A stretch of DNA of 64,000 nucleotides, from NCBI GenBank assembly GCA_023435025.1, contig JAEYSE010000093.1:10073-74072 (forward strand), in the 5' to 3' direction. This DNA is from Bacillota bacterium (GTDB lineage: Bacteria; Bacillota; Clostridia; Christensenellales; CAG-138). Numbering within the stretch: position 1 is the stretch's first letter; each line of letters starts with the position of its first letter. The position numbers and the translations under genes are program-made. Positions 1 through 64,000 of the stretch are shown piece after piece. The notes under the pieces were generated by a model that was given only the letters and a program-made list of their open reading frames with translations, searched no databases and was not told the origin of the DNA.

Positions 1-1509
1 GCCGTCAAATATGCGCCCATTCTTGATACGAACGGCAACGCAGTGGGTGCGCTTTTTTCAGGCCTTCCCATTGGGGATATCCAGCAGTCACAGTCAAAAG
101 CCATTGCCACCAACGTTTGGATTACCATTGTGCTGATTGCGGTTGCCACTGTGGGGACGCTGATCTTTATCCGCCGCAATGTACAAATGCCGCTGCATAA
201 GCTCAAGCTTGGCGCAGAACAGCTCGCCGACGGCAACACGGGCCTGACGATGGATGCAAACGGGCGCAAGGATGAAGTGGGCGTGCTGATGCAATCCTTT
301 GCCACAGTATGCACTTCCCTCCAGGCCATGATTGCGGATACGGATGGGCTGGTGCAGGCCGCGCTTGCGGGCGAACTGAAAACGCGCGCCGACGCAGATA
401 AACACAAAGGCGATTTCAAAAAGATCGTTGAGGGCGTAAACCTTACGCTTGACGCTGTAACCGCCCCCATAGAGGAAGCCAGGCAGGTGCTGCACGAGTT
501 GTCTCTGGGCAACCTCCACGCCAGGGTAACGGGTGAATTCCAGGGCGATCACGCCATGATCAAGCATGCCCTTAACGAAACAATCGCCTCACTGAAACGC
601 TATATTTCCGAAACTTCCTATGTACTATCCGAGCTCTCCGACAAAAACCTGACGGTATCCATCACCTCGGAATATCGGGGAGATTTTGTGGAGCTCAAGG
701 ATTCCATCAACGGCATCGTCGCCTCACTCAACGATATGATGCAAGAAATCGGCGCAGCAGCCGACCAGGTGTCGGCCGGCACCACGCAGGTTTCCGCAGG
801 GAGCCAGACGCTTTCCCAGGCTTCCGTGGAGCAGGCAAGCTCCATTGAAGAGCTCAACGCGACGGTTTCCGAGCTTGCCGATCATACCAGGAGCAATGCC
901 GCCCGCGCGATGACCGCGAATGAGCTTACCGCAGCGGCACAGGCACAAGCGATCAACGGCAACAACAAAATGCAAGCATTGCAGGCAGCGATGGAGGCCA
1001 TCAACGAAACGGCGGGCAATATCCGCAAAATCATCAAGGTGATTGACGATATCGCGTTCCAAACCAGCCTGCTTTCTCTCAACGCGGCCATTGAAGCGGC
1101 GCGCGCCGGGCAGTATGGGCGCGGCTTCTCCGTGGTTGCGGACGAAGTCCGAAATCTTGCCCAAAAGTCCGCCGATGCTGCAAAGGAAACGACGGCGCTC
1201 ATCAACAATTCCATTAAAAAAGCGGCTGCGGGTACGCGCATTGCGGACGATACCTCCGCCACGCTTCTCGAAATCACCGCAAGCGTGGAGCAGGCTGCAG
1301 CACTTGTCAAGGAGATTACGCAGGCCTCCAACGATCAGGCGACCGGCATCATGCAGGTGAATTCCGGGCTTTCCATGATGAGCAATATGGTGCAACAGAA
1401 TTCCGCCACAGCGGAACAAAGCGCGGCCACCGCGCAAGAGCTTTCCGGCCAGGCAGAGATGCTCCGGGAAATGGTGGAAGAGTTCCGGCTGATTGGCGAG
1501 GAAGAATAA
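1..1509 (+). CDS. methyl-accepting chemotaxis protein (5' end cut by window edge)
   Basis: Frame 1 is open from nt 1 ([13 protein letters not shown]...) into the 488-aa ORF. HAMP-like linkers are followed by the conserved MCP signalling hairpin ([37 protein letters not shown]). TAA at 1507-1509. Confidence 0.9.
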
Positions 1510-1525
1510 CTCCTTCTGCCATAGT

Positions 1526-1565
1526 GCCCCGGCGTAAGCTGAACTACGCCGGGGCGTTTTTATTC
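1526..1565 (+). terminator. rho-independent terminator after MCP gene
   Basis: 11-bp GC-rich stem gccccggcgta/tacgccggggc followed by gTTTTTaTT, 17 nt after the stop codon. Confidence 0.65.
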
Positions 1566-1630
1566 AGCTTTTATGAGCACATAAAGCAAGCCGCCAGATT
1601 TCCGGCGGCTTGCTTTGCAAAGCTTTTTAC

Positions 1631-2623
1631 TTATCCCGAGTACTGCACATTATCAAACAGCAGTTCGTCTTGCTCTCCATTGATATACGTAGCCCCTTCC
1701 CTGAACTCAATTGCCAAGGCACCCGTTCTGCCGTCCTCCATACGGAAATATACAATTTCCCGCTCGTCTGTCGCATAGGGGAGCAGTCGCTCACCCGGCT
1801 GAATTTCACCGGGCACAAGAACGCCGTTTTCAAAAAAGCGCGCCGGTATGGTTACCTTGGCCGTGAGCGCCCTTCGAAGCCCGGCATTCTGAATCAGCCA
1901 CAAATCGGGGCCTTCCGGCTCAAACGTAAAGGAAGATGACAGCGCGTACTTGTGATATCCGTCCCAGGTACCCAGCGTATAGACCCCCGAGCGCAGCATC
2001 CATACACCCTCATACACGCCGTCCACAAACCCGAATATCGTATTCGTACAGGTAAGCGACCGGCCGTCAAACGTATAGACGACCGTCTGATAATCCGCAG
2101 AGGCATAATCGAAGCTCACTACGATACAAGGCTTTGCGTCCGCGTTGTAGGCTACAAACGCGTCCTGCACATATCCCCGCCCCACTTCGGCAAAATACTC
2201 CTGACCGTTGTGATTGACGGTAATGCCGAGCATCTCCGAATCCGGAGCGCCGCTGTTTTCCAGAATGCTGAGTGTTTCCATTGCGCCGTCCCCATTCAGA
2301 TCGAATTCCTCCGAATAATCAGGGAATATGCGTACGTACTCAGGCCTGCTGTAAACCGCCTCTATCGCTTGGGCCGAGGTCGAGCCGGAAGGAGCGGGCT
2401 GAACCGTTGGAGTGGGCAAAATCGCTTCTTCCTGAAGCGGCGTCTGCCGGGCCGGGGTCTCCTGGATTGGCATCTCCTGTGTGGCTTGCGTTTGCTTCGG
2501 CGGCTGCTGCATTTCTTCGATTTTTGCCCCCACGATCTGCTGCATGATTTGGGGCAGGCAACCTGCCGTAAATAGCACCAGCAGAATAAGCGTCAATAGC
2601 AGCGCAAGCGTTTTTTTCCTCAT
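1631..2623 (-). CDS. lipoprotein of unknown function
   Basis: 330-aa ORF. N-terminus MRKKTLALLLTLILLVLFTAGC has a signal peptide plus lipobox Cys. A Pro/Thr/Gln-rich linker precedes a globular domain. Confidence 0.7.
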   Translation of the reverse strand: MRKKTLALLLTLILLVLFTAGCLPQIMQQIVGAKIEEMQQPPKQTQATQEMPIQETPARQTPLQEEAILPTPTVQPAPSGSTSAQAIEAVYSRPEYVRIFPDYSEEFDLNGDGAMETLSILENSGAPDSEMLGITVNHNGQEYFAEVGRGYVQDAFVAYNADAKPCIVVSFDYASADYQTVVYTFDGRSLTCTNTIFGFVDGVYEGVWMLRSGVYTLGTWDGYHKYALSSSFTFEPEGPDLWLIQNAGLRRALTAKVTIPARFFENGVLVPGEIQPGERLLPYATDEREIVYFRMEDGRTGALAIEFREGATYINGEQDELLFDNVQYSG

Positions 2624-3041
2624 TCGATAATCCTTCTTTTTAAAATACTGATGACTGTAAAAGATAAATCTGTTCAGGGAGCGTACAAGCAGCCCATTGT
2701 TTCATCAAAGCAACGAATCTTGATATCAGCATACCGCCAAGACTTTCTTCTTGTCAATCCTATCAGGATACCGCAGCTTATTCAAAAAAAATAGCGCGTC
2801 TGCAACTTCCAATTACTTTTTTTGTAGAAATTTGAAAAACAATTTATTTTAAGAATAATCTGAGAACTTTTTTGCCAATTTAGCTGTACGGAACTAAATA
2901 GAGGAAAAAATAAAACCTAAAAAAGTCCACCCTAGGACTGATCTGTGACCGGCCTGGTTTATGATTTGTAAAAGTGGACATACATGTTACGGGCCGGCCC
3001 TGTTGCGCCGGCCAATTCCAGCGTAAGGGGTGCATAGCGGG

Positions 3042-6000
3042 ATGAAGAAACAAAGCAAGAAAACATTGGCTCTTTTCTTGGCTATTTTGCTGGCTGTGGG
3101 GTTGTTCCCCACCGCGGGTTTCGCGGCGGAGGGGGACGAGTCTACCACGCCTTCACCTGTAGAAACACCCACTGCAACTCTTCCGCCGGAAACTCCCGGG
3201 CCTTCTATAACGCCGGTGCCATCCATGTCAGCGGAGCCGTCTATAACGCCTGACCCCAGTGTGACACCCGAGCCCACCGAGACGCCTGTTGTAACCGAGA
3301 CGCCGGTGCCGACAGAGACGCCGGTGCCGACGGAAACGCCGGTTGATGTTTCCGCGCTTACCGGGAAAGATCTGTACCGGTATTTGATTACGCTCGGGGA
3401 AGACGAGCTTAAGGCGGCGCTTTCCTATTTAACGCAGGCACAGGCCGATTCACTCAACGGCATTATGACGCAAGAGCAGGCTCTTGCGTGGTTTGGAATA
3501 GAGCCATTTGTTCCCTTGGAGTTGGGGGCAGGGTTTGTTCCTTTCTTAGCAATGAGAACACAATCTCTGGACAATGACGATCTGGTGACGGACAAGAGTG
3601 CTGTTTACCAAACAGACGATACCGTGGATATTACCCTGTCGGCATATGCAAAAGGTGTTCTCACCAAGATCGGCAAGCCTGCGGATATCGTGCTGGTACT
3701 GGACCAGTCCACCAGCATGGGGAGTATGAGCGGGACATTCGGTTATTCGTACACAAATATTTATAATTGGCAAGGGAGTGGCTCTGGGGATAACAGCAAC
3801 TATGTGAATATAGGAGGGGAATATCGCCTGACGCGTAGGCAGGGAAGTTCCTCCCCCTATACATATCAGTATCAGGCGACTTCGGGCAGTTGGACCGGCG
3901 CGGTGCCGTTTACGTTCAAGAACTCGCCGACGGATACGACCCCTGGCAGGCTGCAATTGTTAAGACGAAACTCAATGTATCGTATCGACGCGCTGATTGA
4001 TGCGGTTACAGACTTTGTTCAGGAAGTGCGCTCAAAAACAACAACCGAAATGGATTTTAATATTTCGATTGTGGGCTTTAATGCGTCTGCACGTTATCTC
4101 ACCGGCACCAACGCCTCTGATACGCTGCTAAGCGCTACCGACACCCGGATTGATACGGCAATCGCCAATCTCAATAGCCTGGCCAATTATACCCGTCAAG
4201 ACCTGGGTCTGGATCTTGCCAACGACGTATTTGATACAGATTTTTCGGAAGATCGCAACCGTATCGTCATACTGTTCACGGACGGCGAGCCTTACTCCGG
4301 CGGAGGTGGCGTTACCAACAACGACATTATTGAGGACGCGCTTACCTTTGCGCGCGATCTGAAGAATAACAAAGGGACGTCGATATTCACCATTGGTATC
4401 GGCTCATCCTCTCTGGACCCCGGCACACTTCCGGTAGAGGGCGCGACGGATCAGAATACGTTCTTGCATTCCGTTTCATCGAACTATCCTGTTTCGACGT
4501 TTGAGACAGCGACAACGACAACATATTCGAGAGTAACCTCTAACGCCAACGGTTTGAATACCCGTACCCAGTACTATATCTTTGACAGTTATAACGGAAC
4601 GGCCCCGAACACACCCGAAGGCACGCCCATTGCACTTACGTATCGAGATTTAAGCGGCAACCAAAATGACGGTTGGTACTATGAGTCCGGATCCAATTGG
4701 GTACGCGTGTACTATGCCCAAAACAGTAACATTCAAAATAAAGGCAGCTCCAGTTATCATTTCTGGACGGCCGCCACAAATACCGTAAGCGGCATCATCC
4801 CCGGCCTGCGCAATCCTGCGGAAGACGCGGACGGTGATCCGATGGAGTTTTACCACACGGCCGACGATGCCGAAGAGCTTAGCGAAGTATTTCTGGCTGT
4901 GCAAGAAAGCCTCAGCGGTGGCTATGAGAGCATCACGGTCAAGGATTTCATGATGCCTCAGTTTGAAAACGTGACCGGCATCACCGCAAGGATTGGTACG
5001 ACCGCAATTGCCACATCCCTGATCAGCTATAATGCTAACACCAGAATGGTCAGCGTAGGGCCGATCAGGCTTCCCGCTGTTCAGATGAACGGCAGCGTAC
5101 CTGCCGATGGCGAACTTGCTGCCAAGCAGCTGGTCATTACGTTTACCGCCGATGTGAAGGATGATTTTATTGGCGGTAACGATGTGTTGACCAACGCCGG
5201 AAATTCCGGTATATACGGCTCGGACGGCGATCCAATCGAGTACTTCAACGAGCCTGTGGTCAACATCCCGTTGGACTATGACCTGTTTGATCTGCAGGAT
5301 CAGCACGTGTATCTTGGGGACGGGGCGTCCATCAGCGACTTCTTCGTAACAAACAGCTACGAGATCGACGATAATCCGTTCCAGTACGACGGCAAGAACA
5401 ACGGATATGTCAATATCGTCTATACCGTTAATAATGCAGTTGGCGCCACTATCGGCACCTATACCGTGGACGCAGGAGAACTGACAGGAGACTTCGAACC
5501 GGGATATTCCAACACGCTGACAAACCTTACGGCGGATACCTGGTACACCATTACCGCCAGAATCTCGCCCAGCGAAACCGGCGACTTGGCTAACGGCCCT
5601 CTTGCAGTACCGATCACCTCGGCGGGCGGGAATGAGAAAGCGAACATATATGTCTACAAGCCCGTAGTTACAACGCAGGATGTGGCGGTGTACCTGACAA
5701 AGAACCCCACCGACGCGGAGCTTACGGACAATGCGATTGTCTCTGTAGCCTGGATGCACGACACAACGAACGCGGAAGACGCAACTTTGACAGAGACCAC
5801 CGCTCCTGACCTTGATTATACATTTACGTATGCCATTCCTGCCACCCCCGGTTACCTGACGGATACGACGGCTGTGAATATCACGGGTATCGCCACCCAA
5901 CGCGGCAATCCCGCATCCACCACCGCTTCCCTCTCAGGCGCAGGCTTGACCGGGCTGGTTTCCCCCTTCAACGTGCATGTTCTAAAGCCCATCATCAAGT

Positions 6001-6707
6001 GCTTGGACAACACCATGTTCGTGGGCGACCCTGCCATTTCCTGGAGCACATACCTTGGCAGCTTCATAAAGAGCTGGTCTACAAAGCCCGATAATGCGGC
6101 GCTCATAGGCAGCGAACCTGCTGCGGTGAGCCTTGAAATCGATTTGCCCACGCCCGCACCTGCCGGCGCTTCTGGAACAGGCTTTGACCCCATTGCGGAC
6201 GGTGCTCATGGCCTGAAGGTGAAGGTGAAGGTGAACACCAGTTATGTCACCCCATATTCCACCATTCAGAACGATACCACAACCGTGAGCGAAAGCCGCC
6301 ATTTCACAATCACGGTGAATTCCGGCCAGCTCACGATTACCAAAAATGTCGCAACCACCGGCCCGGATGCGGTGAAACCAGGTGAGACATTCCTGTTCAC
6401 AATCACGGTAGACCGGGAAGGCGAAGCGAATGACTATACATTCTATGAGGTCATAGAGGGCAACGGCAGCAAGACCATTACCGGTCTTCCCAGAGGCACC
6501 TATACGGTGACGGAGGATACCAATTGGTCCTGGCGTTACAATACGGCTTCCATCCCTGATTGGGGCAGCGGCGGCAGCACGATCACACCCACGAACAGGT
6601 CGATTGCCTGCAGGGTATCCAACTCCGGCAGGACGCCCTTCTGGCTCTCAGGCGACGATGCAGTCGTGAACAAATTCTGGCCGTTTAAACCGCAGCCTGC
6701 GGCATAA
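3042..6707 (+). CDS. large secreted vWA-domain protein (putative adhesin) with C-terminal Ig/Cna-B-like domains and no cell-wall sorting signal
   Basis: ATG at 3042 (MKKQSKKTLALFLAILLAV...FAAEG, a Sec signal) lies 9 nt after TAAGGGGTG. A Pro/Thr-rich linker follows. vWA/MIDAS signature IVLVLDQSTSMGS, then ILFTDGEP and SIFTIGIG. The C-terminal segment TITKNV...GTYTVTEDTNWSWRY resembles pilin-type Ig folds. The ORF ends ...FKPQPAA without LPXTG. Confidence 0.85.
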   Translation: MKKQSKKTLALFLAILLAVGLFPTAGFAAEGDESTTPSPVETPTATLPPETPGPSITPVPSMSAEPSITPDPSVTPEPTETPVVTETPVPTETPVPTETPVDVSALTGKDLYRYLITLGEDELKAALSYLTQAQADSLNGIMTQEQALAWFGIEPFVPLELGAGFVPFLAMRTQSLDNDDLVTDKSAVYQTDDTVDITLSAYAKGVLTKIGKPADIVLVLDQSTSMGSMSGTFGYSYTNIYNWQGSGSGDNSNYVNIGGEYRLTRRQGSSSPYTYQYQATSGSWTGAVPFTFKNSPTDTTPGRLQLLRRNSMYRIDALIDAVTDFVQEVRSKTTTEMDFNISIVGFNASARYLTGTNASDTLLSATDTRIDTAIANLNSLANYTRQDLGLDLANDVFDTDFSEDRNRIVILFTDGEPYSGGGGVTNNDIIEDALTFARDLKNNKGTSIFTIGIGSSSLDPGTLPVEGATDQNTFLHSVSSNYPVSTFETATTTTYSRVTSNANGLNTRTQYYIFDSYNGTAPNTPEGTPIALTYRDLSGNQNDGWYYESGSNWVRVYYAQNSNIQNKGSSSYHFWTAATNTVSGIIPGLRNPAEDADGDPMEFYHTADDAEELSEVFLAVQESLSGGYESITVKDFMMPQFENVTGITARIGTTAIATSLISYNANTRMVSVGPIRLPAVQMNGSVPADGELAAKQLVITFTADVKDDFIGGNDVLTNAGNSGIYGSDGDPIEYFNEPVVNIPLDYDLFDLQDQHVYLGDGASISDFFVTNSYEIDDNPFQYDGKNNGYVNIVYTVNNAVGATIGTYTVDAGELTGDFEPGYSNTLTNLTADTWYTITARISPSETGDLANGPLAVPITSAGGNEKANIYVYKPVVTTQDVAVYLTKNPTDAELTDNAIVSVAWMHDTTNAEDATLTETTAPDLDYTFTYAIPATPGYLTDTTAVNITGIATQRGNPASTTASLSGAGLTGLVSPFNVHVLKPIIKCLDNTMFVGDPAISWSTYLGSFIKSWSTKPDNAALIGSEPAAVSLEIDLPTPAPAGASGTGFDPIADGAHGLKVKVKVNTSYVTPYSTIQNDTTTVSESRHFTITVNSGQLTITKNVATTGPDAVKPGETFLFTITVDREGEANDYTFYEVIEGNGSKTITGLPRGTYTVTEDTNWSWRYNTASIPDWGSGGSTITPTNRSIACRVSNSGRTPFWLSGDDAVVNKFWPFKPQPAA
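3277..3348 (+). repeat. four tandem 18-nt coding repeats (T-E-T-P-V-P/V units) in the Pro/Thr linker
   Basis: accgagacgcctgttgta / accgagacgccggtgccg / acagagacgccggtgccg / acggaaacgccggttgat, read directly from the sequence. Confidence 0.8.
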
Positions 6708-6731
6708 CGCAATAACGGAGGAACACGCTCC

Positions 6732-7262
6732 TTGCCAAAGACGATAAAAGCGATCTGGAACGCGCTGACCACAATCCTTGTGGCGGCGGCAGTACTGCTG
6801 GCGGTGTTGCTGGCGGGTGTACGCATCATTGAACTTACGCCGTACGCGGTGCTTTCGGGCTCCATGGAACCGGCCTACCACGTAGGCAGCCTTATCTACG
6901 TGCAGAAGGCGGTGCCGGAGACGATACAGGTGGGCGACCCTATCACATTCCTGCTCAATGAGGACCTATTGGTAGCCACCCACCGCGTGATAGAAATTGA
7001 TGCAGCCAACCAGCACTTTTATACCAAGGGCGATGCCAACAATGCGCCCGACGCCATGCCGGTGCACTACAACAACCTGCTGGGCAAGCCCGTGTTCACC
7101 ATCCCGCAACTTGGGTATGTATCCAGCTTCCTAAGTACCAGCAAAGGCATGATACTTGCTGGAACAGCGGCAATCGTGCTGCTGATACTGGTGTTCGTAC
7201 CGGATCTGCTGGCTGCAGCGGACCGGAAGGATGCAAAAGCAAAACATGCACAAAGACCCTGA
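6732..7262 (+). CDS. sipW: signal peptidase I, SipW (ER/archaeal) type
   Basis: TTG start 8 nt after ACGGAGGAA. N-terminal TM segment, catalytic-Ser box LSGSMEP, then ATHRV and TKGDAN boxes and a C-terminal TM segment. This is the architecture typical of SipW-type rather than LepB-type peptidases. Confidence 0.85.
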   Translation: MPKTIKAIWNALTTILVAAAVLLAVLLAGVRIIELTPYAVLSGSMEPAYHVGSLIYVQKAVPETIQVGDPITFLLNEDLLVATHRVIEIDAANQHFYTKGDANNAPDAMPVHYNNLLGKPVFTIPQLGYVSSFLSTSKGMILAGTAAIVLLILVFVPDLLAAADRKDAKAKHAQRP

Positions 7263-7281
7263 TTAACCGGAGGTATGAGCC

Positions 7282-7848
7282 ATGAAGGAATTCATCCGCA
7301 CACACAAAAGAGTTGTTTTGCTCTGCCTTGCGGCGGTGCTGGTTGTAGCCGCTGCCATTGGCGGTACTTTGGCGTGGCTGACCTCCACCCCAAACAGCAT
7401 TACCAATACGTTTGTGCCGGGCGAAGTGCCGAATCTAGTTACGGAAGATCCCTTTGACGGCACAACGAAATCCAACGTGCGCGTGCAGAACACCGGCAAT
7501 GTGGATGCCTACATCCGCGTAGCGCTTGTGCCCATCTGGCGTAATGTCAGCGACAATAACGGCGCGGGTATTGCGGCAACATTGTCTCAACTTACATTCA
7601 CCGGCTTCCCAGGCACAAAATGGACGGAGGGCACGGATGGATACTATTACTATGAAGACCGTGTCACGCCGGGTGCTTCCACAGAGGCACTGATTGGCAC
7701 GGCTAAGGTAAACGTCACACACGAGGGCAAATACTTGGAGCTGCAGATACTCTCGCAGTCCATACAGGCGGACGGCATGGGTGCGGAAAGCGCGCAAGAA
7801 GCATTCGCGATCGGTCTTGATGCCACCACCGAAAACCCCGGCGCGTAA
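7282..7848 (+). CDS. TasA/BsaA-family protein with SipW-cognate signal peptide (paralogue 1)
   Basis: GGAGGT-7nt-ATG. N-terminus ...AAAIGGTLAWLTSTPNSITNTFVPGEV matches the SipW-dependent signal pattern (G-T-L-A-[YW]-[FL]-T ... N-T-F). 188 aa. Confidence 0.8.
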   Translation: MKEFIRTHKRVVLLCLAAVLVVAAAIGGTLAWLTSTPNSITNTFVPGEVPNLVTEDPFDGTTKSNVRVQNTGNVDAYIRVALVPIWRNVSDNNGAGIAATLSQLTFTGFPGTKWTEGTDGYYYYEDRVTPGASTEALIGTAKVNVTHEGKYLELQILSQSIQADGMGAESAQEAFAIGLDATTENPGA

Positions 7849-7923
7849 CCTCTGGATGCCATAGCCACAATTGGTGGGCTTTATATAGAAAAAGAAAGAT
7901 GATATAAAAACGGAGGAAAGAAA

Positions 7924-8505
7924 ATGAAGAAGAAGGCATTATTGTTGGTTCTAGCAGCTGTGGTGCTTGTGATTGGAAGCGTAGCAGGTACCTTGGCATA
8001 TTTGACAGCTACTTCCGGCACTGTTACCAATACGTTTACTGTAGGTGCTGTCGGCTTGGATTTATGGGAGCATCAGCTGAATAGTGACGGAGCTCTTGGT
8101 ACAAATAAAGTTACCAAAAATACATATCATCTTGTCCCGGGCGGAACCTACCTTAAGGATCCAACGGTAGTGGTTAAGGGCAAAAGCGAACCCTGCGTCG
8201 TATTTGTTCGCGTGGAAAACGGTTTATCTGCCATTCTGGATGGCTTCACGCTCAATAACGGTTGGGTGCAACCAGATGCGGCTCACTCTGATTTGTATAA
8301 GTATTCTACAGTTGTACAAAAAGCCGACACCGATCAAGAGTTGGTAGTGTTTGGTAATTTCAAAGTTCTGAAAAATGTCACCGACCTGTCCAACTACAGT
8401 TCAGCAGAAATCAAGGTGACTGCGTTTGCCATCCAGAGCCAAAATGTAGACGATGCTACCGCTCTTTCAGAGGCCATTGCCAAGTTGTATCCCTCCGGTA
8501 CGTAA
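7924..8505 (+). CDS. TasA/BsaA-family protein with SipW-cognate signal peptide (paralogue 2)
   Basis: ACGGAGGAAAGAAA-ATG. N-terminus ...SVAGTLAYLTATSGTVTNTFTVGAVGLDLWE. 193 aa. Third codon positions are visibly more A/T-rich than in neighbouring genes. Confidence 0.8.
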   Translation: MKKKALLLVLAAVVLVIGSVAGTLAYLTATSGTVTNTFTVGAVGLDLWEHQLNSDGALGTNKVTKNTYHLVPGGTYLKDPTVVVKGKSEPCVVFVRVENGLSAILDGFTLNNGWVQPDAAHSDLYKYSTVVQKADTDQELVVFGNFKVLKNVTDLSNYSSAEIKVTAFAIQSQNVDDATALSEAIAKLYPSGT

Positions 8506-8579
8506 TTGGCGTATAGCTGACTGAATGAACTCTGTATAATACCGACAAGGCCGAGTTTCGGCAGAACGGAGAAATAGCA

Positions 8580-9227
8580 ATGAAGAAGAAGATACTCGTC
8601 ATATCTCTGATTGTGTCTCTCGTGGCGATCGCGGCGTTGGGCGCGACGCTGGCCTACTTCACGGATACCAGCACCGTGGATAACACATTCACCGTGGGCA
8701 ATGTGAAGATTGACCTGAAAGAAATCATTGGCTACGAAAACGACGAGCCTGTATATGGCGAGCCTGGTGAGAATGGCAAGGTTGATTTCGGCACCATGCT
8801 GCCGGGCAGTTACAAAACCAAAGCGCCGTTTATTGAAAATATCGGTTCCAACGCGGCCTATGTGCAGCTTAAGGTAACCATTAATAACGCCGACGCGTTC
8901 GATCAGATGTTCCGTGATTACAATGCTAGCCATGAAGTCAAATTGAGCATTGCCGACTTCATTAAAGGCATTGATAGCAGCTGGACTTATGCGGGCAACG
9001 TGAAAAATGCCGATAATACAAGAACATATACCTACACGTACAATGGCCCGCTTGCGGCCGGTGCGGCAACCTCACCTCTTTTTGCCGGGATAGAAATTCC
9101 GACGTTTATAGATGGTGAGTTTGCCAATGCAGAAATCGAAGATTTCGCTATCAGCATAGTGGCTGAAGCCATACAAGCTGATAATTTCGATAATGCTGCT
9201 GCTGCATACGCAGAACTGAACAAGTAG
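8580..9227 (+). CDS. TasA/camelysin-family protein with SipW-cognate signal peptide (paralogue 3)
   Basis: N-terminus ...ALGATLAYFTDTSTVDNTFTVGNVKIDLKE is the classical TasA/CalY leader plus mature N-terminus. LPGSYKTKAPFIENIGS is a beta-sandwich motif. 215 aa. Confidence 0.85.
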   Translation: MKKKILVISLIVSLVAIAALGATLAYFTDTSTVDNTFTVGNVKIDLKEIIGYENDEPVYGEPGENGKVDFGTMLPGSYKTKAPFIENIGSNAAYVQLKVTINNADAFDQMFRDYNASHEVKLSIADFIKGIDSSWTYAGNVKNADNTRTYTYTYNGPLAAGAATSPLFAGIEIPTFIDGEFANAEIEDFAISIVAEAIQADNFDNAAAAYAELNK

Positions 9228-9349
9228 TAAGCATTCGCTAAACCTTTAGGCCTTATGCCGGGGCGCATGCCCTGCGCCCCGCAACCTTGCCGTATTTTTT
9301 CGAACCATCCATCCGCTCGTATGCGGACGAAATAGGGGGATGACAAATT

Positions 9350-10111
9350 ATGAAACATACCAACAGCCTGAAAAGGATAGGCACAGTGGCGCTAAGTGTA
9401 TTGCTGTTGCTCGCGTTTGCGACGACAGCCTATGCGGCGGAATCCACCGCTACTTTCAGAGGGCGCACCTCCCTGTTTGGCTACGTCCCTGACGATGGTT
9501 CGGCGACCGGCCTGTTCAACAATCTGCAGGGGCTTATGCCCGGCGGCACGTATACGCAGAAAATCACGGTGGATAATACCTCCGGTTCGCGTGTGGATAT
9601 CTACTTGCGCGGCGAGCAGATCCAGCGTCCGGCCTCCCGGCAGGCGGGCTATGCATATGATCTTTTAGATCTTATCACCTTTAAGCTAAAGGATGGCAGC
9701 ACCATCCTCGCCGAAGGCAAGCTTTCGGATATCTGGCCCGAAACCGGCGGTACCAATACCGGAGACGGCAGGTTCATCCGCTTGGGTCGTTTCTACAGGG
9801 GCGATTATAAGGTGCTCATGCTTGAGCTTACCGTACCCGAGGAGCTAAACAACGATTATCAGGATGCTACCGGCAAAGTTCGGTGGGTATTTCAGGCCGA
9901 TGTGTATACCCGCGATGACGATGACGACGACGATGATGATGACGATATCCCGCTTGGCCCGCCGGTGATCATCATCAATGATGGCGAGCAAATCCCGCTT
10001 GCGCCCGGCACGGGGGACGATGCGAACATCTACCTCTGGGGTGGACTGTTCGTAATATTTGCCGTACTGCTGGCCGTGCTCCTTGTACACAAGCGCGGCA
10101 GGAAGGCGTAG
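9350..10111 (+). CDS. cell-wall-anchored protein with TasA-like beta-sandwich signature, poly-Asp tract and sortase sorting signal
   Basis: Ordinary Sec signal peptide (LLLLAFATTAYA/AEST). LMPGGTYTQKITVDNTSGSRVDIYL resembles the TasA/camelysin PG-x-x-x...N-x-G motif. A D11 run is present. The C-terminus is IPLAPGTG + hydrophobic helix + HKRGRKA, an xPxTG-type sorting signal. Confidence 0.75.
   Translation: MKHTNSLKRIGTVALSVLLLLAFATTAYAAESTATFRGRTSLFGYVPDDGSATGLFNNLQGLMPGGTYTQKITVDNTSGSRVDIYLRGEQIQRPASRQAGYAYDLLDLITFKLKDGSTILAEGKLSDIWPETGGTNTGDGRFIRLGRFYRGDYKVLMLELTVPEELNNDYQDATGKVRWVFQADVYTRDDDDDDDDDDDIPLGPPVIIINDGEQIPLAPGTGDDANIYLWGGLFVIFAVLLAVLLVHKRGRKA
9914..9946 (+). repeat. 33-nt GAT/GAC run encoding eleven consecutive Asp
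   Basis: gatgacgatgacgacgacgatgatgatgacgat, read directly. It translates to D11, immediately before IPLGPP. Confidence 0.9.
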
Positions 10112-10127
10112 CTGAACCAGCAAACAG

Positions 10128-10157
10128 AAAGGCGGCCGTAAAGCCGCCTTTGTTTTT
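10128..10157 (+). terminator. rho-independent terminator between anchor-protein gene and sortase gene
   Basis: aaaggcggc-cgtaaa-gccgccttt followed by gTTTTT, 17 nt after the TAG at 10109-10111. Confidence 0.7.
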
Positions 10158-10192
10158 ACCCGTGGGCATCCCCTCTTACAAGGTGGTCAGAA

Positions 10193-10987
10193 ATGCAAAA
10201 GAAGCGAAACCCGAAAACGGGACTTATTAATTTACTAATCATTCTGTGCGCCGCCGCCATGATCATTTCCGGCGTGCTGTTTGCGCTGCCCCTCATAGAA
10301 TACCGCGCCGGGGATACGTTATATTTGGAGCTTTCCCGCAGCGCCGTTACAACGCCCCCTCCGGTATCCGCCGCTGCTATCGCACCGGAGCAGTCCGCAG
10401 CGCCTACTCCGCTGCCCATGCTGAAGCTTGATTACGAGGCGTTGCACGCGGAGAACAATGAGTTTTGCGCCTGGATATATTCTTCCGGCACCGTGATCAA
10501 CTACCCCGTGGTGCAGGGCGGCAACAACAGCTATTATCTCAACCACATGTTCAACAAGCAACGCAACTCCATGGGCACGCTGTTCGTGGATGCAGAGAAC
10601 GCGCCGGTGTTTGGGGACCAGAACACAATCATATACGGCCACCACATGAAGAACGGCTCCATGTTTGCCTCGCTTGTGAACTACAAGGAACAGACCTATT
10701 ACAATGTTCACCCGGAATTGCTGCTGTTTACCCCTTCCGCTGCCTATAAGCTGGAACTGTTTGCAGCCTATATTACGGATGGCGTCGTTACTAACGACGT
10801 ATACAAAAAAAGCTTCGATACCGAAGCTCAGTTTCTCTCCTTCATTGAATACGCCCGCGCGGCTTCCGATTTTAAAAGCGAGGTGGAAGTGGCAGCTAAT
10901 GACCGCATTGTGACGCTTTCCACCTGCACCTATGAGTATGACGACGCGCGCTATGTGGTGCTGGGCAAGCTGGCACCAATAGAGTAA
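10193..10987 (+). CDS. srtB: class B sortase
   Basis: AAGGTGG-6nt-ATG. N-terminal TM segment. SrtB-type N-terminal block (NNEFCAWIYSSGTVINYPVVQGGNNSYYLNHMF), NTIIYGHHMKNGSMF, and the catalytic TLSTC motif. Confidence 0.85.
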   Translation: MQKKRNPKTGLINLLIILCAAAMIISGVLFALPLIEYRAGDTLYLELSRSAVTTPPPVSAAAIAPEQSAAPTPLPMLKLDYEALHAENNEFCAWIYSSGTVINYPVVQGGNNSYYLNHMFNKQRNSMGTLFVDAENAPVFGDQNTIIYGHHMKNGSMFASLVNYKEQTYYNVHPELLLFTPSAAYKLELFAAYITDGVVTNDVYKKSFDTEAQFLSFIEYARAASDFKSEVEVAANDRIVTLSTCTYEYDDARYVVLGKLAPIE

Positions 10988-10991
10988 GCCT

Positions 10992-11513
10992 TTAATTCCC
11001 CATCTCCATTTCTTCCGCCTGCACGTCCACATATGTGACGGGGCTGCCGCAATATTCAATAAAGCGCAGCAGATCCGCCGTTTTTAGCACAATGGAAGCC
11101 GTGTTCACGTTGGGGTGCACGATGATATTTTCCCAATCCGCCACATCCCGGTCCAGCAAAACATGGACTTTATGCGCCGTATCGTTGAGAAGACCCATCG
11201 GCGTGACCGAGCCGGGCGTTAGCCCCAAAGTTTGCATCAATTGCTCCGGTGTTCCAAAACACAGGCGAGAGACGCCCAATGCTCGGCTCACCCTGCCGGT
11301 TTGAAAGGGCTTATCCCCCACCACCAGCAAGAGATAAAACTGAGTCCCCTGACGGTTGGTTAAAAACAGATTTTTGCAATGGGCCGCATTTTTTCCGGCG
11401 TCGAACACAGCGCAGTCCGCCATAGTCATCGCCGGGCGATGTGCAAAGCGCTCGTAGGGGATATGAAGCTTATGCAGCGCCTCGTACACGCACAATTCTT
11501 CCTGATCCTGCAA
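10992..11513 (-). CDS. YbaK/ProX-type aminoacyl-tRNA deacylase (prolyl-tRNA editing domain protein)
   Basis: 173-aa ORF. HCKNLFL...FYLLLVVGDKP...LGLTPGSVTPMGLLND is the pattern typical of YbaK/EbsC/ProX. Confidence 0.75.
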   Translation of the reverse strand: MQDQEELCVYEALHKLHIPYERFAHRPAMTMADCAVFDAGKNAAHCKNLFLTNRQGTQFYLLLVVGDKPFQTGRVSRALGVSRLCFGTPEQLMQTLGLTPGSVTPMGLLNDTAHKVHVLLDRDVADWENIIVHPNVNTASIVLKTADLLRFIEYCGSPVTYVDVQAEEMEMGN

Positions 11514-11531
11514 AAATACGTCCCCTTAAAA

Positions 11532-11993
11532 TTATGTTTGCGGCACTTCGGCGCGCAGGAGAGGAAGTATGCGGTTTTTCACAGAAGAAGACCTGACCTC
11601 CCCTATTCGCTCTGCGCCCATGCGCAGGTAAAACCCTTCTGCGTGCGGATCGGCCACAATGGCAAACGACTCAATTCCCACATGCCTTGCCTGCTCAATG
11701 ACCGCCTCCCACAAAGAGCGGCCAAGCCCTTTGCCGATATACATCGGATGCAGAAAAAAGAAATCCAGTTCCCATCCGTGGTTTGTTTCTATCAGGCTGA
11801 AGAACCCGGACATGTTTCCTGCATCGTCTTCCAGTACATGGCCGTAACCCGCTTCAATATGTTTGACCGGGACCTTAAGTTCCTCGCGGACTCTTTCCAT
11901 AAACGCGGCGTCATAGCCCCAGTGCGCTTTGGAGAGAAATGTAAGGGAGATGATTTCTTCCCTATCCTCCAATGTAGCCATCCGAGTACGCAT
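11532..11993 (-). CDS. GNAT family N-acetyltransferase
   Basis: 153 aa. Acetyl-CoA binding block FFLHPMYIGKGLGRSLWEAVIEQAR (Q/R-x-x-G-x-G/A type). Confidence 0.8.
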   Translation of the reverse strand: MRTRMATLEDREEIISLTFLSKAHWGYDAAFMERVREELKVPVKHIEAGYGHVLEDDAGNMSGFFSLIETNHGWELDFFFLHPMYIGKGLGRSLWEAVIEQARHVGIESFAIVADPHAEGFYLRMGAERIGEVRSSSVKNRILPLLRAEVPQT

Positions 11994-12061
11994 TGTTCTC
12001 CTCCCGCCGCTTTATTAGGCTATTATAGCATCTCAGACCGCAGAGTAAAACTGGGGCGGCG

Positions 12062-12742
12062 TTACCGCACGCTGCCCCCGTGAAACACACACTCGTATAC
12101 CTTGGTATCGTCGCAGAATATCTCCTCATACCCGTTGAACCAGGTAAACTCCCCGTTGACGATACAATGGTAGGTAAACCTGCCGTTGCGATATACCAGC
12201 GGCCCGCGGAATGGATACTCCTTGGGTACAAGCATGAGCGCCTCACTTAGAATTCCATCCTGGTATTGCTCCGAAAGGATGCGGCCGGTATAGTTCATGC
12301 TCCAAAACGGCGCGCCATCCCGAAAAAGGGCTTCCTCCCCCGCAAACCGTTCTCCGCCCAGGTATGTATCGTAATAGGATAATTCCCCTTCTTCATACCG
12401 GTAATCGTGCGAGGACGGGCGTGAGGAAGGGCATTTTGCACCATGCCCCGCATAGGTGTTCTTTTTCGCTCGGCATAAAAAGTCAATGACTGCGGCATCC
12501 GCTTCCACCAGCGTTCCTGCGTTGGCATATGTGCAGGAATCCTCAGCTTTATCCCTAAGGAGCTGATCCACGCTCGTCTGAAACAGGTCGCTCAATTCAA
12601 GCAGCCGGTCCACATCCGGGTAACTCTGCCCGGCCTCCCATTTGGCGACCGCCTGCCGCGATACGTTGAGCCGCTCGGCCAGTCTTTCCTGGGACAGCCC
12701 CTTTTCTTTCCTGCACGCCTGGAGCTTTTCATAAAATTTCAT
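12062..12742 (-). CDS. XRE-family HTH protein with C-terminal uncharacterised domain (DUF5680-like)
   Basis: Start moved to the internal ATG (MKFYEKLQACRKEKGLSQERLAERLNVSRQAVAKWEAGQSYP), which is preceded by GAGGTGA. The C-terminal roughly 130 aa end in ...HGGSVR. Confidence 0.75.
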   Translation of the reverse strand: MKFYEKLQACRKEKGLSQERLAERLNVSRQAVAKWEAGQSYPDVDRLLELSDLFQTSVDQLLRDKAEDSCTYANAGTLVEADAAVIDFLCRAKKNTYAGHGAKCPSSRPSSHDYRYEEGELSYYDTYLGGERFAGEEALFRDGAPFWSMNYTGRILSEQYQDGILSEALMLVPKEYPFRGPLVYRNGRFTYHCIVNGEFTWFNGYEEIFCDDTKVYECVFHGGSVR

Positions 12743-12841
12743 GTTAATCACCTCACGCCCATGGTACAAAAATGCGCGTTGCGGCTCTACCAACCAAACG
12801 GATCGTTTTTGCCACTTATGGTTGCGGGGCAGCCTTATGCG

Positions 12842-13591
12842 CTATTCATAAAATCCGCTGTGCCATTCGCTGTGCAAAAATTCGCAGCCGCAGCCTTTCG
12901 CCGCTTCGTCATAGGTCAGTTTCCTGTCGGTGTGCAATATGGTTTCCATGTAAGCAAGCCGATACCCGATTTCCTTTTGCAGCCGGTCACTGCCCGCAAT
13001 TATCGGGCCGTGGCCGGGCAGGAAAATGTAGCCGCAGTACTCCCGCAGGCGCGTTAGAGACTCCACATGCCGTACGATACATTGCGGATCCGTCGAAGGA
13101 AGCAGCGGCTTCCCTTCCTCCGAGAACATCAGTTCATCCGCAATATGCAGGTATGTCTCATCTATTTTCGTCAGCAGCGTGCAAGGAGAATGCCCGGGAA
13201 ATGGAATTAGCGTAAGCGCATGCGCGCCAAAGCGGAGCGGATACGGCTCCCTAACGCAGGTTGTGGGAGCAAAAAGCGCATGCACGCTCTGTTCTGTCCA
13301 CAGGTCCAACGAAACCTGATATGCTGCGCTGCCGTAAACGGAAACTTTGGGCATGGCTTTTAGCCCCTGCATATGGTCGTCATGAAAATGGGAAAGTATG
13401 ACAGCGCTTACTGTAACGCCATTCTTCTGAAACTCCTCTGCCAGCTGCGCCGCCTGAAATTCATACCCCGTATCGATCAAAAGCGCGCGGTGCTGATCAA
13501 ATATGGCATAAACGGACGTTGCATAGTGCCGCCCGGGCTGAGTTTCAAACGAATACCGGACGATGTCTTTTAAAATCTCGGTTTTTAACAT
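12842..13591 (-). CDS. MBL-fold metallo-hydrolase
   Basis: 249 aa. HFHDDH metal-binding motif and a downstream PGHSP motif. Confidence 0.8.
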   Translation of the reverse strand: MLKTEILKDIVRYSFETQPGRHYATSVYAIFDQHRALLIDTGYEFQAAQLAEEFQKNGVTVSAVILSHFHDDHMQGLKAMPKVSVYGSAAYQVSLDLWTEQSVHALFAPTTCVREPYPLRFGAHALTLIPFPGHSPCTLLTKIDETYLHIADELMFSEEGKPLLPSTDPQCIVRHVESLTRLREYCGYIFLPGHGPIIAGSDRLQKEIGYRLAYMETILHTDRKLTYDEAAKGCGCEFLHSEWHSGFYE

Positions 13592-13812
13592 GTTCCTCCT
13601 ATCACACCTACCATTGGTGGGCTTTGCGCGACATCATAGAATTCTACTCTAACCATAGTTGCCTACAACAGGTATTCTTCAATACCATCCAATATATCAA
13701 CCATATGTTCTTAATTCAAGTACTGCAGGTATGGCGTTTAGAACAGCTCCGCTTGACAGGCAAATGGGAACGTTATATTTTATGAATTACCAAATAGAAG
13801 GAATTGAAGCGT

Positions 13813-14682
13813 ATGCATTTTTATATTGTTGACGTCTTTGCACAAGAGAAGTACCAGGGAAACCAATTGGCAGTATTCCGCAATGCAGGCCATCTTTCAG
13901 CAGATCAAATGCAGAATATCGCCAAAGAGACGAACTTTGCCGAGACCACCTTTATTTTATCAGAAGGCAAGACCAATGGCGGATACAACGTAAGGATATT
14001 TACGCCGGATTTTGAAGTGCCGTTTGCCGGACATCCCACGCTTGGAACCGCATTTGTCATCCATAAAGAAATAGAAAGCGGGGTATCTCAAACAATCCGT
14101 CTGAATTTAGCTGTCGGGCAAATTCCGGTAACATTTGAGCGCGATGATATTTGGATGAAGCAAAACCGGCCCGAATTTGGTAGGCTTGTTAGCCGGGAGA
14201 CAATATGTAACATCCTTGGTATCAATGGCGCATCCATCGATGAGGATTTCCCGATACAGGAGGTCTCAACGGGTTTACCCGCTATTATCGTACCTCTTAC
14301 TTCGATGAACGCGGTAAGACAATGCCGCATCAACCACAGCAGCTATTTTAAATTTATAAAGGAGTCGTTCTCCGCCAATATCCTTGTGTTTTGTAAAGAG
14401 ACATACTGCAAAGAAAACGACCTGAACGTCAGGGTGTTTTGTGATGATTCGGGGTATCCTGAAGACGCCGCAACTGGGAGCGCAAATGGCAATCTGGCAG
14501 GATATTTATTGGAGTACGATTATTTTCATAAAAGTCAACTGGAATATCGCGTTGAGCAAGGGTATGAGATCGGCAGAAAATCCCTTTTGAAAATTAAGGC
14601 GAGCAAAGTGGGCGACCAGTTTGATATCAATGTGGGCGGAAGGACGTTCCTTGTTGCAAAAGGAGAGTGGCTTGATGATTAA
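13813..14682 (+). CDS. PhzF-family isomerase
   Basis: ATG at 13813 lies 8 nt after AGAAGGAA. MHFYIVDVFAQEKYQGNQLAVF...ETTF...FAGHPTLGT are the PhzF/YddE signatures. The gene is clearly more AT-rich than its neighbours. Confidence 0.85.
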   Translation: MHFYIVDVFAQEKYQGNQLAVFRNAGHLSADQMQNIAKETNFAETTFILSEGKTNGGYNVRIFTPDFEVPFAGHPTLGTAFVIHKEIESGVSQTIRLNLAVGQIPVTFERDDIWMKQNRPEFGRLVSRETICNILGINGASIDEDFPIQEVSTGLPAIIVPLTSMNAVRQCRINHSSYFKFIKESFSANILVFCKETYCKENDLNVRVFCDDSGYPEDAATGSANGNLAGYLLEYDYFHKSQLEYRVEQGYEIGRKSLLKIKASKVGDQFDINVGGRTFLVAKGEWLDD

Positions 14683-14704
14683 AGCCATCAATAGCGCGCT
14701 ATTG

Positions 14705-15184
14705 TTACTTGTGATATGGCTCGTTGTTGATTATTTTGAACGCACGATAGATTTGCTCCAGCAGCACGATGCGCGCAAGCTGGTGCGGAAATGTAAAATC
14801 GGATAAGGAAAGCTCTGCGTCCGCGCGGGAAATCACGGCAGATGAAAGCCCCAGCGAACCGCCGATGACGAACGAGATGCGCGTGTAGCCGCCCGCCATC
14901 CAAGCCTCCATGCTCTTTGCAAACGACTCGGACGTATGCCTTTTGCCGGTAATGGAAAGCGCCACAACAAACTCCCGCGGGCCGATTTCCTTGAGCATGC
15001 GGTCGCCCTCGCGACTTACGGCCTGTATGCGTTGGGCCTCGGAATACCGCTCCGGCACAGGCTCGTCCGGCGTTTCGAGCAAATCCAACTCCGCATAACG
15101 GGAGATTCGTTTTTTATATTCCTCTGCGGCGTCGCGCAGGTAGCGTTCTTTTAATTTGCCTGTACAAACAAGAGAAAGGCGCAA
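14705..15184 (-). CDS. rlmH: 23S rRNA (pseudouridine1915-N3)-methyltransferase
   Basis: 159 aa. MRLSLVCTGKLKERYLRDAAEEYKKRISRY...FVIGGSLGL...SLSDFTFPHQLARIVLLEQIYRA is the canonical SPOUT RlmH sequence. Confidence 0.9.
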   Translation of the reverse strand: MRLSLVCTGKLKERYLRDAAEEYKKRISRYAELDLLETPDEPVPERYSEAQRIQAVSREGDRMLKEIGPREFVVALSITGKRHTSESFAKSMEAWMAGGYTRISFVIGGSLGLSSAVISRADAELSLSDFTFPHQLARIVLLEQIYRAFKIINNEPYHK

Positions 15185-15199
15185 TACTGTTTCCTCCGT

Positions 15200-16240
15200 C
15201 TATATGGGCAGAATTTGCGGCAGATCAACAAACATCAAAATCAGTATCGCCAGATTGATGAGACCTAAAATCACATAGGTGACGACGAGCGCCCAAGTTC
15301 CTGTATTTTGTTTGGCAGGTGCTTCCATTGCGGCCGTTTCTACGCTTGTTGGCGGTTCGGGCTTTAATGTGTCAAATCCCAAGCGGTGGAACTCTTCTTT
15401 TCCATCCTCTTCCAAAGCCTGCCTGCGGTTGGCCGATGCAACCCTGAGCCCTTTATACCCGGAAAAGCATGCGACACATCCAAGCGCCGCGTAAAAGAGC
15501 AGCCCGGGAATGATGGCCGCTGTAATAGCGGGCTCCGGCGCGCTGGCAAGCCCGCCCGCCGCAAAATATGTGATGAGCACGGCCAGCAGATTGTTGACAC
15601 CGTGTATCGCCATGGCGGGATATACCGAGCCCGTAAGCAGCGTGACCCCGCCAAGTACCAACGAAAGCAGAAGGTACGCCGGAAATGCGGCGGGCTGGAG
15701 ATGGATGAGCGAAAATAATATGGCAGTAAGCCAAAGTGCCTTCGTTTTGCCCTGCGGCAGCCAGGCATGCATGAAAGCGCCGCGAAAAAGCGCTTCCTCC
15801 ACAAACGCGGGAATGACGGCAATCAGGAATATGGAAGCCAAAAGCCGCCACCCGCCATCCGTGGGGATGGGAGCTTGAAACAGCTCTGTGTTTGCGCCCA
15901 CCGCCGCCCACATCAGCTGCAAAAACCCATTGACGGCTGTGACCAAAAAAAACGCCCCAAAGCCGATCAATGCCGCCCATACCCATTCCCACCCGCTTAT
16001 ACGGTGAAAACCGAACGCGCTTTTTCCGCCATTGCGCTCTACAAATATGGTGACGGGTACATAGAAGCATGCAATTTCAACAAGCAGCGTGTTGAATGCG
16101 TACAGGCGCACCAGATCGCTCATCGCCCCGGGGATGATGGCAGGGATCTGACCCAATACAAGCATGCCGATGCAAATGATGAGCATCCAGATGTTTATCT
16201 TCCGCGTGGGGTTTAGCGTAAGCGGTGCTGAGGGCTTCAT
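15200..16240 (-). CDS. CPBP-family intramembrane glutamic endopeptidase (CAAX protease-like)
   Basis: Polytopic membrane protein with EEALFRG, SLIH and HGVNN motifs. Confidence 0.8.
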   Translation of the reverse strand: MKPSAPLTLNPTRKINIWMLIICIGMLVLGQIPAIIPGAMSDLVRLYAFNTLLVEIACFYVPVTIFVERNGGKSAFGFHRISGWEWVWAALIGFGAFFLVTAVNGFLQLMWAAVGANTELFQAPIPTDGGWRLLASIFLIAVIPAFVEEALFRGAFMHAWLPQGKTKALWLTAILFSLIHLQPAAFPAYLLLSLVLGGVTLLTGSVYPAMAIHGVNNLLAVLITYFAAGGLASAPEPAITAAIIPGLLFYAALGCVACFSGYKGLRVASANRRQALEEDGKEEFHRLGFDTLKPEPPTSVETAAMEAPAKQNTGTWALVVTYVILGLINLAILILMFVDLPQILPI

Positions 16241-16285
16241 GCAACCGACCTCCTAAAAGGCTTTTAAAGTAAGCGCAGGCGCTGC

Positions 16286-17068
16286 TTAAAGATGAAACAC
16301 GCCGCAGGGCCTGTCCCGGTGGGACATGGCGACGCGCATGCCGGTGTGGATATCCTGCTGCGCAAGCTCGATCGCAACGGTTTCCATGGCAAGCCGCTCC
16401 TCGTTGTTATCCCTGCTTAGATGGCCCAATATCGCGTTTCTAAGACCCCGGGCGTAGAGCCTACAGAGCGCACGCCCGCAATCAATATTGGAAAGATGGC
16501 CGCGGTTGGAAAGTATGCGCTGCTTAAGCGTGTAGGGATAGCCGCCGGATTTGAGCATTTCGATATCATGATTGGCTTCAATAAGCAGAATGTCGCAATC
16601 CTCCACGGCATCAATCAATCGCTCGTCGATATGTCCGATATCCGTGAGCACCCCCGCACAGCGTTTTTCATGCCGCAAGGTATATCCCACCGGCTCCGCG
16701 GCATCGTGTGGCGTGGCAAAAGGTGTGATGTTCACGTTTTTAATATAAAAATCTCTGCCCGTTTCAATAACACGGGTACAGCCCGGCGCGATCTCGCCCA
16801 CGCTATTGGGCATGGCCTCCCAACAGGCCGCATTGGCATACACGGGTATTTTGTATTTGCGGGAAAGTACACCGATACCGCGGACATGGTCGATATGTTC
16901 GTGGGTGACGAGTATGGCACAGAGCGTGTCTATGGGGACGCCGATAGCGGCAAGCGCCTGTTCAATGCGCGTGCCGGTCAGCCCCGCGTCCACCAGCAGG
17001 CGGACGCCCCCCGCTTCTATAAACGTTGCGTTTCCGGATGAGCCGGAAAACAGCGGTGAAAACAGCAT
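16286..17068 (-). CDS. MBL-fold metallo-hydrolase (YycJ/WalJ-like)
   Basis: Start set at the internal ATG (MLFSPLFSGSSGNATFIEAGG...) after AAGGGAAA. THEHIDH motif. A TGtTATAAT element at about 17100-17108 would place the transcription start downstream of the longer ORF's ATG. Confidence 0.85.
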   Translation of the reverse strand: MLFSPLFSGSSGNATFIEAGGVRLLVDAGLTGTRIEQALAAIGVPIDTLCAILVTHEHIDHVRGIGVLSRKYKIPVYANAACWEAMPNSVGEIAPGCTRVIETGRDFYIKNVNITPFATPHDAAEPVGYTLRHEKRCAGVLTDIGHIDERLIDAVEDCDILLIEANHDIEMLKSGGYPYTLKQRILSNRGHLSNIDCGRALCRLYARGLRNAILGHLSRDNNEERLAMETVAIELAQQDIHTGMRVAMSHRDRPCGVFHL

Positions 17069-17297
17069 TCGTTTCCCTTTCGGTCTGATAGGATGCATTC
17101 ATTATAACACGCCCGCGCCAAATGCGCGTACACATTTCGGCGCAAATTCTGTTCCATCGCATTGATTATGATTGGCAAAAAGAAAGTGCTGGAAGCACTC
17201 ATGCTCGGCATGCCAACCCATAAGGGAGGTAAAAACGTTAAAGGAAGCGTTACCCTTTAGGGCCATGTGGTGCAGTCAGGCGATACGCTATATTTCA

Positions 17298-17327
17298 CAC
17301 AAAAAAGCGGCTTGCGCCGCTTTTTGT
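17298..17327 (-). terminator. rho-independent (bidirectional-looking) terminator
   Basis: aaaaaagcggc-ttgc-gccgcttttt. On the minus strand it sits directly after the stop at 17329-17331 and is followed by a T run. Confidence 0.6.
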
Positions 17328-17328
17328 T

Positions 17329-17487
17329 CTATATTCCCCTTACAATCTGTTCCATCTCTTCCCTGCTCTTTGCGCCGCGTGCCCTGTTGACGATATTCGC
17401 GCGCTGCGGGCCCGAAAGCTGGGCAAAACGGCGCATAGCGCCCATATTCTGCCCAAGCGCCTACAGCAACCCCTGTGGCATTTCCAT
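17329..17487 (-). pseudogene. paralogue of the adjacent small gene, interrupted by an in-frame TAG at codon 9
   Basis: GGAGGG-7nt-ATG at 17487. Conceptual product is MEMPQGLL*ALGQNMGAMRRFAQLSGPQRANIVNRARGAKSREEMEQIVRGI. It aligns along its whole length, including residues before the TAG at 17461-17463, with the product of 17517-17678. Confidence 0.45.
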
Positions 17488-17516
17488 CAAGCATCCCTCC
17501 GATTTTACTGGCAGCT

Positions 17517-17678
17517 TTACAGCTTGTTGACGATATCGTCCATCTCACCCTGCGTGCGCGCACCGCGTACACGGTTGAGCACGGTATCCTTTTCCGGGTC
17601 CGGAAGGCCGGAAAACCGCTGCATGGCTTCTTTGTTGCGGGACAACGCAGTTAAAAATTCATCCGGTATTTCAGGCAT
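17517..17678 (-). CDS. small helical protein of unknown function (weak resemblance to the C-terminal YdeI/OmpD-associated helical domain)
   Basis: GAGGTG-6nt-ATG. Product is MPEIPDEFLTALSRNKEAMQRFSGLPDPEKDTVLNRVRGARTQGEMDDIVNKL. It has a paralogue immediately downstream. Confidence 0.5.
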   Translation of the reverse strand: MPEIPDEFLTALSRNKEAMQRFSGLPDPEKDTVLNRVRGARTQGEMDDIVNKL

Positions 17679-17759
17679 TTTCATCACCTCAATCATAGTG
17701 TGCGCACATCCCGCAGAGGACATTCGGAGTTTCAGGCCGTGTTCTTGAATTTCTGTACA

Positions 17760-18395
17760 TTATTCTAAAAACGTTTCATAAATTTCCGACATTTGCTTCA
17801 TGATCGAAAGGTTATGCAAAATGCCATGCTGCATTTCCAGCGAATGATCCGCGCCTTCAATGAAAACCAGTTCGCATGCTGCGTCGGCCCTGACCGCGCC
17901 AATGCAGGCTTCCGGGAATGTATCATCCGCAGTACCCATCACGGCTACGGATTTTGTTTGCAGCATGAAGGGAAGTGCGCGCTCCACCGGCGTTAAAAAC
18001 AAATGCCTGATGTCTGGGTGTTCAAGCAATGTGCCCACCATGCCCGCTAGTACCGTGCCCAGGCTTTTGCTGATCAAATAAAGCCTTTTATAGCCCTGCG
18101 CGCCCGCCGCTTGAAGTGTTTCAAGAAGTTCTTCGCAAAACGGCGCGATGTCTTCGGCCGTAAACGACTTTCCCGCCTTAAAAAACCCGTACTCCAGAGC
18201 CAGAACGTCAAACCTTTTGTCCCTTGCCGCCATACCGGCATAATAGAGCAGGGGCAGTTGCACGGTGTAGCCACGGCCGGGAAACAGCACGACAAGCGCC
18301 TCCGGCTTCTGCTGCTGCTGATAGAGTTCGTGGCTGACTTTGCACCCGAATATCGAATCCCGTTCCAGCGCTCTCGGTCTCATACCTTCCCCCAT
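17760..18395 (-). CDS. alpha/beta hydrolase
   Basis: 211 aa. VVLFPGRGY..., nucleophile-elbow-like LISKSLGT, and a C-terminal GADHS motif. Confidence 0.7.
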   Translation of the reverse strand: MGEGMRPRALERDSIFGCKVSHELYQQQQKPEALVVLFPGRGYTVQLPLLYYAGMAARDKRFDVLALEYGFFKAGKSFTAEDIAPFCEELLETLQAAGAQGYKRLYLISKSLGTVLAGMVGTLLEHPDIRHLFLTPVERALPFMLQTKSVAVMGTADDTFPEACIGAVRADAACELVFIEGADHSLEMQHGILHNLSIMKQMSEIYETFLE

Positions 18396-18437
18396 TCCTT
18401 TTTCTTACAATACCGCAAGTTCTGCTTTTGCGCCAGA

Positions 18438-18470
18438 AGGAAATAAAGCAGGCAGGCGTGTTCTGCCTGC
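18438..18470 (-). terminator. rho-independent terminator closing the tad operon
   Basis: On the minus strand, gcaggcag-aacacgc-ctgcctgc followed by TTTATTT. It starts about 20 nt after the stop at 18493. Confidence 0.75.
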
Positions 18471-18492
18471 CCAATGGATTTTTTGCAACTGT

Positions 18493-19044
18493 TTATTGTC
18501 GGCTGTTATCCCGCACAAAGGGCATCAACTTGTCCCGGGGTACGGAAAGCGGCTTGGAGGAAACAGGCTTTGTCCCTTCTTCCTGCGTGAAACGGCGGGA
18601 AAGCTGTTCGAATGCAAGAAAATGCTTCGGCTTTTCACTTTCTCGGATGTTCAGTTCCAATTGGCGCTGCGCTTCGCTGTGCTTTTCCCGTTCTTCCGCA
18701 AGTTCCGTTTGCAGCGCCGCCAGCTTGTGTAAGAGCGCGTCTGTCTCCTGGCGGTGACGCGCAACAAGTTTTTTGACAATGGGCCGGAGTTTTTCCTTCA
18801 ACGCTTCTTCATCCATAGTAGCCATGGCGGGTTGTACAGAGTTTTCCCGTGTGGAACTTAGCGTCTCTTTGAGCGCGCGGTTTTCTGCCTGAAGCATGCG
18901 CAGTTCCTCACGCAGCGCGTCCGTTTCCCTGTATAGAACAGTACGCAAATCCAGAAGTGTTTGCGCCTGCTCAGCGGCTATGGCAACAAGCTCAGATCTT
19001 CGGCAGCCGCTAAAATCCTTGCGCTCATCCGATTGCCTGACCAT
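18493..19044 (-). CDS. coiled-coil protein of unknown function, last gene of the tad operon
   Basis: GGGGAGG-7nt-ATG at 19044 (MVRQSDERKD...). Long heptad-like Glu/Leu/Arg-rich stretches (LREELRMLQAENRALKETL; LLHKLAALQTELAEEREKH). Confidence 0.5.
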   Translation of the reverse strand: MVRQSDERKDFSGCRRSELVAIAAEQAQTLLDLRTVLYRETDALREELRMLQAENRALKETLSSTRENSVQPAMATMDEEALKEKLRPIVKKLVARHRQETDALLHKLAALQTELAEEREKHSEAQRQLELNIRESEKPKHFLAFEQLSRRFTQEEGTKPVSSKPLSVPRDKLMPFVRDNSRQ

Positions 19045-19387
19045 TCTCCAGCCTCCCCACTTCCACAATCCGAACCTGCTCGGAGCAGCCAAGCTGCTTC
19101 CAGCGGTGTGCGGGCATCTCCAGTACGCTTGCGCAGCCATGGATATAAAAGCCCATACGTCCGGGCTCCATGGCTTCCTCCACGGAAAGCACGCGCCCCA
19201 GCTTATCCAAGTACACCACGTCGATTGGCTCGCGCATGAAATAGGTGTGAACCTGCGAACACGGATGCAGCAGCAGGCCTTCTTTGATATCCCGCTCGCC
19301 CATCAGCCCTTTGAGGCGATGGAAAAACCGATCCGCCACGCGGATACGCGCAATCGCCTTGCCGTCAGAATACAGAATCGCGTATTT
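19025..19387 (-). CDS. DUF192 domain protein
   Basis: MKYAILYSDGKAIARIRVADRFFHRLKGLMGE...LLLHPCSQVHTYFMREPIDVVYLD...VLEMPA is the typical DUF192/COG1430 pattern. Confidence 0.75.
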   Translation of the reverse strand, partial: KYAILYSDGKAIARIRVADRFFHRLKGLMGERDIKEGLLLHPCSQVHTYFMREPIDVVYLDKLGRVLSVEEAMEPGRMGFYIHGCASVLEMPAHRWKQLGCSEQVRIVEVGRLENGQAIG

Positions 19388-19445
19388 CATAACTCCACCT
19401 GTCCAATCCACTTTTGTACATCCCTTGGGGTTCCGTTTGCCACAA

Positions 19446-20360
19446 TTATTTAAACGTATCTATCACGCGTATGACGGTAGGGCCCAGCAATATGATGAAT
19501 ATTACAGGGAATATGAACCCGACCATCGGAAGCAGCATTTTTACGGACGCCTTCATGCCCTTTTCCTGCGCGTACTGCTTTCTAGAAAGCCGCAGCTGCT
19601 CCGCCTGGGTCTTCAACACTTGCTTAATGGGCGTACCCATCTGCTCGGACTGTACCACGGCGGAAGCCAAAGACTTTAGCTCCGCAACGTCATTGCGTTC
19701 GCCAAGCTCGGTCAATGCCACGCGGCGGGGTTTCCCCATCTGAATCTCCATGGCGGTAACTGTCATTTCCTCTTTGAGCGCGCCCGTGAATTTGTCCAAA
19801 GCACGCCGTAAAGCAAGATCAAAGCTCAACCCTGCGTCAATGCTGACGGTTAGAATATCGATCATATCCGGAAGCTGGTTTTTGATGGAACCTTGCCTTG
19901 AGCGTATCTGGAAGCGCATATAGTACACCGGTATCAAAAGCCCCAGCATCAGGGCTGCAAGCATCAGCAGCAACTTTACGTATGCTTCAAGCTCCGTGGA
20001 GCGCAGCAAAAGCGCCGTAGTTAAAAACAGCCCCAATGCGACCAGCACGCGTACCACTAAGAAACCGGAAACGCCGATATACATGCCCGCCATACGCAAC
20101 TGCCGTTCCATTTTACTGTTGCCGGCGCCCTCTTTTTTCGGCTTTATCAGGCGGTTGAACGCGTGGCGAAACTGCTTTAACAGCGGTACGATAAACCGTT
20201 CATGAAAGTCGGCGTTCAGTTCGTCAAGAAGCGCCTTATCCGTCTCCACAATGCGCTTGACACGCCGCTCTTTCGCACCCAATATCCTGCGGGGGCGGCT
20301 GAACAGCAGCAGGACAAATACAAACGCGGACATCGCGCTGGTGATGACAAGAAACTGCAT
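19446..20360 (-). CDS. tadC: Tad pilus inner-membrane platform protein (T2SS-F family)
   Basis: 304 aa. N-terminal TM segment plus a T2SSF-type domain (QLPDMIDILTVSIDAGLSFDLALRRA...) and C-terminal TM segments. Confidence 0.85.
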   Translation of the reverse strand: MQFLVITSAMSAFVFVLLLFSRPRRILGAKERRVKRIVETDKALLDELNADFHERFIVPLLKQFRHAFNRLIKPKKEGAGNSKMERQLRMAGMYIGVSGFLVVRVLVALGLFLTTALLLRSTELEAYVKLLLMLAALMLGLLIPVYYMRFQIRSRQGSIKNQLPDMIDILTVSIDAGLSFDLALRRALDKFTGALKEEMTVTAMEIQMGKPRRVALTELGERNDVAELKSLASAVVQSEQMGTPIKQVLKTQAEQLRLSRKQYAQEKGMKASVKMLLPMVGFIFPVIFIILLGPTVIRVIDTFK

Positions 20361-20381
20361 GCCATATTCCCCCTTCCGTCT

Positions 20382-21305
20382 CTAATATTTAACCGATACG
20401 ATCTTGCGTATGAGCATGTACCCGATCGTTTCCATCACCGCGGCGACGATGAGCATGATATGCCCTTCCTGCCGCTGAAACAAAAGTTCCATATAGTTGG
20501 GATTCAGAAGCAACAGCATCACGGCAAGGAACACCGGCATCAACCCGATCACCATGCCGGATATGCGGCCCGTGGAGGTGATGGTGCGTACCTCCTGCTT
20601 GACGCGGATACGATCGGTAACCGTCTGGGCGATATTGTCCAGTACCGCTGAAAGATTGCCGCCCACCTGCTGAGAAATGAGTATTGCCGTTACCATCAGT
20701 TTGACATCCGAGCTGGGCACGCGGCGCGAAAGGTTAAATAACGCCCGCTCCGTGGTGCTGCCCAACTGCAGCTCCCGCATGACGCGGCCAAACTCATTTG
20801 CGACTGGCTCTGCCATTTGATCCGCCACGGTCTGCATGCCCTGCTGGAATGTCAGGCCGCTTTTTAAACAGTTGCTGACGGTGGTAATGGCCTCGGGCAG
20901 CTGCTTTTCAAATGCAATCAGTCGTTTATGGCGGCTGTGCCGTACGTAAAACGGCGGCAACGCGAGGCCAATGCCGGTAAGCGTAACGGACACAAACATA
21001 TGTGCCCCCATCAGCGCGGAAACGGCGGGCGGGATAAAGGAGAGCACGACCCATATGAGCAAAAACTCCTCCGCCCGCATGGGAACGCCCGCGCTTGCAA
21101 GCTGATCCACCAATACGGTAGAGATGCGGATGGGCACCTTCTTTTCCGCACGCATGCGCTCACGGGAGAGAGGGGCTTTTTCGCCGGAAAGTTTTTCAAT
21201 ACGATCCCCGCTTCTGAGCGCATCCCGGTATACCCTGCGCAGGAGTATCACACAGAGCGTAAACATCAGGCCCGCCGCGCAGAGCGTCAAAAGTATGCGC
21301 TGCAT
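20382..21305 (-). CDS. tadB: Tad pilus inner-membrane platform protein (T2SS-F family)
   Basis: 307 aa. QLPEAITTVSNCLKSGLTFQQGMQTVADQ... is a T2SSF domain flanked by TM segments. Confidence 0.85.
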   Translation of the reverse strand: MQRILLTLCAAGLMFTLCVILLRRVYRDALRSGDRIEKLSGEKAPLSRERMRAEKKVPIRISTVLVDQLASAGVPMRAEEFLLIWVVLSFIPPAVSALMGAHMFVSVTLTGIGLALPPFYVRHSRHKRLIAFEKQLPEAITTVSNCLKSGLTFQQGMQTVADQMAEPVANEFGRVMRELQLGSTTERALFNLSRRVPSSDVKLMVTAILISQQVGGNLSAVLDNIAQTVTDRIRVKQEVRTITSTGRISGMVIGLMPVFLAVMLLLLNPNYMELLFQRQEGHIMLIVAAVMETIGYMLIRKIVSVKY

Positions 21306-21332
21306 GTCCTTCCCCTTCCCGTTGTTAAAAGC

Positions 21333-22667
21333 TTACTGAAACCATTCATCATACACCGGAACGCCGTTGCTGCGGATTTTGGATACGCATTTCGGGTATA
21401 CCCCGGTGCTTTTAAAACGCCCGTTAAAGCGCCCCTGCCCGTCCGTGGAGCCGTCGGTTTCAAACACAAATATGTCCTGCATGCTGACGATATCACCTTC
21501 CATGCCAGTGATCTCGGTAATGCTGACTATGCGGCGGGAACCGTCCCGCAGGCGGCTTTGCTGCACGATAATATCGAGTGCGGAGGCAATCTGGCTGCGG
21601 ATGGCATAAAGCGGCATATCTACCCCCGCCATCATCACCATGGTTTCGATACGGGAGATCATATCCCGCGGGGAGTTGGCATGGCCGGTGGTGAGTGAGC
21701 CATCGTGGCCGGTGTTCATGGCCTGGAGCATATCCAACGCCTCGCCAGAACGGACTTCGCCGACTATAATACGGTCCGGCCTCATGCGCAGCGTGTTTTT
21801 GACTAAATCCCGTATAGTGATTTCCCCCCGCCCCTCCAGGTTGGCCGGGCGGCTTTCAAGCGTAATGCAGTGCTGCTGCTTTAATTGCAGCTCCGCAGCG
21901 TCTTCTATGGTGACAATGCGCTGATCCGAAGGGATGTACCCGGAAAGCACGTTTAGAAGCGTCGTCTTGCCGCTGCCCGTTCCGCCTGCCACCATCATAT
22001 TGAGGTTGCCCTTGACGCAAGCCTCCAAGAAGCTGGCCATACGCGGGGTCAGCGAGCCGAAATTGATGAGATCGTGCACGGTAAATGGCGTCTTTGAAAA
22101 CTTGCGGATGGTGATGACCGGCCCCACAAGCGAAAGCGGGGGGATGATGATATTGACGCGCGAGCCGTCCTTTAAACGCGCGTCCACCATGGGGCTTGCT
22201 TCATCCACATGGCGGCCGATGGCGGAAACAATCTTTTCTACCACCTGCATCACGGCTTCCTCATCCCGGAAGCGGACGTCGGACAGCTTGATTTTGCCGC
22301 CCTGCTCTACAAATACCTGCTTGGGGCCATTGACCATGACTTCCGTAACGCCCGGGTCGTTTAAAAGCGCCTCAAGCGGCCCCAGGCCCATGACCTCGTT
22401 AAACAGCACCGTAGACAGCCGTGAACGTTCCACGCGCGTGATGGTATCCGAATATTCGGCCAGCACGTCGTCTATGACGCTTTGCACCTGCGCTGCATCC
22501 GGCTCTATGGCGCCTCCGCGCAGCCGGTCGATGACGGCAGTGCGTACGCGGTCAATGATGAGCAGGTACTGCTCCTGTTTGGTTTCCTCGGCCGTGGCGG
22601 TGACTGCCGAGCGCTCCTCGCGCGGGGCATCGTCGGTGGGCCTGTTGAGGCGGCTTTGTAAGCTCAC
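21333..22667 (-). CDS. tadA: CpaF/TadA secretion ATPase
   Basis: GTG start at 22667 (GGAGG-7nt-GTG) overlaps the tadZ stop as GTGA. Walker A GGTGSGKTT, Asp box, Walker B RIIVGEVR, His box TGHDGS. Confidence 0.9.
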   Translation of the reverse strand: MSLQSRLNRPTDDAPREERSAVTATAEETKQEQYLLIIDRVRTAVIDRLRGGAIEPDAAQVQSVIDDVLAEYSDTITRVERSRLSTVLFNEVMGLGPLEALLNDPGVTEVMVNGPKQVFVEQGGKIKLSDVRFRDEEAVMQVVEKIVSAIGRHVDEASPMVDARLKDGSRVNIIIPPLSLVGPVITIRKFSKTPFTVHDLINFGSLTPRMASFLEACVKGNLNMMVAGGTGSGKTTLLNVLSGYIPSDQRIVTIEDAAELQLKQQHCITLESRPANLEGRGEITIRDLVKNTLRMRPDRIIVGEVRSGEALDMLQAMNTGHDGSLTTGHANSPRDMISRIETMVMMAGVDMPLYAIRSQIASALDIIVQQSRLRDGSRRIVSITEITGMEGDIVSMQDIFVFETDGSTDGQGRFNGRFKSTGVYPKCVSKIRSNGVPVYDEWFQ

Positions 22668-23782
22668 CGGATCACCTCCGATGCAAGCTGGATAAGCTTC
22701 CTGCCCAGTGCGGTTCTTGGTTCCTCCAGTACCACCGGGCGGCCGATGCATTGGCACCTGTCGGCCGTTTTGTCGTCGCGCGGGAGAACATGCGCAGGCA
22801 TTACGCCCAACACCTTTTGTGCGTCCTTGATGGAAAGAAAAGCTTTATAATCCTTGTTGTACACATACCGGATCTTTTCCTGCAGCTGCAGCGAGGAAAG
22901 TACCGCCTGTGTGGTATGCGCCGCTTTGATGGAGCCGATATCCGGCTGCACCACCACAAGCACCTTGTTGGAATTTTCCATGGCGGTGATTGTGGTATCC
23001 GCGAAGTTACTTGGAAGATCGATGAATATGCAGTCAAAGAACGGACGCATGACGGAAAGCACGCTTTCCACATGCCGCGGCTCCACATATTCCCCGCTTT
23101 CGGGGGTGTTTGGGCCTGCAAGGACGCTCAGCCCGCTGTAATGCTGAACGGTAAAGCCGCGCAGCACATCCATACTGAGCGTACCGCGCTCCTGCGCAAG
23201 CTCTGCAATGGTATCCTTGGGTTGCATATCAAGGTAGAGCGCCACGTTCGCATACTCCAGGGAAAGATCGATGATGGCGGTCTTTCGCCCTGCTTTCGCG
23301 AGCGCCGCGGCCAGGTTGACGGCAAGCGTGGTCTTGCCTGTGCCGCCTTTGCCGGAATAGACGCTGATCACCTGCGTTTTTTGAATGGGCGCCGTTCCCG
23401 AAAGTCCTGCACGCACCTGCTCAAGCGCACCGGCACGGCGTACGGCATCTATGATGGCGTCTTCTCCATCCTCATAGGAAACGACCAGCCGTATGCCGGA
23501 TTTCAGCGCTTCGCGCGTAAGGGACATGGAGAGCTCCTGGGTTAAAAGCAGCAGTGCACAGCGGGGCACACTCTGGTAAATGCGCTGCGCAATATCAAGC
23601 GCGGCGGCGTTTTCATATAAAATAAGCGCGACGTCGGGCTGCAGGCCTTGGGCCTTCTGTACGCAGGAAGGCCCAAGATCGCCATAACCGACGATGACGA
23701 TATCCTCGGTGCTTAAAATCCCCTTGATGCGGTAGCGCGCATCCTTATCACTGCTGATGACAAATACCCGTAGCTGTTCCAT
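22664..23782 (-). CDS. tadZ: TadZ/CpaE-type protein (receiver-like domain fused to a MinD/ParA-like ATPase)
   Basis: N-terminal CheY-like fold (RVFVISSDKD...DVALILYE). Deviant Walker A SGKGGTGKTTLAVNLAAALA. Confidence 0.8.
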   Translation of the reverse strand: MEQLRVFVISSDKDARYRIKGILSTEDIVIVGYGDLGPSCVQKAQGLQPDVALILYENAAALDIAQRIYQSVPRCALLLLTQELSMSLTREALKSGIRLVVSYEDGEDAIIDAVRRAGALEQVRAGLSGTAPIQKTQVISVYSGKGGTGKTTLAVNLAAALAKAGRKTAIIDLSLEYANVALYLDMQPKDTIAELAQERGTLSMDVLRGFTVQHYSGLSVLAGPNTPESGEYVEPRHVESVLSVMRPFFDCIFIDLPSNFADTTITAMENSNKVLVVVQPDIGSIKAAHTTQAVLSSLQLQEKIRYVYNKDYKAFLSIKDAQKVLGVMPAHVLPRDDKTADRCQCIGRPVVLEEPRTALGRKLIQLASEVIR

Positions 23783-23792
23783 TTAAAATCTC

Positions 23793-24536
23793 CTACGCGA
23801 CATCCTTGTATTCGTACACCGGATGCACATACACCGGCGGGGAAACTTTATCCTGATCCTCCGAGCCACGCAGCAGGAGGTAGATTTGCTGGTTTTGGGT
23901 GGCAAAGTAGAGCTTCATGGCGTCTGAAGGCGTGAGTTCCACGGTAATGGACGAATACGTGTAGTTGTAATTGGCCTCGGTCTGAGTCTCCACCTGGGGC
24001 CGGGCGGCGACCTCCAATATCAGCACATTCTCAAGCAGCATCTCAACAGCGGGGATTTCCGTGATTGCGCCTGTTTCTTCATCCTCTTTTGTAGTCACGG
24101 TGGTGGCCATGATATCCACATAGTCGTTTTTATTCAGGTAAAAGCCAACGCCGGAAATCTCATCGCTGGCGAACGTGACGGCGCGCATGCCATCCTTGAC
24201 AACATAAGAAAGCTTGCCGCCCACCGCAGTATCGTCTGAAGCGATGCTGCCTGCTTCGATCTGCTGCCCGGCCGGAATGCGGTAGCGGCTCATTTTCCCC
24301 ACGACATCCTCCAGATTTGTGGCGGCGCCAGGACTAATCCATTCCACGGCGGTGGTGGTGAGCGTCACCATGTCCGACGTGATCCTTGCGTTTTCCTCTA
24401 TGGGGACAGTTGATACCACCACAGTGCCCGTATGTACGACGACAGTCGCCTTTTCTTCGAGCTGCGCGGCATATAAATATACCGCAACCCCGGTCAGCAG
24501 CGCTACGAACACGGCTATGATGTATATCTTCTTCAT
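23793..24536 (-). CDS. cpaB: Flp pilus assembly protein CpaB/RcpC (SAF-domain protein)
   Basis: AGGGGGA-ATG at 24536. MKKIYIIAVFVALLTGVAVYLY membrane anchor followed by a SAF-like beta-rich domain. Confidence 0.8.
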   Translation of the reverse strand: MKKIYIIAVFVALLTGVAVYLYAAQLEEKATVVVHTGTVVVSTVPIEENARITSDMVTLTTTAVEWISPGAATNLEDVVGKMSRYRIPAGQQIEAGSIASDDTAVGGKLSYVVKDGMRAVTFASDEISGVGFYLNKNDYVDIMATTVTTKEDEETGAITEIPAVEMLLENVLILEVAARPQVETQTEANYNYTYSSITVELTPSDAMKLYFATQNQQIYLLLRGSEDQDKVSPPVYVHPVYEYKDVA

Positions 24537-24608
24537 GCATCCCCCTGCGGCTGGAAAAGCCGTTACTATCAACTTCAGTTCATAGATAGGTCTTTTGATG
24601 TGGTTCCG

Positions 24609-25001
24609 CTAAACCTTCATTGTGGTCTTAGCGGATAATAAGAACGTGTCCCCTGGCGTAAATATGACCGCCATTGGCGTAAGGGTAGGGACTGCCTTGG
24701 TAACAGCAACGGAAATATCATTCCCGGATTTATTGAGCGTGACGGTAAGCGTACCCGGGCCAACCACCATGCCCTGCACAAGCGAGGTTACGTCCGCTGT
24801 CAGCGTTGCGTCCTCCGCATGGACGATTGCGTAGCGCGCGCCCTCCCGGCTGCCGTTTTCCACACTCATCTGGTTGTAAAAGTACCAGCCTATTTCCATG
24901 ATGCCCATGAGCAGCAACAAAAGAAGCGGGAGGGTGATGGCCATTTCCACCAACGCCTGCCCACGTTCACGACGTGCCTTTTTATGCTCAACTGCCTGCA
25001 T
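24609..25001 (-). CDS. tadE: TadE-family pseudopilin
   Basis: GGAGGGA-ATG. RGQALVEMAITLPLLLLLLMGIMEIGWYFY...SREGARYA matches the TadE-like N-terminal domain. Confidence 0.8.
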   Translation of the reverse strand: MQAVEHKKARRERGQALVEMAITLPLLLLLLMGIMEIGWYFYNQMSVENGSREGARYAIVHAEDATLTADVTSLVQGMVVGPGTLTVTLNKSGNDISVAVTKAVPTLTPMAVIFTPGDTFLLSAKTTMKV

Positions 25002-25017
25002 GGATTTCCCTCCATCC

Positions 25018-25061
25018 GCATAAAGAGAACTACTGCCGCCCGCACGCTGTGCGGGCGGCAG
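25018..25061 (-). terminator. strong hairpin (attenuator/terminator) directly after the flp pilin gene
   Basis: 13-bp perfect stem ctgccgcccgcac/gtgcgggcggcag with a 3-nt loop. On the minus strand it is followed by tagTTcTcTTTaT. It lies between flp and tadE. Confidence 0.55.
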
Positions 25062-25081
25062 CTATTTGGCATTGTCGCAAA

Positions 25082-25270
25082 TTATGTCCCTGCAGTTATG
25101 TTGGGAACCTGATTAATGGCTGTTTCCGCCTCGGAAAAGATCTTCGTAACTTTGGGTCCGAGCGCGATGAGCACCGTTATCGCCGCAACGGCGATCAAAC
25201 CAAGGATAAGGCCGTATTCTACCATGCCCTGGCCGTTTTCATCCTTGAGGATTTCGATGAACTTTTTCAT
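25082..25270 (-). CDS. flp: Flp-family type IVb pilin
   Basis: AAGGAG-ATG. 62 aa. KDENGQG/MVEYGLILGLIAVAAITVL is the Flp processing motif (G/xxEY) plus a hydrophobic helix. Confidence 0.85.
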   Translation of the reverse strand: MKKFIEILKDENGQGMVEYGLILGLIAVAAITVLIALGPKVTKIFSEAETAINQVPNITAGT

Positions 25271-25292
25271 GGTTTTTCTCCTTCTCTAAACA

Positions 25293-25946
25293 TTATTTCA
25301 GTACCGTTTGCAACACTGGAAACACCAACGTGCTCATCACGCCCAGAGAAAGGTAGGGGCCGACCGCTGCAAAAGATTTGATGGTGCCCCGGCGGGAGAG
25401 GTAGAGGTATACGGCATACGCGCCCAACGCGAGCGCCATCACCGCCGTTACCTGCAAAAACCCCGCAAACCCAAGGCCCAGCCCAATCACCGTTGCATAC
25501 TTGATATCCCCCCAGCCGATGTTCATGCCCATTTTGGATGGGAGCATGAATACGACCGCCGCGATGAGCGCACCCAATAGTTTGCCTGTCAGCTCCTGCG
25601 CTGCGCTTCCCCCCGCAACCTCGCCGAGTATAAATACCAGCAGCAAGGCTACTAAAAGCTCATTGGGGATCCGACGAGTTACAAGATCCACCGCGCTTAA
25701 GCACAGCATGATTTCAAACACGCAAGCAAATTGGATCAACCGAACCGCCCCCGCCGTTTGATTGGCGGCGGCGATGAGCGCCCAGCTCAACGCGCAGACA
25801 AACACCCATGCCTCTGCGGAGTAGGTTCCGCTTAATACGCGGCTCTCGCAGGGTTCCCCTTGGCGGTCACGGACCAGCTTTTTGGCAAGCGCCCGGGTGG
25901 GAATTGCCAGAAGCGCCCCGATCAATGCGAATATGGGTATTGCCAT
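25293..25946 (-). CDS. tadV: A24-family prepilin peptidase (TadV/CpaA type)
   Basis: Start at the internal ATG after TAAGGAGG (MAIPIFALIGALLA...). Polytopic protein with SAVDLVTRRIPN and GWGDIKY Asp-containing motifs. Confidence 0.8.
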   Translation of the reverse strand: MAIPIFALIGALLAIPTRALAKKLVRDRQGEPCESRVLSGTYSAEAWVFVCALSWALIAAANQTAGAVRLIQFACVFEIMLCLSAVDLVTRRIPNELLVALLLVFILGEVAGGSAAQELTGKLLGALIAAVVFMLPSKMGMNIGWGDIKYATVIGLGLGFAGFLQVTAVMALALGAYAVYLYLSRRGTIKSFAAVGPYLSLGVMSTLVFPVLQTVLK

Positions 25947-25995
25947 ATTGGGCCTCCTTAGTTGGTTTAGCCTAAGAAGCTTTTCTTTGTTTTTT

Positions 25996-26038
25996 AAGCA
26001 AAGAAAAGCCTCTATTCGGGTCTCCGAATAGCGGCCTC
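25996..26038 (-). terminator. intrinsic terminator (expression platform of riboswitch A)
   Basis: On the minus strand, gaggccgCTATTCGG-agac-CCGAATAGaggc followed by TTTTCTTTGCTT. The segment ccgaatgaagc just after the aptamer is nearly complementary to the left arm. Confidence 0.6.
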
Positions 26039-26104
26039 TTTGTTTTTGCGCTGCATCCGTTTTTAGAGAAGGATGGCAAAGACGCAAACAAAAGCGCGGC
26101 TTCA

Positions 26105-26192
26105 TTCGGCAGCTGGCTGTCATGGGCGATTTTATTCGCCTTTAGACCCTGTAGCTTTGCGTAACAGCCTTTCGACTGGCTTGCCATTATCG
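26105..26192 (-). promoter_or_regulatory. c-di-GMP-I (GEMM-I) riboswitch aptamer, copy A, upstream of tadV-flp
   Basis: RNA sense is aaUGGCAAGccaguc-GAAA-ggcuguUACGCAAAGCUACAGGGUCUAAAGGcga-auaaaa-ucgCCCAUGACAGCCAGCUGCC. It has the GGCAA...GNRA hairpin...ACGCAAAGC core of GEMM-I. Both hairpin stems covary with copies B and C. Confidence 0.8.
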
Positions 26193-26507
26193 GGAAGATG
26201 ACTTTTGTAGTACTCTTCGTTTTGTCCCGGCTCCAGCCGGGGGCTCACGATTTGCCGCTTTTTAGCGGCGAGGCTTACCTGTGTACGTAAAGCCCTTCTA
26301 CCCGGCGCAAAAAGGCGAATGCCGGCGCCTTGCATCGGTGCGGGTATTCTTTGCGTCCGCCCGTGTGGGAGGTCGGGGGAGCGCTTGCCCGCAAAACTGA
26401 AGTATCCCTTTGATGCGCGTTTCATCCGCGCACCCGTATCACCTCCTCTCTAAAAATCGCGGCACTTATGATTAAGTTGGGCCGTCGTCAGCCCTTCCAT
26501 GGGAACT

Positions 26508-26544
26508 GAAAACAAAAATGGCAACCGCTTGTTCGCAGTTGCCA
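26508..26544 (-). terminator. intrinsic terminator (expression platform of riboswitch B)
   Basis: On the minus strand, uggcaacugc-gaacaa-gcgguugcca (10 bp, one G-U that is valid only on this strand) followed by TTTTTGTTTT. The left arm GGCAACUG is the exact complement of the aptamer 3' end CAGUUGCC. Confidence 0.7.
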
Positions 26545-26593
26545 AAACTGTTCCATAAATTCCGGGGCAATATACTGCCACGGCCATGAAAAA

Positions 26594-26675
26594 GCGGCAA
26601 CTGGCTGCCTTAGGCGTATTCGCCTTTAGGCCCTTTAGCTTTGCGTCGCTGCCTTTCGGCAGGTTTGCTATTAAT
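26594..26675 (-). promoter_or_regulatory. c-di-GMP-I (GEMM-I) riboswitch aptamer, copy B (A at position 20)
   Basis: RNA sense is aaUAGCAAAccugcc-GAAA-ggcagcgACGCAAAGCUAAAGGGCCUAAAGGcg-aaua-cgCCUAAGGCAGCCAGUUGCC. It has a GAAA tetraloop, a CCUAAG receptor-like motif and the ACGCAAAGC core. Confidence 0.8.
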
Positions 26676-26780
26676 ACACTCTTTTTGCTGGCCGCCGGTA
26701 ACATTTTAAGCAAATGACCGGCGGATTAAGCAGAATCTTTTTTTCTCTTTCTCTTTTATCGTTACAAACAGCACCAAACT

Positions 26781-28184
26781 TTAGCGGATCAAACGAATTT
26801 TTTCTACGTCTGGTCCAAAAACTTCGGGCGGTATATCCGGTGGGCGCGCCTCAAGGTTGGCTGGTATCCCAATGAGCCGATACGCAATCAAGCTGCCAAA
26901 GAACCGAGTATTGTTTCCACTCAATTCTACACTTCCCTTGGGCGCATATACCACACCGGATACCCTTGTATCCCCCGTTACCATGTAGATATTGCCGTTT
27001 TTTGAGTATACGCAGACGCTATCCGTCTGGCGCATCTGCATGCCGTTTCCGTTGAAGGTGATGTTCCCCCCGGCAAATACATTGCCCGTACCGGTAAAAC
27101 TGTTGCCCATGTTGAGCTTGCCTTCGGCAAAAATTGTCCCGTCATGCGTGACGGAGCCGCCGGTGAAATTGATATCCTCACCGGAATAAAGCGTACCTGT
27201 TCCGACATAGCTGTTGCCAAACGTAATGGTCCCCGTCACATATAGGTTACCATTCAGCGTGCATACCGGCGCTTCGCCCGTAATCTTGAGATCTCCGTTC
27301 ACATATACGTTGCCGTTCAGCACTGCGCGGCCCATCTCCAGGTTGCCGTCGACATAAAGCGTATTGCCACCCGTCAGCACGGCTTTTCCTGCAATTTTCA
27401 AATTCCCCATGCAGTGCATGGTATTGTTGATTGCGGCCTCCGTGCAGTTGATTGTGGTACTGCCCGTCATCACCGTATAGCTAGAGAACGTCTGATACGC
27501 GTTCCACGGGAGGTTGCCCGAGCCAAGGTTGGTATATGTTGCAGGTCTCTGGGGCAGCGTTGGCTGCTTCGGGCGCGTTTGGGCTTCCACACCAGAAAAG
27601 TCCGGCATATCGATAAACGGCGCTCCGGGCACCTGCGAACCCGCTGTCATGGTAGAGGTATTGATATATACCTCGTCACACGCTTCGGCTGCGCCCGTAA
27701 TTCTACCCCAGCCGGGGCTTGCGTGCAGAGAGCCATTGGAATGAATGTTGCCTTGGATATTGAAGTTGCCGCCCATCTTGAATGTATAATCCGGATCGCC
27801 GCTGAAGAGTAGGTAATCGTAGGGCCACAGGCCGTTTTCCTTATACTTTTCCGCGCTGGCACCGGCAGATACGGCATTCGTTACCTTGCCCATTACGGTG
27901 GAAAAGCCCGCCTGTACCTCTTCCCTGCCCACCGCAGTAATGACCATATTGGAGTTTTCAAAGGAGATGATGACCTCATCTTTGGAAAAGCCGTTCTGTT
28001 CAATGTAGTATTCGGCTTCCCGCTTCGCCGCGACCGTATCGGGCAGCATAGAGGCCCCCGCCATGACGGCCGCGTCAAGCGCCGTTTGCAATCTCGAGTT
28101 TTGCAGGTACAGTACACTGCCATCCACGGCCAAAGCGCCAAACGCCATCAGGACCGAAAGCGCGATCGCCACCACAATCAGCAC
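26781..28184 (-). CDS. TadG-like pilus-associated protein (Tad N-terminal domain plus beta-helix-like Gly/Asn repeats)
   Basis: GTG start 10 nt after GAAGGAG. The N-terminus VLIVVAIALSVLMAFGALAVDGSVLYLQNSRLQTALDAAVMAGA matches the TadE/G-like domain. The C-terminal half holds GN-x-x-[VI]-x-G repeats ending ...GVVYAPKGSVELSGNN. An in-frame TGA lies 2 codons upstream (see findings). Confidence 0.8.
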   Translation of the reverse strand: MLIVVAIALSVLMAFGALAVDGSVLYLQNSRLQTALDAAVMAGASMLPDTVAAKREAEYYIEQNGFSKDEVIISFENSNMVITAVGREEVQAGFSTVMGKVTNAVSAGASAEKYKENGLWPYDYLLFSGDPDYTFKMGGNFNIQGNIHSNGSLHASPGWGRITGAAEACDEVYINTSTMTAGSQVPGAPFIDMPDFSGVEAQTRPKQPTLPQRPATYTNLGSGNLPWNAYQTFSSYTVMTGSTTINCTEAAINNTMHCMGNLKIAGKAVLTGGNTLYVDGNLEMGRAVLNGNVYVNGDLKITGEAPVCTLNGNLYVTGTITFGNSYVGTGTLYSGEDINFTGGSVTHDGTIFAEGKLNMGNSFTGTGNVFAGGNITFNGNGMQMRQTDSVCVYSKNGNIYMVTGDTRVSGVVYAPKGSVELSGNNTRFFGSLIAYRLIGIPANLEARPPDIPPEVFGPDVEKIRLIR

Positions 28185-28249
28185 AGGCGTTCAGCTCCTT
28201 CCCCGCGGCAGCATCCGCCGCTCAAGCCAGGCACGTTCCATTCACGCCA

Positions 28250-28288
28250 ACGAACAAAAGAAAGCAGCCAACCCGAAGGGTCAGCTGC
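28250..28288 (-). terminator. intrinsic terminator (expression platform of riboswitch C)
   Basis: On the minus strand, gcagcugaccc-uuc-ggguuggcugc (11 bp with two G-U pairs valid only on this strand) followed by TTTCTTTTGTT. Confidence 0.7.
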
Positions 28289-28332
28289 CAAACATCCAAC
28301 ACATGCCTAAACAGGCATATTGCATGATTGAT

Positions 28333-28416
28333 GCGGCAACTGGCTGCCTTGGGTCAATATGACCGGTAGGCCCTTTAGCTTTGCGTCACCGGCTTTCACC
28401 GGCTTTGCCTTTATCG
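28333..28416 (-). promoter_or_regulatory. c-di-GMP-I (GEMM-I) riboswitch aptamer, copy C, upstream of the tadG-like gene
   Basis: RNA sense is aaAGGCAAAgccggu-GAAA-gccggugACGCAAAGCUAAAGGGCCUACCGGuca-uau-ugaCCCAAGGCAGCCAGUUGCC. Same core as copies A and B, with compensatory stem changes. Confidence 0.8.
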
Positions 28417-28445
28417 CTTAACAGATTGCTCCATTAAGTAATCAC

Positions 28446-28474
28446 AGTATAGTACATGCATATATGGTTGTCAA
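28446..28474 (-). promoter_or_regulatory. sigma-A-type promoter of the tad operon
   Basis: On the minus strand, TTGACA-17 nt (accatatatgcatgtac)-TATACT. It lies about 30 nt upstream of riboswitch C. Confidence 0.6.
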
Positions 28475-28503
28475 ACAGTTTTTTGCAAATTATAACAGCA
28501 ATT

Positions 28504-29475
28504 TTAATTATGTTGATTGTCCTGACCCTCCAAAAGTGGAAGCAGGTAGCCGTACCCCTGTTGTTCCATCTCCGCTTTCGGTACAAAGCGCAGCGCAGCG
28601 CTGTTGATGCAGTATCGTAACCCGCCCAGCTCCTTCGGGCCGTCGTTGAACACATGCCCCAGGTGCGCATCGCCCGCACGGCTTTTTACCTCTGTACGCC
28701 GCCTGCTTAGCGAATTGTCCTCAAATTCCTTTACCACAAACGGATCGATTGGTTTACTAAAGCTGGGCCAGCCGCAGCCGCTTTCAAATTTATCCGTAGA
28801 GGCGAACAACGGCTCCCCCGACGTGATGTCCACATAGATACCGGGCCTGAACGTATCCCAATGCTGGTTATGAAAGGGAGGCTCTGTCGCCGCATGCTGC
28901 GTGACCTCGTAGGAAAGCGGGGACAGCGTGCGCTTGAGCGCTTCTTCTTCCATGGCGGGATAGTCCGCCGGGTTCACCCTGGCCTCCGCTGCCATTTTAA
29001 TTTTGTTCATGCCGATGTGGCAGTACCCGCCTGGATTTTTATCCAAATACAGCTGGTGGTATTCTTCCGCGGGGTAGAAATTTTCTAGCGGCCCGTACTC
29101 GACGGCAGGCTGCTGCCTTAGCCGTGCTTTGAGGCCGTTTAGGGAACGCTCGATTACCGGTCGGTCGGCTTCGTCCACATAATAGATGCCGGTGCGGTAC
29201 TGCGTGCCCACGTCCCCGCCCTGCCGGTTGAGGGAGATTGGGTCGATCGCCTCATAATAAAGCTCCAGCAAAAACCCCAGCGGCAATACTTCAGGATTGT
29301 ATTCCACCTTTACGGTCTCTGCATGGCCGGTATTCCTACGGCAGACATCCTCATAAGTAGGGTTCTCCGTCTTGCCATTTGCATATCCAACTTCCGTCGT
29401 AATGACGCCGCGGACGGCACGCAGATATTTTTCCGCGCCCCAGAAGCAGCCGCCAGCCAGATAAATGATCGCCAT
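28504..29475 (-). CDS. msrAB: bifunctional methionine sulfoxide reductase MsrA/MsrB
   Basis: N-terminal MsrA motif AGGCFWG. C-terminal MsrB motifs GCGWPSF and [12 protein letters not shown]. Confidence 0.9.
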
Positions 29476-29547
29476 CCTATAACCCTCTTTCTTAAAGCAC
29501 TGTATTTATCATACCCGGTCAACAGGCCACATTAACCGTGCGGTGGG

Positions 29548-29585
29548 CATAAAAACGCCGCCGGAAACACGTTCCCATGCGGCGT
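29548..29585 (-). terminator. rho-independent terminator after the diguanylate cyclase gene
   Basis: On the minus strand, acgccgc...ggaaacguguuucc...gcggcgu is a near-continuous stem followed by TTTTTAT. Confidence 0.7.
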
Positions 29586-29641
29586 ATGCATTTACCATTC
29601 GAGTATAAGGCTTAAACGAGTGCGCCGTCAATCCGGCAGGT

Positions 29642-31531
29642 TCAGGCGCTGTACGCGCCATTATAGGCAATACACTGATTCTTACCCTTGCTCTTGGCCA
29701 AGTACAGCGCGGAATCCGCCTTTTGGTACAGTTCGTCAAAACTCGTAGTATCCGTGCCGGAGCAGGGGCATATTCCGATGCTGCACGTTACCTGCAGCCC
29801 GTTATGGAACTGGCCGGAAAGCGTGCGTACGGTGGTGCAAAGCTCGTCCCCTTTTAAGTAGGCATGGGCGTCGTCCCCGATGTCCTTTAAAAACACCACG
29901 AATTCATCCCCACCCATGCGGCCCACAATATCCGAACTCCGGAACACCTTGCGCATTTGCTCCGCCATCGCCATCAAAAGATGATCTCCCGTCAGGTGGC
30001 CGTAGGTATCGTTGATGCGTTTGAAGCCGTCAAGATCTACCACCATTAAGGCATGCCGGTTGACAAGGCCTTCTTTGCGCTGTAATGCGAGGAATTCGTC
30101 TATTTTGTTCTGCGTGGTTTCACGGTTTAACACCTTGGTAAGCGAATCTTGTGCGGCGCGGCCCTGCAGGCGCTGGAGCTCACGCTTCTGTTTGTCGATG
30201 TTCATGATCTTTCCCAGGAACCGTATGGCATTGCCCGCGTTGTCCCGCATGGCGTAACACTGTACATGCAGCCAGACCAGCACGCTGTCTGTAGCGTATA
30301 TGCGGAACTGTACCTCCGCTTTTTCTTCGCCCGCACACATGATTTCCACCATATTGTTAATCGCCTGGCGGTCCTCCGAATAGACGCGCTTGTGGTTCTG
30401 GAGGAGGTCGTCTATCGTCTTTATGTTGGGTAAATAGCTTAAATGCTTGTGATAATTCTGGTTGAACGATATGCGCTGCGTACGCATGTCCACCTCGAAT
30501 ATGATGTCGTTGGTAAGGTTCTCCAGGAACCGGTAGCGTTCCTCGCTGCGCTTTAATAGCTCTTTTTCGTTCTGCAATTGCAGCACATGGCGATGGTTGG
30601 AATGGAATACGTAAATGAGCATTCCTGCAAACACCACAAGAATGCCCGCAACCAGCAGCAGCATCCGCTGCGCGTCGATCCCTTCCAGCCTTGCCGCGGC
30701 GAAATCCGGCACCCCGCTGACCAGCATAAAGGACGACGGCGCAAGCTGCGTATAGCTCATGTGGAATGTATCCCGCCCAAGAAGGAAGGAAAGCGTGCCG
30801 CTCTCCTGTTGGCCGAGGCTCCTTTTCAACTGCTGCGCAAGCGCCTTTCCTCCGGCGCTGTTGGACGCCTGCACGGTATCCGCAAAATTGTCCCCCGGCA
30901 GAAACGTATCACCGGTGGAGCAAACGACCTGCCCGTCCGCAGAAAGCAGGACACGTACCCCTTTTTCCCCGAACACGCTTCCGCCGATTTGCATTTGCAG
31001 CGCTTCATGTGTGAGGCTGCCGTATAGTACGCCCACAATTTCGCCTCCCGCCTGAGCGGGAACGCATAAAATCAGGCCTGGGGTGTTCTCGTCCGCCATG
31101 GAAGGCAGGTACGCAACCGTCCGCGTACCGCTGACTGCGGTTTGAAAAAACGTTTCCTTTGAGACGTCAACTTCGCTGTCCACATACTTTATCCTGCCGG
31201 ACTTGTCCGCAAAGCGGATATCGGCAAATCCGCCTAGGTTTTCCGCCACCTCAACCGCCGACTTAAGCGCACCCTCCGGCGCTTCGCTAGCTACAACGAG
31301 TTCGCCAAGCGCAAAAAGCGTATCCTGCTGGCTGTTGAGATATCCTCTGAAGGAGCCTGACACTGCCCGTGATTCCTGCAAAAGCCGGTCATAGGTAGCC
31401 GTGACCAACCGGTTGCTGAGCATCAAGCTGGCCAAAAGTAACGCCAGCAGGCAGATGAAAACCGTGCCCGTTACCAATAACAGCGTCTTATGATCTCTGC
31501 TTTCATGTTTCTTTTCTTCCATGGTATGCAT
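29642..31531 (-). CDS. membrane-bound Cache-PAS-GGDEF diguanylate cyclase
   Basis: An N-terminal TM segment, a periplasmic-type sensor region, a second TM segment and a PAS-like region precede the GGDEF domain. That domain reads FKRINDTYGHLTGDHLL...RSSDIVGRMGGDEFVVF, giving an intact GGDEF motif, an RxxD I-site 5 residues upstream, and Asp at the GTP-specificity position. Confidence 0.9.
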   Translation of the reverse strand: MHTMEEKKHESRDHKTLLLVTGTVFICLLALLLASLMLSNRLVTATYDRLLQESRAVSGSFRGYLNSQQDTLFALGELVVASEAPEGALKSAVEVAENLGGFADIRFADKSGRIKYVDSEVDVSKETFFQTAVSGTRTVAYLPSMADENTPGLILCVPAQAGGEIVGVLYGSLTHEALQMQIGGSVFGEKGVRVLLSADGQVVCSTGDTFLPGDNFADTVQASNSAGGKALAQQLKRSLGQQESGTLSFLLGRDTFHMSYTQLAPSSFMLVSGVPDFAAARLEGIDAQRMLLLVAGILVVFAGMLIYVFHSNHRHVLQLQNEKELLKRSEERYRFLENLTNDIIFEVDMRTQRISFNQNYHKHLSYLPNIKTIDDLLQNHKRVYSEDRQAINNMVEIMCAGEEKAEVQFRIYATDSVLVWLHVQCYAMRDNAGNAIRFLGKIMNIDKQKRELQRLQGRAAQDSLTKVLNRETTQNKIDEFLALQRKEGLVNRHALMVVDLDGFKRINDTYGHLTGDHLLMAMAEQMRKVFRSSDIVGRMGGDEFVVFLKDIGDDAHAYLKGDELCTTVRTLSGQFHNGLQVTCSIGICPCSGTDTTSFDELYQKADSALYLAKSKGKNQCIAYNGAYSA

Positions 31532-31719
31532 GTTGTTATACCCACAAATGCACGTCGCCCAAGCCTTACACCAGCATATATAGATGCGCCGAATCTATAG
31601 CGCAAAGCGAAATCGTTTACTTTGACGTTATCTTATTATACGAAAAAGCGGCATGTCAATCGTTTCCCAAAAATTATACAAAAAACTTGAATTTTGTATA
31701 CAGCCCGTGTCGAATGCGG

Positions 31720-33618
31720 TCACCCCTCCGCCTGCTCGGCAATCTGAAGATATTGCAGCATCATCTTCAAACCCCTTCCGCGGTCCGGATGGACGCGGAT
31801 ACTTCTGAGCTTGAGTATGTCGATATAGTTGGAAAGCGCGTTTACAAGCGCGGGTTGTGCGGTAGCCATGGCAATGCAGGGCTTGTCCAGCTTGCGTATG
31901 AGCGCTCCCGTTCCCTGGCGCACCATAAGCTTGATATTATGGAACGGCACTTGGGGCAAAAGATATATGCTGTAACCCGGATACGTGCGTAACAGTTCAA
32001 TCGTCGTCCGGATATGTTCGGCGTACTCCGCGGGCGTATATGCAACGCGCGCGCTGCCGTCCAACCACGGAAGTTCCACCTGCACTCGGCCCTCGGACAA
32101 CGCCGCCGGGTCCGCAAGGCAGATATAATCCGATATGCTATACAAGGACAGGTTCTTGGTTGCGCGCTTTACCGCAAGCTGATGATACGTTAAAATGCGC
32201 TCCCTTGTTTCCTCCGGAACCCCTGTCCGCTTGAGCATCCGCTCCATCAGGGACGGGGAAATGGTATACGCGGAAAGCGAATGCAGCACCACGTCCGTAT
32301 CGCCCGGCGCGCGCTCGAAAGCCGAAAGGAACCGCTGGTACTGCGTCTGCATTTCTTCGCTGAACATCTGGGCTGAAACACAGCCAAATTCGCAAAGCGC
32401 ATCAAGCTGCTTATGAAGGTTTTCAATCAGTTCCTCATTGTGCGTGTACAAATAAGACGCAAAAGGTGCCATATTGGTTACACAAAAAGATTGAACTGCG
32501 GCAAGTTTATCCGCCAGCAACAGCGTACAGTCAAACCGCCGCATCGCCGGCCTTGGGAGCAGGTACAGGTTCAGCTTGCCTGTCATGAACAACGGAATCC
32601 AGCGTTCAATTGTAAGGAGTAATCGGTGTAGGCTGGCGTCCATACTGATGATAAATGTGATGCGCGTTCCCTGATCCATAATGCGTTTCAATTGCTCCGG
32701 CCATGCATTCAAAAACGCTTCGTCCTCCAGCACCCATTGAATGTCCAGGTCTGAAAACATGCGAAGTTCCCGGACGTTCCCATCCGCACATATACTTTCA
32801 ATCAGGCGTGCCGCAGCGCGGCGCAGCCCGGCGTTGCCCTGGTAAATATCCATCACTCCGGAATGAAGCGTTACCGGGTCGTCCGTCTGAACAGGGGCGA
32901 GGTTCACCAGTGCCGGGCGCATGGAATCGAGCGTTTCTAAGAGATCGTCCACATAGACGCAATCCGTATTCGCGCTTCCCGCCTGCAAATAACTGCGCAG
33001 CGCGTCAAGCAGGGCTTCCCTGTCCTCCGTGGGCTCCATACGGAGGATGCCAAAGAGCGCTCTTCGCTGCCGCGAGGTATAGTCCCGCAAAGAAAAAAAC
33101 GTGCATATGTTGGCAACCAGCCTTTTATTGGCACCAGGGACGCGCACCCCTGAGCGGAAGCGGCTAATCAAAGAAGCGTCCACATTGAGATGTCGGGCAA
33201 GCGATGTATTGGTGACCTCCGCCGCGCGAATGAGCGCATCCAGTTTTTCCGCAAACGCGCCCTCCCCATGATGTTGGGTAGAGACCAAAGGCCGCTGCAG
33301 CTTATGAGCGCGCTGGGGCCTTAAACTGGAATCCGGCATATTGATCCACGCGTTGACTGCGTCCGAAATGGCGCTGACTTCTCCGCATTCCGGTGCGCCG
33401 CAAAGCGCGCAAATCTTATTTTGGCTTTTTTGCTTCAGCGCAAGCGCCGCCACGCCCATGGAGAGCTTGTCCAGCTGGGGACTAAAACGGGACGGAATCC
33501 TTTCGCCGTTGTAGAAACGGCTGATCAAAGAAGCGTCCAGCCCTGATGCCCGCGCAAGCTCGGTACGGGAAACGCCCAGTTCTTTTAACACCAGCCCAAT
33601 TTTCTCATGAAACAGCAT
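31720..33618 (-). CDS. large regulator with two N-terminal XRE-like HTH modules and an uncharacterised roughly 400-aa C-terminal region
   Basis: Two HTH modules: KELGVSRTELARASGLDASLISRFYNGERIPS and AAEVTNTSLARHLNVDASLISRFRSGVRVPG. I recognise no motif in the rest of the protein. Confidence 0.7.
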   Translation of the reverse strand: MLFHEKIGLVLKELGVSRTELARASGLDASLISRFYNGERIPSRFSPQLDKLSMGVAALALKQKSQNKICALCGAPECGEVSAISDAVNAWINMPDSSLRPQRAHKLQRPLVSTQHHGEGAFAEKLDALIRAAEVTNTSLARHLNVDASLISRFRSGVRVPGANKRLVANICTFFSLRDYTSRQRRALFGILRMEPTEDREALLDALRSYLQAGSANTDCVYVDDLLETLDSMRPALVNLAPVQTDDPVTLHSGVMDIYQGNAGLRRAAARLIESICADGNVRELRMFSDLDIQWVLEDEAFLNAWPEQLKRIMDQGTRITFIISMDASLHRLLLTIERWIPLFMTGKLNLYLLPRPAMRRFDCTLLLADKLAAVQSFCVTNMAPFASYLYTHNEELIENLHKQLDALCEFGCVSAQMFSEEMQTQYQRFLSAFERAPGDTDVVLHSLSAYTISPSLMERMLKRTGVPEETRERILTYHQLAVKRATKNLSLYSISDYICLADPAALSEGRVQVELPWLDGSARVAYTPAEYAEHIRTTIELLRTYPGYSIYLLPQVPFHNIKLMVRQGTGALIRKLDKPCIAMATAQPALVNALSNYIDILKLRSIRVHPDRGRGLKMMLQYLQIAEQAEG

Positions 33619-33993
33619 GTCTCTTCTCCTTCGTTGCCGCGCGATCCCCTTTATTGGGGTACGGCATTTTTACGGGGAAGATAAATGGGGGCAACGATGG
33701 AGGCCCAGATCTCCAACCCGAAAGCACCGGAATATATATGTCGTATTCGTCAGGACAACCAAGGCGATTGAAATACAAAGCCGTATGCTCCCACACCAAA
33801 CCCAGGAACCATGAACGGAGATAAAGATAGGGCGGACAAGAGGCTGCTTTTTGTAGATCAGGGGCGCCGCAATGCCCCCTTCTGGTTGCAAGAACTTTCA
33901 TGTAACAACATTACATGTATTTATTCATATTATACGATATTTATCAGGCGAAATAAAGCAATGCACCCGAAATATGACATTTGCTGTTTTTAA

Positions 33994-34025
33994 CACAAAA
34001 AAGGAGGGCAGTGCCCTCCTTTTTA
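33994..34025. terminator. bidirectional-looking terminator hairpin downstream of pyk
   Basis: aaaaaAGGAGGGC-agt-GCCCTCCTtttt, with A and T runs on both sides, 12 nt from the pyk stop. Confidence 0.65.
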
Positions 34026-34036
34026 ACTCTTATTTG

Positions 34037-35797
34037 CTATTTGCCCGCGCCGGAGTAGCAGCTGTCCCCGTTGTACACGACGCCGCTCTTCGCGTCCACC
34101 GTAGCCAGGCAGCCGGTCTTTAAAAGCTGTGCCGCACCCTCGGCCCCCGCTACAAGCGGAAGGTCCAGCGCAAGGCATGCGGAAGCGGCCCCTGAATCCG
34201 CCATATTTTCCTCCGTCACCACGGCAAGCGCACGGCGCATTTCGTGCAGCACGGCATTGGTGGTGTGGTCGATGACGAGGATATCGTTGTCATGGAAGTT
34301 CTTGATATCGTCGGGACTGGTCACCACGCATACCCGCCCGGTAATGGGCGCAAGACCGTTGCCCACGCCACGCACAAGCGCTGTGCCCAGCACGTGAATC
34401 TGCAGCGTGTTCGTGATTTCCCCCACGCGGTCCGACGAACCGGTGATCACGATGATATCTCCATCGTGTGCAAGGTCGGCTTCCTGCACCTTGCGGGCGG
34501 CGTCCAAAAACAATTCCTGGCTACTTGACCTGTAATCGTTCATCAGCGGCGTCACACCCCAGGAAAGCGCGAGCTGCCGGTAGGTGCGCGGGTTGGGCGT
34601 AATCGCGACGATAGGCGTTGCCGGGCGGAAGCGGGATACCATGCGCGCGGTGGAGCCCGTACGCGTGACGGTTACAATTGCCGCAGCCTCCAGATCGTGC
34701 GCGGTGGTGCAGGTTGCGTGGGAAATGGCGTTGATGACGCTCTTGTCAAGCTCCGGCCGGGCGTTGTTGAAATTCGTTTTATAATCGATAAACTCCTCGG
34801 TGCGTTCGGCAATCTTCACCATGGTGCGTATGGTTTCCACAGGGTACTTGCCGTTTGCCGTCTCACCCGAAAGCATCAGCGCGCTTGTGCCGTCGTATAT
34901 GGCATTGGCGACGTCGGTGATCTCCGCACGGGTTGGGCGGGCGTTCCTCACCATGGACTCCAGCATCTGCGTGGCGGTGATGACGCGCTTGCCCGCGCTG
35001 TAGCACTTGGTGATCAGCTGCTTCTGCAGGTACGGAAGCTCTTCAAACGGAATCTCCACGCCCATATCCCCGCGCGCCACCATAATGCCTGCGGACAGGC
35101 GAATAATTTCGTCGATGTGCTCAATACCGGAGCGATTTTCGATTTTTGCGATCAACTCAATACCTGTCGCGCCGTGGCGTGCAAGGAACCGCTTGACGTC
35201 CATTACGTCCTGAGCGGTGCGCACAAAGGAGAGCGCGACATAGTCCAGCTCGTTTTCCGCTGCAAAGAGTATATCCTCCTGGTCCCGCTCGGACAGGTAC
35301 GGCATATCGATATACAGGCCCGGCAGGTTGACGCTTTTACTGTTGGAAAGCGGTCCGCCATTCACCACACGGCAGACAATGTTCTCTTCATCCGCGCTCA
35401 AAACAGAAAGTTCAATGAGCCCGTCGTCGAGCATGATACTGTCGCCGGGCTTGACACAGCCGGGCAGCGCAGCATAGTTGATATAGGCTATGCTTTGATC
35501 GCCTTCGCACTCCTTCGTGGTGAGGGTGAATGTGTCACCTTCATTGAGCTGAATTTTCCCCTTCTGAAACCGGCCGATACGGATTTCGGGCCCTCGCGTG
35601 TCCAACATGATGGCAAGGGGGACCTTCATTTCTTCCCGCAGCTCCTTCAGGCGGTCCACACGAACTTTATGTTCTGCGTGGTCGCCATGGGAAAAGTTCA
35701 GCCGGGCTACGTTCATACCCGCCAAAATCATCTGGCGAAGCGTTTCTTTGGCCTCCGAAGCGGGGCCGATTGTGCATACAATCTTGGTCTTTCTCAT
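34037..35797 (-). CDS. pyk: pyruvate kinase with C-terminal PEP-utilising-enzyme mobile-domain extension
   Basis: MRKTKIVCTIGPASE...NFSHGDH...MVARGDMGVEIP is canonical pyruvate kinase. The 586-aa length comes from an extra C-terminal roughly 100-aa domain (GRVCVV...VIDHTTNAVLH...), as in many Firmicutes pyruvate kinases. Confidence 0.95.
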   Translation of the reverse strand: MRKTKIVCTIGPASEAKETLRQMILAGMNVARLNFSHGDHAEHKVRVDRLKELREEMKVPLAIMLDTRGPEIRIGRFQKGKIQLNEGDTFTLTTKECEGDQSIAYINYAALPGCVKPGDSIMLDDGLIELSVLSADEENIVCRVVNGGPLSNSKSVNLPGLYIDMPYLSERDQEDILFAAENELDYVALSFVRTAQDVMDVKRFLARHGATGIELIAKIENRSGIEHIDEIIRLSAGIMVARGDMGVEIPFEELPYLQKQLITKCYSAGKRVITATQMLESMVRNARPTRAEITDVANAIYDGTSALMLSGETANGKYPVETIRTMVKIAERTEEFIDYKTNFNNARPELDKSVINAISHATCTTAHDLEAAAIVTVTRTGSTARMVSRFRPATPIVAITPNPRTYRQLALSWGVTPLMNDYRSSSQELFLDAARKVQEADLAHDGDIIVITGSSDRVGEITNTLQIHVLGTALVRGVGNGLAPITGRVCVVTSPDDIKNFHDNDILVIDHTTNAVLHEMRRALAVVTEENMADSGAASACLALDLPLVAGAEGAAQLLKTGCLATVDAKSGVVYNGDSCYSGAGK

Positions 35798-35949
35798 TCT
35801 ATTTTTTTACTCCTTATCGGAAATCGAATTCTTCCACATATAGCAGTATATCAGATTACATGCAAATGAAAAGTAAAATTTCATCCATTCATCTGCCAAT
35901 TTTTGCTTTTGCTATGCATTGCCTTTAGTATGGCCTTGCGCTGGCATTT

Positions 35950-35995
35950 TCAAAATAAGAGCGCGGCTCCGCATGGGGAGCCGCGCTCTTATTAT
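35950..35995 (-). terminator. rho-independent terminator downstream of the MFS gene
   Basis: 14-bp stem aagagcgcggctcc/ggagccgcgctctt. On the minus strand it is followed by aTTTTgaaaa. Confidence 0.6.
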
Positions 35996-36094
35996 AACGC
36001 TTAGTTATATTTGGCTTATTCTAAGCCACGGAAAATACATGCACCGAAACGTTATCCACCAGTTTGGCGGGGCTCGCTTCTCCCAATTGTATTT

Positions 36095-37339
36095 TTACTC
36101 CCCCGCCTTTTCTTTCATTCTGGCGGTCAGCAGCATGCTAAGGAATGTTACCCCCATAATGAATATGCCGGAAACGAGGAACCAGAAGGCGACGCCCTCT
36201 ACCTCGGAGACCGGGCCCGCAATCAATAGCCCAAGCGGCATGGCAAGCGAGGTAAGGCTCATGATGAGCGAGAACACCCGCCCCATTTCCTCCGGCGGCA
36301 CGTTCTGCTGCAGGTACGCCGTGTACGGGATGTTGTAGAGGTTGCCGCTTGCGCCCATGAACGCGCACAGCACGGCAAACGCCCAGAAGTACTGCATATC
36401 CGGCGGCAACAAACCGCACAGCAAAGAGGTAAGCCCTAAGAGCAGCAGCGAAATATGGATCATACGGAATTTATCCTTCACCTCTCCGCGCGCGCTGACC
36501 AGCCCGGCCGCCACCATCATACCAGCTGCAAACACGAACTCAACGATACTCGCGTGCCAAGCTGTGCCTTTGAAATAGCTGCTGGTCATCAGCGGATACA
36601 GCGAGGACATCGGCATAAAAACGACCATGCAGAGTATGGATGTCACCGTCACAATGAACATCCGCCGCATGGAGTAGAGCGTCTTCGCGCCCGCCTTCAT
36701 TTCCAGCCACATGTGCGGCGCATCCTGGTGGTGCCGTGGAGGATCGGGGATTTTCACAATGCCAGTCGCAATACAGGCAATGAGCGCGCCCAGTACATCC
36801 GTTAATAAAATGAGCCACAACGGCAACACCGCGTACATGGCCGCGCCGATCACGGGACCCAGCATAAACGCGCCGGATTGTAAAAACTGCATGATGCCAT
36901 TGACACGCATCAACTGATCCTGCGGGGCGATCATAGGTATGGTCTTTTGTACGGCGGGCATGTGGAATGCGCTGCCCAGCCCGCGCAAAAACAGCGCGAC
37001 GTATACCAGCAAATAAGAACCCTGACCCACGTAGAACAGGCCCGCCAGCACCGCAGCGCACACGCCCATGAACCCGTCTGCATATATGATGATACGCTTA
37101 AGCTTGAGCCTGTCCACCCACACGCCAGCAAATGGGCCTATAAGTATGGTAGGCAAAAAAGCCGCAAGGCCGGAAATGGAAAGCACGATCGCGGAGGCGC
37201 TTTCTGTCGCCAGCCACCAAATAAGCGAGAACTGCACGGCGGATGAACCGATGAGGCTTATCGCCTGCCCGGCCGTGAACAGCGCGAATACCTGCTTCCA
37301 GTGGGATTTTTCAACAATATTAGTCGTGTTTTGTTCCAT
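36095..37339 (-). CDS. MFS transporter (efflux type)
   Basis: Start at the internal ATG (MEQNTTNIVEKSHWKQVFALFTAGQAISLIGS...), because a terminator occupies the longer ORF's 5' part. 12-TM-like hydrophobic pattern. VDRLKLKRIII loop motif. Confidence 0.85.
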   Translation of the reverse strand: MEQNTTNIVEKSHWKQVFALFTAGQAISLIGSSAVQFSLIWWLATESASAIVLSISGLAAFLPTILIGPFAGVWVDRLKLKRIIIYADGFMGVCAAVLAGLFYVGQGSYLLVYVALFLRGLGSAFHMPAVQKTIPMIAPQDQLMRVNGIMQFLQSGAFMLGPVIGAAMYAVLPLWLILLTDVLGALIACIATGIVKIPDPPRHHQDAPHMWLEMKAGAKTLYSMRRMFIVTVTSILCMVVFMPMSSLYPLMTSSYFKGTAWHASIVEFVFAAGMMVAAGLVSARGEVKDKFRMIHISLLLLGLTSLLCGLLPPDMQYFWAFAVLCAFMGASGNLYNIPYTAYLQQNVPPEEMGRVFSLIMSLTSLAMPLGLLIAGPVSEVEGVAFWFLVSGIFIMGVTFLSMLLTARMKEKAGE

Positions 37340-37394
37340 AGTTGCCGCACAATCGCAGCCGATCCTCCTATATATTGGAATGAAGCCTCTTGGG

Positions 37395-37422
37395 CCAAAT
37401 AAAAGGGAGCGGTATGCTCCCC
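37395..37422 (-). terminator. rho-independent terminator after the DUF2148-like gene
   Basis: On the minus strand, gggagc-auacc-gcuccc followed by TTTTATTT. Confidence 0.55.
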
Positions 37423-37461
37423 TGATTGATACCGTTGTCATAGCGCCTCATGCGCATACCA

Positions 37462-37998
37462 CTATGATTTTCTGTCAAAGAACGGGGACTTGCCCGAGAC
37501 CGAAAGTGGGATGCCGAGGACGTTGTGTGTTTCTTTTCCCAGTATGCCCAGTTCCAGCGCCGTACGCCCCACCGAAAACATCACGCGGCTATCCACGCGG
37601 CTATCCGCTGCGACCGAAACGGCGGAGCCAATCGCTATGCCAAGGTCAATGTTATCATACGCGCACATAGACCCAGCCTCTGTACATGCGGCGCAGTTTT
37701 TATGCCCGCAGTATTGGCACGCCTCATTGAGGCCATGTACGCCCAACCGTGTTCCGATGAGCACCACGGCCAGGCTTTGCCGCACATTGCCCGCATCCCG
37801 TACAAAGAAGGGCTTGTTGAGCGAGCCCGCCAGTTCTTCCATTTTATCCGCCAGGGCGTCCTTTTCCTCCCCGGTGAGCAAGCAGGCTTCAATGTGGTCG
37901 GTTCCTTTTGTCTTGGGTGCGGTCCGCGCTGCCGCGCACATCCGCTCCGCTGTATGGAGAACAGCGGAATACTCGCATTCTGCCGACGTCTTCTTCAT
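37462..37998 (-). CDS. Cys-rich ferredoxin-domain-like protein (DUF2148/COG4739-like)
   Basis: 178 aa. ARTAPKTKGTDHI... and a CQYCGHKNCAACTEAGSMC cysteine cluster. The family assignment is from memory of the family pattern. Confidence 0.6.
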   Translation of the reverse strand: MKKTSAECEYSAVLHTAERMCAAARTAPKTKGTDHIEACLLTGEEKDALADKMEELAGSLNKPFFVRDAGNVRQSLAVVLIGTRLGVHGLNEACQYCGHKNCAACTEAGSMCAYDNIDLGIAIGSAVSVAADSRVDSRVMFSVGRTALELGILGKETHNVLGIPLSVSGKSPFFDRKS

Positions 37999-38046
37999 TT
38001 TTTGCCCTCACCCTTTTATCAACTTATTTTTGCGCCATACAACATT

Positions 38047-38598
38047 TTACTTGGAATAATGTATGATAAGGAATATTTCCGCCTTATCTTTGCCTGCGTT
38101 TTCATAGCTATGCGGAACATCAGCCCGGAAACGGACCGAATCGCCTGCGAAAAGCGAGCAGGGCGCGCCGTCCACAACCAACTGGAGCGTGCCGCAAAAC
38201 ACGGTGAGGAATTCTTCCGTACCGGATAGATGCGTCTCGGATTCGAACTTTGTCCCCGGGAGCACCTCCAATCGGTAGGTTTCAAAACGCGTGCGTTCAT
38301 CAAACGGGAACAATGGGTGATTGGTAAATCCCCCGCCGCATTCCACCAGGGGCCGCATGGTTCCTCCCTTTATGACCTGCATCTGCTGCGCGGGCTTTTC
38401 CAGAAGCGCGGAAAAGGAGATTTTCAGTCCATTTGCGATTTTCCATAATACGCTGATGGTGGGGTTGACCTCGCCTCGCTCAATCTGCCCGACCATGCTC
38501 TTGCTTACGCCGGTCAACTTTGCCACGGCGTCCAGGCTTAATTTGCGTTCCTCGCGCAGGGCTTTGAGGTTGTTTGCCACCATACCCGTTACGTCCAT
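38047..38598 (-). CDS. XRE-family transcriptional regulator with C-terminal cupin domain
   Basis: GGAGG-4nt-ATG. HTH LSLDAVAKLTGVSKSMVGQIERGEVNPTISVLWKIANGL. The C-terminal cupin region reads ...HLSGTEEFLTVFCGTLQLVVDG.... Confidence 0.8.
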   Translation of the reverse strand: MDVTGMVANNLKALREERKLSLDAVAKLTGVSKSMVGQIERGEVNPTISVLWKIANGLKISFSALLEKPAQQMQVIKGGTMRPLVECGGGFTNHPLFPFDERTRFETYRLEVLPGTKFESETHLSGTEEFLTVFCGTLQLVVDGAPCSLFAGDSVRFRADVPHSYENAGKDKAEIFLIIHYSK

Positions 38599-38721
38599 GC
38601 CGCCTCCAAAACATTCTGTTGACAATATATTGCACGAAGAATACAATATACAGCACATCCAGTATGCCGCACGTTTTGTATTGGATAGTATACCACAGGC
38701 AGAGCAAGGAGAAAACGGGCA

Positions 38722-39300
38722 ATGTTCAGTTTTCCAAACTTCCTGGCATATGTGATGCTTGCTACATTCACGCCGGGGCCGAACAACATCATGTCCATGG
38801 GCAACGCAAGCCGCATGGGGTTAAAAAAGAGCCTGCCGTTCTGTCTTGGCGTAGCAGCGGGGTTTGCCCTCATCATGGCGCTTAGCTTTTTACTCAGCAC
38901 GCTGCTTTATACCGTGATCCCGGCCATTAAGCCCTATATGCTGGTACTTGGTGCAGTTTATATTCTTTACCTTGCCTACAAAACATACAAAAGCAACGGA
39001 ATTAAGGAAAGCGATACGGCACACACGGGATTTTGGACCGCCGTTGCCTTGCAGTTTGTCAACCCCAAGGGCATTATATATGGTATCACCGTGGCATCCG
39101 CCTACATTCTCCCATATTACCGTGAACCGGTTATTCTGCTGCTGTTCACGCTGTTTATGTGCATAATCTGCATGATGAGCACGGTCGTCTGGGCGGCGTT
39201 TGGCTCCGTGTTTCAAAAGTTGTTTGCGCGGCATGCAAAGGTAATCAACACCATAATGGCTCTGCTGCTTGTTTACTGCGCGGTCTCGCTGTTCTTTTAA
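38722..39300 (+). CDS. LysE/EamB-family amino-acid exporter
   Basis: 192 aa. FTPGPNNIMSMGNASRMG N-terminal signature and six hydrophobic segments. It is divergent from the XRE-cupin regulator. Confidence 0.85.
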   Translation: MFSFPNFLAYVMLATFTPGPNNIMSMGNASRMGLKKSLPFCLGVAAGFALIMALSFLLSTLLYTVIPAIKPYMLVLGAVYILYLAYKTYKSNGIKESDTAHTGFWTAVALQFVNPKGIIYGITVASAYILPYYREPVILLLFTLFMCIICMMSTVVWAAFGSVFQKLFARHAKVINTIMALLLVYCAVSLFF

Positions 39301-39474
39301 GCTTCTTCCCATCTGTATTTCGAAAGGAAGTTTCTCCTGCGGAGAAACCCCGGGGTTCTAAAAAGGGCGTCACTGGCGCCCTTTTTCGCTCCTTGGCGAC
39401 GGCCTGCAGGCCTAGTATCGAGGGTACCCCGCCTTCCTTACCAAAAACGGATATGTTGGCTTGCCGGGTTCCAT

Positions 39475-40257
39475 TTATTCGGCCCCTTTGATGGTTCCCA
39501 TGCCGTTGATCTGCTGGGAGATATCATCCGGATCACCGTAATATGAAATGGTGCCGGTCCCGTTGATCTGCGCGTCCAGCGCGTCCGTCGCAGTCGCCCG
39601 AATGGTTCCTGCGCCGTTGATCGTGAGATCCGCTTCCTTTGCGCTCAGCTCTTTGGCGTCGATTGTGCCTGCGCCGTTCAGCTTGCAGGAAAGCGTATCC
39701 GAAGCACCGGAAAGCGTCAGGCTCGCAGCGCCGTCCACCACGAGTACTGTTTTTTCCACAGAGAGGTTGCTGACTTTCCCGTCCGCAGCCCCCGCAATGT
39801 TAAGCCCGAAGCGGGAGACGTTGGAAGCGTCCACATCAAGAATGTAGTCCCCTTCCACCCTGATGTACTCGCAGGGCGCATACACGGTCACATGGAAAGA
39901 GTCCGTAAGAAAAGGGCTCCGCTCGTTCGTTTTGACAATGATTTTATCCCCTGTGATCTCCGCCTTGAGCGCATACCTGTCCACAAGCGCCTTGGCACAA
40001 TCCACTTCCACACGCGGCGCGCCGTCCGCAGGTTTTACTGTGAGCGTCACGTCCCCATCGGCCAGGAAAACCAGCCCTTCGATTGAGAGGGAATACGGCC
40101 CTTGCCCCGCCGCACCTTCCGCCGTTACGGTAGTATGCGCGCCATCAAGGCGGATGGCCGCGCGGTTTACAGCACGCCGCGTAAAACCGCAGCCGGTCAC
40201 CGCCAGCATTATAAATAGAAGAAGCGCTGCCACACGGATTGTTTTATTCATATCCAT
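39475..40257 (-). CDS. lipoprotein with DUF2807 (head GIN / beta-helix) domain
   Basis: Lipobox MLAVTGC. Repeated [NG]GAGTI / GTGTI / GMGTI strands are typical of DUF2807. Confidence 0.7.
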   Translation of the reverse strand: MDMNKTIRVAALLLFIMLAVTGCGFTRRAVNRAAIRLDGAHTTVTAEGAAGQGPYSLSIEGLVFLADGDVTLTVKPADGAPRVEVDCAKALVDRYALKAEITGDKIIVKTNERSPFLTDSFHVTVYAPCEYIRVEGDYILDVDASNVSRFGLNIAGAADGKVSNLSVEKTVLVVDGAASLTLSGASDTLSCKLNGAGTIDAKELSAKEADLTINGAGTIRATATDALDAQINGTGTISYYGDPDDISQQINGMGTIKGAE

Positions 40258-40288
40258 TCCTTCTTTCTTACAAAATCAAGCGCCTTGT

Positions 40289-41149
40289 TTATGGCAATTG
40301 CATCAGTTCCAAAATAAATTCCTGCGCAAGCGTTATTTCGCAAACGTTTTGGACCCTGCCTGTCATATATACGGATTCGTCGGGCATTATGCTAATAAGA
40401 AGTTCGCCGCCGGGCATGTGAACAGACAACTCCCGGTCCACCAGGCCAAGCTTGTAAGCAGCGCTTGCGGCGGCACAACTGCTGCTTCCCGAAGCAAGCG
40501 TATACCCGGCGCCACGCTCATAAATTTCTATTTGAATGTTACGCCGGTCCAGCACCTTTAGAAGCTGCATATTGATGCGATTGGGAAACTGCTGCGCGCG
40601 TTCCACGTGAGGGCCGAGCGCGCAGGCTTTCTCCTTTGTTACTTCTTCCATGGGGATTACGCAATGCGGGTTGCCGATGGAAAGACAGGTTACGCGATAC
40701 TCTTCCCCGTCAAACGTCATGGTCTCATTGATGACATCGCGGTCCTCACCTGCTACGGGAATCTCCCCGCTGCGGTACGTGGTTTTGCCCATAAGTACCT
40801 TCATGAGGTCGCCGCTTTCACTTAAATATTCCACATCCACATCCCCGCCGAGGGTGGAGAGCGTGAATCGCCGTTCCTTCACATATCCCGCGTCTTTAAG
40901 GTATTTGGAGAAAATACGCACGCCGTTTCCGCTCTTTTCCGCCTCTCCGCCATCCGGGTTGTAAATTTTAACCGCGATGCCTTCCCCGTCAAATATCGGG
41001 CCGTATAAAATGCCGTCCGATCCTGCGCCAAAGTTCCTGTCGCAAATCAAACGGATGCGCGCGGGCGTTAAAGGGAGCGCGTTATTTTTAGGGTCATAAA
41101 TGAAATAATCGTTGCCCAATCCGTGATATTTTTTCAATGTAATCTGCAT
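40289..41149 (-). CDS. dapF: diaminopimelate epimerase
   Basis: AGGAGA-ATG at 41149. MQITLKKYHGLGNDYFIYD..., SIGNPHCV and SGSSSCAA catalytic-Cys motifs. Confidence 0.9.
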   Translation of the reverse strand: MQITLKKYHGLGNDYFIYDPKNNALPLTPARIRLICDRNFGAGSDGILYGPIFDGEGIAVKIYNPDGGEAEKSGNGVRIFSKYLKDAGYVKERRFTLSTLGGDVDVEYLSESGDLMKVLMGKTTYRSGEIPVAGEDRDVINETMTFDGEEYRVTCLSIGNPHCVIPMEEVTKEKACALGPHVERAQQFPNRINMQLLKVLDRRNIQIEIYERGAGYTLASGSSSCAAASAAYKLGLVDRELSVHMPGGELLISIMPDESVYMTGRVQNVCEITLAQEFILELMQLP

Positions 41150-41343
41150 GGTTTCTCCTTTTGCCGTGTATTTGCGTAATATGCCTAGCGCATGGTCAAC
41201 CAGACACTTCCAACATACTCTACCATGTATGCATCCGCGCTTCAATTGTAATTGGGAATTTTTTCTTTGACTCTACGTAGAGGATTTTTTTGATTTTTAT
41301 ATAGGAATAAAGGAGGTTTGGCATATACCCCCAAAAAAAACAC

Positions 41344-41370
41344 TAAATATTTCAAAAATTATCACGATAT
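41344..41370 (+). promoter_or_regulatory. sigma-D (sigma-28/FliA)-type promoter
   Basis: TAAA-15 nt-CACGATAT (consensus TAAA-N15-GCCGATAT), 23 nt upstream of the MCP start. The same -10 octamer lies upstream of the paralogous MCP at 47515-47541. Confidence 0.5.
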
Positions 41371-41392
41371 CAAAGAATAGTATCCAAAAAGC

Positions 41393-43972
41393 ATGAAGAG
41401 GTGCCGCATGAAGCAAGTCAAATCTAAGGCTCCCCAAAAAGTCCCAAAGAAAGCAAAACCGGCAGTAAGTTTTACATCCTTAGTAAGAAAACTATACATC
41501 AAGATCCCTTTGCAGCTTTGCGTCTTCCTTCTCCTTATTGCAATTCTTGCTCTTGGCTTGGTCCAAACAGTATTGACTTCGTATATGACTGAGCAGGCGC
41601 ATGAGGATATTACAGCGCTCGCAACCAAGAACGCACAGCTTGCACGGGATTACTTTGAGGCGATGCAGACACAGTCCAAGACCCTGGCCATGATGTTCTC
41701 CAAAATGGAGGCGGACGTCAAGGGTACTTCGGATAGCAGCACGTATGTCATCCCTATTATCCGCAGCGTGCTTTACGGGTCTTTAGAGGATGCACGCATA
41801 TTCGGTGCATACGCAGCCTTTGAGCCCAATAAATATTTCCCCTATACGCCCGAGGGCATCTCTTTTCACGCCTACCGCGAGGGGGATTCCGTTAAATTGG
41901 AAACCCAGTACAATCATAAGGAATATGCTACGGCTGATTATTATTACAACGCGTCAAACACAAAGCGCGCCTATATCACCGAGCCTTATGATTATGTGCT
42001 GAACGATGGCAGGACGATATCGCTGATTTCCATCAGTAATCCGATACTCAACGCGGAAGGTGTTTGCGTCGGCGTCGCCAACTGCGATATCCAGGTGGAT
42101 ACGATCAATCAACTCAGCTTTGATATGGGCAACCTGGACAGCTCATATCAGTATATATTGACTGGAAATAAGCATTACATCGCACATTCTGAGCGGCAAG
42201 ACCTCATAGGTACCCCATATCAGTACAGCGACGAAGTCAATTCCGCTGAAATGATTAGCGCTACCACCGGAAAGACCGCGATTTTAACGGAGGGCGTAAG
42301 CGCATTAACCGGCAAGGAGTCCCTTGTTGTAATGATGCCTTCTGTCATTACGGGGGTACAGAAACACTTTATCAGCACGTTTGTGGTGGATAAGGCGGAA
42401 ACGCTCAGCTCGCTTCACAATATGCTTGGGCTTGTGCGTCTGGGGTTGATCGGCTTTGTGTTTGTATTTATGGCGCTGTTCTCACTCCTCATGCGGCGCG
42501 CGCTCTCGCCGGTGGGTAAGATCGTTCAGTTTTCCATGGATGTGCAGAACGGCAACCTGGATACGGATATCAAGCTAAAATCCCGCGATGAACTGATGGA
42601 TCTTTACAACGCCGTCAACGGCATCCGCAACACCATCCGCACATTGGTATCCGATTCCATACTACTTACGGAGGCCGCCGTAAAAGGAAACCTGGAAGAA
42701 CGCGCCGACGCGGAGCAGCATAAGGGCGAATACAAGCGCCTGGTGGAGGGCATCAACGGTACGCTCGACGCGATTGTCGAACCGGTGGTGGAAATCATAG
42801 ACATGCTGCAGCAGCTTCAGCGGGGCAACCTGGGCATGCGCATTGAAAAGGATTACCAGGGCGAGTTTGCGCTGATACGCGATTCGTTCAACGAAACGAT
42901 GGACGCGCTCAACCGCTACATCGGCGACGTTGCGACAGTATTGAAGGCGGTATCCGAGGGGGATCTTTCGCAGGAAATCACATCCGATTTCCACGGCGAT
43001 TTCATAACGCTCAAGGACAGCATCAATAATATTATCGCCTCTCTGAACACCACGCTTGCAAGCATCAACATTGCGGCGGATCAGGTGGCTTCCGGCACGC
43101 GCCAGGTATCCAGCGGCAGCCAAAGCATTTCCCAGGGTGCTACGGAACAGGCAAGCGCAATTGAAGAATTGACGGCTACCATTACGGAAATCGCCTCGCA
43201 GACCAAGGAAAACGCGAAGAGTGCAAGCCGTGCCAACGAACTTTCCATAGCTGCAAAAGAGGAAGCGGCTAAGGGCACCGGGCATATGCAGGATCTGCAG
43301 CGCGCGATGGAGGAAATCAACGAAGCCTCCGTGAGCATTAAGAAGATCATCAAGGTGATAGACGAGATCGCGTTCCAGACCAACATACTGGCGCTTAACG
43401 CTGCGGTGGAAGCCGCCCGTGCAGGCCAGCACGGCCGCGGGTTCGCCGTGGTTGCGGAAGAGGTTCGAAACCTCGCAGGCCGCAGCGCGCAGGCCGCGAA
43501 GGAGACCACGGAGCTCATTCAGGGTTCTATTAAGAAGGCAGAGGCCGGTACCAAGATTGCAGACAACACGGCGGCCTCGCTTGCGAACATTGTTACGGGC
43601 GTAGATAAGACCGTTGAGTTGGTGGGCCAAATCGCCGTGGCATCCAACGAACAAGCGACGGGCATTGCGCAGGTTAACCGCGGTGTGGATCAACTTTCCG
43701 ACGTAGTGCAGACCAACTCCGCCACCGCGGAGGAAGCTGCCGCAGCAAGCGAAGAGCTTTCCGGCCAGGCGGAACTGTTAAAATCCATGGTGGCACAGTT
43801 CCATCTGCAGCAGGCGAAGCCCGTAGAGGAGGCGCCTGTACCCGAAGCACCCGAAACGCCTAAAAGAAGGCGACACAGCGTAAAAGAGGCGCCCGAAGCA
43901 GCACCCGCGCCCGAAGCACCCGAAATGCCCAGGATCGTGCTTGGAGATTCCACGGATTTCGGCAAATATTGA
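41393..43972 (+). CDS. methyl-accepting chemotaxis protein (dCache sensor, HAMP array, MA domain)
   Basis: 859 aa. A TM segment, a roughly 280-aa extracellular Cache-like region, a second TM segment, HAMP repeats and the MCP signalling hairpin ([37 protein letters not shown]). It ends ...DSTDFGKY. Confidence 0.9.
43079..43728 (+). repeat. about 650-bp dispersed repeat (MCP signalling-domain coding sequence), copy 1
   Basis: Colinear with 49222-49871 (constant offset 6143 nt). By eye about 85-90% nt identity and over 90% aa identity. Confidence 0.8.
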
Positions 43973-43990
43973 GCGTAAATTCATGAACAG

Positions 43991-44020
43991 GCCCCGCGGT
44001 TTGACCGCGGGGCTTTTGTT
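43991..44020 (+). terminator. rho-independent terminator after MCP gene
   Basis: gccccgcgg-tttga-ccgcggggc followed by TTTTGTT. Confidence 0.75.
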
Positions 44021-44076
44021 ATGGGCCCTGAAATGCTGTAGTTAATAGTAATCGTAATAAATATTCTTCCATATCT

Positions 44077-44490
44077 CTAAAAATCGTGCTGCTTCGTCTC
44101 CAGCAGGGCATTCGCCAGAATTTCTTTTAAGCGGTAGAAGTGTCCTTCCGCAAACGTATATTGCCGAAAATTCGTCTCCGTTCCAAAGCGTATTTCTTTG
44201 CACCCGTCGCACGAAATAATATATATATAGGTATCATCGCCGGAACAGATTGTCATGCTCATATCGAACGGACAGGCGGACGGGTCAGAAGGCTCCAAGG
44301 CGTTTAAGGCTTCCGCAATAAACTCAAGATCATCGATATTTGTGATTTCTCCGGTGATTTCTTCTTCTCCCGATTTCAAACTCAGGAGCACCGCGATTTT
44401 ATCGATTTCGGATATTTTGGGGGCTCTTGGCGCACATCCAAAAATAAGCGAAACCATCAACAGCAGAAATATGGCAATTAGCTTTTTCAT
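44077..44490 (-). CDS. small lipoprotein of unknown function
   Basis: MKKLIAIFLLLMVSLIFGC lipobox. 137 aa. Confidence 0.6.
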   Translation of the reverse strand: MKKLIAIFLLLMVSLIFGCAPRAPKISEIDKIAVLLSLKSGEEEITGEITNIDDLEFIAEALNALEPSDPSACPFDMSMTICSGDDTYIYIISCDGCKEIRFGTETNFRQYTFAEGHFYRLKEILANALLETKQHDF

Positions 44491-44788
44491 GTTCGCCCCG
44501 GAAACGCGTTCCCGGATTTCCTCCTTTCACAGATTTCCACCGCGGGCCGAGAACAAGCTGGTTTCTTATCATTGCTTGAATATATGATACGAAACAGACG
44601 ATAAATGGCAAGGAAAACGGCATGCATTTTTCCGAATTTTTACAATATATTTACAATTTGTTGCCATGCTCATTTGTTTTTATTGTCTAAACATTTTTCA
44701 GGCTGGTGTTGAGCATACCGCTCCCACGGGTAAGATATAATGCAAAAGGCTCATGTTTCCGGGTAAAGGGAAACGGAAAGGCGTATCC

Positions 44789-46246
44789 ATGTTATTTGAA
44801 GCAATCTGCACGCAGGAAAAAGAATACAAGAACCTTGTAAACGGCGAATGGGTAACTTCCGGCTCGACAATCTCCATTCACTCTCCCGTTGACGGTTCAT
44901 ACTTAGGCACGGTGTCCTCCATGACGCAGCAGGAAGTAGATGCAGCCATTCAGGCGACCAAAACGGGATTTAAAGAATGGGCGGATACACCGGTATACAA
45001 GCGCGCGGATGTGTTTTACCGCGCAGCGGACTTGCTGGATGCGAACGCCAATACCATAGGGGATGTGCTGACCATGGAGATTGCAAAGGACAAAAAATCA
45101 TCCGTGGCAGAAGTTGTCCGCACGGCAGATTTCTTGCGATATACGGCGGACGTGGGCAAAAGCCTGCAGGGCGAAACTATTGGCGGCGGGAACTTCCCGG
45201 GCGGCTCCAAAAACAAGGTTTCGTATGTGCAGCGCGTGCCGTTGGGCACCATACTCGCCATTTCTCCGTTCAATTATCCCGTGAACCTCTCAGTATCAAA
45301 AATTGCCCCAGCACTCATAGGCGGCAACGCCGTGGTATTAAAGCCGCCCACACAGGGGGCCATCAGCGCTCTGTATCTTGCACGGGTGTTTCAGGAGGCG
45401 GGGCTCCCTGCAGGCGTATTGAATACCGTTACAGGGCGTGGAAGCGAGATCGGGGACTATATTGTGGCCCATCCCGGCGTCCAGTTCATCAATTTTACAG
45501 GCAGTACGGAAGTCGGGCGGCATATCGCCCAGGTTGCCGGTATGGTGCCATTGATGCTGGAATTGGGCGGTAAGGATGCGGCAATCGTGCTGGACGACGC
45601 AGATCTTTCGTTCGCCGCAGAAAACATTGTGTCGGGTGCTTATTCCTATTCCGGCCAGCGCTGCACGGCGGTCAAGCGCATTCTTGCTCCTCACGCGGTC
45701 GCCGACCGGCTTGCCCCGCTTCTGCTTGAGCGTATCAATAAACTAACCGTTGGCGACCCGAGAAGCGATGCCGTGATCGGCCCCCTGATCAGCGCAAAGG
45801 CGGCGGATTATGTGCAGGATTTGATCGACGACGCCATCGAAAAGGGCGCGAATGTGCTAACCGGCAACCGGCGAGAGGGCAACATCCATTATCCGACGCT
45901 TGTTGACCATGTGACCACCGATATGCGACTGGCCTGGGAGGAACCCTTTGGCCCGGTGCTGCCGATATTGCGCGTGCACAGTATTGAGGAAGCGATTGGT
46001 ATCGCGAACAGATCAGAATACGGCCTGCAATCCTCCGTATTCACGCACGACATCAACCTGGCCTTCCATATCGCGAACCGCCTGGAGGTGGGTACCGTGC
46101 AGATCAACAACAAGACCGAGCGCGGACCGGACCACTTCCCCTTCTTGGGCGTAAAGGCCTCCGGCATGGGTACGCAGGGCGTGCGTTACTCCATCGAGGC
46201 GATGACGCGGCCCAAGGCTGTGGTGGTAAATGTAGAAGAGCGGTAG
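44789..46246 (+). CDS. gapN: non-phosphorylating NADP-dependent glyceraldehyde-3-phosphate dehydrogenase
   Basis: Near-colinear similarity to streptococcal/clostridial GapN as I remember it: YKNLVNGEW, AISPFNYPVNL, KPPTQG, ELGGKD, YSGQRCTAVKR, EEPFGPVLPI, FPFLG. Confidence 0.9.
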   Translation: MLFEAICTQEKEYKNLVNGEWVTSGSTISIHSPVDGSYLGTVSSMTQQEVDAAIQATKTGFKEWADTPVYKRADVFYRAADLLDANANTIGDVLTMEIAKDKKSSVAEVVRTADFLRYTADVGKSLQGETIGGGNFPGGSKNKVSYVQRVPLGTILAISPFNYPVNLSVSKIAPALIGGNAVVLKPPTQGAISALYLARVFQEAGLPAGVLNTVTGRGSEIGDYIVAHPGVQFINFTGSTEVGRHIAQVAGMVPLMLELGGKDAAIVLDDADLSFAAENIVSGAYSYSGQRCTAVKRILAPHAVADRLAPLLLERINKLTVGDPRSDAVIGPLISAKAADYVQDLIDDAIEKGANVLTGNRREGNIHYPTLVDHVTTDMRLAWEEPFGPVLPILRVHSIEEAIGIANRSEYGLQSSVFTHDINLAFHIANRLEVGTVQINNKTERGPDHFPFLGVKASGMGTQGVRYSIEAMTRPKAVVVNVEER

Positions 46247-46263
46247 CTTGCCAAAAAAGATAC

Positions 46264-46285
46264 GTTGGAGACTCTGCCTCCAAAC
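46264..46285 (+). repeat. 22-nt hairpin-forming repeat, copy 1
   Basis: gttggagActctgcctccaaac. 21/22 identical to 60257-60278. Both copies lie shortly after the stop codon of a + strand gene. Confidence 0.6.
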
Positions 46286-46336
46286 CACCGTTCAGGGCCG
46301 TTACGGCCCTGAAAACCCATTTCAGGTGCATAATTT

Positions 46337-46375
46337 AAGCCGGACACAATGTCCGGCTTCTTGTTTTGAGTTTTG
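46337..46375 (+). terminator. rho-independent terminator of gapN
   Basis: aagccggaca-caa-tgtccggctt followed by cTTGTTTTGAGTTTT. Confidence 0.7.
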
Positions 46376-46381
46376 ATGATG

Positions 46382-47284
46382 TTACAAGCTCCGCACAGGC
46401 CGCGCCTCGATGTATCCACGGTAACCCTGCGGCTCCAGCTGAATGCGCGGGCCATCCTCATCCGCCCAGGTAAAGCCGTACAGCTTTGGATCGTAGCGGT
46501 CCATCGCCTCCATGACATACCCGACCTCTTCCATAAACATTTCGTCGTCATAAGGCGCGCCCTGGAACACCATCAGCTTGCAGGGCGGCAAGTCGATGAG
46601 CTCATACCCTTCGGGCACGGCGTTCGCATAGTGCACAGGCACTTCCACACCCTGCACATACTTAGAGGTGCCGGGTTTGATCAATGCTTCGGGCAACCAC
46701 ATGCCCACAGGTTCATAAAGCGCCTCTTTTACGCTCACCAGCATTGGCCACACGTCGCAGCCGACTTCTTCGCAGTAGGCAAAATACTCCTCTGCTTTTA
46801 CGCCCCGGCGGATAAGCGCCTTGCGCTCAGGACGCTCGATGACCTGCACGAATATGGTGCGATCCTTCTTTTCTTCCATTCTCTTCTCTTCCTTTTCTTT
46901 TAAAATCCGGGGGTAGGCCGAAGCCGGAAAGGGCAGGAACAGCTGGATCGGCGGCGTTGTTGCGCTGTACTTTTTGGGAGGCAGCCCGAACGCACGCGTG
47001 AACGCGCGGGTAAACCCCTCATGCGAGTCAAACACAAAATCGAGCGCCACATCCAGCACGCGGGCCTCATGGTCCCTTAAATACAGCGCGGCGCGGGAAA
47101 GCCGCCTTGCGCGCAGGTACGCAAACGGGGCTTTGCCCGTGTGCGCCTGAAACATACGCGCGCTGTGGTAAGGCGAATACCCTGCAGCGTTTGCAAGCTG
47201 ATACAGCGTAATGGGTTCAAACAGATGCTCCTCGATATACGCCTGCATCCTACGGACTGCCTTCACCGCTTCTGGAAGTTCCAT
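46382..47284 (-). CDS. AraC-family regulator with GyrI-like effector-binding domain
   Basis: N-terminal AraC HTH pair (LANAAGYSPYHSARMFQAHTGKAPFAYLRARRL...GFTRAFTRAFG). The C-terminal roughly 150-aa domain is GyrI-like. Confidence 0.85.
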   Translation of the reverse strand: MELPEAVKAVRRMQAYIEEHLFEPITLYQLANAAGYSPYHSARMFQAHTGKAPFAYLRARRLSRAALYLRDHEARVLDVALDFVFDSHEGFTRAFTRAFGLPPKKYSATTPPIQLFLPFPASAYPRILKEKEEKRMEEKKDRTIFVQVIERPERKALIRRGVKAEEYFAYCEEVGCDVWPMLVSVKEALYEPVGMWLPEALIKPGTSKYVQGVEVPVHYANAVPEGYELIDLPPCKLMVFQGAPYDDEMFMEEVGYVMEAMDRYDPKLYGFTWADEDGPRIQLEPQGYRGYIEARPVRSL

Positions 47285-47514
47285 ACCCTCTCCCCCTTGC
47301 TACCAATATACCTCGCGCAACCGCTAGTTTCTTGACCGCGCTTGCTGAAAAGTAAGCGAACCGTTTGCCGACGTGTATCATGTTTCTCCTTGCCAGTTTT
47401 CTTGCAGACAGTACAACGTGCCATGCCCTTTTATCGTTTCCTCGGGTTCGGATTTTTCATGGCAGATCCCGACCTTCCAAACATTTCAAAAAGAATCTTT
47501 ATGCAAAATTTCTC

Positions 47515-47541
47515 TAAGTTCCTGCACAAATATCACGATAT
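47515..47541 (+). promoter_or_regulatory. sigma-D (sigma-28/FliA)-type promoter
   Basis: TAAG-15 nt-CACGATAT, 58 nt upstream of the MCP start. Confidence 0.5.
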
Positions 47542-47598
47542 TATACCCATCACATTAGCCGTCCCCGGTACACACGGTTTGCCTGAAAGGAGATCATT

Positions 47599-50058
47599 AT
47601 GAAAAGGAAGCGCCTGTTTTCCGCCGGAACTTTTAAAAAGCTTTCTGTACGCATCCCGCTGTTGGTCAGCCTGATGTTCGCGGTGGTCATGCTCGCGCTG
47701 CTTTTGGTTGCACGCACAGTGCTGATGAATTCCATGACCAGCTTTACGCAAAAGGACATCGCATCGCTTGCCACCGCCAACGCAGATATCGCGGCGGAAT
47801 ATTTAGAAACGATGCAGTTCCAGTCCAAGGCCATGGCGACGTTCTTCTCCCAGCTTGAAGGCAACGCCAGCACCCAGGAAGACAAAGACAAGACCATCCA
47901 GTTTGTGCAGGAAGTGCTGTTTAGCGCCCTGGATGACGAACGGATTTATTCCGTGTTTACCGCGTGGGAGCCCAACAGCTACTTTTACGACACGCCTGGC
48001 GGCATATCCTTCCTCGCTTATCGCAACGGCGGCAAAAACTCCATGGATACGCTCAATAATTATAACAAATATAAGCTGCAGGACTACTATAGTTCTATCA
48101 AAAAGAATCTCAAACCGCACATGACGGAGCCATATATAACCAAGCTTGCTAACGGCGTAGAAGTGCTGACCATCACCATCAGCAACCCTATACTCGACAG
48201 CAGCGGCAATTTTGTGGGCGTGGCCAGCTGCAATATACGGGTGGATACCATCAACGCGCTCTCCTACAATACGGGCGGGTATGAGACCTCTTACCAGTAC
48301 CTCCAGACGGATGAGAAAGCATACATCGCCCATACGAAAGACTCTTCAAAAATAGGTACCATTGATACCTCCGAAGCCGCCGAAGCGGATGCCGTATCCA
48401 GCGCGACCCTCGAAGAAGGCGTCAGCTTTGCGAAAGGTCAAAGCGAGCTGACCGGCAACGACGCCTATACCGTTTCCGCGCGGTTCTTCATCACGGGAAT
48501 TGACGAACCGCTAATAAGCGTATTCGTTGTGGAAAAGGCGGAAACGGAGCAAGAACTTCATACCACTCTGACCACCGTTACGCTGGGGCTCATTGGCGTG
48601 CTGGTCGTGATTGCGCTGATATTGATGCTGGTCATGCGTAAGGCGCTAAGCCCCGTTGGCCAGATTGTAAAGCTTGCTACGGACGTAAAAAATGGCATAC
48701 TGGACACGGATATCATCATTCGCTCCAAGGATGAACTGCTGGATCTTTACAACGCCGTCAACGACATCCGCTTTACTTCCAAACAACTTGTTGCCGACTC
48801 CGTCAGGCTGACCGAAGCTGCGACAGCGGGCAGGCTGAATGAGCGCGCGGACGCCGGGCAGCATGAAGGCGAATACAAGCGATTGGTGGAAGGCATCAAC
48901 AGCACACTCGACGCCATTGTGGAGCCGATCGTCGAAGTGATCGAAATGCTCCGTCAGATAGAGCGCGGCAACCTCTCCACGCGCATCGACAAAGAATACC
49001 AAGGCGACTTTGCGGTGGTGCGCGATACCCTGAACGATACCATCGACGCACTCAACCATTATATTTCAGAAACCAGGCGCGTATTAAGCGCCGCCGCAGA
49101 GGGCGACCTCACCAAGTCCATTTCTTCCGAATTCAATGGGGATTTTGACGAGCTGAAAGCCTCGGTCAACGCCATTGTGGATACGCTCAACAGCACGTTT
49201 TACAGCATCGGCGCGGCGGCTGAACAGGTGGCTTCCGGCACGCGCCAGGTGGCGGACGGCAGCCAAAGCATTTCCCAGGGCGCTACGGAACAGGCAAGCG
49301 CAATTGAGGAACTAACGGCAACCATTACCGAAATCGCCGCCCAGACCAAGGAGAACGCAAAGAGCGCAAATATCGCAAACGAGCTTTCCATTGCCGCAAA
49401 GGAAGAAGCAGCCAGGGGCACCGGGCATATGCAGAACCTGCAGCGAGCGATGGAGGAAATCAATGAAGGTTCTGTGAATATCAAGAAGATCATCAAGGTG
49501 ATCGACGAGATTGCTTTCCAGACCAACATACTGGCACTCAACGCAGCGGTGGAAGCAGCCCGCGCAGGCCAGCACGGCCGAGGTTTCGCCGTGGTGGCGG
49601 AGGAAGTCAGAAATCTCGCCGGCCGCAGCGCGCAGGCCGCGAAGGAAACCACTGAGCTCATTCAGGGTTCTATTAAGAAGGCCGAGGCAGGCACCAAAAT
49701 TGCGAACAGCACGGCAGCATCGCTTGCGAACATTGTAACGAGTGTGGATAAGACCGTGGAGCTGGTGGGTCAGATCGCCGTGGCCTCAAACGAACAGGCG
49801 ACGGGTATTGCTCATGTAAATCGCGGTGTAGATCAGCTCTCCGACGTGGTGCAGACCAACTCCGCCACCGCAGAGCAAAGCGCGGCCACTACAGAGGAGC
49901 TTTCAGGTCAGGCAATCATGCTTAAAAGCATGGTCGCGCAGGTAAAACTCAAGGACAGCGCTATAGAAGGTGAGCCGGCACCGGCGCAAAGCACACCGAA
50001 AGCAAATCCCCCCACCCCCCTGCAGGAATTTGAAGACGAGGAGTTCGGCAAATATTAA
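47599..50058 (+). CDS. methyl-accepting chemotaxis protein (dCache sensor, HAMP array, MA domain), paralogue of 41393-43972
   Basis: AAAGGAG-ATG. Same architecture as the paralogue, 819 aa. It ends ...FEDEEFGKY. Confidence 0.9.
49222..49871 (+). repeat. about 650-bp dispersed repeat (MCP signalling-domain coding sequence), copy 2
   Basis: See 43079-43728. Confidence 0.8.
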
Positions 50059-50070
50059 TCCAAAAAACAT

Positions 50071-50100
50071 AAACGCCCTGCGGATCTCCGCAGGGCGTTT
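50071..50100. terminator. bidirectional terminator between convergent genes
   Basis: aaacgccctgcgg-atct-ccgcagggcgttt, flanked by an A run upstream and T residues downstream. It serves the MCP (+) and the 50117-50617 gene (-). Confidence 0.7.
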
Positions 50101-50116
50101 CGTAAGCAGAAAAAAT

Positions 50117-50617
50117 TCAAACCGCCATCAATAAAATTGGCCAGCTCTTGGTATGGGTGCGAAGAAAATTCTCCATCGTATCGATATGTCTTTCATTGCC
50201 GAGTATTGCGTTGAAAAAGCGGAGCTGCCCCGCACCCGCATCCGCAAAAGCAACATAGTGTAAGCCCGTTCTGTGGCGGTATAGCAGTATGCCTGCGCGC
50301 ACGCCATGCTTTGTAAGGCGGAGCGCTTTCTTTCTGCCAATTACATATGTGAGAGAAGGAAACTCCTGACGCTCTAAAAAGCGGTACAGCCGGAAAGGGC
50401 CGGTGCCCAGCATACCTTGGCCTATCCCGCCGCCACTCAATGCAGCATGAATATAAGGCCAGTGCGTATCCCGCCCCATGGCGTGTAAAAAATTAAACGC
50501 GGCAATCCAACCGCACCCACTTTCTTTTGAGGTGCGCAAGCCATAGGGCACATCTTCCAGTTTATACTGGTTGATGATATATCCATCCTCGGAAAAGGCC
50601 TCGCGTGTGATATCCAT
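50117..50617 (-). CDS. hypothetical protein, possibly a papain-fold (C39/BtrH-like) cysteine peptidase
   Basis: GAGGT-6nt-ATG (MDITREAF...). Candidate nucleophile in SGCGWIAAFNFL and candidate His in TGLHYVAF. The functional call is weak. Confidence 0.5.
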   Translation of the reverse strand: MDITREAFSEDGYIINQYKLEDVPYGLRTSKESGCGWIAAFNFLHAMGRDTHWPYIHAALSGGGIGQGMLGTGPFRLYRFLERQEFPSLTYVIGRKKALRLTKHGVRAGILLYRHRTGLHYVAFADAGAGQLRFFNAILGNERHIDTMENFLRTHTKSWPILLMAV

Positions 50618-50703
50618 TGTGTAACCTCGCATGCTCTCTATAAAAGAGTACCTGCTATATATATCGGTTTAATCAGGCAGCCGCTAACACCTTTGGCGTA
50701 TCT

Positions 50704-50738
50704 CCGGAAAAGAAAAGGACGGGTTCTTGCCCGTCCTT
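50704..50738 (-). terminator. rho-independent terminator downstream of pyrG
   Basis: On the minus strand, aaggacggg-caagaa-cccguccuu followed by TTCTTTTCC. Two weaker hairpins lie between it and the pyrG stop. Confidence 0.7.
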
Positions 50739-50841
50739 CTGTATATCGGCAAAGGGATACGTTGAGGGCACTGCCCTCAAACACCGTTTAGGTCCGTACG
50801 CCTTAAGAACCAATCCCAAACGCCCTAAAAGGGCGTTTACA

Positions 50842-52479
<1,638 letters not shown>

Positions 52480-52547
52480 CTATGCATTATACTTTTTTCG
52501 GCTGTAGAAATAAGCGTCTTTTTCCTTATTCTAGCCGTGGTTGCCGT

Positions 52548-52588
52548 AATATAAAAAAATAAAAAACGCCCCCATGATCAGGAGGCGT
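52548..52588 (-). terminator. rho-independent terminator after the PadR operon
   Basis: On the minus strand, acgccucc-ugaucau-gggggcgu followed by a TTTTTTATTTTTTT run. Confidence 0.8.
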
Positions 52589-52674
52589 TTTAGGCGTTTC
52601 TTTCGAGCCCTTATTAGTATAGCATCACAAGAGATGCCCCGCAAGATTTTTTTCGCGCTGTTTGTTTCTTATAA

Positions 52675-53715
52675 CTACTCTGCCTGAGAAAGCAAAATAT
52701 CCCCCGATGTAGTTCTGATGGAAAGCGTAGCGCTTGGATTTTCTCCGATCTTCCCTGAAGCCCGCTTGTTGTCCTGTATGAAAAACAGCGGCAGCGTGCT
52801 GTTGATATTACCGGAGGTAACGCCAAGTTCCAGGTTGACAGCCGCTTCCTTTGCAAGCTCAACAGATATACGGCCGGAGGTCACACGCAAGTTAAGATCG
52901 CCCTGAGGCAATGCGCTCCCAATTCTGACATCCCCGGATTGCGTGGAAATCTCACCGTGGCCGGTAAACTGCTCCAGCGTAATATTTCCCGATGTTGTTG
53001 AAATATTTTGTCCACCGCCCGTAAGGCTCTCGATACGAATGTTGCCGGATGAGCTTCCGATTGAGCCTGTTCCTTCCAAGGCTTCGAGCGTCGTATCGCC
53101 GGATGTAATCTCCATTGTGTAGCGCCCACTCTTAAGATGAGACAGCCTTATGTTGCCTGAGGATACGCCAAGGCTGAGGTCTTCCGTTTGGATATTGCCG
53201 CCGCGCAAGTCCCCGGAGCTTAGGTGCATCTTCATCGTTTTGAGGGTGAGTCCATCCGGCAGGGTGATGTTGCCGGATGCGGTCGTGAGCTTGAGCGCTT
53301 CGCTGTACCGTTCCGGCAGGTATACTTCCAGCTTTTTGAAGCCGTTAAGTGTCCAGAGCGAGAAAAAATCAACCCGGGGCTGGCTTCTCACCAAGACGCG
53401 TCCGTTGTCAGAAGAAGAAATAAAGCGTTCATCCGACCGAAGCTCCCGGTTTGCAAGCAGCTTCACCTGCAGCTCTTCCTCTTGTGTCAAAATTACGGAG
53501 ATATCCATGCTGGAAAAATCGAATTCCAGTTCATCGATTGCATCGAGCGAAAAGCTTTCTTCCTGCACAGTGCGAATATCCCCCCAGAAGTCTGTATTCC
53601 ATGCGTTTTTTCCGCTGACAGCCCTACTTATCAGCATGGCAAGCGCGCTGAGCAAAAATATCGCGACTGCTCCCCAGATGATAATCCTGATGATAATACT
53701 GTTCCGGTTACTCAT
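52675..53715 (-). CDS. DUF4097-family beta-strand-repeat protein with N-terminal membrane anchor
   Basis: GGGAGGA-ATG overlapping the upstream stop (ATGAGTAA). Repeated SGNI[RT]L / SGD[ILV] strands are typical of DUF4097. Confidence 0.8.
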   Translation of the reverse strand: MSNRNSIIIRIIIWGAVAIFLLSALAMLISRAVSGKNAWNTDFWGDIRTVQEESFSLDAIDELEFDFSSMDISVILTQEEELQVKLLANRELRSDERFISSSDNGRVLVRSQPRVDFFSLWTLNGFKKLEVYLPERYSEALKLTTASGNITLPDGLTLKTMKMHLSSGDLRGGNIQTEDLSLGVSSGNIRLSHLKSGRYTMEITSGDTTLEALEGTGSIGSSSGNIRIESLTGGGQNISTTSGNITLEQFTGHGEISTQSGDVRIGSALPQGDLNLRVTSGRISVELAKEAAVNLELGVTSGNINSTLPLFFIQDNKRASGKIGENPSATLSIRTTSGDILLSQAE

Positions 53716-54379
53716 GACGGTCCTCCCGAAGCCGGAACACCAGCTTGATGATTGCTTCCACCGCCGCGGCGACAAGGAAAATAATCCAGGCGAACGGCCA
53801 TGTCCGGGGGATCAGGAACCCGATCAGGAAGAAAAGGATGACCGTCACCAGCCACAGGATGGAGGAAATGGACTTGCGAAGCTCCTCGTTCCTGCTGGAA
53901 ACGGACTTCCATTGTTTGAACTCTTCCACCAGCGTATCATCCGCCTTTACATACTTGGGGCGGGACAAAAAGTGGTACACAAGCATGCAGCTGGCCGTTA
54001 CGATAAATACGATCATGATCACCGTCATCACAACCGGGTTCAGGTGGAGCGCCGCAACGCCCAGTATGAGGATAAGCACCCCCAGCATAATGAGCGCCAG
54101 CGCGGTTGTGACAACCATTGCCGTCTTTTTTCTTTGGCGTTGTACTTCAGAGTGATCCATAACATCCGTCTCCTTTAATCCGCGAATCAGTTCGTCCACA
54201 TCCCCGATGCCGCTGACAACATTTTTGAGCGCTTCCTCTTCCGGCATGCCGTGCGCGATCAGATCGTTGTACTTTTCGTTAAGGTTGCCCAAGAGTTCTT
54301 CCTTAAGCTCCATTGCCCTGCGGGTCTTTGGCGCATTCGCAAAGAGCCGCTCTACCGTTACCTCTAATTTTTCGTTCAT
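53708..54379 (-). CDS. membrane protein with permease-prefix domain (PadR-associated)
   Basis: The N-terminal helical region ...ELKEELLGNLNEKYNDLIAHGMPEEEALKNVVSGIGDVDELI is followed by TM segments. It is immediately downstream of PadR. Confidence 0.75.
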   Translation of the reverse strand: MNEKLEVTVERLFANAPKTRRAMELKEELLGNLNEKYNDLIAHGMPEEEALKNVVSGIGDVDELIRGLKETDVMDHSEVQRQRKKTAMVVTTALALIMLGVLILILGVAALHLNPVVMTVIMIVFIVTASCMLVYHFLSRPKYVKADDTLVEEFKQWKSVSSRNEELRKSISSILWLVTVILFFLIGFLIPRTWPFAWIIFLVAAAVEAIIKLVFRLREDRHE

Positions 54380-54391
54380 GGTTTGCTCCCC

Positions 54392-54712
54392 CTACAGCAA
54401 GCTGTCAATTAACGTCTTGGCTTCTTGCCAATCCGCTTTGTTCTTTTCATACGCCGCTCTCCCCGAAGGCGTAATGGAGTAATACCTGCGACGCGCACCC
54501 GTCGTTTCATCCCCCCAGTAGGAGTATATGAGCCCGGCAGCCTCCAGCCGCCTGAAGGCAGAGTACAGCGTAGCCTCCTTGGCTTCATAAGCGCCGCCGG
54601 TCTTTTCCTGTATGGCCTTATTGATCTCATACCCATAGCTGTCCTTGCTAAGAAGCTGAGCGAGTATGATAGTATCCGTATGGCCGCGTATCAGATCCGC
54701 CGTAATAGACAA
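54392..54712 (-). CDS. PadR-family transcriptional regulator
   Basis: 106 aa. LIRGHTDTIILAQLLSKDSYGYEINKAIQEKTGG...LYSAFRRLEAAGLI...RRYYSITPSG. Confidence 0.9.
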   Translation of the reverse strand: MSITADLIRGHTDTIILAQLLSKDSYGYEINKAIQEKTGGAYEAKEATLYSAFRRLEAAGLIYSYWGDETTGARRRYYSITPSGRAAYEKNKADWQEAKTLIDSLL

Positions 54713-54886
54713 CCCGATGCCCCCTTCCTGTTTTTTCCTAACGTGTTATATCATATTATGCAATACCTCGCCTGTCAAGGTATATTAAAAAATAAAATAT
54801 CTCGAATATGAAAAAAACGTCTTGTCCGTTTCCATTTTTGCGTAATTGCTTTATACTGTAACCATATAAGCAAAGGGGGCTACCGC

Positions 54887-56269
54887 ATGTCGCTCAAGGA
54901 TATGCCCTGCCAGGAAGGATGCCTGACTCTGTTCAGCGCGCTCAACCGTTTTACGGTGCTCCGGGATTCATTGCAGGAGCAGCCGTTTGCCTGCCTCGCC
55001 TCGATGCTCTCGCATCTGTTGCAGAATGATCCGCTTGCCGCAGCAAAGGACTATCATGCACTTTGCGCCGCGCTGCTGAGCGGCAGGTACCGCCGTGTAA
55101 GTGGGGATCTGTTCCGGGACTTTTTAATTTGGGTGCTGACCGAACGTGAAAATCCGTTTTCCGCCGCCGCCGCGCGCGGCGTGTGGGACGAGCCCCTCTC
55201 TACCGCAATGCGTGCGGATCTTAAGCGAATGGACGTGCTCTTTTCGCTCAACAGCGTCATTGCCAAACGGTGGATCGGCGAAAAAGCGCGCGATCAGCGC
55301 AACGCCCGCCGCACGCCACAAAAGGATAATATCAGCGTGCTTTCTTCCGCCGTATGGGGGGGGACGACCAACCGGCCTCTGCCCCAGACTACGCCTGCCG
55401 CGGTCCCTGCCTCTGTGCCCGAGCCTCTCCCGCTGCCCATAGACGAAAACGACTTCATCAGCTGGCGTTACCAGACGGAAGAGCAAAAGGACCCCTACGC
55501 TGCAGACGCATCTTTGGAGGAGCTCTACGTAAGGCTTGATAATTCGTCGGACCGCGGGCTGCTGCTGGATGACCTCTGGAATTACGCCGCAACCTGCGGG
55601 TATGGCGTGTTTACACGCTACCGGCTTTTCCTGGTGGATGAAGACGGCACGCTTTCGGGTCTTAGCCCTCACTCCCTACCCGAAGAGGACGCGTTTACGT
55701 TCTACCAGGCCCAGCGTGAGCAGGCCATGCACAACGCCATCCGCTTTATGCGCGGAGAAAAGGCGCAGAACTTTTTGCTGACGGGCGGTGCCGGCGCGGG
55801 CAAGACCACACAGATATTTTCGCTTGCGCGGGAGCTGCCCGAGCTCCGGTTGGTTTACTGCCCGCCAGGGCATTTGCCCGGTTTGACGCGCGCGCTGCCG
55901 CAGCTTTTAAAGCAGCCGTTAAAGTTCCTGCTATTCCTGGATGAATTCGATTCGCAGGACCCTGCGTGGCCCCGGCTCCGCGCGGCACTTTCCCTGACGC
56001 TTTTGACAGAAACCAACCTGCTCTTCTGCGCTGCGGCAAGAAAGGCGGAGGACGCGTTCTTCCCGCTTCGCATCAGCCTCCCGCCCCCGCAACTGAAGGA
56101 ATTTATAGAACTTGTTCAGTTCACTTTGCTGCGGGAGGGCAAGGACGTGGATGTGGACAGCATCCAGAACGCCTGCATCGATTATGCGGCCGCTGCCGGG
56201 GTAAACGGCGGTTCCCCGCTTTCCTTCCGCTCCGCCGCTGCAATTGCACAGGAATTGCTGGGAAGGTAG
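54887..56269 (+). CDS. P-loop ATPase (DUF815/COG2607-like) with long N-terminal extension
   Basis: AAAGGGGG-7nt-ATG. Walker A LLTGGAGAGKTT. Walker B-like KFLLFLDEFD. I recognise nothing in the N-terminal roughly 270 aa. Confidence 0.7.
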   Translation: MSLKDMPCQEGCLTLFSALNRFTVLRDSLQEQPFACLASMLSHLLQNDPLAAAKDYHALCAALLSGRYRRVSGDLFRDFLIWVLTERENPFSAAAARGVWDEPLSTAMRADLKRMDVLFSLNSVIAKRWIGEKARDQRNARRTPQKDNISVLSSAVWGGTTNRPLPQTTPAAVPASVPEPLPLPIDENDFISWRYQTEEQKDPYAADASLEELYVRLDNSSDRGLLLDDLWNYAATCGYGVFTRYRLFLVDEDGTLSGLSPHSLPEEDAFTFYQAQREQAMHNAIRFMRGEKAQNFLLTGGAGAGKTTQIFSLARELPELRLVYCPPGHLPGLTRALPQLLKQPLKFLLFLDEFDSQDPAWPRLRAALSLTLLTETNLLFCAAARKAEDAFFPLRISLPPPQLKEFIELVQFTLLREGKDVDVDSIQNACIDYAAAAGVNGGSPLSFRSAAAIAQELLGR

Positions 56270-56338
56270 GCCATAGATACTGCGTGGCCCGCATACCATA
56301 TGAGTTGATGGTATTATTTATTGAAGAGAGGTATCGCT

Positions 56339-57370
56339 ATGGATTCCATGACGCCGTATCCGCCATTGGTCCGCGCCCCACTTCGCATGCGCGGGATATT
56401 CGGTATTGCCTGGCAGCTCTACAAGCGAGGCTTTTGGCAGTTGTTTTTGGTATCCCTCTTATTGGTTGGCCTGCCTGTACTGCTGGTAATGCTGCCGTAT
56501 TTCTCCATGATAAATATGGTGTTACCTGATATCCAAAGCGAATTTGCCCAGTTCGGCCAGTTAAGCGACTTCTCTACGGGAGCCGGCTTTCAGCAAGTGG
56601 GCGCAATGCTGGGTTCCATGCTTCTGGTATGCCTTGTTGGCCTTGTTTGGGGATTTCTGTTCATGCCCATGTACCAGGGCGCGGTCTATCTGGAGATGGA
56701 AGAACGCATGGAAGGGCGCGCCGGTACGCTGGGGCAGATCTTCCGCTACGCCCTGCCCATTGGCCTCAAGCGGTTTTATACCACATTCCTTGCCCAGTAT
56801 GTTCTGCAGATGGGGTTTGGTTTGGTAGTCTCCGTTATATACACGTTTGGTGTCTTCGGTATGGTTTTTTCCGCTATATCATCCTTTCGTGATTTAGAGA
56901 ACGGAGCTCTGCCCACGCCTTTCCTGATCACGTTTGGTATCGTGATTGCGTTGATATTCCTGCTCGCCTTGATCTTTTATACGTTTATTGCGCTCATCTA
57001 CCCTGTTGCGGCGCATGAAAAAAAGTTTGCGTTCGCAGCCATAGGCCGCACGTTCAAACTGACCATCCGGCACTTCTGGCGCATATTGGGCGCTACGCTG
57101 CTCTGTTCGCTTGTTGTCGGCCTGCTTTCATGGATCTTGTGCTTGCCCGCGCTGCTTTTGTGGCAGAATGTTGAGGCGATGTTTGTCCTCCTTGTGGTTC
57201 TGTCCGCCGTTGGATCGGCTTTTACCGCCCCTTACGCCGCCGCGTTCCGCACCGCGCTGTACGTAGATATCGCGGCACGCGTGGATGGGCCGGAATACTC
57301 CGTGATCGACCCGGACACCGTGCCTGACCCCGATCCGGATGAATTGCGCGACGGGCCGCGAACGCTCTAA
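56339..57370 (+). CDS. polytopic membrane protein of unknown function, tandem paralogue A
   Basis: GAAGAGAGG-7nt-ATG (MDSMTPYPPL...). Five to six hydrophobic segments. Acidic Pro-rich tail IDPDTVPDPDPDELRDGPRTL. Confidence 0.75.
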   Translation: MDSMTPYPPLVRAPLRMRGIFGIAWQLYKRGFWQLFLVSLLLVGLPVLLVMLPYFSMINMVLPDIQSEFAQFGQLSDFSTGAGFQQVGAMLGSMLLVCLVGLVWGFLFMPMYQGAVYLEMEERMEGRAGTLGQIFRYALPIGLKRFYTTFLAQYVLQMGFGLVVSVIYTFGVFGMVFSAISSFRDLENGALPTPFLITFGIVIALIFLLALIFYTFIALIYPVAAHEKKFAFAAIGRTFKLTIRHFWRILGATLLCSLVVGLLSWILCLPALLLWQNVEAMFVLLVVLSAVGSAFTAPYAAAFRTALYVDIAARVDGPEYSVIDPDTVPDPDPDELRDGPRTL

Positions 57371-57385
57371 ACGGAGGTGCAAGCT

Positions 57386-58426
57386 ATGGATATGATGACC
57401 CCTTATCCCCCCCTTGCCCGCGCGCCGCTGCGCATGCGTGGGATATTCGGCATCGCCTGGCAGCTCTACAAACGCGGCTTTTGGCAGATGTTTTTAGTGT
57501 CTCTCTTGTTGGTCAGCCTGCCCTCGCTGCTGATAACGCTCCCGCAGTTTGCCGAGTTGGGCCGTATGGGGTTTTGGTCGAACATGCAAACTGACTTTTC
57601 CCAGTTCGGCAGGTTAAGCAGTATTTCCACGGACCCCGGATTAGCGGATATCAGCTCGGTGCTGGGCTCCACTCTGCTGGCCTCGATTCTTTCCCTTGTG
57701 AGTCGTTTCCTGCTTACGCCCATGTACCAAGGCGCAGTGTTTCTGGAAATGGAGGAACGCATGGAAGGACGCGCAGGCACGCTGGGCCAACTTTTCCGGT
57801 ATGCGCTGCCCATCGGTCTTAAGCGTTTCTACACCACGTTCCTCTCGCATTTTGTGCTGAATTTGGGAATTGGCATCATCGTCTCCTTGATGTATCTCTT
57901 CTTCTTCATTTTCGGTACGCTGGGTTCCCTCTCCTCCTCTATTCGCTATTTTGCATCCGGAACAATGCCCCCGACTTTCTTCATTACCATCGGCGTTACT
58001 ATACTGCTGATCGTTTTGATTACCATCATATTAAACACGTTCCTGATACTCATCTACCCAGTCGCGGCACATGAAAAGAAGTTTGCTTTTTCTGCCGTAG
58101 GCCGCGCGTTCAAGCTGACCGTCAAGCGCTTTTGGCGCGTTGTAGGCGCAACGCTGCTGCTTTCTCTTGTAGCAAGCGTGATTTCAGGCATTTTGTGTTT
58201 GCCCGCGCTGCTTTTGTGGCAGAATATTGAGGCGGCGTTCATTCTCCTGGCCGTGTTGATCGCTTTTGCAGGGGCTCTTGTTACGCCCTACTCCGCCGCA
58301 TTCCAGACCGCACTGTATGTGGATACCGCGGCGCGCGTGGATGGGCCCGAAATTTCCGTGATCGATCCGGACTCCGTGCCCGACCCGGACCCGGATGAAC
58401 TGCGCGACGGGCCGCGCACGCTGTAA
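57386..58426 (+). CDS. polytopic membrane protein of unknown function, tandem paralogue B
   Basis: ACGGAGGTG-6nt-ATG (MDMMTPYPPL...). Same length class and same conserved blocks and tail as paralogue A. Confidence 0.75.
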   Translation: MDMMTPYPPLARAPLRMRGIFGIAWQLYKRGFWQMFLVSLLLVSLPSLLITLPQFAELGRMGFWSNMQTDFSQFGRLSSISTDPGLADISSVLGSTLLASILSLVSRFLLTPMYQGAVFLEMEERMEGRAGTLGQLFRYALPIGLKRFYTTFLSHFVLNLGIGIIVSLMYLFFFIFGTLGSLSSSIRYFASGTMPPTFFITIGVTILLIVLITIILNTFLILIYPVAAHEKKFAFSAVGRAFKLTVKRFWRVVGATLLLSLVASVISGILCLPALLLWQNIEAAFILLAVLIAFAGALVTPYSAAFQTALYVDTAARVDGPEISVIDPDSVPDPDPDELRDGPRTL

Positions 58427-58466
58427 GCCCAACAACTATATCCTATTCTATCCAAGGAGGACTCAT

Positions 58467-60251
58467 ATGCCCAAGACATTACCCGCGCGGCAGGCACTCG
58501 ACGCCGCCCTGACATGGGACCTTACCGCCATGTACGCTTCCGACGAAGCGTGGGAGGCGGAATTCAGAGAAGTACAGCAGGCGATTGCCGCGTTTCCGCG
58601 GCTTTCCGGCAGCTTCACCAGTGCGGAAGCGCTGCTGGTTGGCCTGAAACAGGAAAGCGCCATCTCTTTCAAGCTGGAGCGGCTCTACGTATACGCACAT
58701 ATGCGCCGGGATGAGGATAACGCCGTGGCCAAGTACCAGGGCATGACCGACCGGGCTATGCAGCAAAGCGTAGCTTACGGCGCGGCTTCTTCCTTCATGA
58801 CCCCGGAGATACTCGCCATCGACCCGGGCACGCTGCAAAGCTGGATCGATTCGCCCATGCTAAAAGAATATCGCCGGGTGCTCAATAATTTGGTTCGCCG
58901 AAGGCCGCACACGCTAACCGCCAACGAAGAACGGATTATGGCGCTGGCGGGTGAGCCGCTTGCCGCGGCGGACTCGGTATTCACCATGCTCAACAACGCG
59001 GATATCCGCTTTGGCAAGATCACGGACGACGACGGCGATACTGTGGAATTGACGCAGGGCAATTACCGCAGCTTTTTGGAAAGCAAGAACCGGGATGTAC
59101 GCAAAAATGCGTACAAGGCGCTTTACGCTTCCTATTTAAATTTAAAGAACACGCTTGCCGCTTCCTATGCCGCAAGTGTGAAATCCGACGTGTTCTTTGC
59201 CAAGGCACGCAGCTACGACAGCGCCATCGGCGCGGCGCTGTTCTCCACCAACGTTCCGCTTTCGGTATACGATGGCCTGATTGAGGCCATCAAAAGCCGT
59301 CTGCCCTCCATAGAGAAATACCTCCAGTTGCGCCGCCGCGCTCTAGGGCTGGACCAGCTCCATATGTACGACCTCTATGTGCCAATCGTTCCCGCCACGC
59401 CCAAGAAGCTCCGCTACGAGGACGCGAAGGCACTTGTAAAGGAAGCTTTAAAGCCCTTGGGCGAGGATTATGCCAAAATGCTGGACGTCGCCTATAGTGA
59501 AAGGTGGATCGACGTGCCGCAAAACAGGGGCAAGACCACCGGCGCGTATTCCTGGGGCGCGTACGGCACGCACCCGTATGTGCTGCTAAACTATCAAGAG
59601 GAAGAGGATTACGCCTTTACTTTGGCGCACGAGCTTGGGCACGCGCTTCATTCCTATTATTCCGACACCAGCCTCCCTTACCAGGACGCGCAGTATAAGA
59701 TTATGGCGGCAGAAGTTGCCTCCACCGTCAATGAGGTGCTCTTAACCCGTCATCTTCTAAAAACCGAAACCGATCCCGCCCGCAGGGCCTATCTCATCAA
59801 CCATTACCTGGAGCAGTTCCGGACCACCGTCTACCGCCAGACCATGTTTGCGGCATTTGAGCAAAAGACGCACTACATGTGCGAGGCGGGAGATCCGCTT
59901 ACGGTAGATGCACTGTGCGAGGAGTACGGCAAGCTTAACGAGCTGTTCTACCCCGGCGTGGTGGTGGACGATGAGATCCGCATTGAGTGGGCGCGCATTC
60001 CGCACTTTTACAACGCGTTCTATGTCTATCAGTATGCCACGGGCTTCTGTGCTGCGGTCGCTCTCGCGCACGGCATACTCGAAGGGCATGGATTGGAACA
60101 GTATCTCGCCTTCCTCAAAAGCGGTGGCAGCGATTTCCCAATCACGCTGTTGCAGAATGCGGGCGTAGATTTGACCAAACCCGAAAGCATACTGACCTCG
60201 CTCGACGCGTTCGACAGCGCGGTGGATGAGCTCGGCGAGTTGTTGAAGTAA
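58467..60251 (+). CDS. pepF: oligoendopeptidase F (M3B family)
   Basis: AAGGAGG-ATG at 58467. Zinc motif HELGHALH. Typical PepF length and N-terminal WDLT...Y motif. Confidence 0.9.
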   Translation: MPKTLPARQALDAALTWDLTAMYASDEAWEAEFREVQQAIAAFPRLSGSFTSAEALLVGLKQESAISFKLERLYVYAHMRRDEDNAVAKYQGMTDRAMQQSVAYGAASSFMTPEILAIDPGTLQSWIDSPMLKEYRRVLNNLVRRRPHTLTANEERIMALAGEPLAAADSVFTMLNNADIRFGKITDDDGDTVELTQGNYRSFLESKNRDVRKNAYKALYASYLNLKNTLAASYAASVKSDVFFAKARSYDSAIGAALFSTNVPLSVYDGLIEAIKSRLPSIEKYLQLRRRALGLDQLHMYDLYVPIVPATPKKLRYEDAKALVKEALKPLGEDYAKMLDVAYSERWIDVPQNRGKTTGAYSWGAYGTHPYVLLNYQEEEDYAFTLAHELGHALHSYYSDTSLPYQDAQYKIMAAEVASTVNEVLLTRHLLKTETDPARRAYLINHYLEQFRTTVYRQTMFAAFEQKTHYMCEAGDPLTVDALCEEYGKLNELFYPGVVVDDEIRIEWARIPHFYNAFYVYQYATGFCAAVALAHGILEGHGLEQYLAFLKSGGSDFPITLLQNAGVDLTKPESILTSLDAFDSAVDELGELLK

Positions 60252-60256
60252 AGTAT

Positions 60257-60278
60257 GTTGGAGGCTCTGCCTCCAAAC
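60257..60278 (+). repeat. 22-nt hairpin-forming repeat, copy 2
   Basis: gttggagGctctgcctccaaac has a 7-bp stem ttggagg/cctccaa. It starts 6 nt after the pepF stop. Confidence 0.6.
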
Positions 60279-60454
60279 TCAGAGATACTTGAAGTCCTTT
60301 CGCCCCGTCCAATACATTGGAAGGGGTTTGTTCATTCCGCCCGTTCATCAAAGCTTTACACCCTTCGACCTCCTTCAAAGCCCCTATTCTCTTGCATGCT
60401 TGCCTACCTGCTGATAAAATGGTACTTTAAGGGGGGTATTCGGAAAGGAGCGGC

Positions 60455-61213
60455 ATGCGCAAGCAAGCGGAAGATACTTTTTTCAGTTACGTCTGGCCCC
60501 TGCAGGGGGTACGGGCGCATTTTATAGTGGATACGGGCTACGACGAGCCCATGTCGGGGTACGAGACGCTGGTGTACTGCGCGCTTTCCCCGCGCGAAAG
60601 TGAGGCGGAAGCTTTTACGCCGCGCGAAGCGCGCCGATGCGACAAAATAGAGCGCAAGCTGCTGCGCGCGCTTCGTGACGCCGTATATGCTGGCATGATC
60701 CATATGGACGCGCTCAGGCAATATTACTTTTATGCGCGGGACCCGGAAGATGCTTTAGAGGCAATGGAACGCATTGCCGAAAAGGAAAAGCTCCTGCGGG
60801 TTTCCCCCGGCTCCGCGCATGAGCCCGATTGGCTGACCTACCATGCGCTGCTGCTGCCCGATGCCGCAAAGTACCAGACGGTATTGAACACTGAGCTGAT
60901 TGAACGGCTCAGAAAAACGGGGGACGGCCTTGCCGCTGTACGGCGGCTTACGTTTTCGATGTGCTTTCCCAGCGAGCAGACACGGCTTTTATTTCAGGAG
61001 CAAGCGAAGGCCGTAGGCTTTGCGATAGGCGAGCCGCAGTTCAAGTCCGAGCTTACACTGCCGCACATGCTCACCATCCATGCGCTCAGCGCGCTCGTTC
61101 AGGAGGACGTGGACGAACTGACCACCCGCGCCATCCATGCGGCGGAGCCGTTTGGCGGCGAGCTTTTAAGGTGGAGCTGCCCCGTGATGCCCAAACGTAA
61201 CCCGCTTGCATAA
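60455..61213 (+). CDS. DUF695 / RraB-like two-domain protein
   Basis: GGAAAGGAG-4nt-ATG. The N-terminal half resembles the DUF695 pattern (FFSYV...HFIVD...LVY...EA...IE..L) and the C-terminal half resembles the RraB-like pattern. The assignment is from memory and weak. Confidence 0.55.
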   Translation: MRKQAEDTFFSYVWPLQGVRAHFIVDTGYDEPMSGYETLVYCALSPRESEAEAFTPREARRCDKIERKLLRALRDAVYAGMIHMDALRQYYFYARDPEDALEAMERIAEKEKLLRVSPGSAHEPDWLTYHALLLPDAAKYQTVLNTELIERLRKTGDGLAAVRRLTFSMCFPSEQTRLLFQEQAKAVGFAIGEPQFKSELTLPHMLTIHALSALVQEDVDELTTRAIHAAEPFGGELLRWSCPVMPKRNPLA

Positions 61214-61609
61214 TTGCATGAAGCGGTGCATAAACGGGCGGAGCCTTTTGGTTATGTTATCCAAAACCGTTTTGGCGGAAGCGCCTTGCATAACCTGCGC
61301 TTTTACGACAAGATATCCGTTTGTTCGGTAAAATCCGGAAGAAATCGAACACGCACATGGGTGCATGCAGGGAATAAAAATGTTTCTGCACACCATCTCC
61401 GGAATGTTTTGCACAGTAGTTATCAACATTATGCACAGAGTTATCCACCGATGCCCCAAAACGGGGACTTGTCCATGCACACCCCATGTGCATGAAGAGG
61501 CAAGGTGTGTGCATGAATCAAACGGCACATTTTCAACGCGAATTTGCGCAGGCAATCCTGCAATTTCGTTGCAAAATAAACAAGATTACATTTATACAGG
61601 AGGTTCGGC

Positions 61610-62887
61610 ATGGGCTATACACAGGAAGAGCTTCTTTCCTTTGTGGAGGAGAACGACGTCAAGTTCGTCCGGTTGGTGTTTTGCGATCTGTTCGGGCGCG
61701 GCCGCAACATATCCTTGTTAAGCTCGGAGCTTCCGCGCGGACTTGTAGACGGCGTTTCCTTCGACGCTTCCCTGGTGCCCGGGTTTTTGCACATTGCTGA
61801 ATCCGACCTGATGCTGCTGCCCGACCCCAATTCGCTTGCGCTTTTGCCGTGGCGGCCGCAGCAGGGCCGCGTGGCGCGGCTTCTTTGCGATATCCAACAT
61901 CCGGACGGCACTGCCTTTGCGGGCAGCAGCCGGAACTTGCTACGCGAAGCCGTGCGCAAGGCGCTGATAATGGGCTATACCTGCCAGATCGGTGTGGAAT
62001 GTGAGTTTTACCTCTTTCAATTGGATGACACGGGCAACCCCACCCGTAAACCACACGACAATGCCGGATTCTTAGACCTTGCCCCGCGGGATCGCGGCGA
62101 AAACGTACGGCGCGAAATCTGCCTGACGCTCGAAAGCATGGGTATTGCTGTAGAAAGCTCCCACCACGAATCCGGCCCCGGCCAGAACGAAATTGTGTTA
62201 AAATACGCTGGGGCGCTGCGTGCGGCGGACAACCTGATGACATTGAAGCAGGTGATCCGCACGATCGCCAACAAGAACGGACTGTTTGCCTCCTTTTTAC
62301 CCAAGCCCATACCCGGCGTGATCGGCAGCGGGCTGCATGTAAACATGAGTCTGCTCTCCGGTACCACCAACCTCTTTGAAAAGGGCGAAGCGCCCTCCTC
62401 CGAAGCAGAAAGCTTTTTGGCGGGTATATTGCGCCGCGCTTCCGAGATGACCTCGCTGTTGAACCCCATGCCCAACTCCTACGAGCGTCTGGGTAAAATG
62501 GAAGCGCCGGGGTATGTCGGCTGGTCCCACCAGAACCGCTCACAGTGGATTCGTATCCCCGCCGCACAGGGCGAATCCTCCCGTATGGAGCTTAGAGCCC
62601 CCGACCCTGCAATCAACCCCTACCTCGCGTTCGCACTGCTTCTTTACGCGGGGCTTGAGGGCATGGAAGAAAAGCTGCCTCTACCCAAGGCGGCTGATGC
62701 AGACCAGCCTTTAAGCCGTCTGCCGCAAACGCTGCTGGACGCCGTGTTGATTGCCGAAAAGAGCGAATTTATCGCCCGCGTACTGCCCGAGCAGGTACGG
62801 CTGCACTTGTTTCAGGTGCAACGGGACGCAGACAAATTCGAGCCCTCCGCCCTCCCCGCGCTTGAAGACCCGCTCTTTGACGTATAA
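61610..62887 (+). CDS. glnA: glutamine synthetase (short type I-like form, 425 aa)
   Basis: CAGGAGG-ATG. VKFVRLVFCDLFG, KPIPGVIGSGLHVNMSL, NSYERLG and ELRAPDPAINPYLA motifs. Confidence 0.9.
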   Translation: MGYTQEELLSFVEENDVKFVRLVFCDLFGRGRNISLLSSELPRGLVDGVSFDASLVPGFLHIAESDLMLLPDPNSLALLPWRPQQGRVARLLCDIQHPDGTAFAGSSRNLLREAVRKALIMGYTCQIGVECEFYLFQLDDTGNPTRKPHDNAGFLDLAPRDRGENVRREICLTLESMGIAVESSHHESGPGQNEIVLKYAGALRAADNLMTLKQVIRTIANKNGLFASFLPKPIPGVIGSGLHVNMSLLSGTTNLFEKGEAPSSEAESFLAGILRRASEMTSLLNPMPNSYERLGKMEAPGYVGWSHQNRSQWIRIPAAQGESSRMELRAPDPAINPYLAFALLLYAGLEGMEEKLPLPKAADADQPLSRLPQTLLDAVLIAEKSEFIARVLPEQVRLHLFQVQRDADKFEPSALPALEDPLFDV

Positions 62888-62925
62888 CGGGATTTCAGGC
62901 GATTGCGCATCATGCGGCAAAGGGG

Positions 62926-63501
62926 GTGGTGGCAACGGACCGAATTCTTTTAATTTCAGGCACCGTGAAAGGTAGCCAGCTTCTGCAGGATATGCTGGGC
63001 GCCATACCGGGCGAGCTTATGCTTGCGCAAAACGGCGCAGAAGCCCGCCGGAGCCTGGCGGAAGGCGATTTTGCGCTTGTTCTCATCAACTCGCCACTAT
63101 CCGATGAGTTCGGGCACGATCTCGCGCTGGACTTTGTAACGAACACCGCTGCGGGCGTTGTACTGCTGGTAAAGGCGGAATTGAATGAGGAAGTGGCTGA
63201 GCGCGTAGAGCCGGGTGGGGTATTGTGCCTAGCTAAGCCCATGACGCGCAGCGCAATGCTGCATACCTTAAGAATTGCAATGGCCACCCATACGCGGCTC
63301 AATCAGGTACTGCAGGAAAAGCGCGCGCTTGAAAGACGATTGGAGCAGCAGCGCCTGGTGGACCATGCCAAGTTCCTGCTGATGGAGAACGCTGCCATGA
63401 CCGAGGCGCAGGCGCACCGGTACCTTGTAAAGCAGGCGATGGATTTACGGACCACCAAGGAAGCCGTCGCCAACCAGGTACTTTCCCTGTACGAGATATA
63501 A
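62926..63501 (+). CDS. ANTAR-domain RNA-binding regulator with degenerate receiver domain
   Basis: C-terminal ANTAR helices are ...LERRLEQQRLVDHAKFLLMENAAMTEAQAHRYLVKQAMDLRTTKEAVANQVL. The receiver-like N-terminus has ILLISGT in place of the acidic pair and LVLINS in place of the phospho-acceptor Asp, but keeps the K-P (LAKP). The start codon is uncertain by a few codons. Confidence 0.85.
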   Translation: MVATDRILLISGTVKGSQLLQDMLGAIPGELMLAQNGAEARRSLAEGDFALVLINSPLSDEFGHDLALDFVTNTAAGVVLLVKAELNEEVAERVEPGGVLCLAKPMTRSAMLHTLRIAMATHTRLNQVLQEKRALERRLEQQRLVDHAKFLLMENAAMTEAQAHRYLVKQAMDLRTTKEAVANQVLSLYEI

Positions 63502-63529
63502 TGATACTTGAATAAGGAGCCGGGCTGAA

Positions 63530-64000
63530 ATGGAAGTAAAACGCCGCCGAAAAGCAAAAAACAAGCGCAGGACCGTATTGCGCCTGTTCTTCTTACTCGG
63601 CATTTTACTTTTGATACTTGCCGGTATTGTCGCCGGTATACTCCTTTTAGGCAATTCCATGTCCTCCCAGGCTTCCCTGGTACAGATGCCGTTTGCCCCG
63701 CAGGATAACGCGCTTTATACAGGCAATGGCTTTTTGTACATCAAGGACGGTACGCTTTACTACAAAGACTTGAATAACGAAAACAACGACTACCACGCGC
63801 CTGTTAAGACGGCCGGCCTAAAACTTGCCGCAAGCCCAGAGATCCACGCGCTCTACAACAGCGCGGCACTGAAAATTGTAAACGAGACTTACCCCGTGCA
63901 ATTTACCGGAACGTTATTGTACGTAACCTGCGGCTCTACCACGGTGGCAGCGCTGAAAACCGACGACACCGGCGCGGAGACCATACAGGTGTTTGACAGG
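63530..64000 (+). CDS. membrane-anchored protein of unknown function (3' end beyond window)
   Basis: AAGGAG-10nt-ATG. MEVKRRRKAKNKRRTVLRLFFLLGILLLILAGIVAGILLL is a basic N-terminus plus a TM segment. The frame stays open for 157 codons to the window edge. It is absent from the ORF track because no stop is reached. Confidence 0.6.
   Translation, partial: MEVKRRRKAKNKRRTVLRLFFLLGILLLILAGIVAGILLLGNSMSSQASLVQMPFAPQDNALYTGNGFLYIKDGTLYYKDLNNENNDYHAPVKTAGLKLAASPEIHALYNSAALKIVNETYPVQFTGTLLYVTCGSTTVAALKTDDTGAETIQVFDR

Follow-up and report, generated by a model that had tools for sequence, protein, structure and literature searches.

A clostridial TasA/BsaA-type fibre locus with a class B sortase and a TasA-like protein bearing a sorting signal

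Does a locus that holds both a SipW-type signal peptidase with TasA-like proteins and a sortase with a putative substrate encode one surface fibre or two unrelated systems? The question is raised by seven open reading frames in a clostridial genome, which lie in a window of 64 kb (the whole stretch of DNA analysed), all on the forward strand, in the order vWA protein, SipW-type peptidase, three TasA-family paralogues, anchor, terminator and class B sortase. The inventory given in a preliminary description (on one strand, a secreted vWA/MIDAS protein of 1221 aa, a signal peptidase of the SipW type, three small paralogous proteins whose leaders match it, a fourth protein with a Sec leader and an xPxTG sorting signal and, after a terminator, a class B sortase) was borne out, coordinates included. 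The locus is a TasA/BsaA-type protein fibre cluster; a large adhesin is probably carried on the fibre, and the fibre is probably fastened to the cell wall by sortase. That the fibre is assembled by donor strands and tied covalently to the wall is held here with moderate confidence, whereas gene content, families, synteny, terminator, TasA homology of the anchor, its (S/A)PGTGD signal and SrtB kinship are direct results of computation. The features discussed below are the following.

2832..2859, + strand: candidate sigma-70-type promoter (TTGAAA-16-AATAAT), ~180 nt upstream of G1
3042..6707, + strand: G1, secreted adhesin of 1221 aa (Pfam VWA and DUF5979)
6300..6686, + strand: CnaB-like (DUF5979) C-terminal domain of G1, the sole part of G1 conserved in distant loci
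6732..7262, + strand: G2, SipW-type (archaeal/ER-type) signal peptidase I of 176 aa (TIGR02228)
7282..7848, + strand: G3, compact TasA-family subunit with SipW-type leader GGTLAWLTS.. (hhalign to the G5 family)
7924..8505, + strand: G4, TasA-family subunit with SipW-type leader AGTLAYLTA.. (assigned by this leader and conserved N36/E49/K78)
8580..9227, + strand: G5, TasA-family (Peptidase_M73) subunit with leader GATLAYFTD.. (TIGR04088, PF12389)
9350..10111, + strand: G6, predicted wall-anchored TasA-like basal subunit (remote TasA homology and sorting signal)
10128..10151, + strand: intrinsic terminator hairpin of 9 bp with 6 G-C pairs, then GTTTTT, between the anchor gene and srtB
10193..10987, + strand: G7, class B sortase (TIGR03064)

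The promoter agrees with the consensus at 10/12 positions and is a candidate only, since such sites are no more numerous in the region than in shuffled sequence. No Rfam element was found in the leader upstream of G1, and no bsaRS regulator genes in the locus.

Signal peptidase, fibre subunits and putative anchor

The assignment of G2 relies on TIGR02228 (E-value 7e-30, 104 bits against a cut-off of 51.85) and on the presence of the motifs SGSMEP (aa 42-47), THRV (83-86) and GDAN (100-103); the score for the Bacillus SipW equivalog NF046067 is below its cut-off (87.7 against 190). The three leaders quoted in the preliminary description for its presumed substrates proved exact. With TIGR04088, the model of the SipW-cognate signal (cut-off 19), G5 scores above the threshold (36.3) and G3 and G4 marginally below it (18.8 and 16.8), and the motif GTLA(W/Y)(L/F)T....NTF is conserved in all three families.

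By hhalign (99.7%), the families of G3 and G5 are paralogous. Membership in the TasA/camelysin family (PF12389, Peptidase_M73) is clearest for the G5 family, all 16 members of which match at E<=0.01 (best 1e-8); the window G5 itself, at 20.4 bits, is marginally below the cut-off of 22.5, and neither G3 nor G4 gives a direct Pfam match. A G5 profile search returned >4,000 relatives, and most of the best 120 carry a precomputed PF12389 match. The G5 family aligns with Bacillus subtilis TasA (hhalign 93.9%), and the best PDB sequence match of its profile is AbpX, a weak one (E 0.04). Scores for the BsaA subfamily TIGR04090 (35.2 for G3, 13.5 for G4 and 28.4 for G5) all stay below its cut-off of 60 bits; on sequence grounds, G3-G5 are relatives of BsaA that fall outside the BsaA subfamily as NCBI defines it.

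An asparagine, a glutamate and a lysine are conserved in each family, namely N42, E55 and K63 in the G3 family, N36, E49 and K78 in 14 orthologues of G4, and N35, E48 and K81, which are invariant, in the G5 family. These positions map to A37/E50/K68 of TasA, so that the donor-strand Asn of G3-G5 stands where TasA has Ala37. The G5 donor strand, V33-x-N35-x-F37, has the residues and numbering reported for BsaA, with which it was compared by published description. In BsaA, donor-strand exchange is accompanied by an isopeptide lock (PMC11580942), an intermolecular Asn35-Lys74 bond catalysed by Glu56, which makes the premise of the preliminary description that BsaA fibres are non-covalent outdated. 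Since the donor-strand Asn and the acceptor Glu and Lys are kept in all three families, a similar lock is possible in G3-G5; however, TasA also has the Glu and the Lys and forms no such bond.

G6 differs in having an ordinary leader and a tail. Its layout comprises a Sec-type leader (aa 1-29, AYA/AE), a beta-sandwich core (~aa 30-187), a poly-Asp stretch (189-199), IPLGP (200-204), IPLAPGTGD (with APGTG at 218-222), a hydrophobic segment and the end HKRGRKA, the tail thus following the pattern D11-IPLGP-x13-IPLAPGTGD, hydrophobic stretch, HKRGRKA, with the sequence IPLAPGTGDDANIYLWGGLFVIFAVLLAVLLVHKRGRKA. The protein accordingly has the features of a predicted sortase substrate (signal peptide, xPxTG-type motif, hydrophobic segment and basic C-terminal tail), and its sorting signal is the only one in the window; none was found in G3-G5. 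The motif IPL[SA]PGTGD is near-invariant in 29 homologues, and 223 of 270 family members have xPxTG within the last 70 residues, mostly as PPxTGD, SPxTGD or APxTGD.

The preliminary description would have been contradicted by a lack of TasA-like fold in G6, and the analysis did not contradict it on this point. Its family aligns with that of G5 (hhalign 93.8%, E 1.8e-7, 111 columns; 94.5% in a second alignment) and with TasA itself at 65.6%. The core was modelled with a pLDDT of 76.5 and a pTM of 0.73, and a Foldseek search of this model against the PDB placed the TasA fibre 8AUR_A first both in probability (1.00) and in TM (TMq 0.50), the E-value of 5.7e-3 being above the tool's significance line of 0.001 and the TM borderline. 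Judging by profiles and by this predicted structure, G6 is a remote TasA relative. At the Asn and Lys positions it has Ala34 and Gln70.

The cognate enzyme would be G7, which scores 189.9 bits with TIGR03064 (cut-off 153.75), has the catalytic residues (the His in YGHHM 148-152, Cys245 in LSTC and Arg253 in ARYVV) and is closest, among solved structures, to C. difficile SrtB (4UX7, E 3e-36; 5GYJ, E 4e-36). It is the only sortase of the locus, and no class C sortase accompanies it. According to the accessible part of the work on the C. difficile enzyme, SrtB is specific for (S/P)PxTG and anchors proteins with this motif to peptidoglycan (PMC4155245), a specificity with which the motifs of the G6 family agree; the peptides assayed there, as that part of the source gives them, do not include Ala at the first position, and the motif in the window is APGTG.

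Conservation of the gene set: one system or two

The order vWA-sipW-T1-T2-T3-anchor-srtB is kept in at least nine related Clostridia genomes that are separate at the species level (L002-L010), and given this repetition the cluster is far beyond chance. The terminator has an equivalent, a GC-rich hairpin with a T-run, in 10/10 related loci, where sequence changes keep the pairing. A rearranged order, sipW-T(3-4)-adhesin-G3like-G6like, occurs in L012, L014, L017, L021, L024 and L025, and the pair of G3-like and G6-like genes is kept in L016, L018, L019, L022, L023 and L026, most of them also with an adhesin gene. Among the rearranged loci, L012, L013 and L015 have an adjacent srtB, and L025 has one ~5 kb away. 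The expected synteny of sortase and anchor genes with the sipW/TasA-like genes held without exception in the related genomes amenable to examination. Against the favoured model, however, no sortase was found in the available flank of the distant loci L014, L016-L019, L021, L024 and L026.

These distant loci are among the arguments for two independent neighbours, one comprising a released matrix fibre of the SipW/TasA-like type and a secreted vWA protein, modelled on BsaA and BsaC of C. perfringens strain 13, the other a separate SrtB with its own small wall substrate. The conserved terminator between G6 and srtB fits such a division, as do observations on strain 13, where deletion of srtB, in a strain devoid of the LPXTG-bearing gene, left BsaA polymers and pellicles unchanged (PMC7395162) and BsaA oligomers are membrane-associated, not wall-linked (PMC7395162, PMC11580942). 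Yet the putative substrate does not behave as a stranger to the fibre genes: G6-like genes accompany sipW and TasA-like genes in all of the at least 20 loci with enough flank, even where the order has changed, and this association also exists in an Eggerthellaceae MAG. G6-like genes, moreover, often overlap a G3-like TasA gene by 4 nt (as in L014 and L017-L019), which couples the two in translation, and G6 is itself a remote TasA homologue. Two separate systems are therefore regarded as unlikely.

The adhesin and its possible attachment

G1 starts with a signal peptide (aa 1-29) and a Pro/Thr-rich linker (aa 30-104), followed by the vWA domain (~aa 212-470), an Ig-like middle region and the C-terminal CnaB-like DUF5979 domain (aa 1087-1215). 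The vWA domain is supported by PF00092 (30.3 against a cut-off of 23.8, with 11 of 12 orthologues matching) and by an intact MIDAS (DxSxS...T...D), in which D221/S223/S225/T384/D414 are invariant in 12 orthologues; equally invariant across the 12 is the triad K1101/E1158/N1210 of the C-terminal domain. In three orthologues, Pfam recognises a GBS104-like tip-pilin Ig domain (best E-value 1.3e-17).

From locus to locus, the adhesin changes its head and keeps its end. Residues ~1095-1212 of G1 are matched by tblastn in L012, L014, L016-L018, L021, L022, L024 and L025, and in the large proteins of L021, L022, L024 and L025 Flg_new stands in place of vWA, so that the head (vWA or Flg_new) is exchanged while the CnaB-like domain and the two following genes are kept. 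In distant loci, the G3-like gene stands between the adhesin and anchor genes, which makes G3 a candidate adaptor subunit. The display of the vWA adhesin on the fibre, proposed in the preliminary description, is nevertheless not supported as such, for G1 has neither a sorting signal nor a SipW-type donor strand, nor was a TasA-like region detected in it, and the link between G1 and the fibre is for this reason the weakest step of the model.

In streptococci, certain enzymes of class B are pilus polymerases, and G7 might likewise act as a polymerase or cross-linker that joins Thr221 of G6 to a lysine of G1 or of a TasA-like subunit. The GBS104-like match of G1 orthologues, the CnaB-like domain of G1 and the invariant lysines of G3-G5 would suit this activity, but the sorting signal of G6 is unique both in the locus and in the window, so that sortase alone could not build a polymer, no pilin motif was identified, and the nearest characterised relative, C. 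difficile SrtB, is described in the accessible part of the literature as anchoring (S/P)PxTG proteins to peptidoglycan. Such a role is considered quite improbable. A spore or developmental appendage, in place of a vegetative adhesin or biofilm fibre, is very improbable: in Bacillus, the earliest link of SipW and TasA (CotN) was to spores, 5OF1 bears the PDB name 'Spore coat-associated protein N' and the host lineage is Clostridia, but neither sporulation genes nor signatures of sigma factors were seen beside the locus, sortase anchoring targets vegetative peptidoglycan, and the idea, which concerns the timing of the fibre and not its construction, is compatible with the favoured model.

Proposed assembly and relation to known systems

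The fibre of the preliminary description is plausible and partly supported. In the favoured model, G3, G4 and G5 would be exported by the Sec route and remain tethered by their SipW-type leaders until G2 cuts after GTLA and frees an N-terminal strand (..V-x-N-T-F..). This strand would enter the beta-sandwich of a neighbouring subunit, as in TasA and BsaA, giving a shaft in which the three paralogues would co-polymerise and which an isopeptide lock of the BsaA kind, via Asn/Glu/Lys, might reinforce. G6, with its ordinary leader, Gln where the others have Lys and Ala/Ser where they have Asn, would attach by strand complementation to one end of the shaft; SrtB (G7) would cleave it between Thr221 and Gly222 and link it to peptidoglycan, which would make G6 the basal, anchoring subunit. 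It would thereby replace TapA, taking over the non-covalent job of that protein in Bacillus, and would correspond to the LPXTG-bearing BsaB in C. perfringens, for which the same job has been proposed. G1 would be the ligand-binding component and would probably dock via its conserved CnaB-like domain, with a G3-type subunit as adaptor, since this domain and the G3-like and G6-like genes stay together while the head swaps.

The closest counterpart is the bsa locus of C. perfringens, in which srtB adjoins sipW-bsaA-bsaB-bsaC and bsaC encodes a vWA protein (Obana 2020, PMC7395162; Kivimaki et al. 2024/25, PMC11580942), and in which most strains have one BsaB-like gene with LPXTG, whose SrtB-mediated anchoring to peptidoglycan was proposed by the authors (PMC11580942). 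Compared by published description, the gene content of the locus type matches, in that both have a SipW-type peptidase and, adjacent to the fibre genes, a class B sortase, besides multiple TasA-like paralogues, a vWA protein that is secreted and one protein with a sorting signal. Here, however, the vWA gene comes first and srtB follows the anchor gene on the same strand, beyond a terminator; G1 is a protein of 1221 aa (BsaC, ~70 kDa) that has a Pro/Thr linker and, at its end, a CnaB-like DUF5979 domain; sorting would use (A/S)PGTG preceded by an IPLGP repeat, instead of LPXTG; the anchor has an ordinary Sec leader; and bsaRS is absent. With tapA-sipW-tasA of B. subtilis the locus shares the SipW-type peptidase, TasA-family subunits and an accessory subunit proposed to nucleate or anchor the fibre, but it has no TapA homologue, its anchoring would be covalent via sortase, and it has three shaft paralogues and a large adhesin.

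A 2026 preprint also reports TasA-like loci of bacteria in which LPXTG anchors and sortases accompany tip proteins and minor subunits; it puts forward a like layout and the same hypothesis of anchoring, and AF3 predicts there strand complementation of LPXTG anchors with fibril subunits in other bacteria (10.64898/2026.01.04.697558). These AbpX/TasA-like loci resemble the present one in their dedicated peptidase, fibril subunit, minor subunits, tip protein and wall anchor, whereas their peptidase has ten TM helices, unlike the SipW-type G2 (10.64898/2026.01.04.697558), and sequence similarity to AbpX is marginal. Sortase pili (with the tips RrgA, GBS104 and SpaC) have in common with the locus a vWA/MIDAS tip-type adhesin, Ig/CnaB-like domains with Lys-Glu-Asn triads and, as proposed here, a dedicated basal subunit that a sortase joins to the wall. 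A sortase-assembled pilus was considered and rejected: G1 and G3-G5 bear no sorting signal, the only sortase is class B and not class C, and the shaft would be of the TasA type, held by donor strands and not by sortase transpeptidation. The C. difficile SrtB system provides the closest solved sortase and motifs of the xPxTGD form; its substrates, as given in the accessible parts of PMC4155245 and PMC4591827, are adhesins, cell-wall hydrolases and a 5' nucleotidase, none of them described there as TasA-like, while the sortase here lies within a fibre locus and has a single predicted cognate substrate.

The layout is thus not new: the architecture has already been described in C. perfringens and in genome surveys, and because the same kind of locus was noted there, this one is an additional member and no new system, which extends the known picture and does not alter it. 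Its interest lies in that covalent wall fixing of TasA/BsaA-type fibres was explicitly speculative in the C. perfringens work, where the strain no longer had the sorting signal; the present locus and its relatives provide intact cases, which pair a single sortase with a single TasA-like protein as its predicted cognate substrate and would be cleaner to test.

A broader reading, to be entertained only tentatively, is that such loci represent a distinct and widespread class of Gram-positive pili with a donor-strand shaft, a TasA-derived base fixed by SrtB and exchangeable tip adhesins. The shaft would possibly be isopeptide-locked through the conserved Asn/Glu/Lys, and the G6 family could be the dedicated basal subunit that ends the shaft and is fixed to peptidoglycan by SrtB. 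The tips (vWA, Flg_new) could be likened to the tip pilins of sortase pili minus their sorting signal, and could plug in via the CnaB-like C-terminal domain and the G3-type adaptor. The joint conservation of the adhesin's C-terminal domain, the G3-like subunit and the G6-like anchor suggests a way in which a single fibre chassis could take various heads, in Clostridia of the gut and of the environment. The G6 anchor family, with ~2,900 clusters at 50% identity and no Pfam model to date, is large enough to merit one.

Gene content and layout of the probable fibre locus

Seven forward-strand open reading frames, separated by short intergenic gaps of 19-122 nt, span positions 3042-10987, and profile searches back each of the seven gene assignments made in the preliminary description. 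The features with individual coordinates are as follows; the remaining three genes (G3, G4 and G5) encode small TasA-family paralogues.

Features of the fibre locus
3042-6707, forward strand: G1, large protein of 1221 aa with a Pfam VWA domain and a C-terminal DUF5979 domain
6732-7262, forward strand: G2, archaeal/SipW-type signal peptidase I (TIGR02228, 104 bits against a cut-off of 51.85)
9350-10111, forward strand: G6, anchor protein with an APGTG sorting signal
10193-10987, forward strand: G7, class B sortase (TIGR03064, 189.9 against a cut-off of 153.75)

Both enzymes are of the types claimed earlier and pass their family models. The peptidase carries the motifs SGSMEP, THRV and GDAN, and the sortase a His/Cys245/Arg253 triad, its nearest solved relative being Clostridioides difficile SrtB (4UX7, 5GYJ; 3e-36). 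The terminator noted ahead of the sortase gene lies between G6 and G7 and consists of a GC-rich 9-bp hairpin with a T-run after it. Its equivalent is found in 10/10 related loci with substitutions that preserve pairing, which marks it as a real terminator. An Rfam search aimed at c-di-GMP control like that of C. difficile SrtB substrates found neither a riboswitch nor any other RNA element in the fibre locus or its leader, and a promoter scan of the region performed no better than on shuffled sequence. A lipoprotein-like gene (1631-2623) precedes the locus and a YbaK-like gene (10992-11513) follows it, both being conserved neighbours on the chromosome.

TasA-type subunits and the anchor protein

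The SipW-cognate leaders attributed to G3, G4 and G5 are present in all three proteins; in the corresponding signal model G5 passes (36.3 against 19), with G3 (18.8) and G4 (16.8) just under the threshold. The G3 and G5 families align at 99.7% in hhalign and are clear paralogues. Pfam Peptidase_M73 (the TasA/camelysin family) is matched by 16/16 members of the G5 family, whose profile retrieves more than 4,000 relatives, the majority with PF12389 already assigned. Bacillus subtilis TasA, the sequence of which was checked against PDB 8AUR, aligns with the G5 family at 93.9% and with the G3 family at a non-significant 1%, so that the link of the latter to TasA runs only via the G5 family. All three proteins fall under the cut-off of the NCBIfam BsaA subfamily, and judged by these profiles they belong to the TasA family and are relatives of Clostridium perfringens BsaA outside the BsaA subfamily. 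Single-sequence searches of the PDB with G1, G5 and G6 gave no match; profile searches gave one marginal match for the G5 family (AbpX, E 0.04) and no meaningful match for the G3 and G6 families. A camelysin-type protease role was considered for the subunits and dropped, the name 'peptidase M73' probably stemming from the misidentification of CalY as a peptidase (PMC11580942).

The preliminary description took BsaA fibres to be non-covalent, a premise superseded by the report of an N35-K74 isopeptide bond in BsaA, catalysed by E56 (PMC11580942). The G3, G4 and G5 families conserve an Asn (G3 N42, G4 N36, G5 N35) in what is presumed to be the donor strand, a Glu 13 residues further on and a Lys opening the next core strand, which align to TasA A37, E50 and K68. 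Moreover, V33-D-N35-T-F37 of G5 agrees, residue by residue and in numbering, with the donor strand published for BsaA (PMC11580942). G3-G5 could therefore be locked covalently in the manner of BsaA, the correspondence being one of published residues and their numbers; the Glu and Lys also occur in TasA, which forms no isopeptide bond of the BsaA type. G6 would not take part in any Asn-Lys lock: it has an invariant Gln70 at the position of the subunits' Lys and Ala or Ser at that of the donor Asn.

The fourth small protein, G6, has the ordinary Sec leader (AYA|AE) and the xPxTG-type sorting signal ascribed to it, the only such signal within the 64-kb window. Its leader is followed by a beta-sandwich core and then by an 11-residue poly-Asp stretch, IPLGP, a second motif IPLAPGTGD, a hydrophobic segment and a basic end. 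The stretch from the poly-Asp through the doubled motif (aa 189-222, window 9914-10015) is conserved in close homologues; the tail resembles the NCBIfam 'doubled motif LPXTG anchor domain' (NF033073) weakly and below threshold (20.5 against 48 bits).

It had also been proposed that G6 is TasA-like. By profile comparison its core and the TasA-like subunits are homologues (hhalign 93.8%, E 1.8e-7, 111 columns; 94.5% with a deeper alignment), with 65.6% to TasA itself. The TasA fibre subunit 8AUR_A heads the structural matches of a core-only AlphaFold model (pLDDT 76.5, pTM 0.73), with probability 1.00 and a TMq of 0.50 over 182 aligned columns, at a Foldseek E-value of 5.7e-3 that is formally not significant; every other PDB chain lies at or below a query-normalised TM of 0.32. 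The TasA-like fold predicted by the model is supported but not proven. An earlier full-length model (pLDDT 68), superseded by the core-only model from the deeper alignment, had yielded weak jelly-roll matches only, with TasA at rank 22.

G6 itself has no Pfam match, nor is there a Pfam model for its family, which comprises 962 proteins in a word-indexed search and 2,929 cluster representatives at 50% identity in an exhaustive HMMER search (E<=0.001). Lengths are mostly 205-260 aa, a few members of 340-670 aa having additional C-terminal sequence. The sorting motifs are chiefly PPxTGD, SPxTGD and APxTGD, LPxTG being rare, in agreement with C. difficile SrtB, whose specificity was shown to be for (S/P)PxTG (PMC4155245).

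Conservation of the locus and proposed assembly

A scan with the G6 profile, one genome per species, gave 19 loci, and look-ups of distant G6 relatives added L021-L026. Nine close relatives (L002-L010; Oscillospiraceae, Feifaniaceae and unclassified Bacillota MAGs; G6 identity 45-59%) keep the order vWA-sipW-G3-G4-(G5)-G6-terminator-srtB, several of them with the flanking lipoprotein-like and YbaK-like genes. In the distant loci (L012-L019, L021-L026) sipW comes first, then three or four TasA-like genes, the gene for a large protein, a G3-like gene and finally a G6-like gene, the last two frequently overlapping by 4 nt. Because the order is kept in the close relatives and rearranged clusters occur elsewhere, the lack of synteny that the preliminary description named as grounds for refuting its reading is not what was found. 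Only two SipW-dependent TasA-like genes (G3-like and G4-like) precede the anchor gene in L007 and L008 and L024 has four, so the number of shaft paralogues ranges from two to four. L012, L013 and L015 have a class B sortase gene alongside, and L025 has one ~5 kb off; none occurs in the available flank of the remaining distant loci. That two unrelated systems simply lie side by side is unlikely.

Several single loci deserve mention. L019 places a sipW, TasA-like, G3-like and G6-like cluster in an actinobacterial MAG (Eggerthellaceae, CALBGP010000021.1), so this locus type crosses phyla; an xPxTG scan of its G6-like protein found no motif. In L005 the sortase gene (6692-7479) apparently runs in two frames (tblastn segments 6701-7231 and 7219-7479; ORF of only 196 aa), a frameshift that is either a pseudogene or an assembly error. 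Phage-type integrase/recombinase genes adjoin L021 (1612-2748) and L026 (6386-10845), which hints that some distant copies are on mobile elements.

The secreted vWA/MIDAS protein described earlier was recovered as such: Pfam VWA is found in G1, and D221, S223, S225, T384 and D414 do not vary among 12 aligned orthologues, three of which match a GBS104-like tip-pilin Ig domain. A CnaB-like DUF5979 domain occupies the final 130 residues of G1; its Lys1101/Glu1158/Asn1210 triad is invariant. G1 has neither a sorting signal nor a SipW-type leader, and no region resembling TasA-like families; hhalign against the G3 and G6 families (21% and 5%) revealed no TasA-like or donor-strand region. Large proteins of the distant loci share just the G1-type C-terminal domain, their heads carrying Flg_new repeats, not vWA, so the conserved unit is the adhesin C-terminal domain plus the G3-like and G6-like genes. 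This unit is the best, albeit circumstantial, sign that G1 belongs to the fibre, and it suggests docking through the C-terminal domain with G3 as adaptor.

At its other end, directly after the signal peptide, G1 has a long Pro/Thr/Glu-rich low-complexity linker (aa 30-104, window 3129-3353); a short conserved helical segment (consensus GEELYxYLxTL) comes next. A similar spacer, acidic or rich in Pro, occurs in most orthologues, not always of the Pro/Thr type. A wall-spanning spacer at the N-terminus is unusual for a secreted adhesin, and G1 could be held by its N-terminus.

Taken together, the locus probably encodes a TasA/BsaA-type fibre with G6 at its base, anchored to the wall by SrtB, and G1 as the ligand-binding component. 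From their leaders, all locus proteins would be exported by Sec; SipW would cut G3-G5 after GTLA and release the donor strand, by analogy with TasA and BsaA; and G3-G5 would polymerise by donor-strand exchange, possibly with the Asn-Lys lock. G6 would cap one shaft end, and the sorting signal together with the kinship of the sortase to C. difficile SrtB points to cleavage at Thr221-Gly222 and transfer onto peptidoglycan. G1 carries the vWA domain for MIDAS-dependent ligand binding and would be attached to the fibre. An acceptor other than the wall, the sortase joining G6 to a protein lysine, has a low probability. A spore-associated appendage, which concerns timing and not mechanism, is very improbable. 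A sortase-assembled pilus was considered and rejected because sorting signals are missing from the other proteins and no class C sortase is present.

Described systems and a neighbouring pilus cluster

The architecture, whose novelty had been left open, has already been described. The srtB gene of C. perfringens adjoins sipW-bsaA-bsaB-bsaC, BsaC being a vWA protein (PMC7395162). Most strains have a BsaB-like gene with LPXTG, a motif lost in strain 13, and Kivimaki et al. explicitly speculate that SrtB ties the fibre to peptidoglycan via this protein; TasA/BsaA genes often neighbour LPxTG proteins, signal peptidases and sortases, and several paralogues per operon are taken to suggest heteropolymers (PMC11580942). 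A 2026 preprint on AbpX presents TasA-like loci from bacteria in which LPXTG anchors and sortases accompany minor subunits and tip proteins, and AF3 models in which anchor and fibril subunit are joined by strand complementation (10.64898/2026.01.04.697558). Hence, the observation is confirmed and its interpretation partly supported and largely anticipated: the locus is one more example of a known, hitherto untested kind. Particular to this locus, besides its lineage, are how large the vWA protein is and which domains it has, an anchor that combines a Sec-type leader with a doubled IPLxP motif, the conserved gene trio and the large anchor family without a model.

A Tad/Flp (type IVc) pilus cluster (17700-28420, minus strand) lies ~7 kb from the fibre locus, a nearness that may or may not be meaningful. 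In C. perfringens, export of BsaC and BsaA required type IV pilus proteins.

Features of the Tad/Flp cluster
19446-20360 and 20382-21305, minus strand: TadC and TadB
21333-22757, minus strand: TadA ATPase
22664-23782, minus strand: TadZ, ParA-like
23793-24572, minus strand: RcpC/CpaB
24609-25001, minus strand: TadE-like protein, 130 aa
25082-25270, minus strand: Flp pilin, 62 aa
25293-26123, minus strand: prepilin peptidase
26781-28184, minus strand: TadG-like DUF7305 protein
26105-26195, 26593-26679 and 28332-28419, minus strand: three c-di-GMP-I riboswitches (73-78 bits)

Next to this riboswitch-controlled cluster is a diguanylate cyclase gene (29642-31531, minus strand), whose product combines GGDEF with the sensor domains Cache and PAS.

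Follow-up and report, generated by a model that had tools for sequence, protein, structure and literature searches.

Three genuine class-I c-di-GMP (GEMM-I) riboswitches, each with its own terminator, stand before the first Tad/Flp pilus genes of an uncultured Clostridia-type bacterium, and the locus is a well-conserved instance of an already known regulatory layout, not a new kind of regulator. We consider it probable that all three are functional, transcription-acting class-I switches, arranged as a single copy (C) and a doublet (B-A), that they are turned OFF by their ligand, and that on a shared transcript they would gate the pilin gene in series.

By searching the window (the whole 64-kb stretch of DNA analysed) with RF01051 (c-di-GMP-I; gathering score 35 bits, full model positions 1-87), we recovered the three GEMM-I aptamers claimed by an earlier, sequence-only reading as minus-strand matches of 73-78 bits (E-values 1e-12 to 1e-13), all spanning positions 1-87 of 87 and ending within 1-4 nt of the coordinates proposed there; Rfam gave no matches beyond these three in the whole 64 kb. 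The claim of one terminator per aptamer also held, as three strong hairpins with U-runs were found (-18 to -21 kcal/mol, z -4.9 to -5.4; 0 of 200 shuffles as stable as any of the three), and the strand specificity attributed to their G-U pairs (minus strand only) was borne out. In minus-strand order, the elements are:

28332-28419, minus strand: aptamer C, c-di-GMP-I, canonical G20/A47/C92 pocket (RF01051 77.6 bits, E 1.5e-13)
28253-28289, minus strand: intrinsic terminator C, 12-bp stem 28289-28263, U-run 28262-28253 (UUCUUUUGUU), -19.6 kcal/mol, z -4.9
26593-26679, minus strand: aptamer B, c-di-GMP-I fold, A-A-C pocket, GEMM-Ib-like (RF01051 77.7 bits)
26509-26544, minus strand: intrinsic terminator B, 10-bp stem 26544-26519, U-run 26518-26509 (UUUUUGUUUU), -18.1 kcal/mol, z -5.4
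26105-26195, minus strand: aptamer A, c-di-GMP-I, G-A-C pocket (RF01051 73.0 bits)
26000-26038, minus strand: intrinsic terminator A, stem 26038-26008, U-run 26007-26000 (UUUUCUUU), -21 kcal/mol, z -5.0

The compensatory hairpin changes noted between the copies extend to the 33 aptamers aligned from the window and its relatives, where 10 of 21 pairs changed on both sides, 96% of cells pair (slid controls pair at 18-46% only), and the observed covariation score was reached by none of 500 shuffles. The GNRA tetraloop of the first hairpin is GAAA in 33/33. Two copies carry an outer helix as well: in B, 26684-26677 pairs with 26596-26589, while A lies inside ACAAAAG (26208-26202) paired with CUUUUGU (26094-26088), a flanking helix kept in all slot-A copies. 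With pocket positions in Vc2 numbering (taken from the published sequence and aligned by eye), slot C has a G-A-C pocket in every relative, and in slot A of L006, L007 and L010 a G replaces A at the A47 position (the L006 copy matches RF03167).

The proposed Tad/Flp context was corroborated by Pfam and by independent gene calls: a set of Tad/Flp (type IVc) components sits in one cluster, with all Pfam matches above their own cut-offs, and locus L081 yields Tad gene calls identical to those of the window. The genes and the hairpins next to them are:

26781-28184, minus strand: TadG-like gene, 467 aa, N-terminal Tad/TadE-G-like segment plus DUF7305 (Pfam PF13400 and PF23981)
26692-26724, minus strand: hairpin after the stop codon of the tadG-like gene, lacking a U-run
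25293-25946, minus strand: tadV/cpaA prepilin peptidase gene (Pfam Peptidase_A24)
25082-25270, minus strand: flp pilin gene (Pfam Flp_Fap)
25032-25062, minus strand: strong terminator-like hairpin directly 3' of flp (14 pairs, 11 of them G-C)
19446-25001, minus strand: tadE, rcpC/cpaB, tadZ-like ATPase, cpaF/tadA, tadB and tadC (Pfam TadE, RcpC, AAA_31/ParA, T2SSE and two T2SSF)

The TadG-like product, for which homologues were found down to ~30% identity, is possibly to probably an adhesin. Two genes upstream there is a gene for a diguanylate cyclase. The arrangement of one switch before and two after the tadG-like gene recurs in nine related genomes (L001-L007, L009, L010), in which TadG identity falls from 81% to 39%. 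The more distant relatives L019, L022 and L032 hold only the doublet, directly before tadV-flp, which indicates that the natural units are 1 + 2, not 3.

The promoter claimed before copy C (TTGACA-17-TATACT, 28474-28446, minus strand) matches at 11 of 12 positions, and in 10/10 loci a near-consensus promoter precedes aptamer C by 15-33 nt. The earlier view of a single operon fared less evenly: from the C promoter to tadV no sigma-70-like promoter was found, either in the window or in its closest relatives (L001-L003), in keeping with that view, but in L006, L007 and L010 a TTGACA-17-TATAAT free of mismatches stands 23-24 nt ahead of aptamer B, and candidate promoters with off-consensus spacing precede B in L004, L005 and L009. 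It is thus quite conceivable, though somewhat short of an even chance, that the locus comprises two transcription units (promoter-C-tadG-like, and a second promoter-B-A-tadV-flp), in which case an ordinary doublet in tandem would control the pilin operon, and an ordinary single riboswitch the TadG-like gene. Besides the perfect or candidate promoters before B in these six relatives, the loci in which the doublet stands alone before tadV-flp, with the tadG-like gene downstream (L019, L022, L032), favour such a division. Against it speak the absence of any sigma-70-like site from the C promoter as far as tadV, both in the window and in L001-L003, and the lack of a dedicated terminator behind the tadG-like gene: the hairpin that follows this gene is without a U-run (the A-run behind it is the 5' strand of the aptamer B outer helix), and in L001-L003 a hairpin of other sequence occupies the same position. 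Without a terminator there, read-through into B is to be expected even with a weak second promoter. A non-consensus promoter may nonetheless precede B in the window.

C, B and A may be co-transcribed: with no promoter visible before B, a transcript started at the C promoter would meet three checkpoints on its way to the pilin gene, and the TadG-like gene would be gated once. Three checkpoints in series would multiply repression and sharpen the response: in a simple series model the responsive range narrows from 81-fold to 37-fold and maximal repression rises from 10x to 1000x. Published tandem c-di-GMP switches show more digital behaviour (PMC9481103; PMC4759541).

The earlier reading had named no polarity for the switches; here it was inferred from how each terminator relates to its aptamer. 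The complementarity proposed for copy B proved exact, its 3' end CAGUUGCC (26603-26596) being the complement of the terminator left arm GGCAACUG (26543-26536), and minimum free energy (MFE) folding predicts a comparable pairing in all three copies:

28282-28343, minus strand: predicted anti-terminator C, CCAGUUGCCGCAUC (28343-28330) with GAUGUUUGGCAGCUG (28296-28282), spacer hairpin enclosed
26536-26603, minus strand: predicted anti-terminator B, CAGUUGCCGC (26603-26594) with GGCAACUG (26543-26536), spacer hairpin enclosed
26024-26109, minus strand: predicted anti-terminator A, CCGAAUG (26109-26103) with UAUUCGG (26030-26024), extended by GCUUUUGUUUGCG/CGCAAAAACAAAG

In RNAs ending at the left arm, the anti-terminator is the MFE structure and is more stable than the intact aptamer, by 8.8 kcal/mol in C, 7.5 in B and 3.0 in A. 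The duplex reaches -20.0 kcal/mol in C (shuffled -11.2) and -19.3 kcal/mol in B (shuffled -9.4, z -3.7), and across nearly all loci the tail-left-arm duplexes of slots B and C range from -15 to -21 kcal/mol, where shuffled arms give about -9. The pairing of copy B also covaries: the window type CAGUUGCC/GGCAACUG becomes CCGGUUGC/GCAACCGG or CGGUUGCC/GGCGACCG in L006, L007, L008 and L010, with CCGGUUGC/GCAACCGG the compensatory version in L007 and L010. Switch A is statistically weaker than B and C, with a duplex score that does not clearly exceed that of shuffled arms (z -0.4 to -1.7). Its tail CCGAAUG includes C92/C93, and CCGAAUG/CAUUCGG occurs in every slot-A copy that has a terminator; since this core is only 7 bp long and invariant, it offers no covariation to test.

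Because the left arm is complementary to the aptamer 3' strand in each copy, ligand-OFF switches are predicted. The 3' strand, which carries the ligand-contacting C92 together with the base of the second helix or of P1, would pair with the left arm when ligand is absent, forming an anti-terminator that lets RNA polymerase read through; bound ligand would keep the 3' strand within the aptamer, so that the terminator forms and transcription stops. A rise in c-di-GMP would thereby shut off the Tad genes. In full-length leaders the terminator belongs to the lowest-energy structure whether or not the aptamer is enforced, and thus the switching decision must be kinetic. OFF polarity is most likely, as judged from thermodynamic folding and complementarity.

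Such control runs contrary to common expectation, as c-di-GMP usually promotes adhesion and pili. The opposite polarity, with c-di-GMP binding blocking termination and switching the Tad pilus genes on, would agree with that usual role and with the cyclase gene two genes upstream, and it has precedents in many GEMM-I representatives and the triple tandem Bc3-5, which are ON (PMC1950547; PMC4759541), as well as in the Desulfobacca series, predicted ON by Sherlock et al. (PMC9481103). We nevertheless regard it as unlikely. ON switches of the published design use the 3' strand of the aptamer itself as the left arm of the terminator (PMC4759541; PMC1950547); these three switches are wired otherwise, and no terminator overlaps the aptamer 3' strand. 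Instead, in the relatives as in each of the three slots here, the left arm complements that strand, with compensatory changes, so that the terminator would be favoured only when the aptamer is closed. Moreover, the class I switches so far studied in clostridia, those of C. difficile, turn transcription OFF (PMC11477304).

The three copies are not identical in their pockets. The motif GGCAA[AG] had been claimed for all of them, and this fails for copy B, which reads AGCAAA and therefore has an A at the ligand-contacting G20 position (model position 11; AUAGCAAAC in the window), as do the slot-B copies of L001, L002, L003, L005 and L009. The idea that all three share one ligand class is consequently uncertain: C and A keep G-A-C, but copy B has A20. 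A20 is the signature of cGAMP or bispecific aptamers: Vc2 G20A and a Clostridium beijerinckii aptamer with A20 bind both c-di-GMP and cGAMP, and A20 brings the c-di-GMP affinity to nM instead of pM (PMC6140456). By analogy, copy B should have a far lower affinity for c-di-GMP than C and A have, and may bind 3'3'-cGAMP too.

Unlike pockets are found in 12 of the 13 doublets before tadV, in loci that are mutually related, and they come in three configurations: A20 then G20 (window), G20 then A20 (L019, L022), and G-A-C then G-G-C (L006, L007, L010). This recurrence, together with A20 as a mark of c-AMP-GMP-responsive GEMM-Ib (PMC6140456; Desulfobacca cluster 3, PMC9481103), would fit a two-ligand logic gate in which B senses 3'3'-cGAMP or another dinucleotide and C and A sense c-di-GMP, the pilus genes being on only if both signals are low. 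We find such a gate distinctly improbable, as A20 by itself makes for a bispecific aptamer (the clostridial Cbe 1-2 prefers c-di-GMP over cGAMP; PMC6140456), no cGAMP synthase is evident nearby, and the kinship of the loci means that the 12 cases are not independent events. The neighbouring GGDEF protein, the only cyclase nearby, has the canonical GHxxGD motif (GHLTGD) without the Hypr serine, and is thus not Hypr. We would accordingly give little credence to the idea that the doublet is deliberately built from unlike pockets and works as a two-input NOR gate, with Tad pili made only at low levels of both c-di-GMP and another cyclic dinucleotide; if true, it would indicate a second dinucleotide signal governing surface behaviour in Clostridia. 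The second signal of such a gate could be 3'3'-cGAMP or the ligand of the orphan GGC variant.

Copies B and A are separated by a conserved stretch:

26196-26508, minus strand: non-coding B-A spacer, with conserved blocks including GGAGGUGAUA and UGCAAGGC-hairpin-GCCGGGUA

It contains a conserved hairpin with a CUCCCAC loop (26371-26360) and has a weak consensus fold; it showed no conserved reading frame, no gene in the independent gene calls and no Rfam match at E<=5. That one or more copies are decaying duplicates devoid of a regulatory role, as the departures of slot A from consensus (GGCAAG, UUACGC, and G47 in some relatives) and the resemblance of this spacer to shuffled platform modules might suggest, is extremely improbable, for the three copies score far above the Rfam threshold, their helices covary, and aptamer, terminator and tail-arm complementarity are kept slot by slot although TadG is only ~40% identical.

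We thus see in this pilus locus, from uncultured Clostridia, a clean and conserved natural case of control by riboswitches in series. Ligand-OFF switches in series predict that c-di-GMP represses the Tad pilus genes and that the pilin gene is under tighter gating than the TadG-like gene, while the recurrent unlike pockets (A20/G20 and G-A-C/G-G-C) form a small natural series for GEMM-I ligand selectivity that includes the orphan GGC variant.

Calling the layout unusual overstated the case, as tandem and triple c-di-GMP-I riboswitches, the link between GEMM and cpaA, and mixed G20/A20 series have all been published. No riboswitch class occurs in tandem more often than c-di-GMP-I, for which Sherlock et al. 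(2022, PMC9481103) recorded 347 doublets and 12 triplets, and GEMM upstream of cpaA (the Cpa/Tad prepilin peptidase) was among the recurrent gene associations of 2007, although the paper merely tabulates cpaA as the name of a gene family and describes no Tad-locus arrangement (Weinberg et al., PMC1950547). The literature searched yielded no description of the 1 + 2 layout that is conserved here with a TadG-like gene.

The triple tandem Bc3-5 of Bacillus thuringiensis, shown by Zhou et al. (2016, PMC4759541) to respond more stringently and more digitally than single or double copies, likewise has three complete class-I switches with their own terminators, acting serially on one gene cluster. 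Its copies are contiguous in one 5' UTR and ON, with the aptamer 3' strand within the terminator, whereas here a 1.4-kb gene separates the first copy from the second and third, the platforms are predicted to be wired OFF, and one pocket is A20. The Desulfobacca acetoxidans series also comprises several GEMM-I switches with their own terminators, in clusters split by ORFs and with one A20 variant, which has improved c-AMP-GMP binding; it is mixed with AdoCbl riboswitches and predicted ON (PMC9481103), unlike the present locus, which is GEMM-I only, clostridial, placed before Tad genes and predicted OFF. Copy B shares the G20-to-A change in a standard GEMM-I fold with Geobacter GEMM-Ib and Cbe 1-2 (PMC6140456), but the Geobacter switches are ON and serve exoelectrogenesis genes (PMC6140456), and no cGAMP synthase is seen nearby here. 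In Clostridioides difficile, the class I switches are single and control flagella and other genes; Cd1, in the flgB leader, resembles ours in that a clostridial GEMM-I aptamer is followed by an intrinsic terminator, and its ligand causes premature termination (OFF), while the type IV pilus genes of that organism are under a class II ON switch, opposite in sign to the OFF control predicted for the Tad genes (PMC11477304).

A scan of the full 64-kb window against Rfam returned exactly three matches, every one to RF01051 (c-di-GMP-I; gathering score = 35), on the minus strand and over the full model, which agree to within a few bases with the positions at which three GEMM-I aptamers had been proposed by the sequence-only reading. 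Each of them (C, B and A, in order of transcription) has on its 3' side a hairpin followed by a U-run (z = -4.9 to -5.4; none of 200 shuffles folded as well for any of the three stems), as expected if every aptamer has its own terminator, and a promoter scan recovered the TTGACA-17-TATACT element claimed before copy C (28474-28446).

28419-28332, minus strand: aptamer C (RF01051, 77.6 bits)
28289-28263, minus strand: terminator stem C (-19.6 kcal/mol, z = -4.9)
26679-26593, minus strand: aptamer B (RF01051, 77.7 bits)
26544-26519, minus strand: terminator stem B (-18.1 kcal/mol, z = -5.4)
26195-26105, minus strand: aptamer A (RF01051, 73.0 bits)
26038-26008, minus strand: terminator stem A (-21.0 kcal/mol, z = -5.0)

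The compensatory changes earlier noticed in the aptamer hairpins were borne out on 33 aptamers (from the window and its closest relatives), where the Rfam-type structure paired 96% of cells, showed both-side changes in 10 of its 21 pairs, and exceeded 500 of 500 shuffles and every slid control. The GGCAA[AG] string ascribed to copy B has to be amended: this aptamer instead reads AUAGCAAAC, and the printed alignments place an A, not a G, at model position 11 (the base immediately 5' of the paired GC), which by published Vc2 numbering is G20 and reads one ligand guanine (PMC6140456). The U-run of terminator A is also pairable with an A-rich segment downstream (CUUUUCUUUG...CAAAGAAAAG; 25980-26008, minus strand), and the second hairpin so formed, which overlaps the terminator tail, is kept in three of the related loci (L001-L003).

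The surrounding genes, as assigned by Pfam, are the following:

31531-29642, minus strand: dCache-PAS-GGDEF cyclase
29475-28504, minus strand: MsrAB
28184-26781, minus strand: TadG-like protein (Tad + DUF7305)
25946-25293, minus strand: A24 prepilin peptidase
25270-25082, minus strand: Flp pilin
down to 19446, minus strand: TadE, RcpC, TadZ-like ATPase, CpaF, TadB and TadC

The gap of 835 nt that holds copies B and A contains no gene in an independent gene call on an identical public contig. Directly after flp and before tadE lies a strong hairpin (25062-25032, minus strand; 14 pairs, 11 of them G-C), which is likely to act as an attenuator, keeping pilin high relative to the machinery. Downstream of tadC, two ORFs of 215 and 211 aa (17760-19140, minus strand), without significant Pfam match, may represent lineage-specific Tad components. 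The dCache-PAS-GGDEF protein, encoded two genes upstream on the same strand, could locally supply the c-di-GMP that the riboswitches sense; its canonical GHLTGD and GGDEF motifs rule out a Hypr (cGAMP-making) synthase.

A profile of TadG-like homologues retrieved 80 loci from a collection of species-representative genomes. The ten closest come from uncultured Bacillota, Clostridia, Oscillospiraceae and Christensenellales, with TadG identities ranging from 81% down to 39%. In nine of them (L001-L007, L009 and L010) Rfam places a single aptamer ahead of the tadG-like gene and a pair behind it; the contig of L008, the tenth, stops past its first aptamer. A search with a covariance model built from the 33 aptamers added three loci with doublets (L019, L022 and L032) and one, L059, with a single copy. 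In L019 the doublet lies directly before tadV, and the gene order continues with three flp genes, tadE and the tadG-like gene. Since doublets occur alone before tadV in these distant relatives, the recurring unit is the tandem doublet that precedes tadV-flp; in the window's clade the tadG-like gene sits upstream of it and has a promoter and a riboswitch to itself. The three tandem flp genes of L019 (5736-6428) are nearly identical, as compared with a single flp in the window.

The left arm of each of the three terminators is complementary to the 3' strand of the preceding aptamer: CCAGUUGCCGCAUC with the left arm GAUGUUUGGCAGCUG in switch C, CAGUUGCCGC with GGCAACUG in switch B, and CCGAAUG with UAUUCGG in switch A, where the pairing is extended by GCUUUUGUUUGCG with CGCAAAAACAAAG. 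When folding stops where the left arm ends, this anti-terminator pairing is the lowest-energy structure of each leader, with an advantage over the intact aptamer of 8.8 (C), 7.5 (B) and 3.0 (A) kcal/mol; with the right arm added the lowest-energy structure includes the terminator, so the choice must be kinetic, as in classical transcriptional riboswitches. Across loci, the duplex between aptamer tail and left arm reaches -15 to -21 kcal/mol in slots B and C, versus about -9 for shuffled arms, and its two strands covary: where CGGUUGCC replaces CAGUUGCC in the aptamer, the left arm reads GCAACCGG, GGCGACCG or GGCAGCCG instead of GGCAACUG or GGCAGCUG. The slot A pairing is statistically weaker because its 7-bp core is invariant, and here the competition involves only the C92-bearing tail and an outer helix (ACAAAAG with CUUUUGU, kept in all slot-A copies), not the Rfam helices. 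The U-rich GCUUUUGUUU directly after aptamer A was rejected as a terminator tail, as it pairs with ACAAAAG of this conserved helix.

Left arms that are complementary to the aptamer 3' strand point to OFF switches, in which the ligand-bound, closed aptamer would release the left arm and let the terminator form. In the published ON design the aptamer's own 3' strand serves as the terminator left arm (PMC4759541; PMC1950547), whereas the wiring of this locus is the reverse, and a search of the leaders for an ON-type terminator overlapping the aptamer 3' strand found none. In C. difficile, c-di-GMP switches of class I work as OFF switches (PMC11477304). We infer that the three switches of the window are probably ligand-OFF.

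A near-consensus promoter precedes aptamer C by 15-33 nt in all ten loci. Ahead of aptamer B, a perfect TTGACA-17-TATAAT is found 23-24 nt upstream in L006, L007 and L010, and promoter candidates with unusual spacing in L004, L005 and L009; the promoter scan detected no sigma-70 promoter before this aptamer in L001-L003 or the window, and none anywhere between C and tadV in the latter. The perfect promoter, present in the one group and absent in the other, indicates gain or loss within the clade. The window and L001-L003 instead show, before aptamer B, an A-run, a hairpin that lacks a U-run (26724-26692), and the 5' strand, rich in A, of an outer helix of this aptamer (26684-26677 pairing with 26596-26589). 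In some relatives the doublet clearly starts its own unit; for the window, where no such promoter was detected before B, read-through from the tadG-like gene into B would be the simplest expectation. A simple product model, which assumes all three switches in series and all OFF, narrows the responsive range from 81-fold (one switch) to 37-fold (three), lowers the midpoint and raises maximal repression from 10x to 1000x at 90% termination per switch; a weak-binding B would stretch the response at its upper end. In such a series arrangement the tadG-like gene would pass one gate and the peptidase and pilin genes three; genes past flp have the hairpin at 25062-25032 to pass as well.

At the ligand-contacting equivalents of G20, A47 and C92, slot C is G-A-C in every locus. 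Slot B carries A20 (A at the G20 position) in the window, L001, L002, L003, L005 and L009, and slot A carries G at the A47 position (ACGCGAAGC) in L006 (8537-8625), L007 (2212-2297) and L010 (8557-8643). The L006 copy matches RF03167, the orphan variant family c-di-GMP-I-GGC, for whose ligand nothing was found in the literature searched; the variant hereby gains a defined context, as second of a doublet before tadV. The outgroup doublets have G20 then A20 (L019, L022) or A20 then G20 (L032), and both doublet pockets are canonical only in L004. The measured affinities of Vc2 G20A are 53 nM for c-di-GMP and 120 nM for cGAMP (pM and 10 uM, respectively, for the wild type); Clostridium beijerinckii has a bispecific A20 aptamer, Cbe 1-2, with an affinity of 30 nM for c-di-GMP (PMC6140456). 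By analogy with these figures, the most reasonable view of copy B is of a weaker sensor or a bispecific one, not of one proven to be cGAMP-specific; that the unlike pockets together form a two-ligand gate seems improbable.

Terminator B and aptamer A are separated by a 313-nt spacer (26196-26508, minus strand), blocks of which (GGAGGUGAUA, a hairpin whose loop is CUCCCAC, and UGCAAGGC-hairpin-GCCGGGUA) are kept in L001-L005 and L009. A small ORF behind the Shine-Dalgarno-like GGAGGUGAUA was discarded, its frames not being conserved between loci and the independent gene caller finding none; Rfam gave neither a known RNA family nor a degenerate fourth aptamer at E <= 5, and a conserved structure was set aside on a weak consensus fold (RNAalifold, only -11.6 kcal/mol, on a poor alignment). 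The spacer may be a further structured RNA or an expression-platform remnant. The CTCCCACACGGG hairpin module, to which the CUCCCAC loop belongs, is found on the upstream side of aptamer A in the window (26360-26371) and L001-L003, and on the downstream side, inside that aptamer's expression platform, in L004 (8808-8819) and L009 (8926-8937); this change of side suggests that platform modules were shuffled. In the window, the CCUCC of its loop is complementary to a Shine-Dalgarno-like GGAGG of the spacer, about 75 nt upstream.

GEMM elements upstream of cpaA and other pilus genes, as well as their frequent tandems, were already described in the motif's discovery report (PMC1950547), and no other riboswitch class is recorded in tandem as often as c-di-GMP-I (347 doublets and 12 triplets), with a Desulfobacca acetoxidans series of G20 and A20 aptamers, ORFs between them, among the examples (PMC9481103). 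One triple tandem has been studied experimentally (PMC4759541). Apart from the cpaA entry of Weinberg 2007 (PMC1950547), the literature searched yielded nothing specific on GEMM-I at clostridial Tad loci, and we found no description of the conserved layout of one aptamer, a gene and two aptamers in such loci, of the predicted OFF sign of their switches, or of the recurrent pairing of unlike pockets. All three are variations within a known kind.
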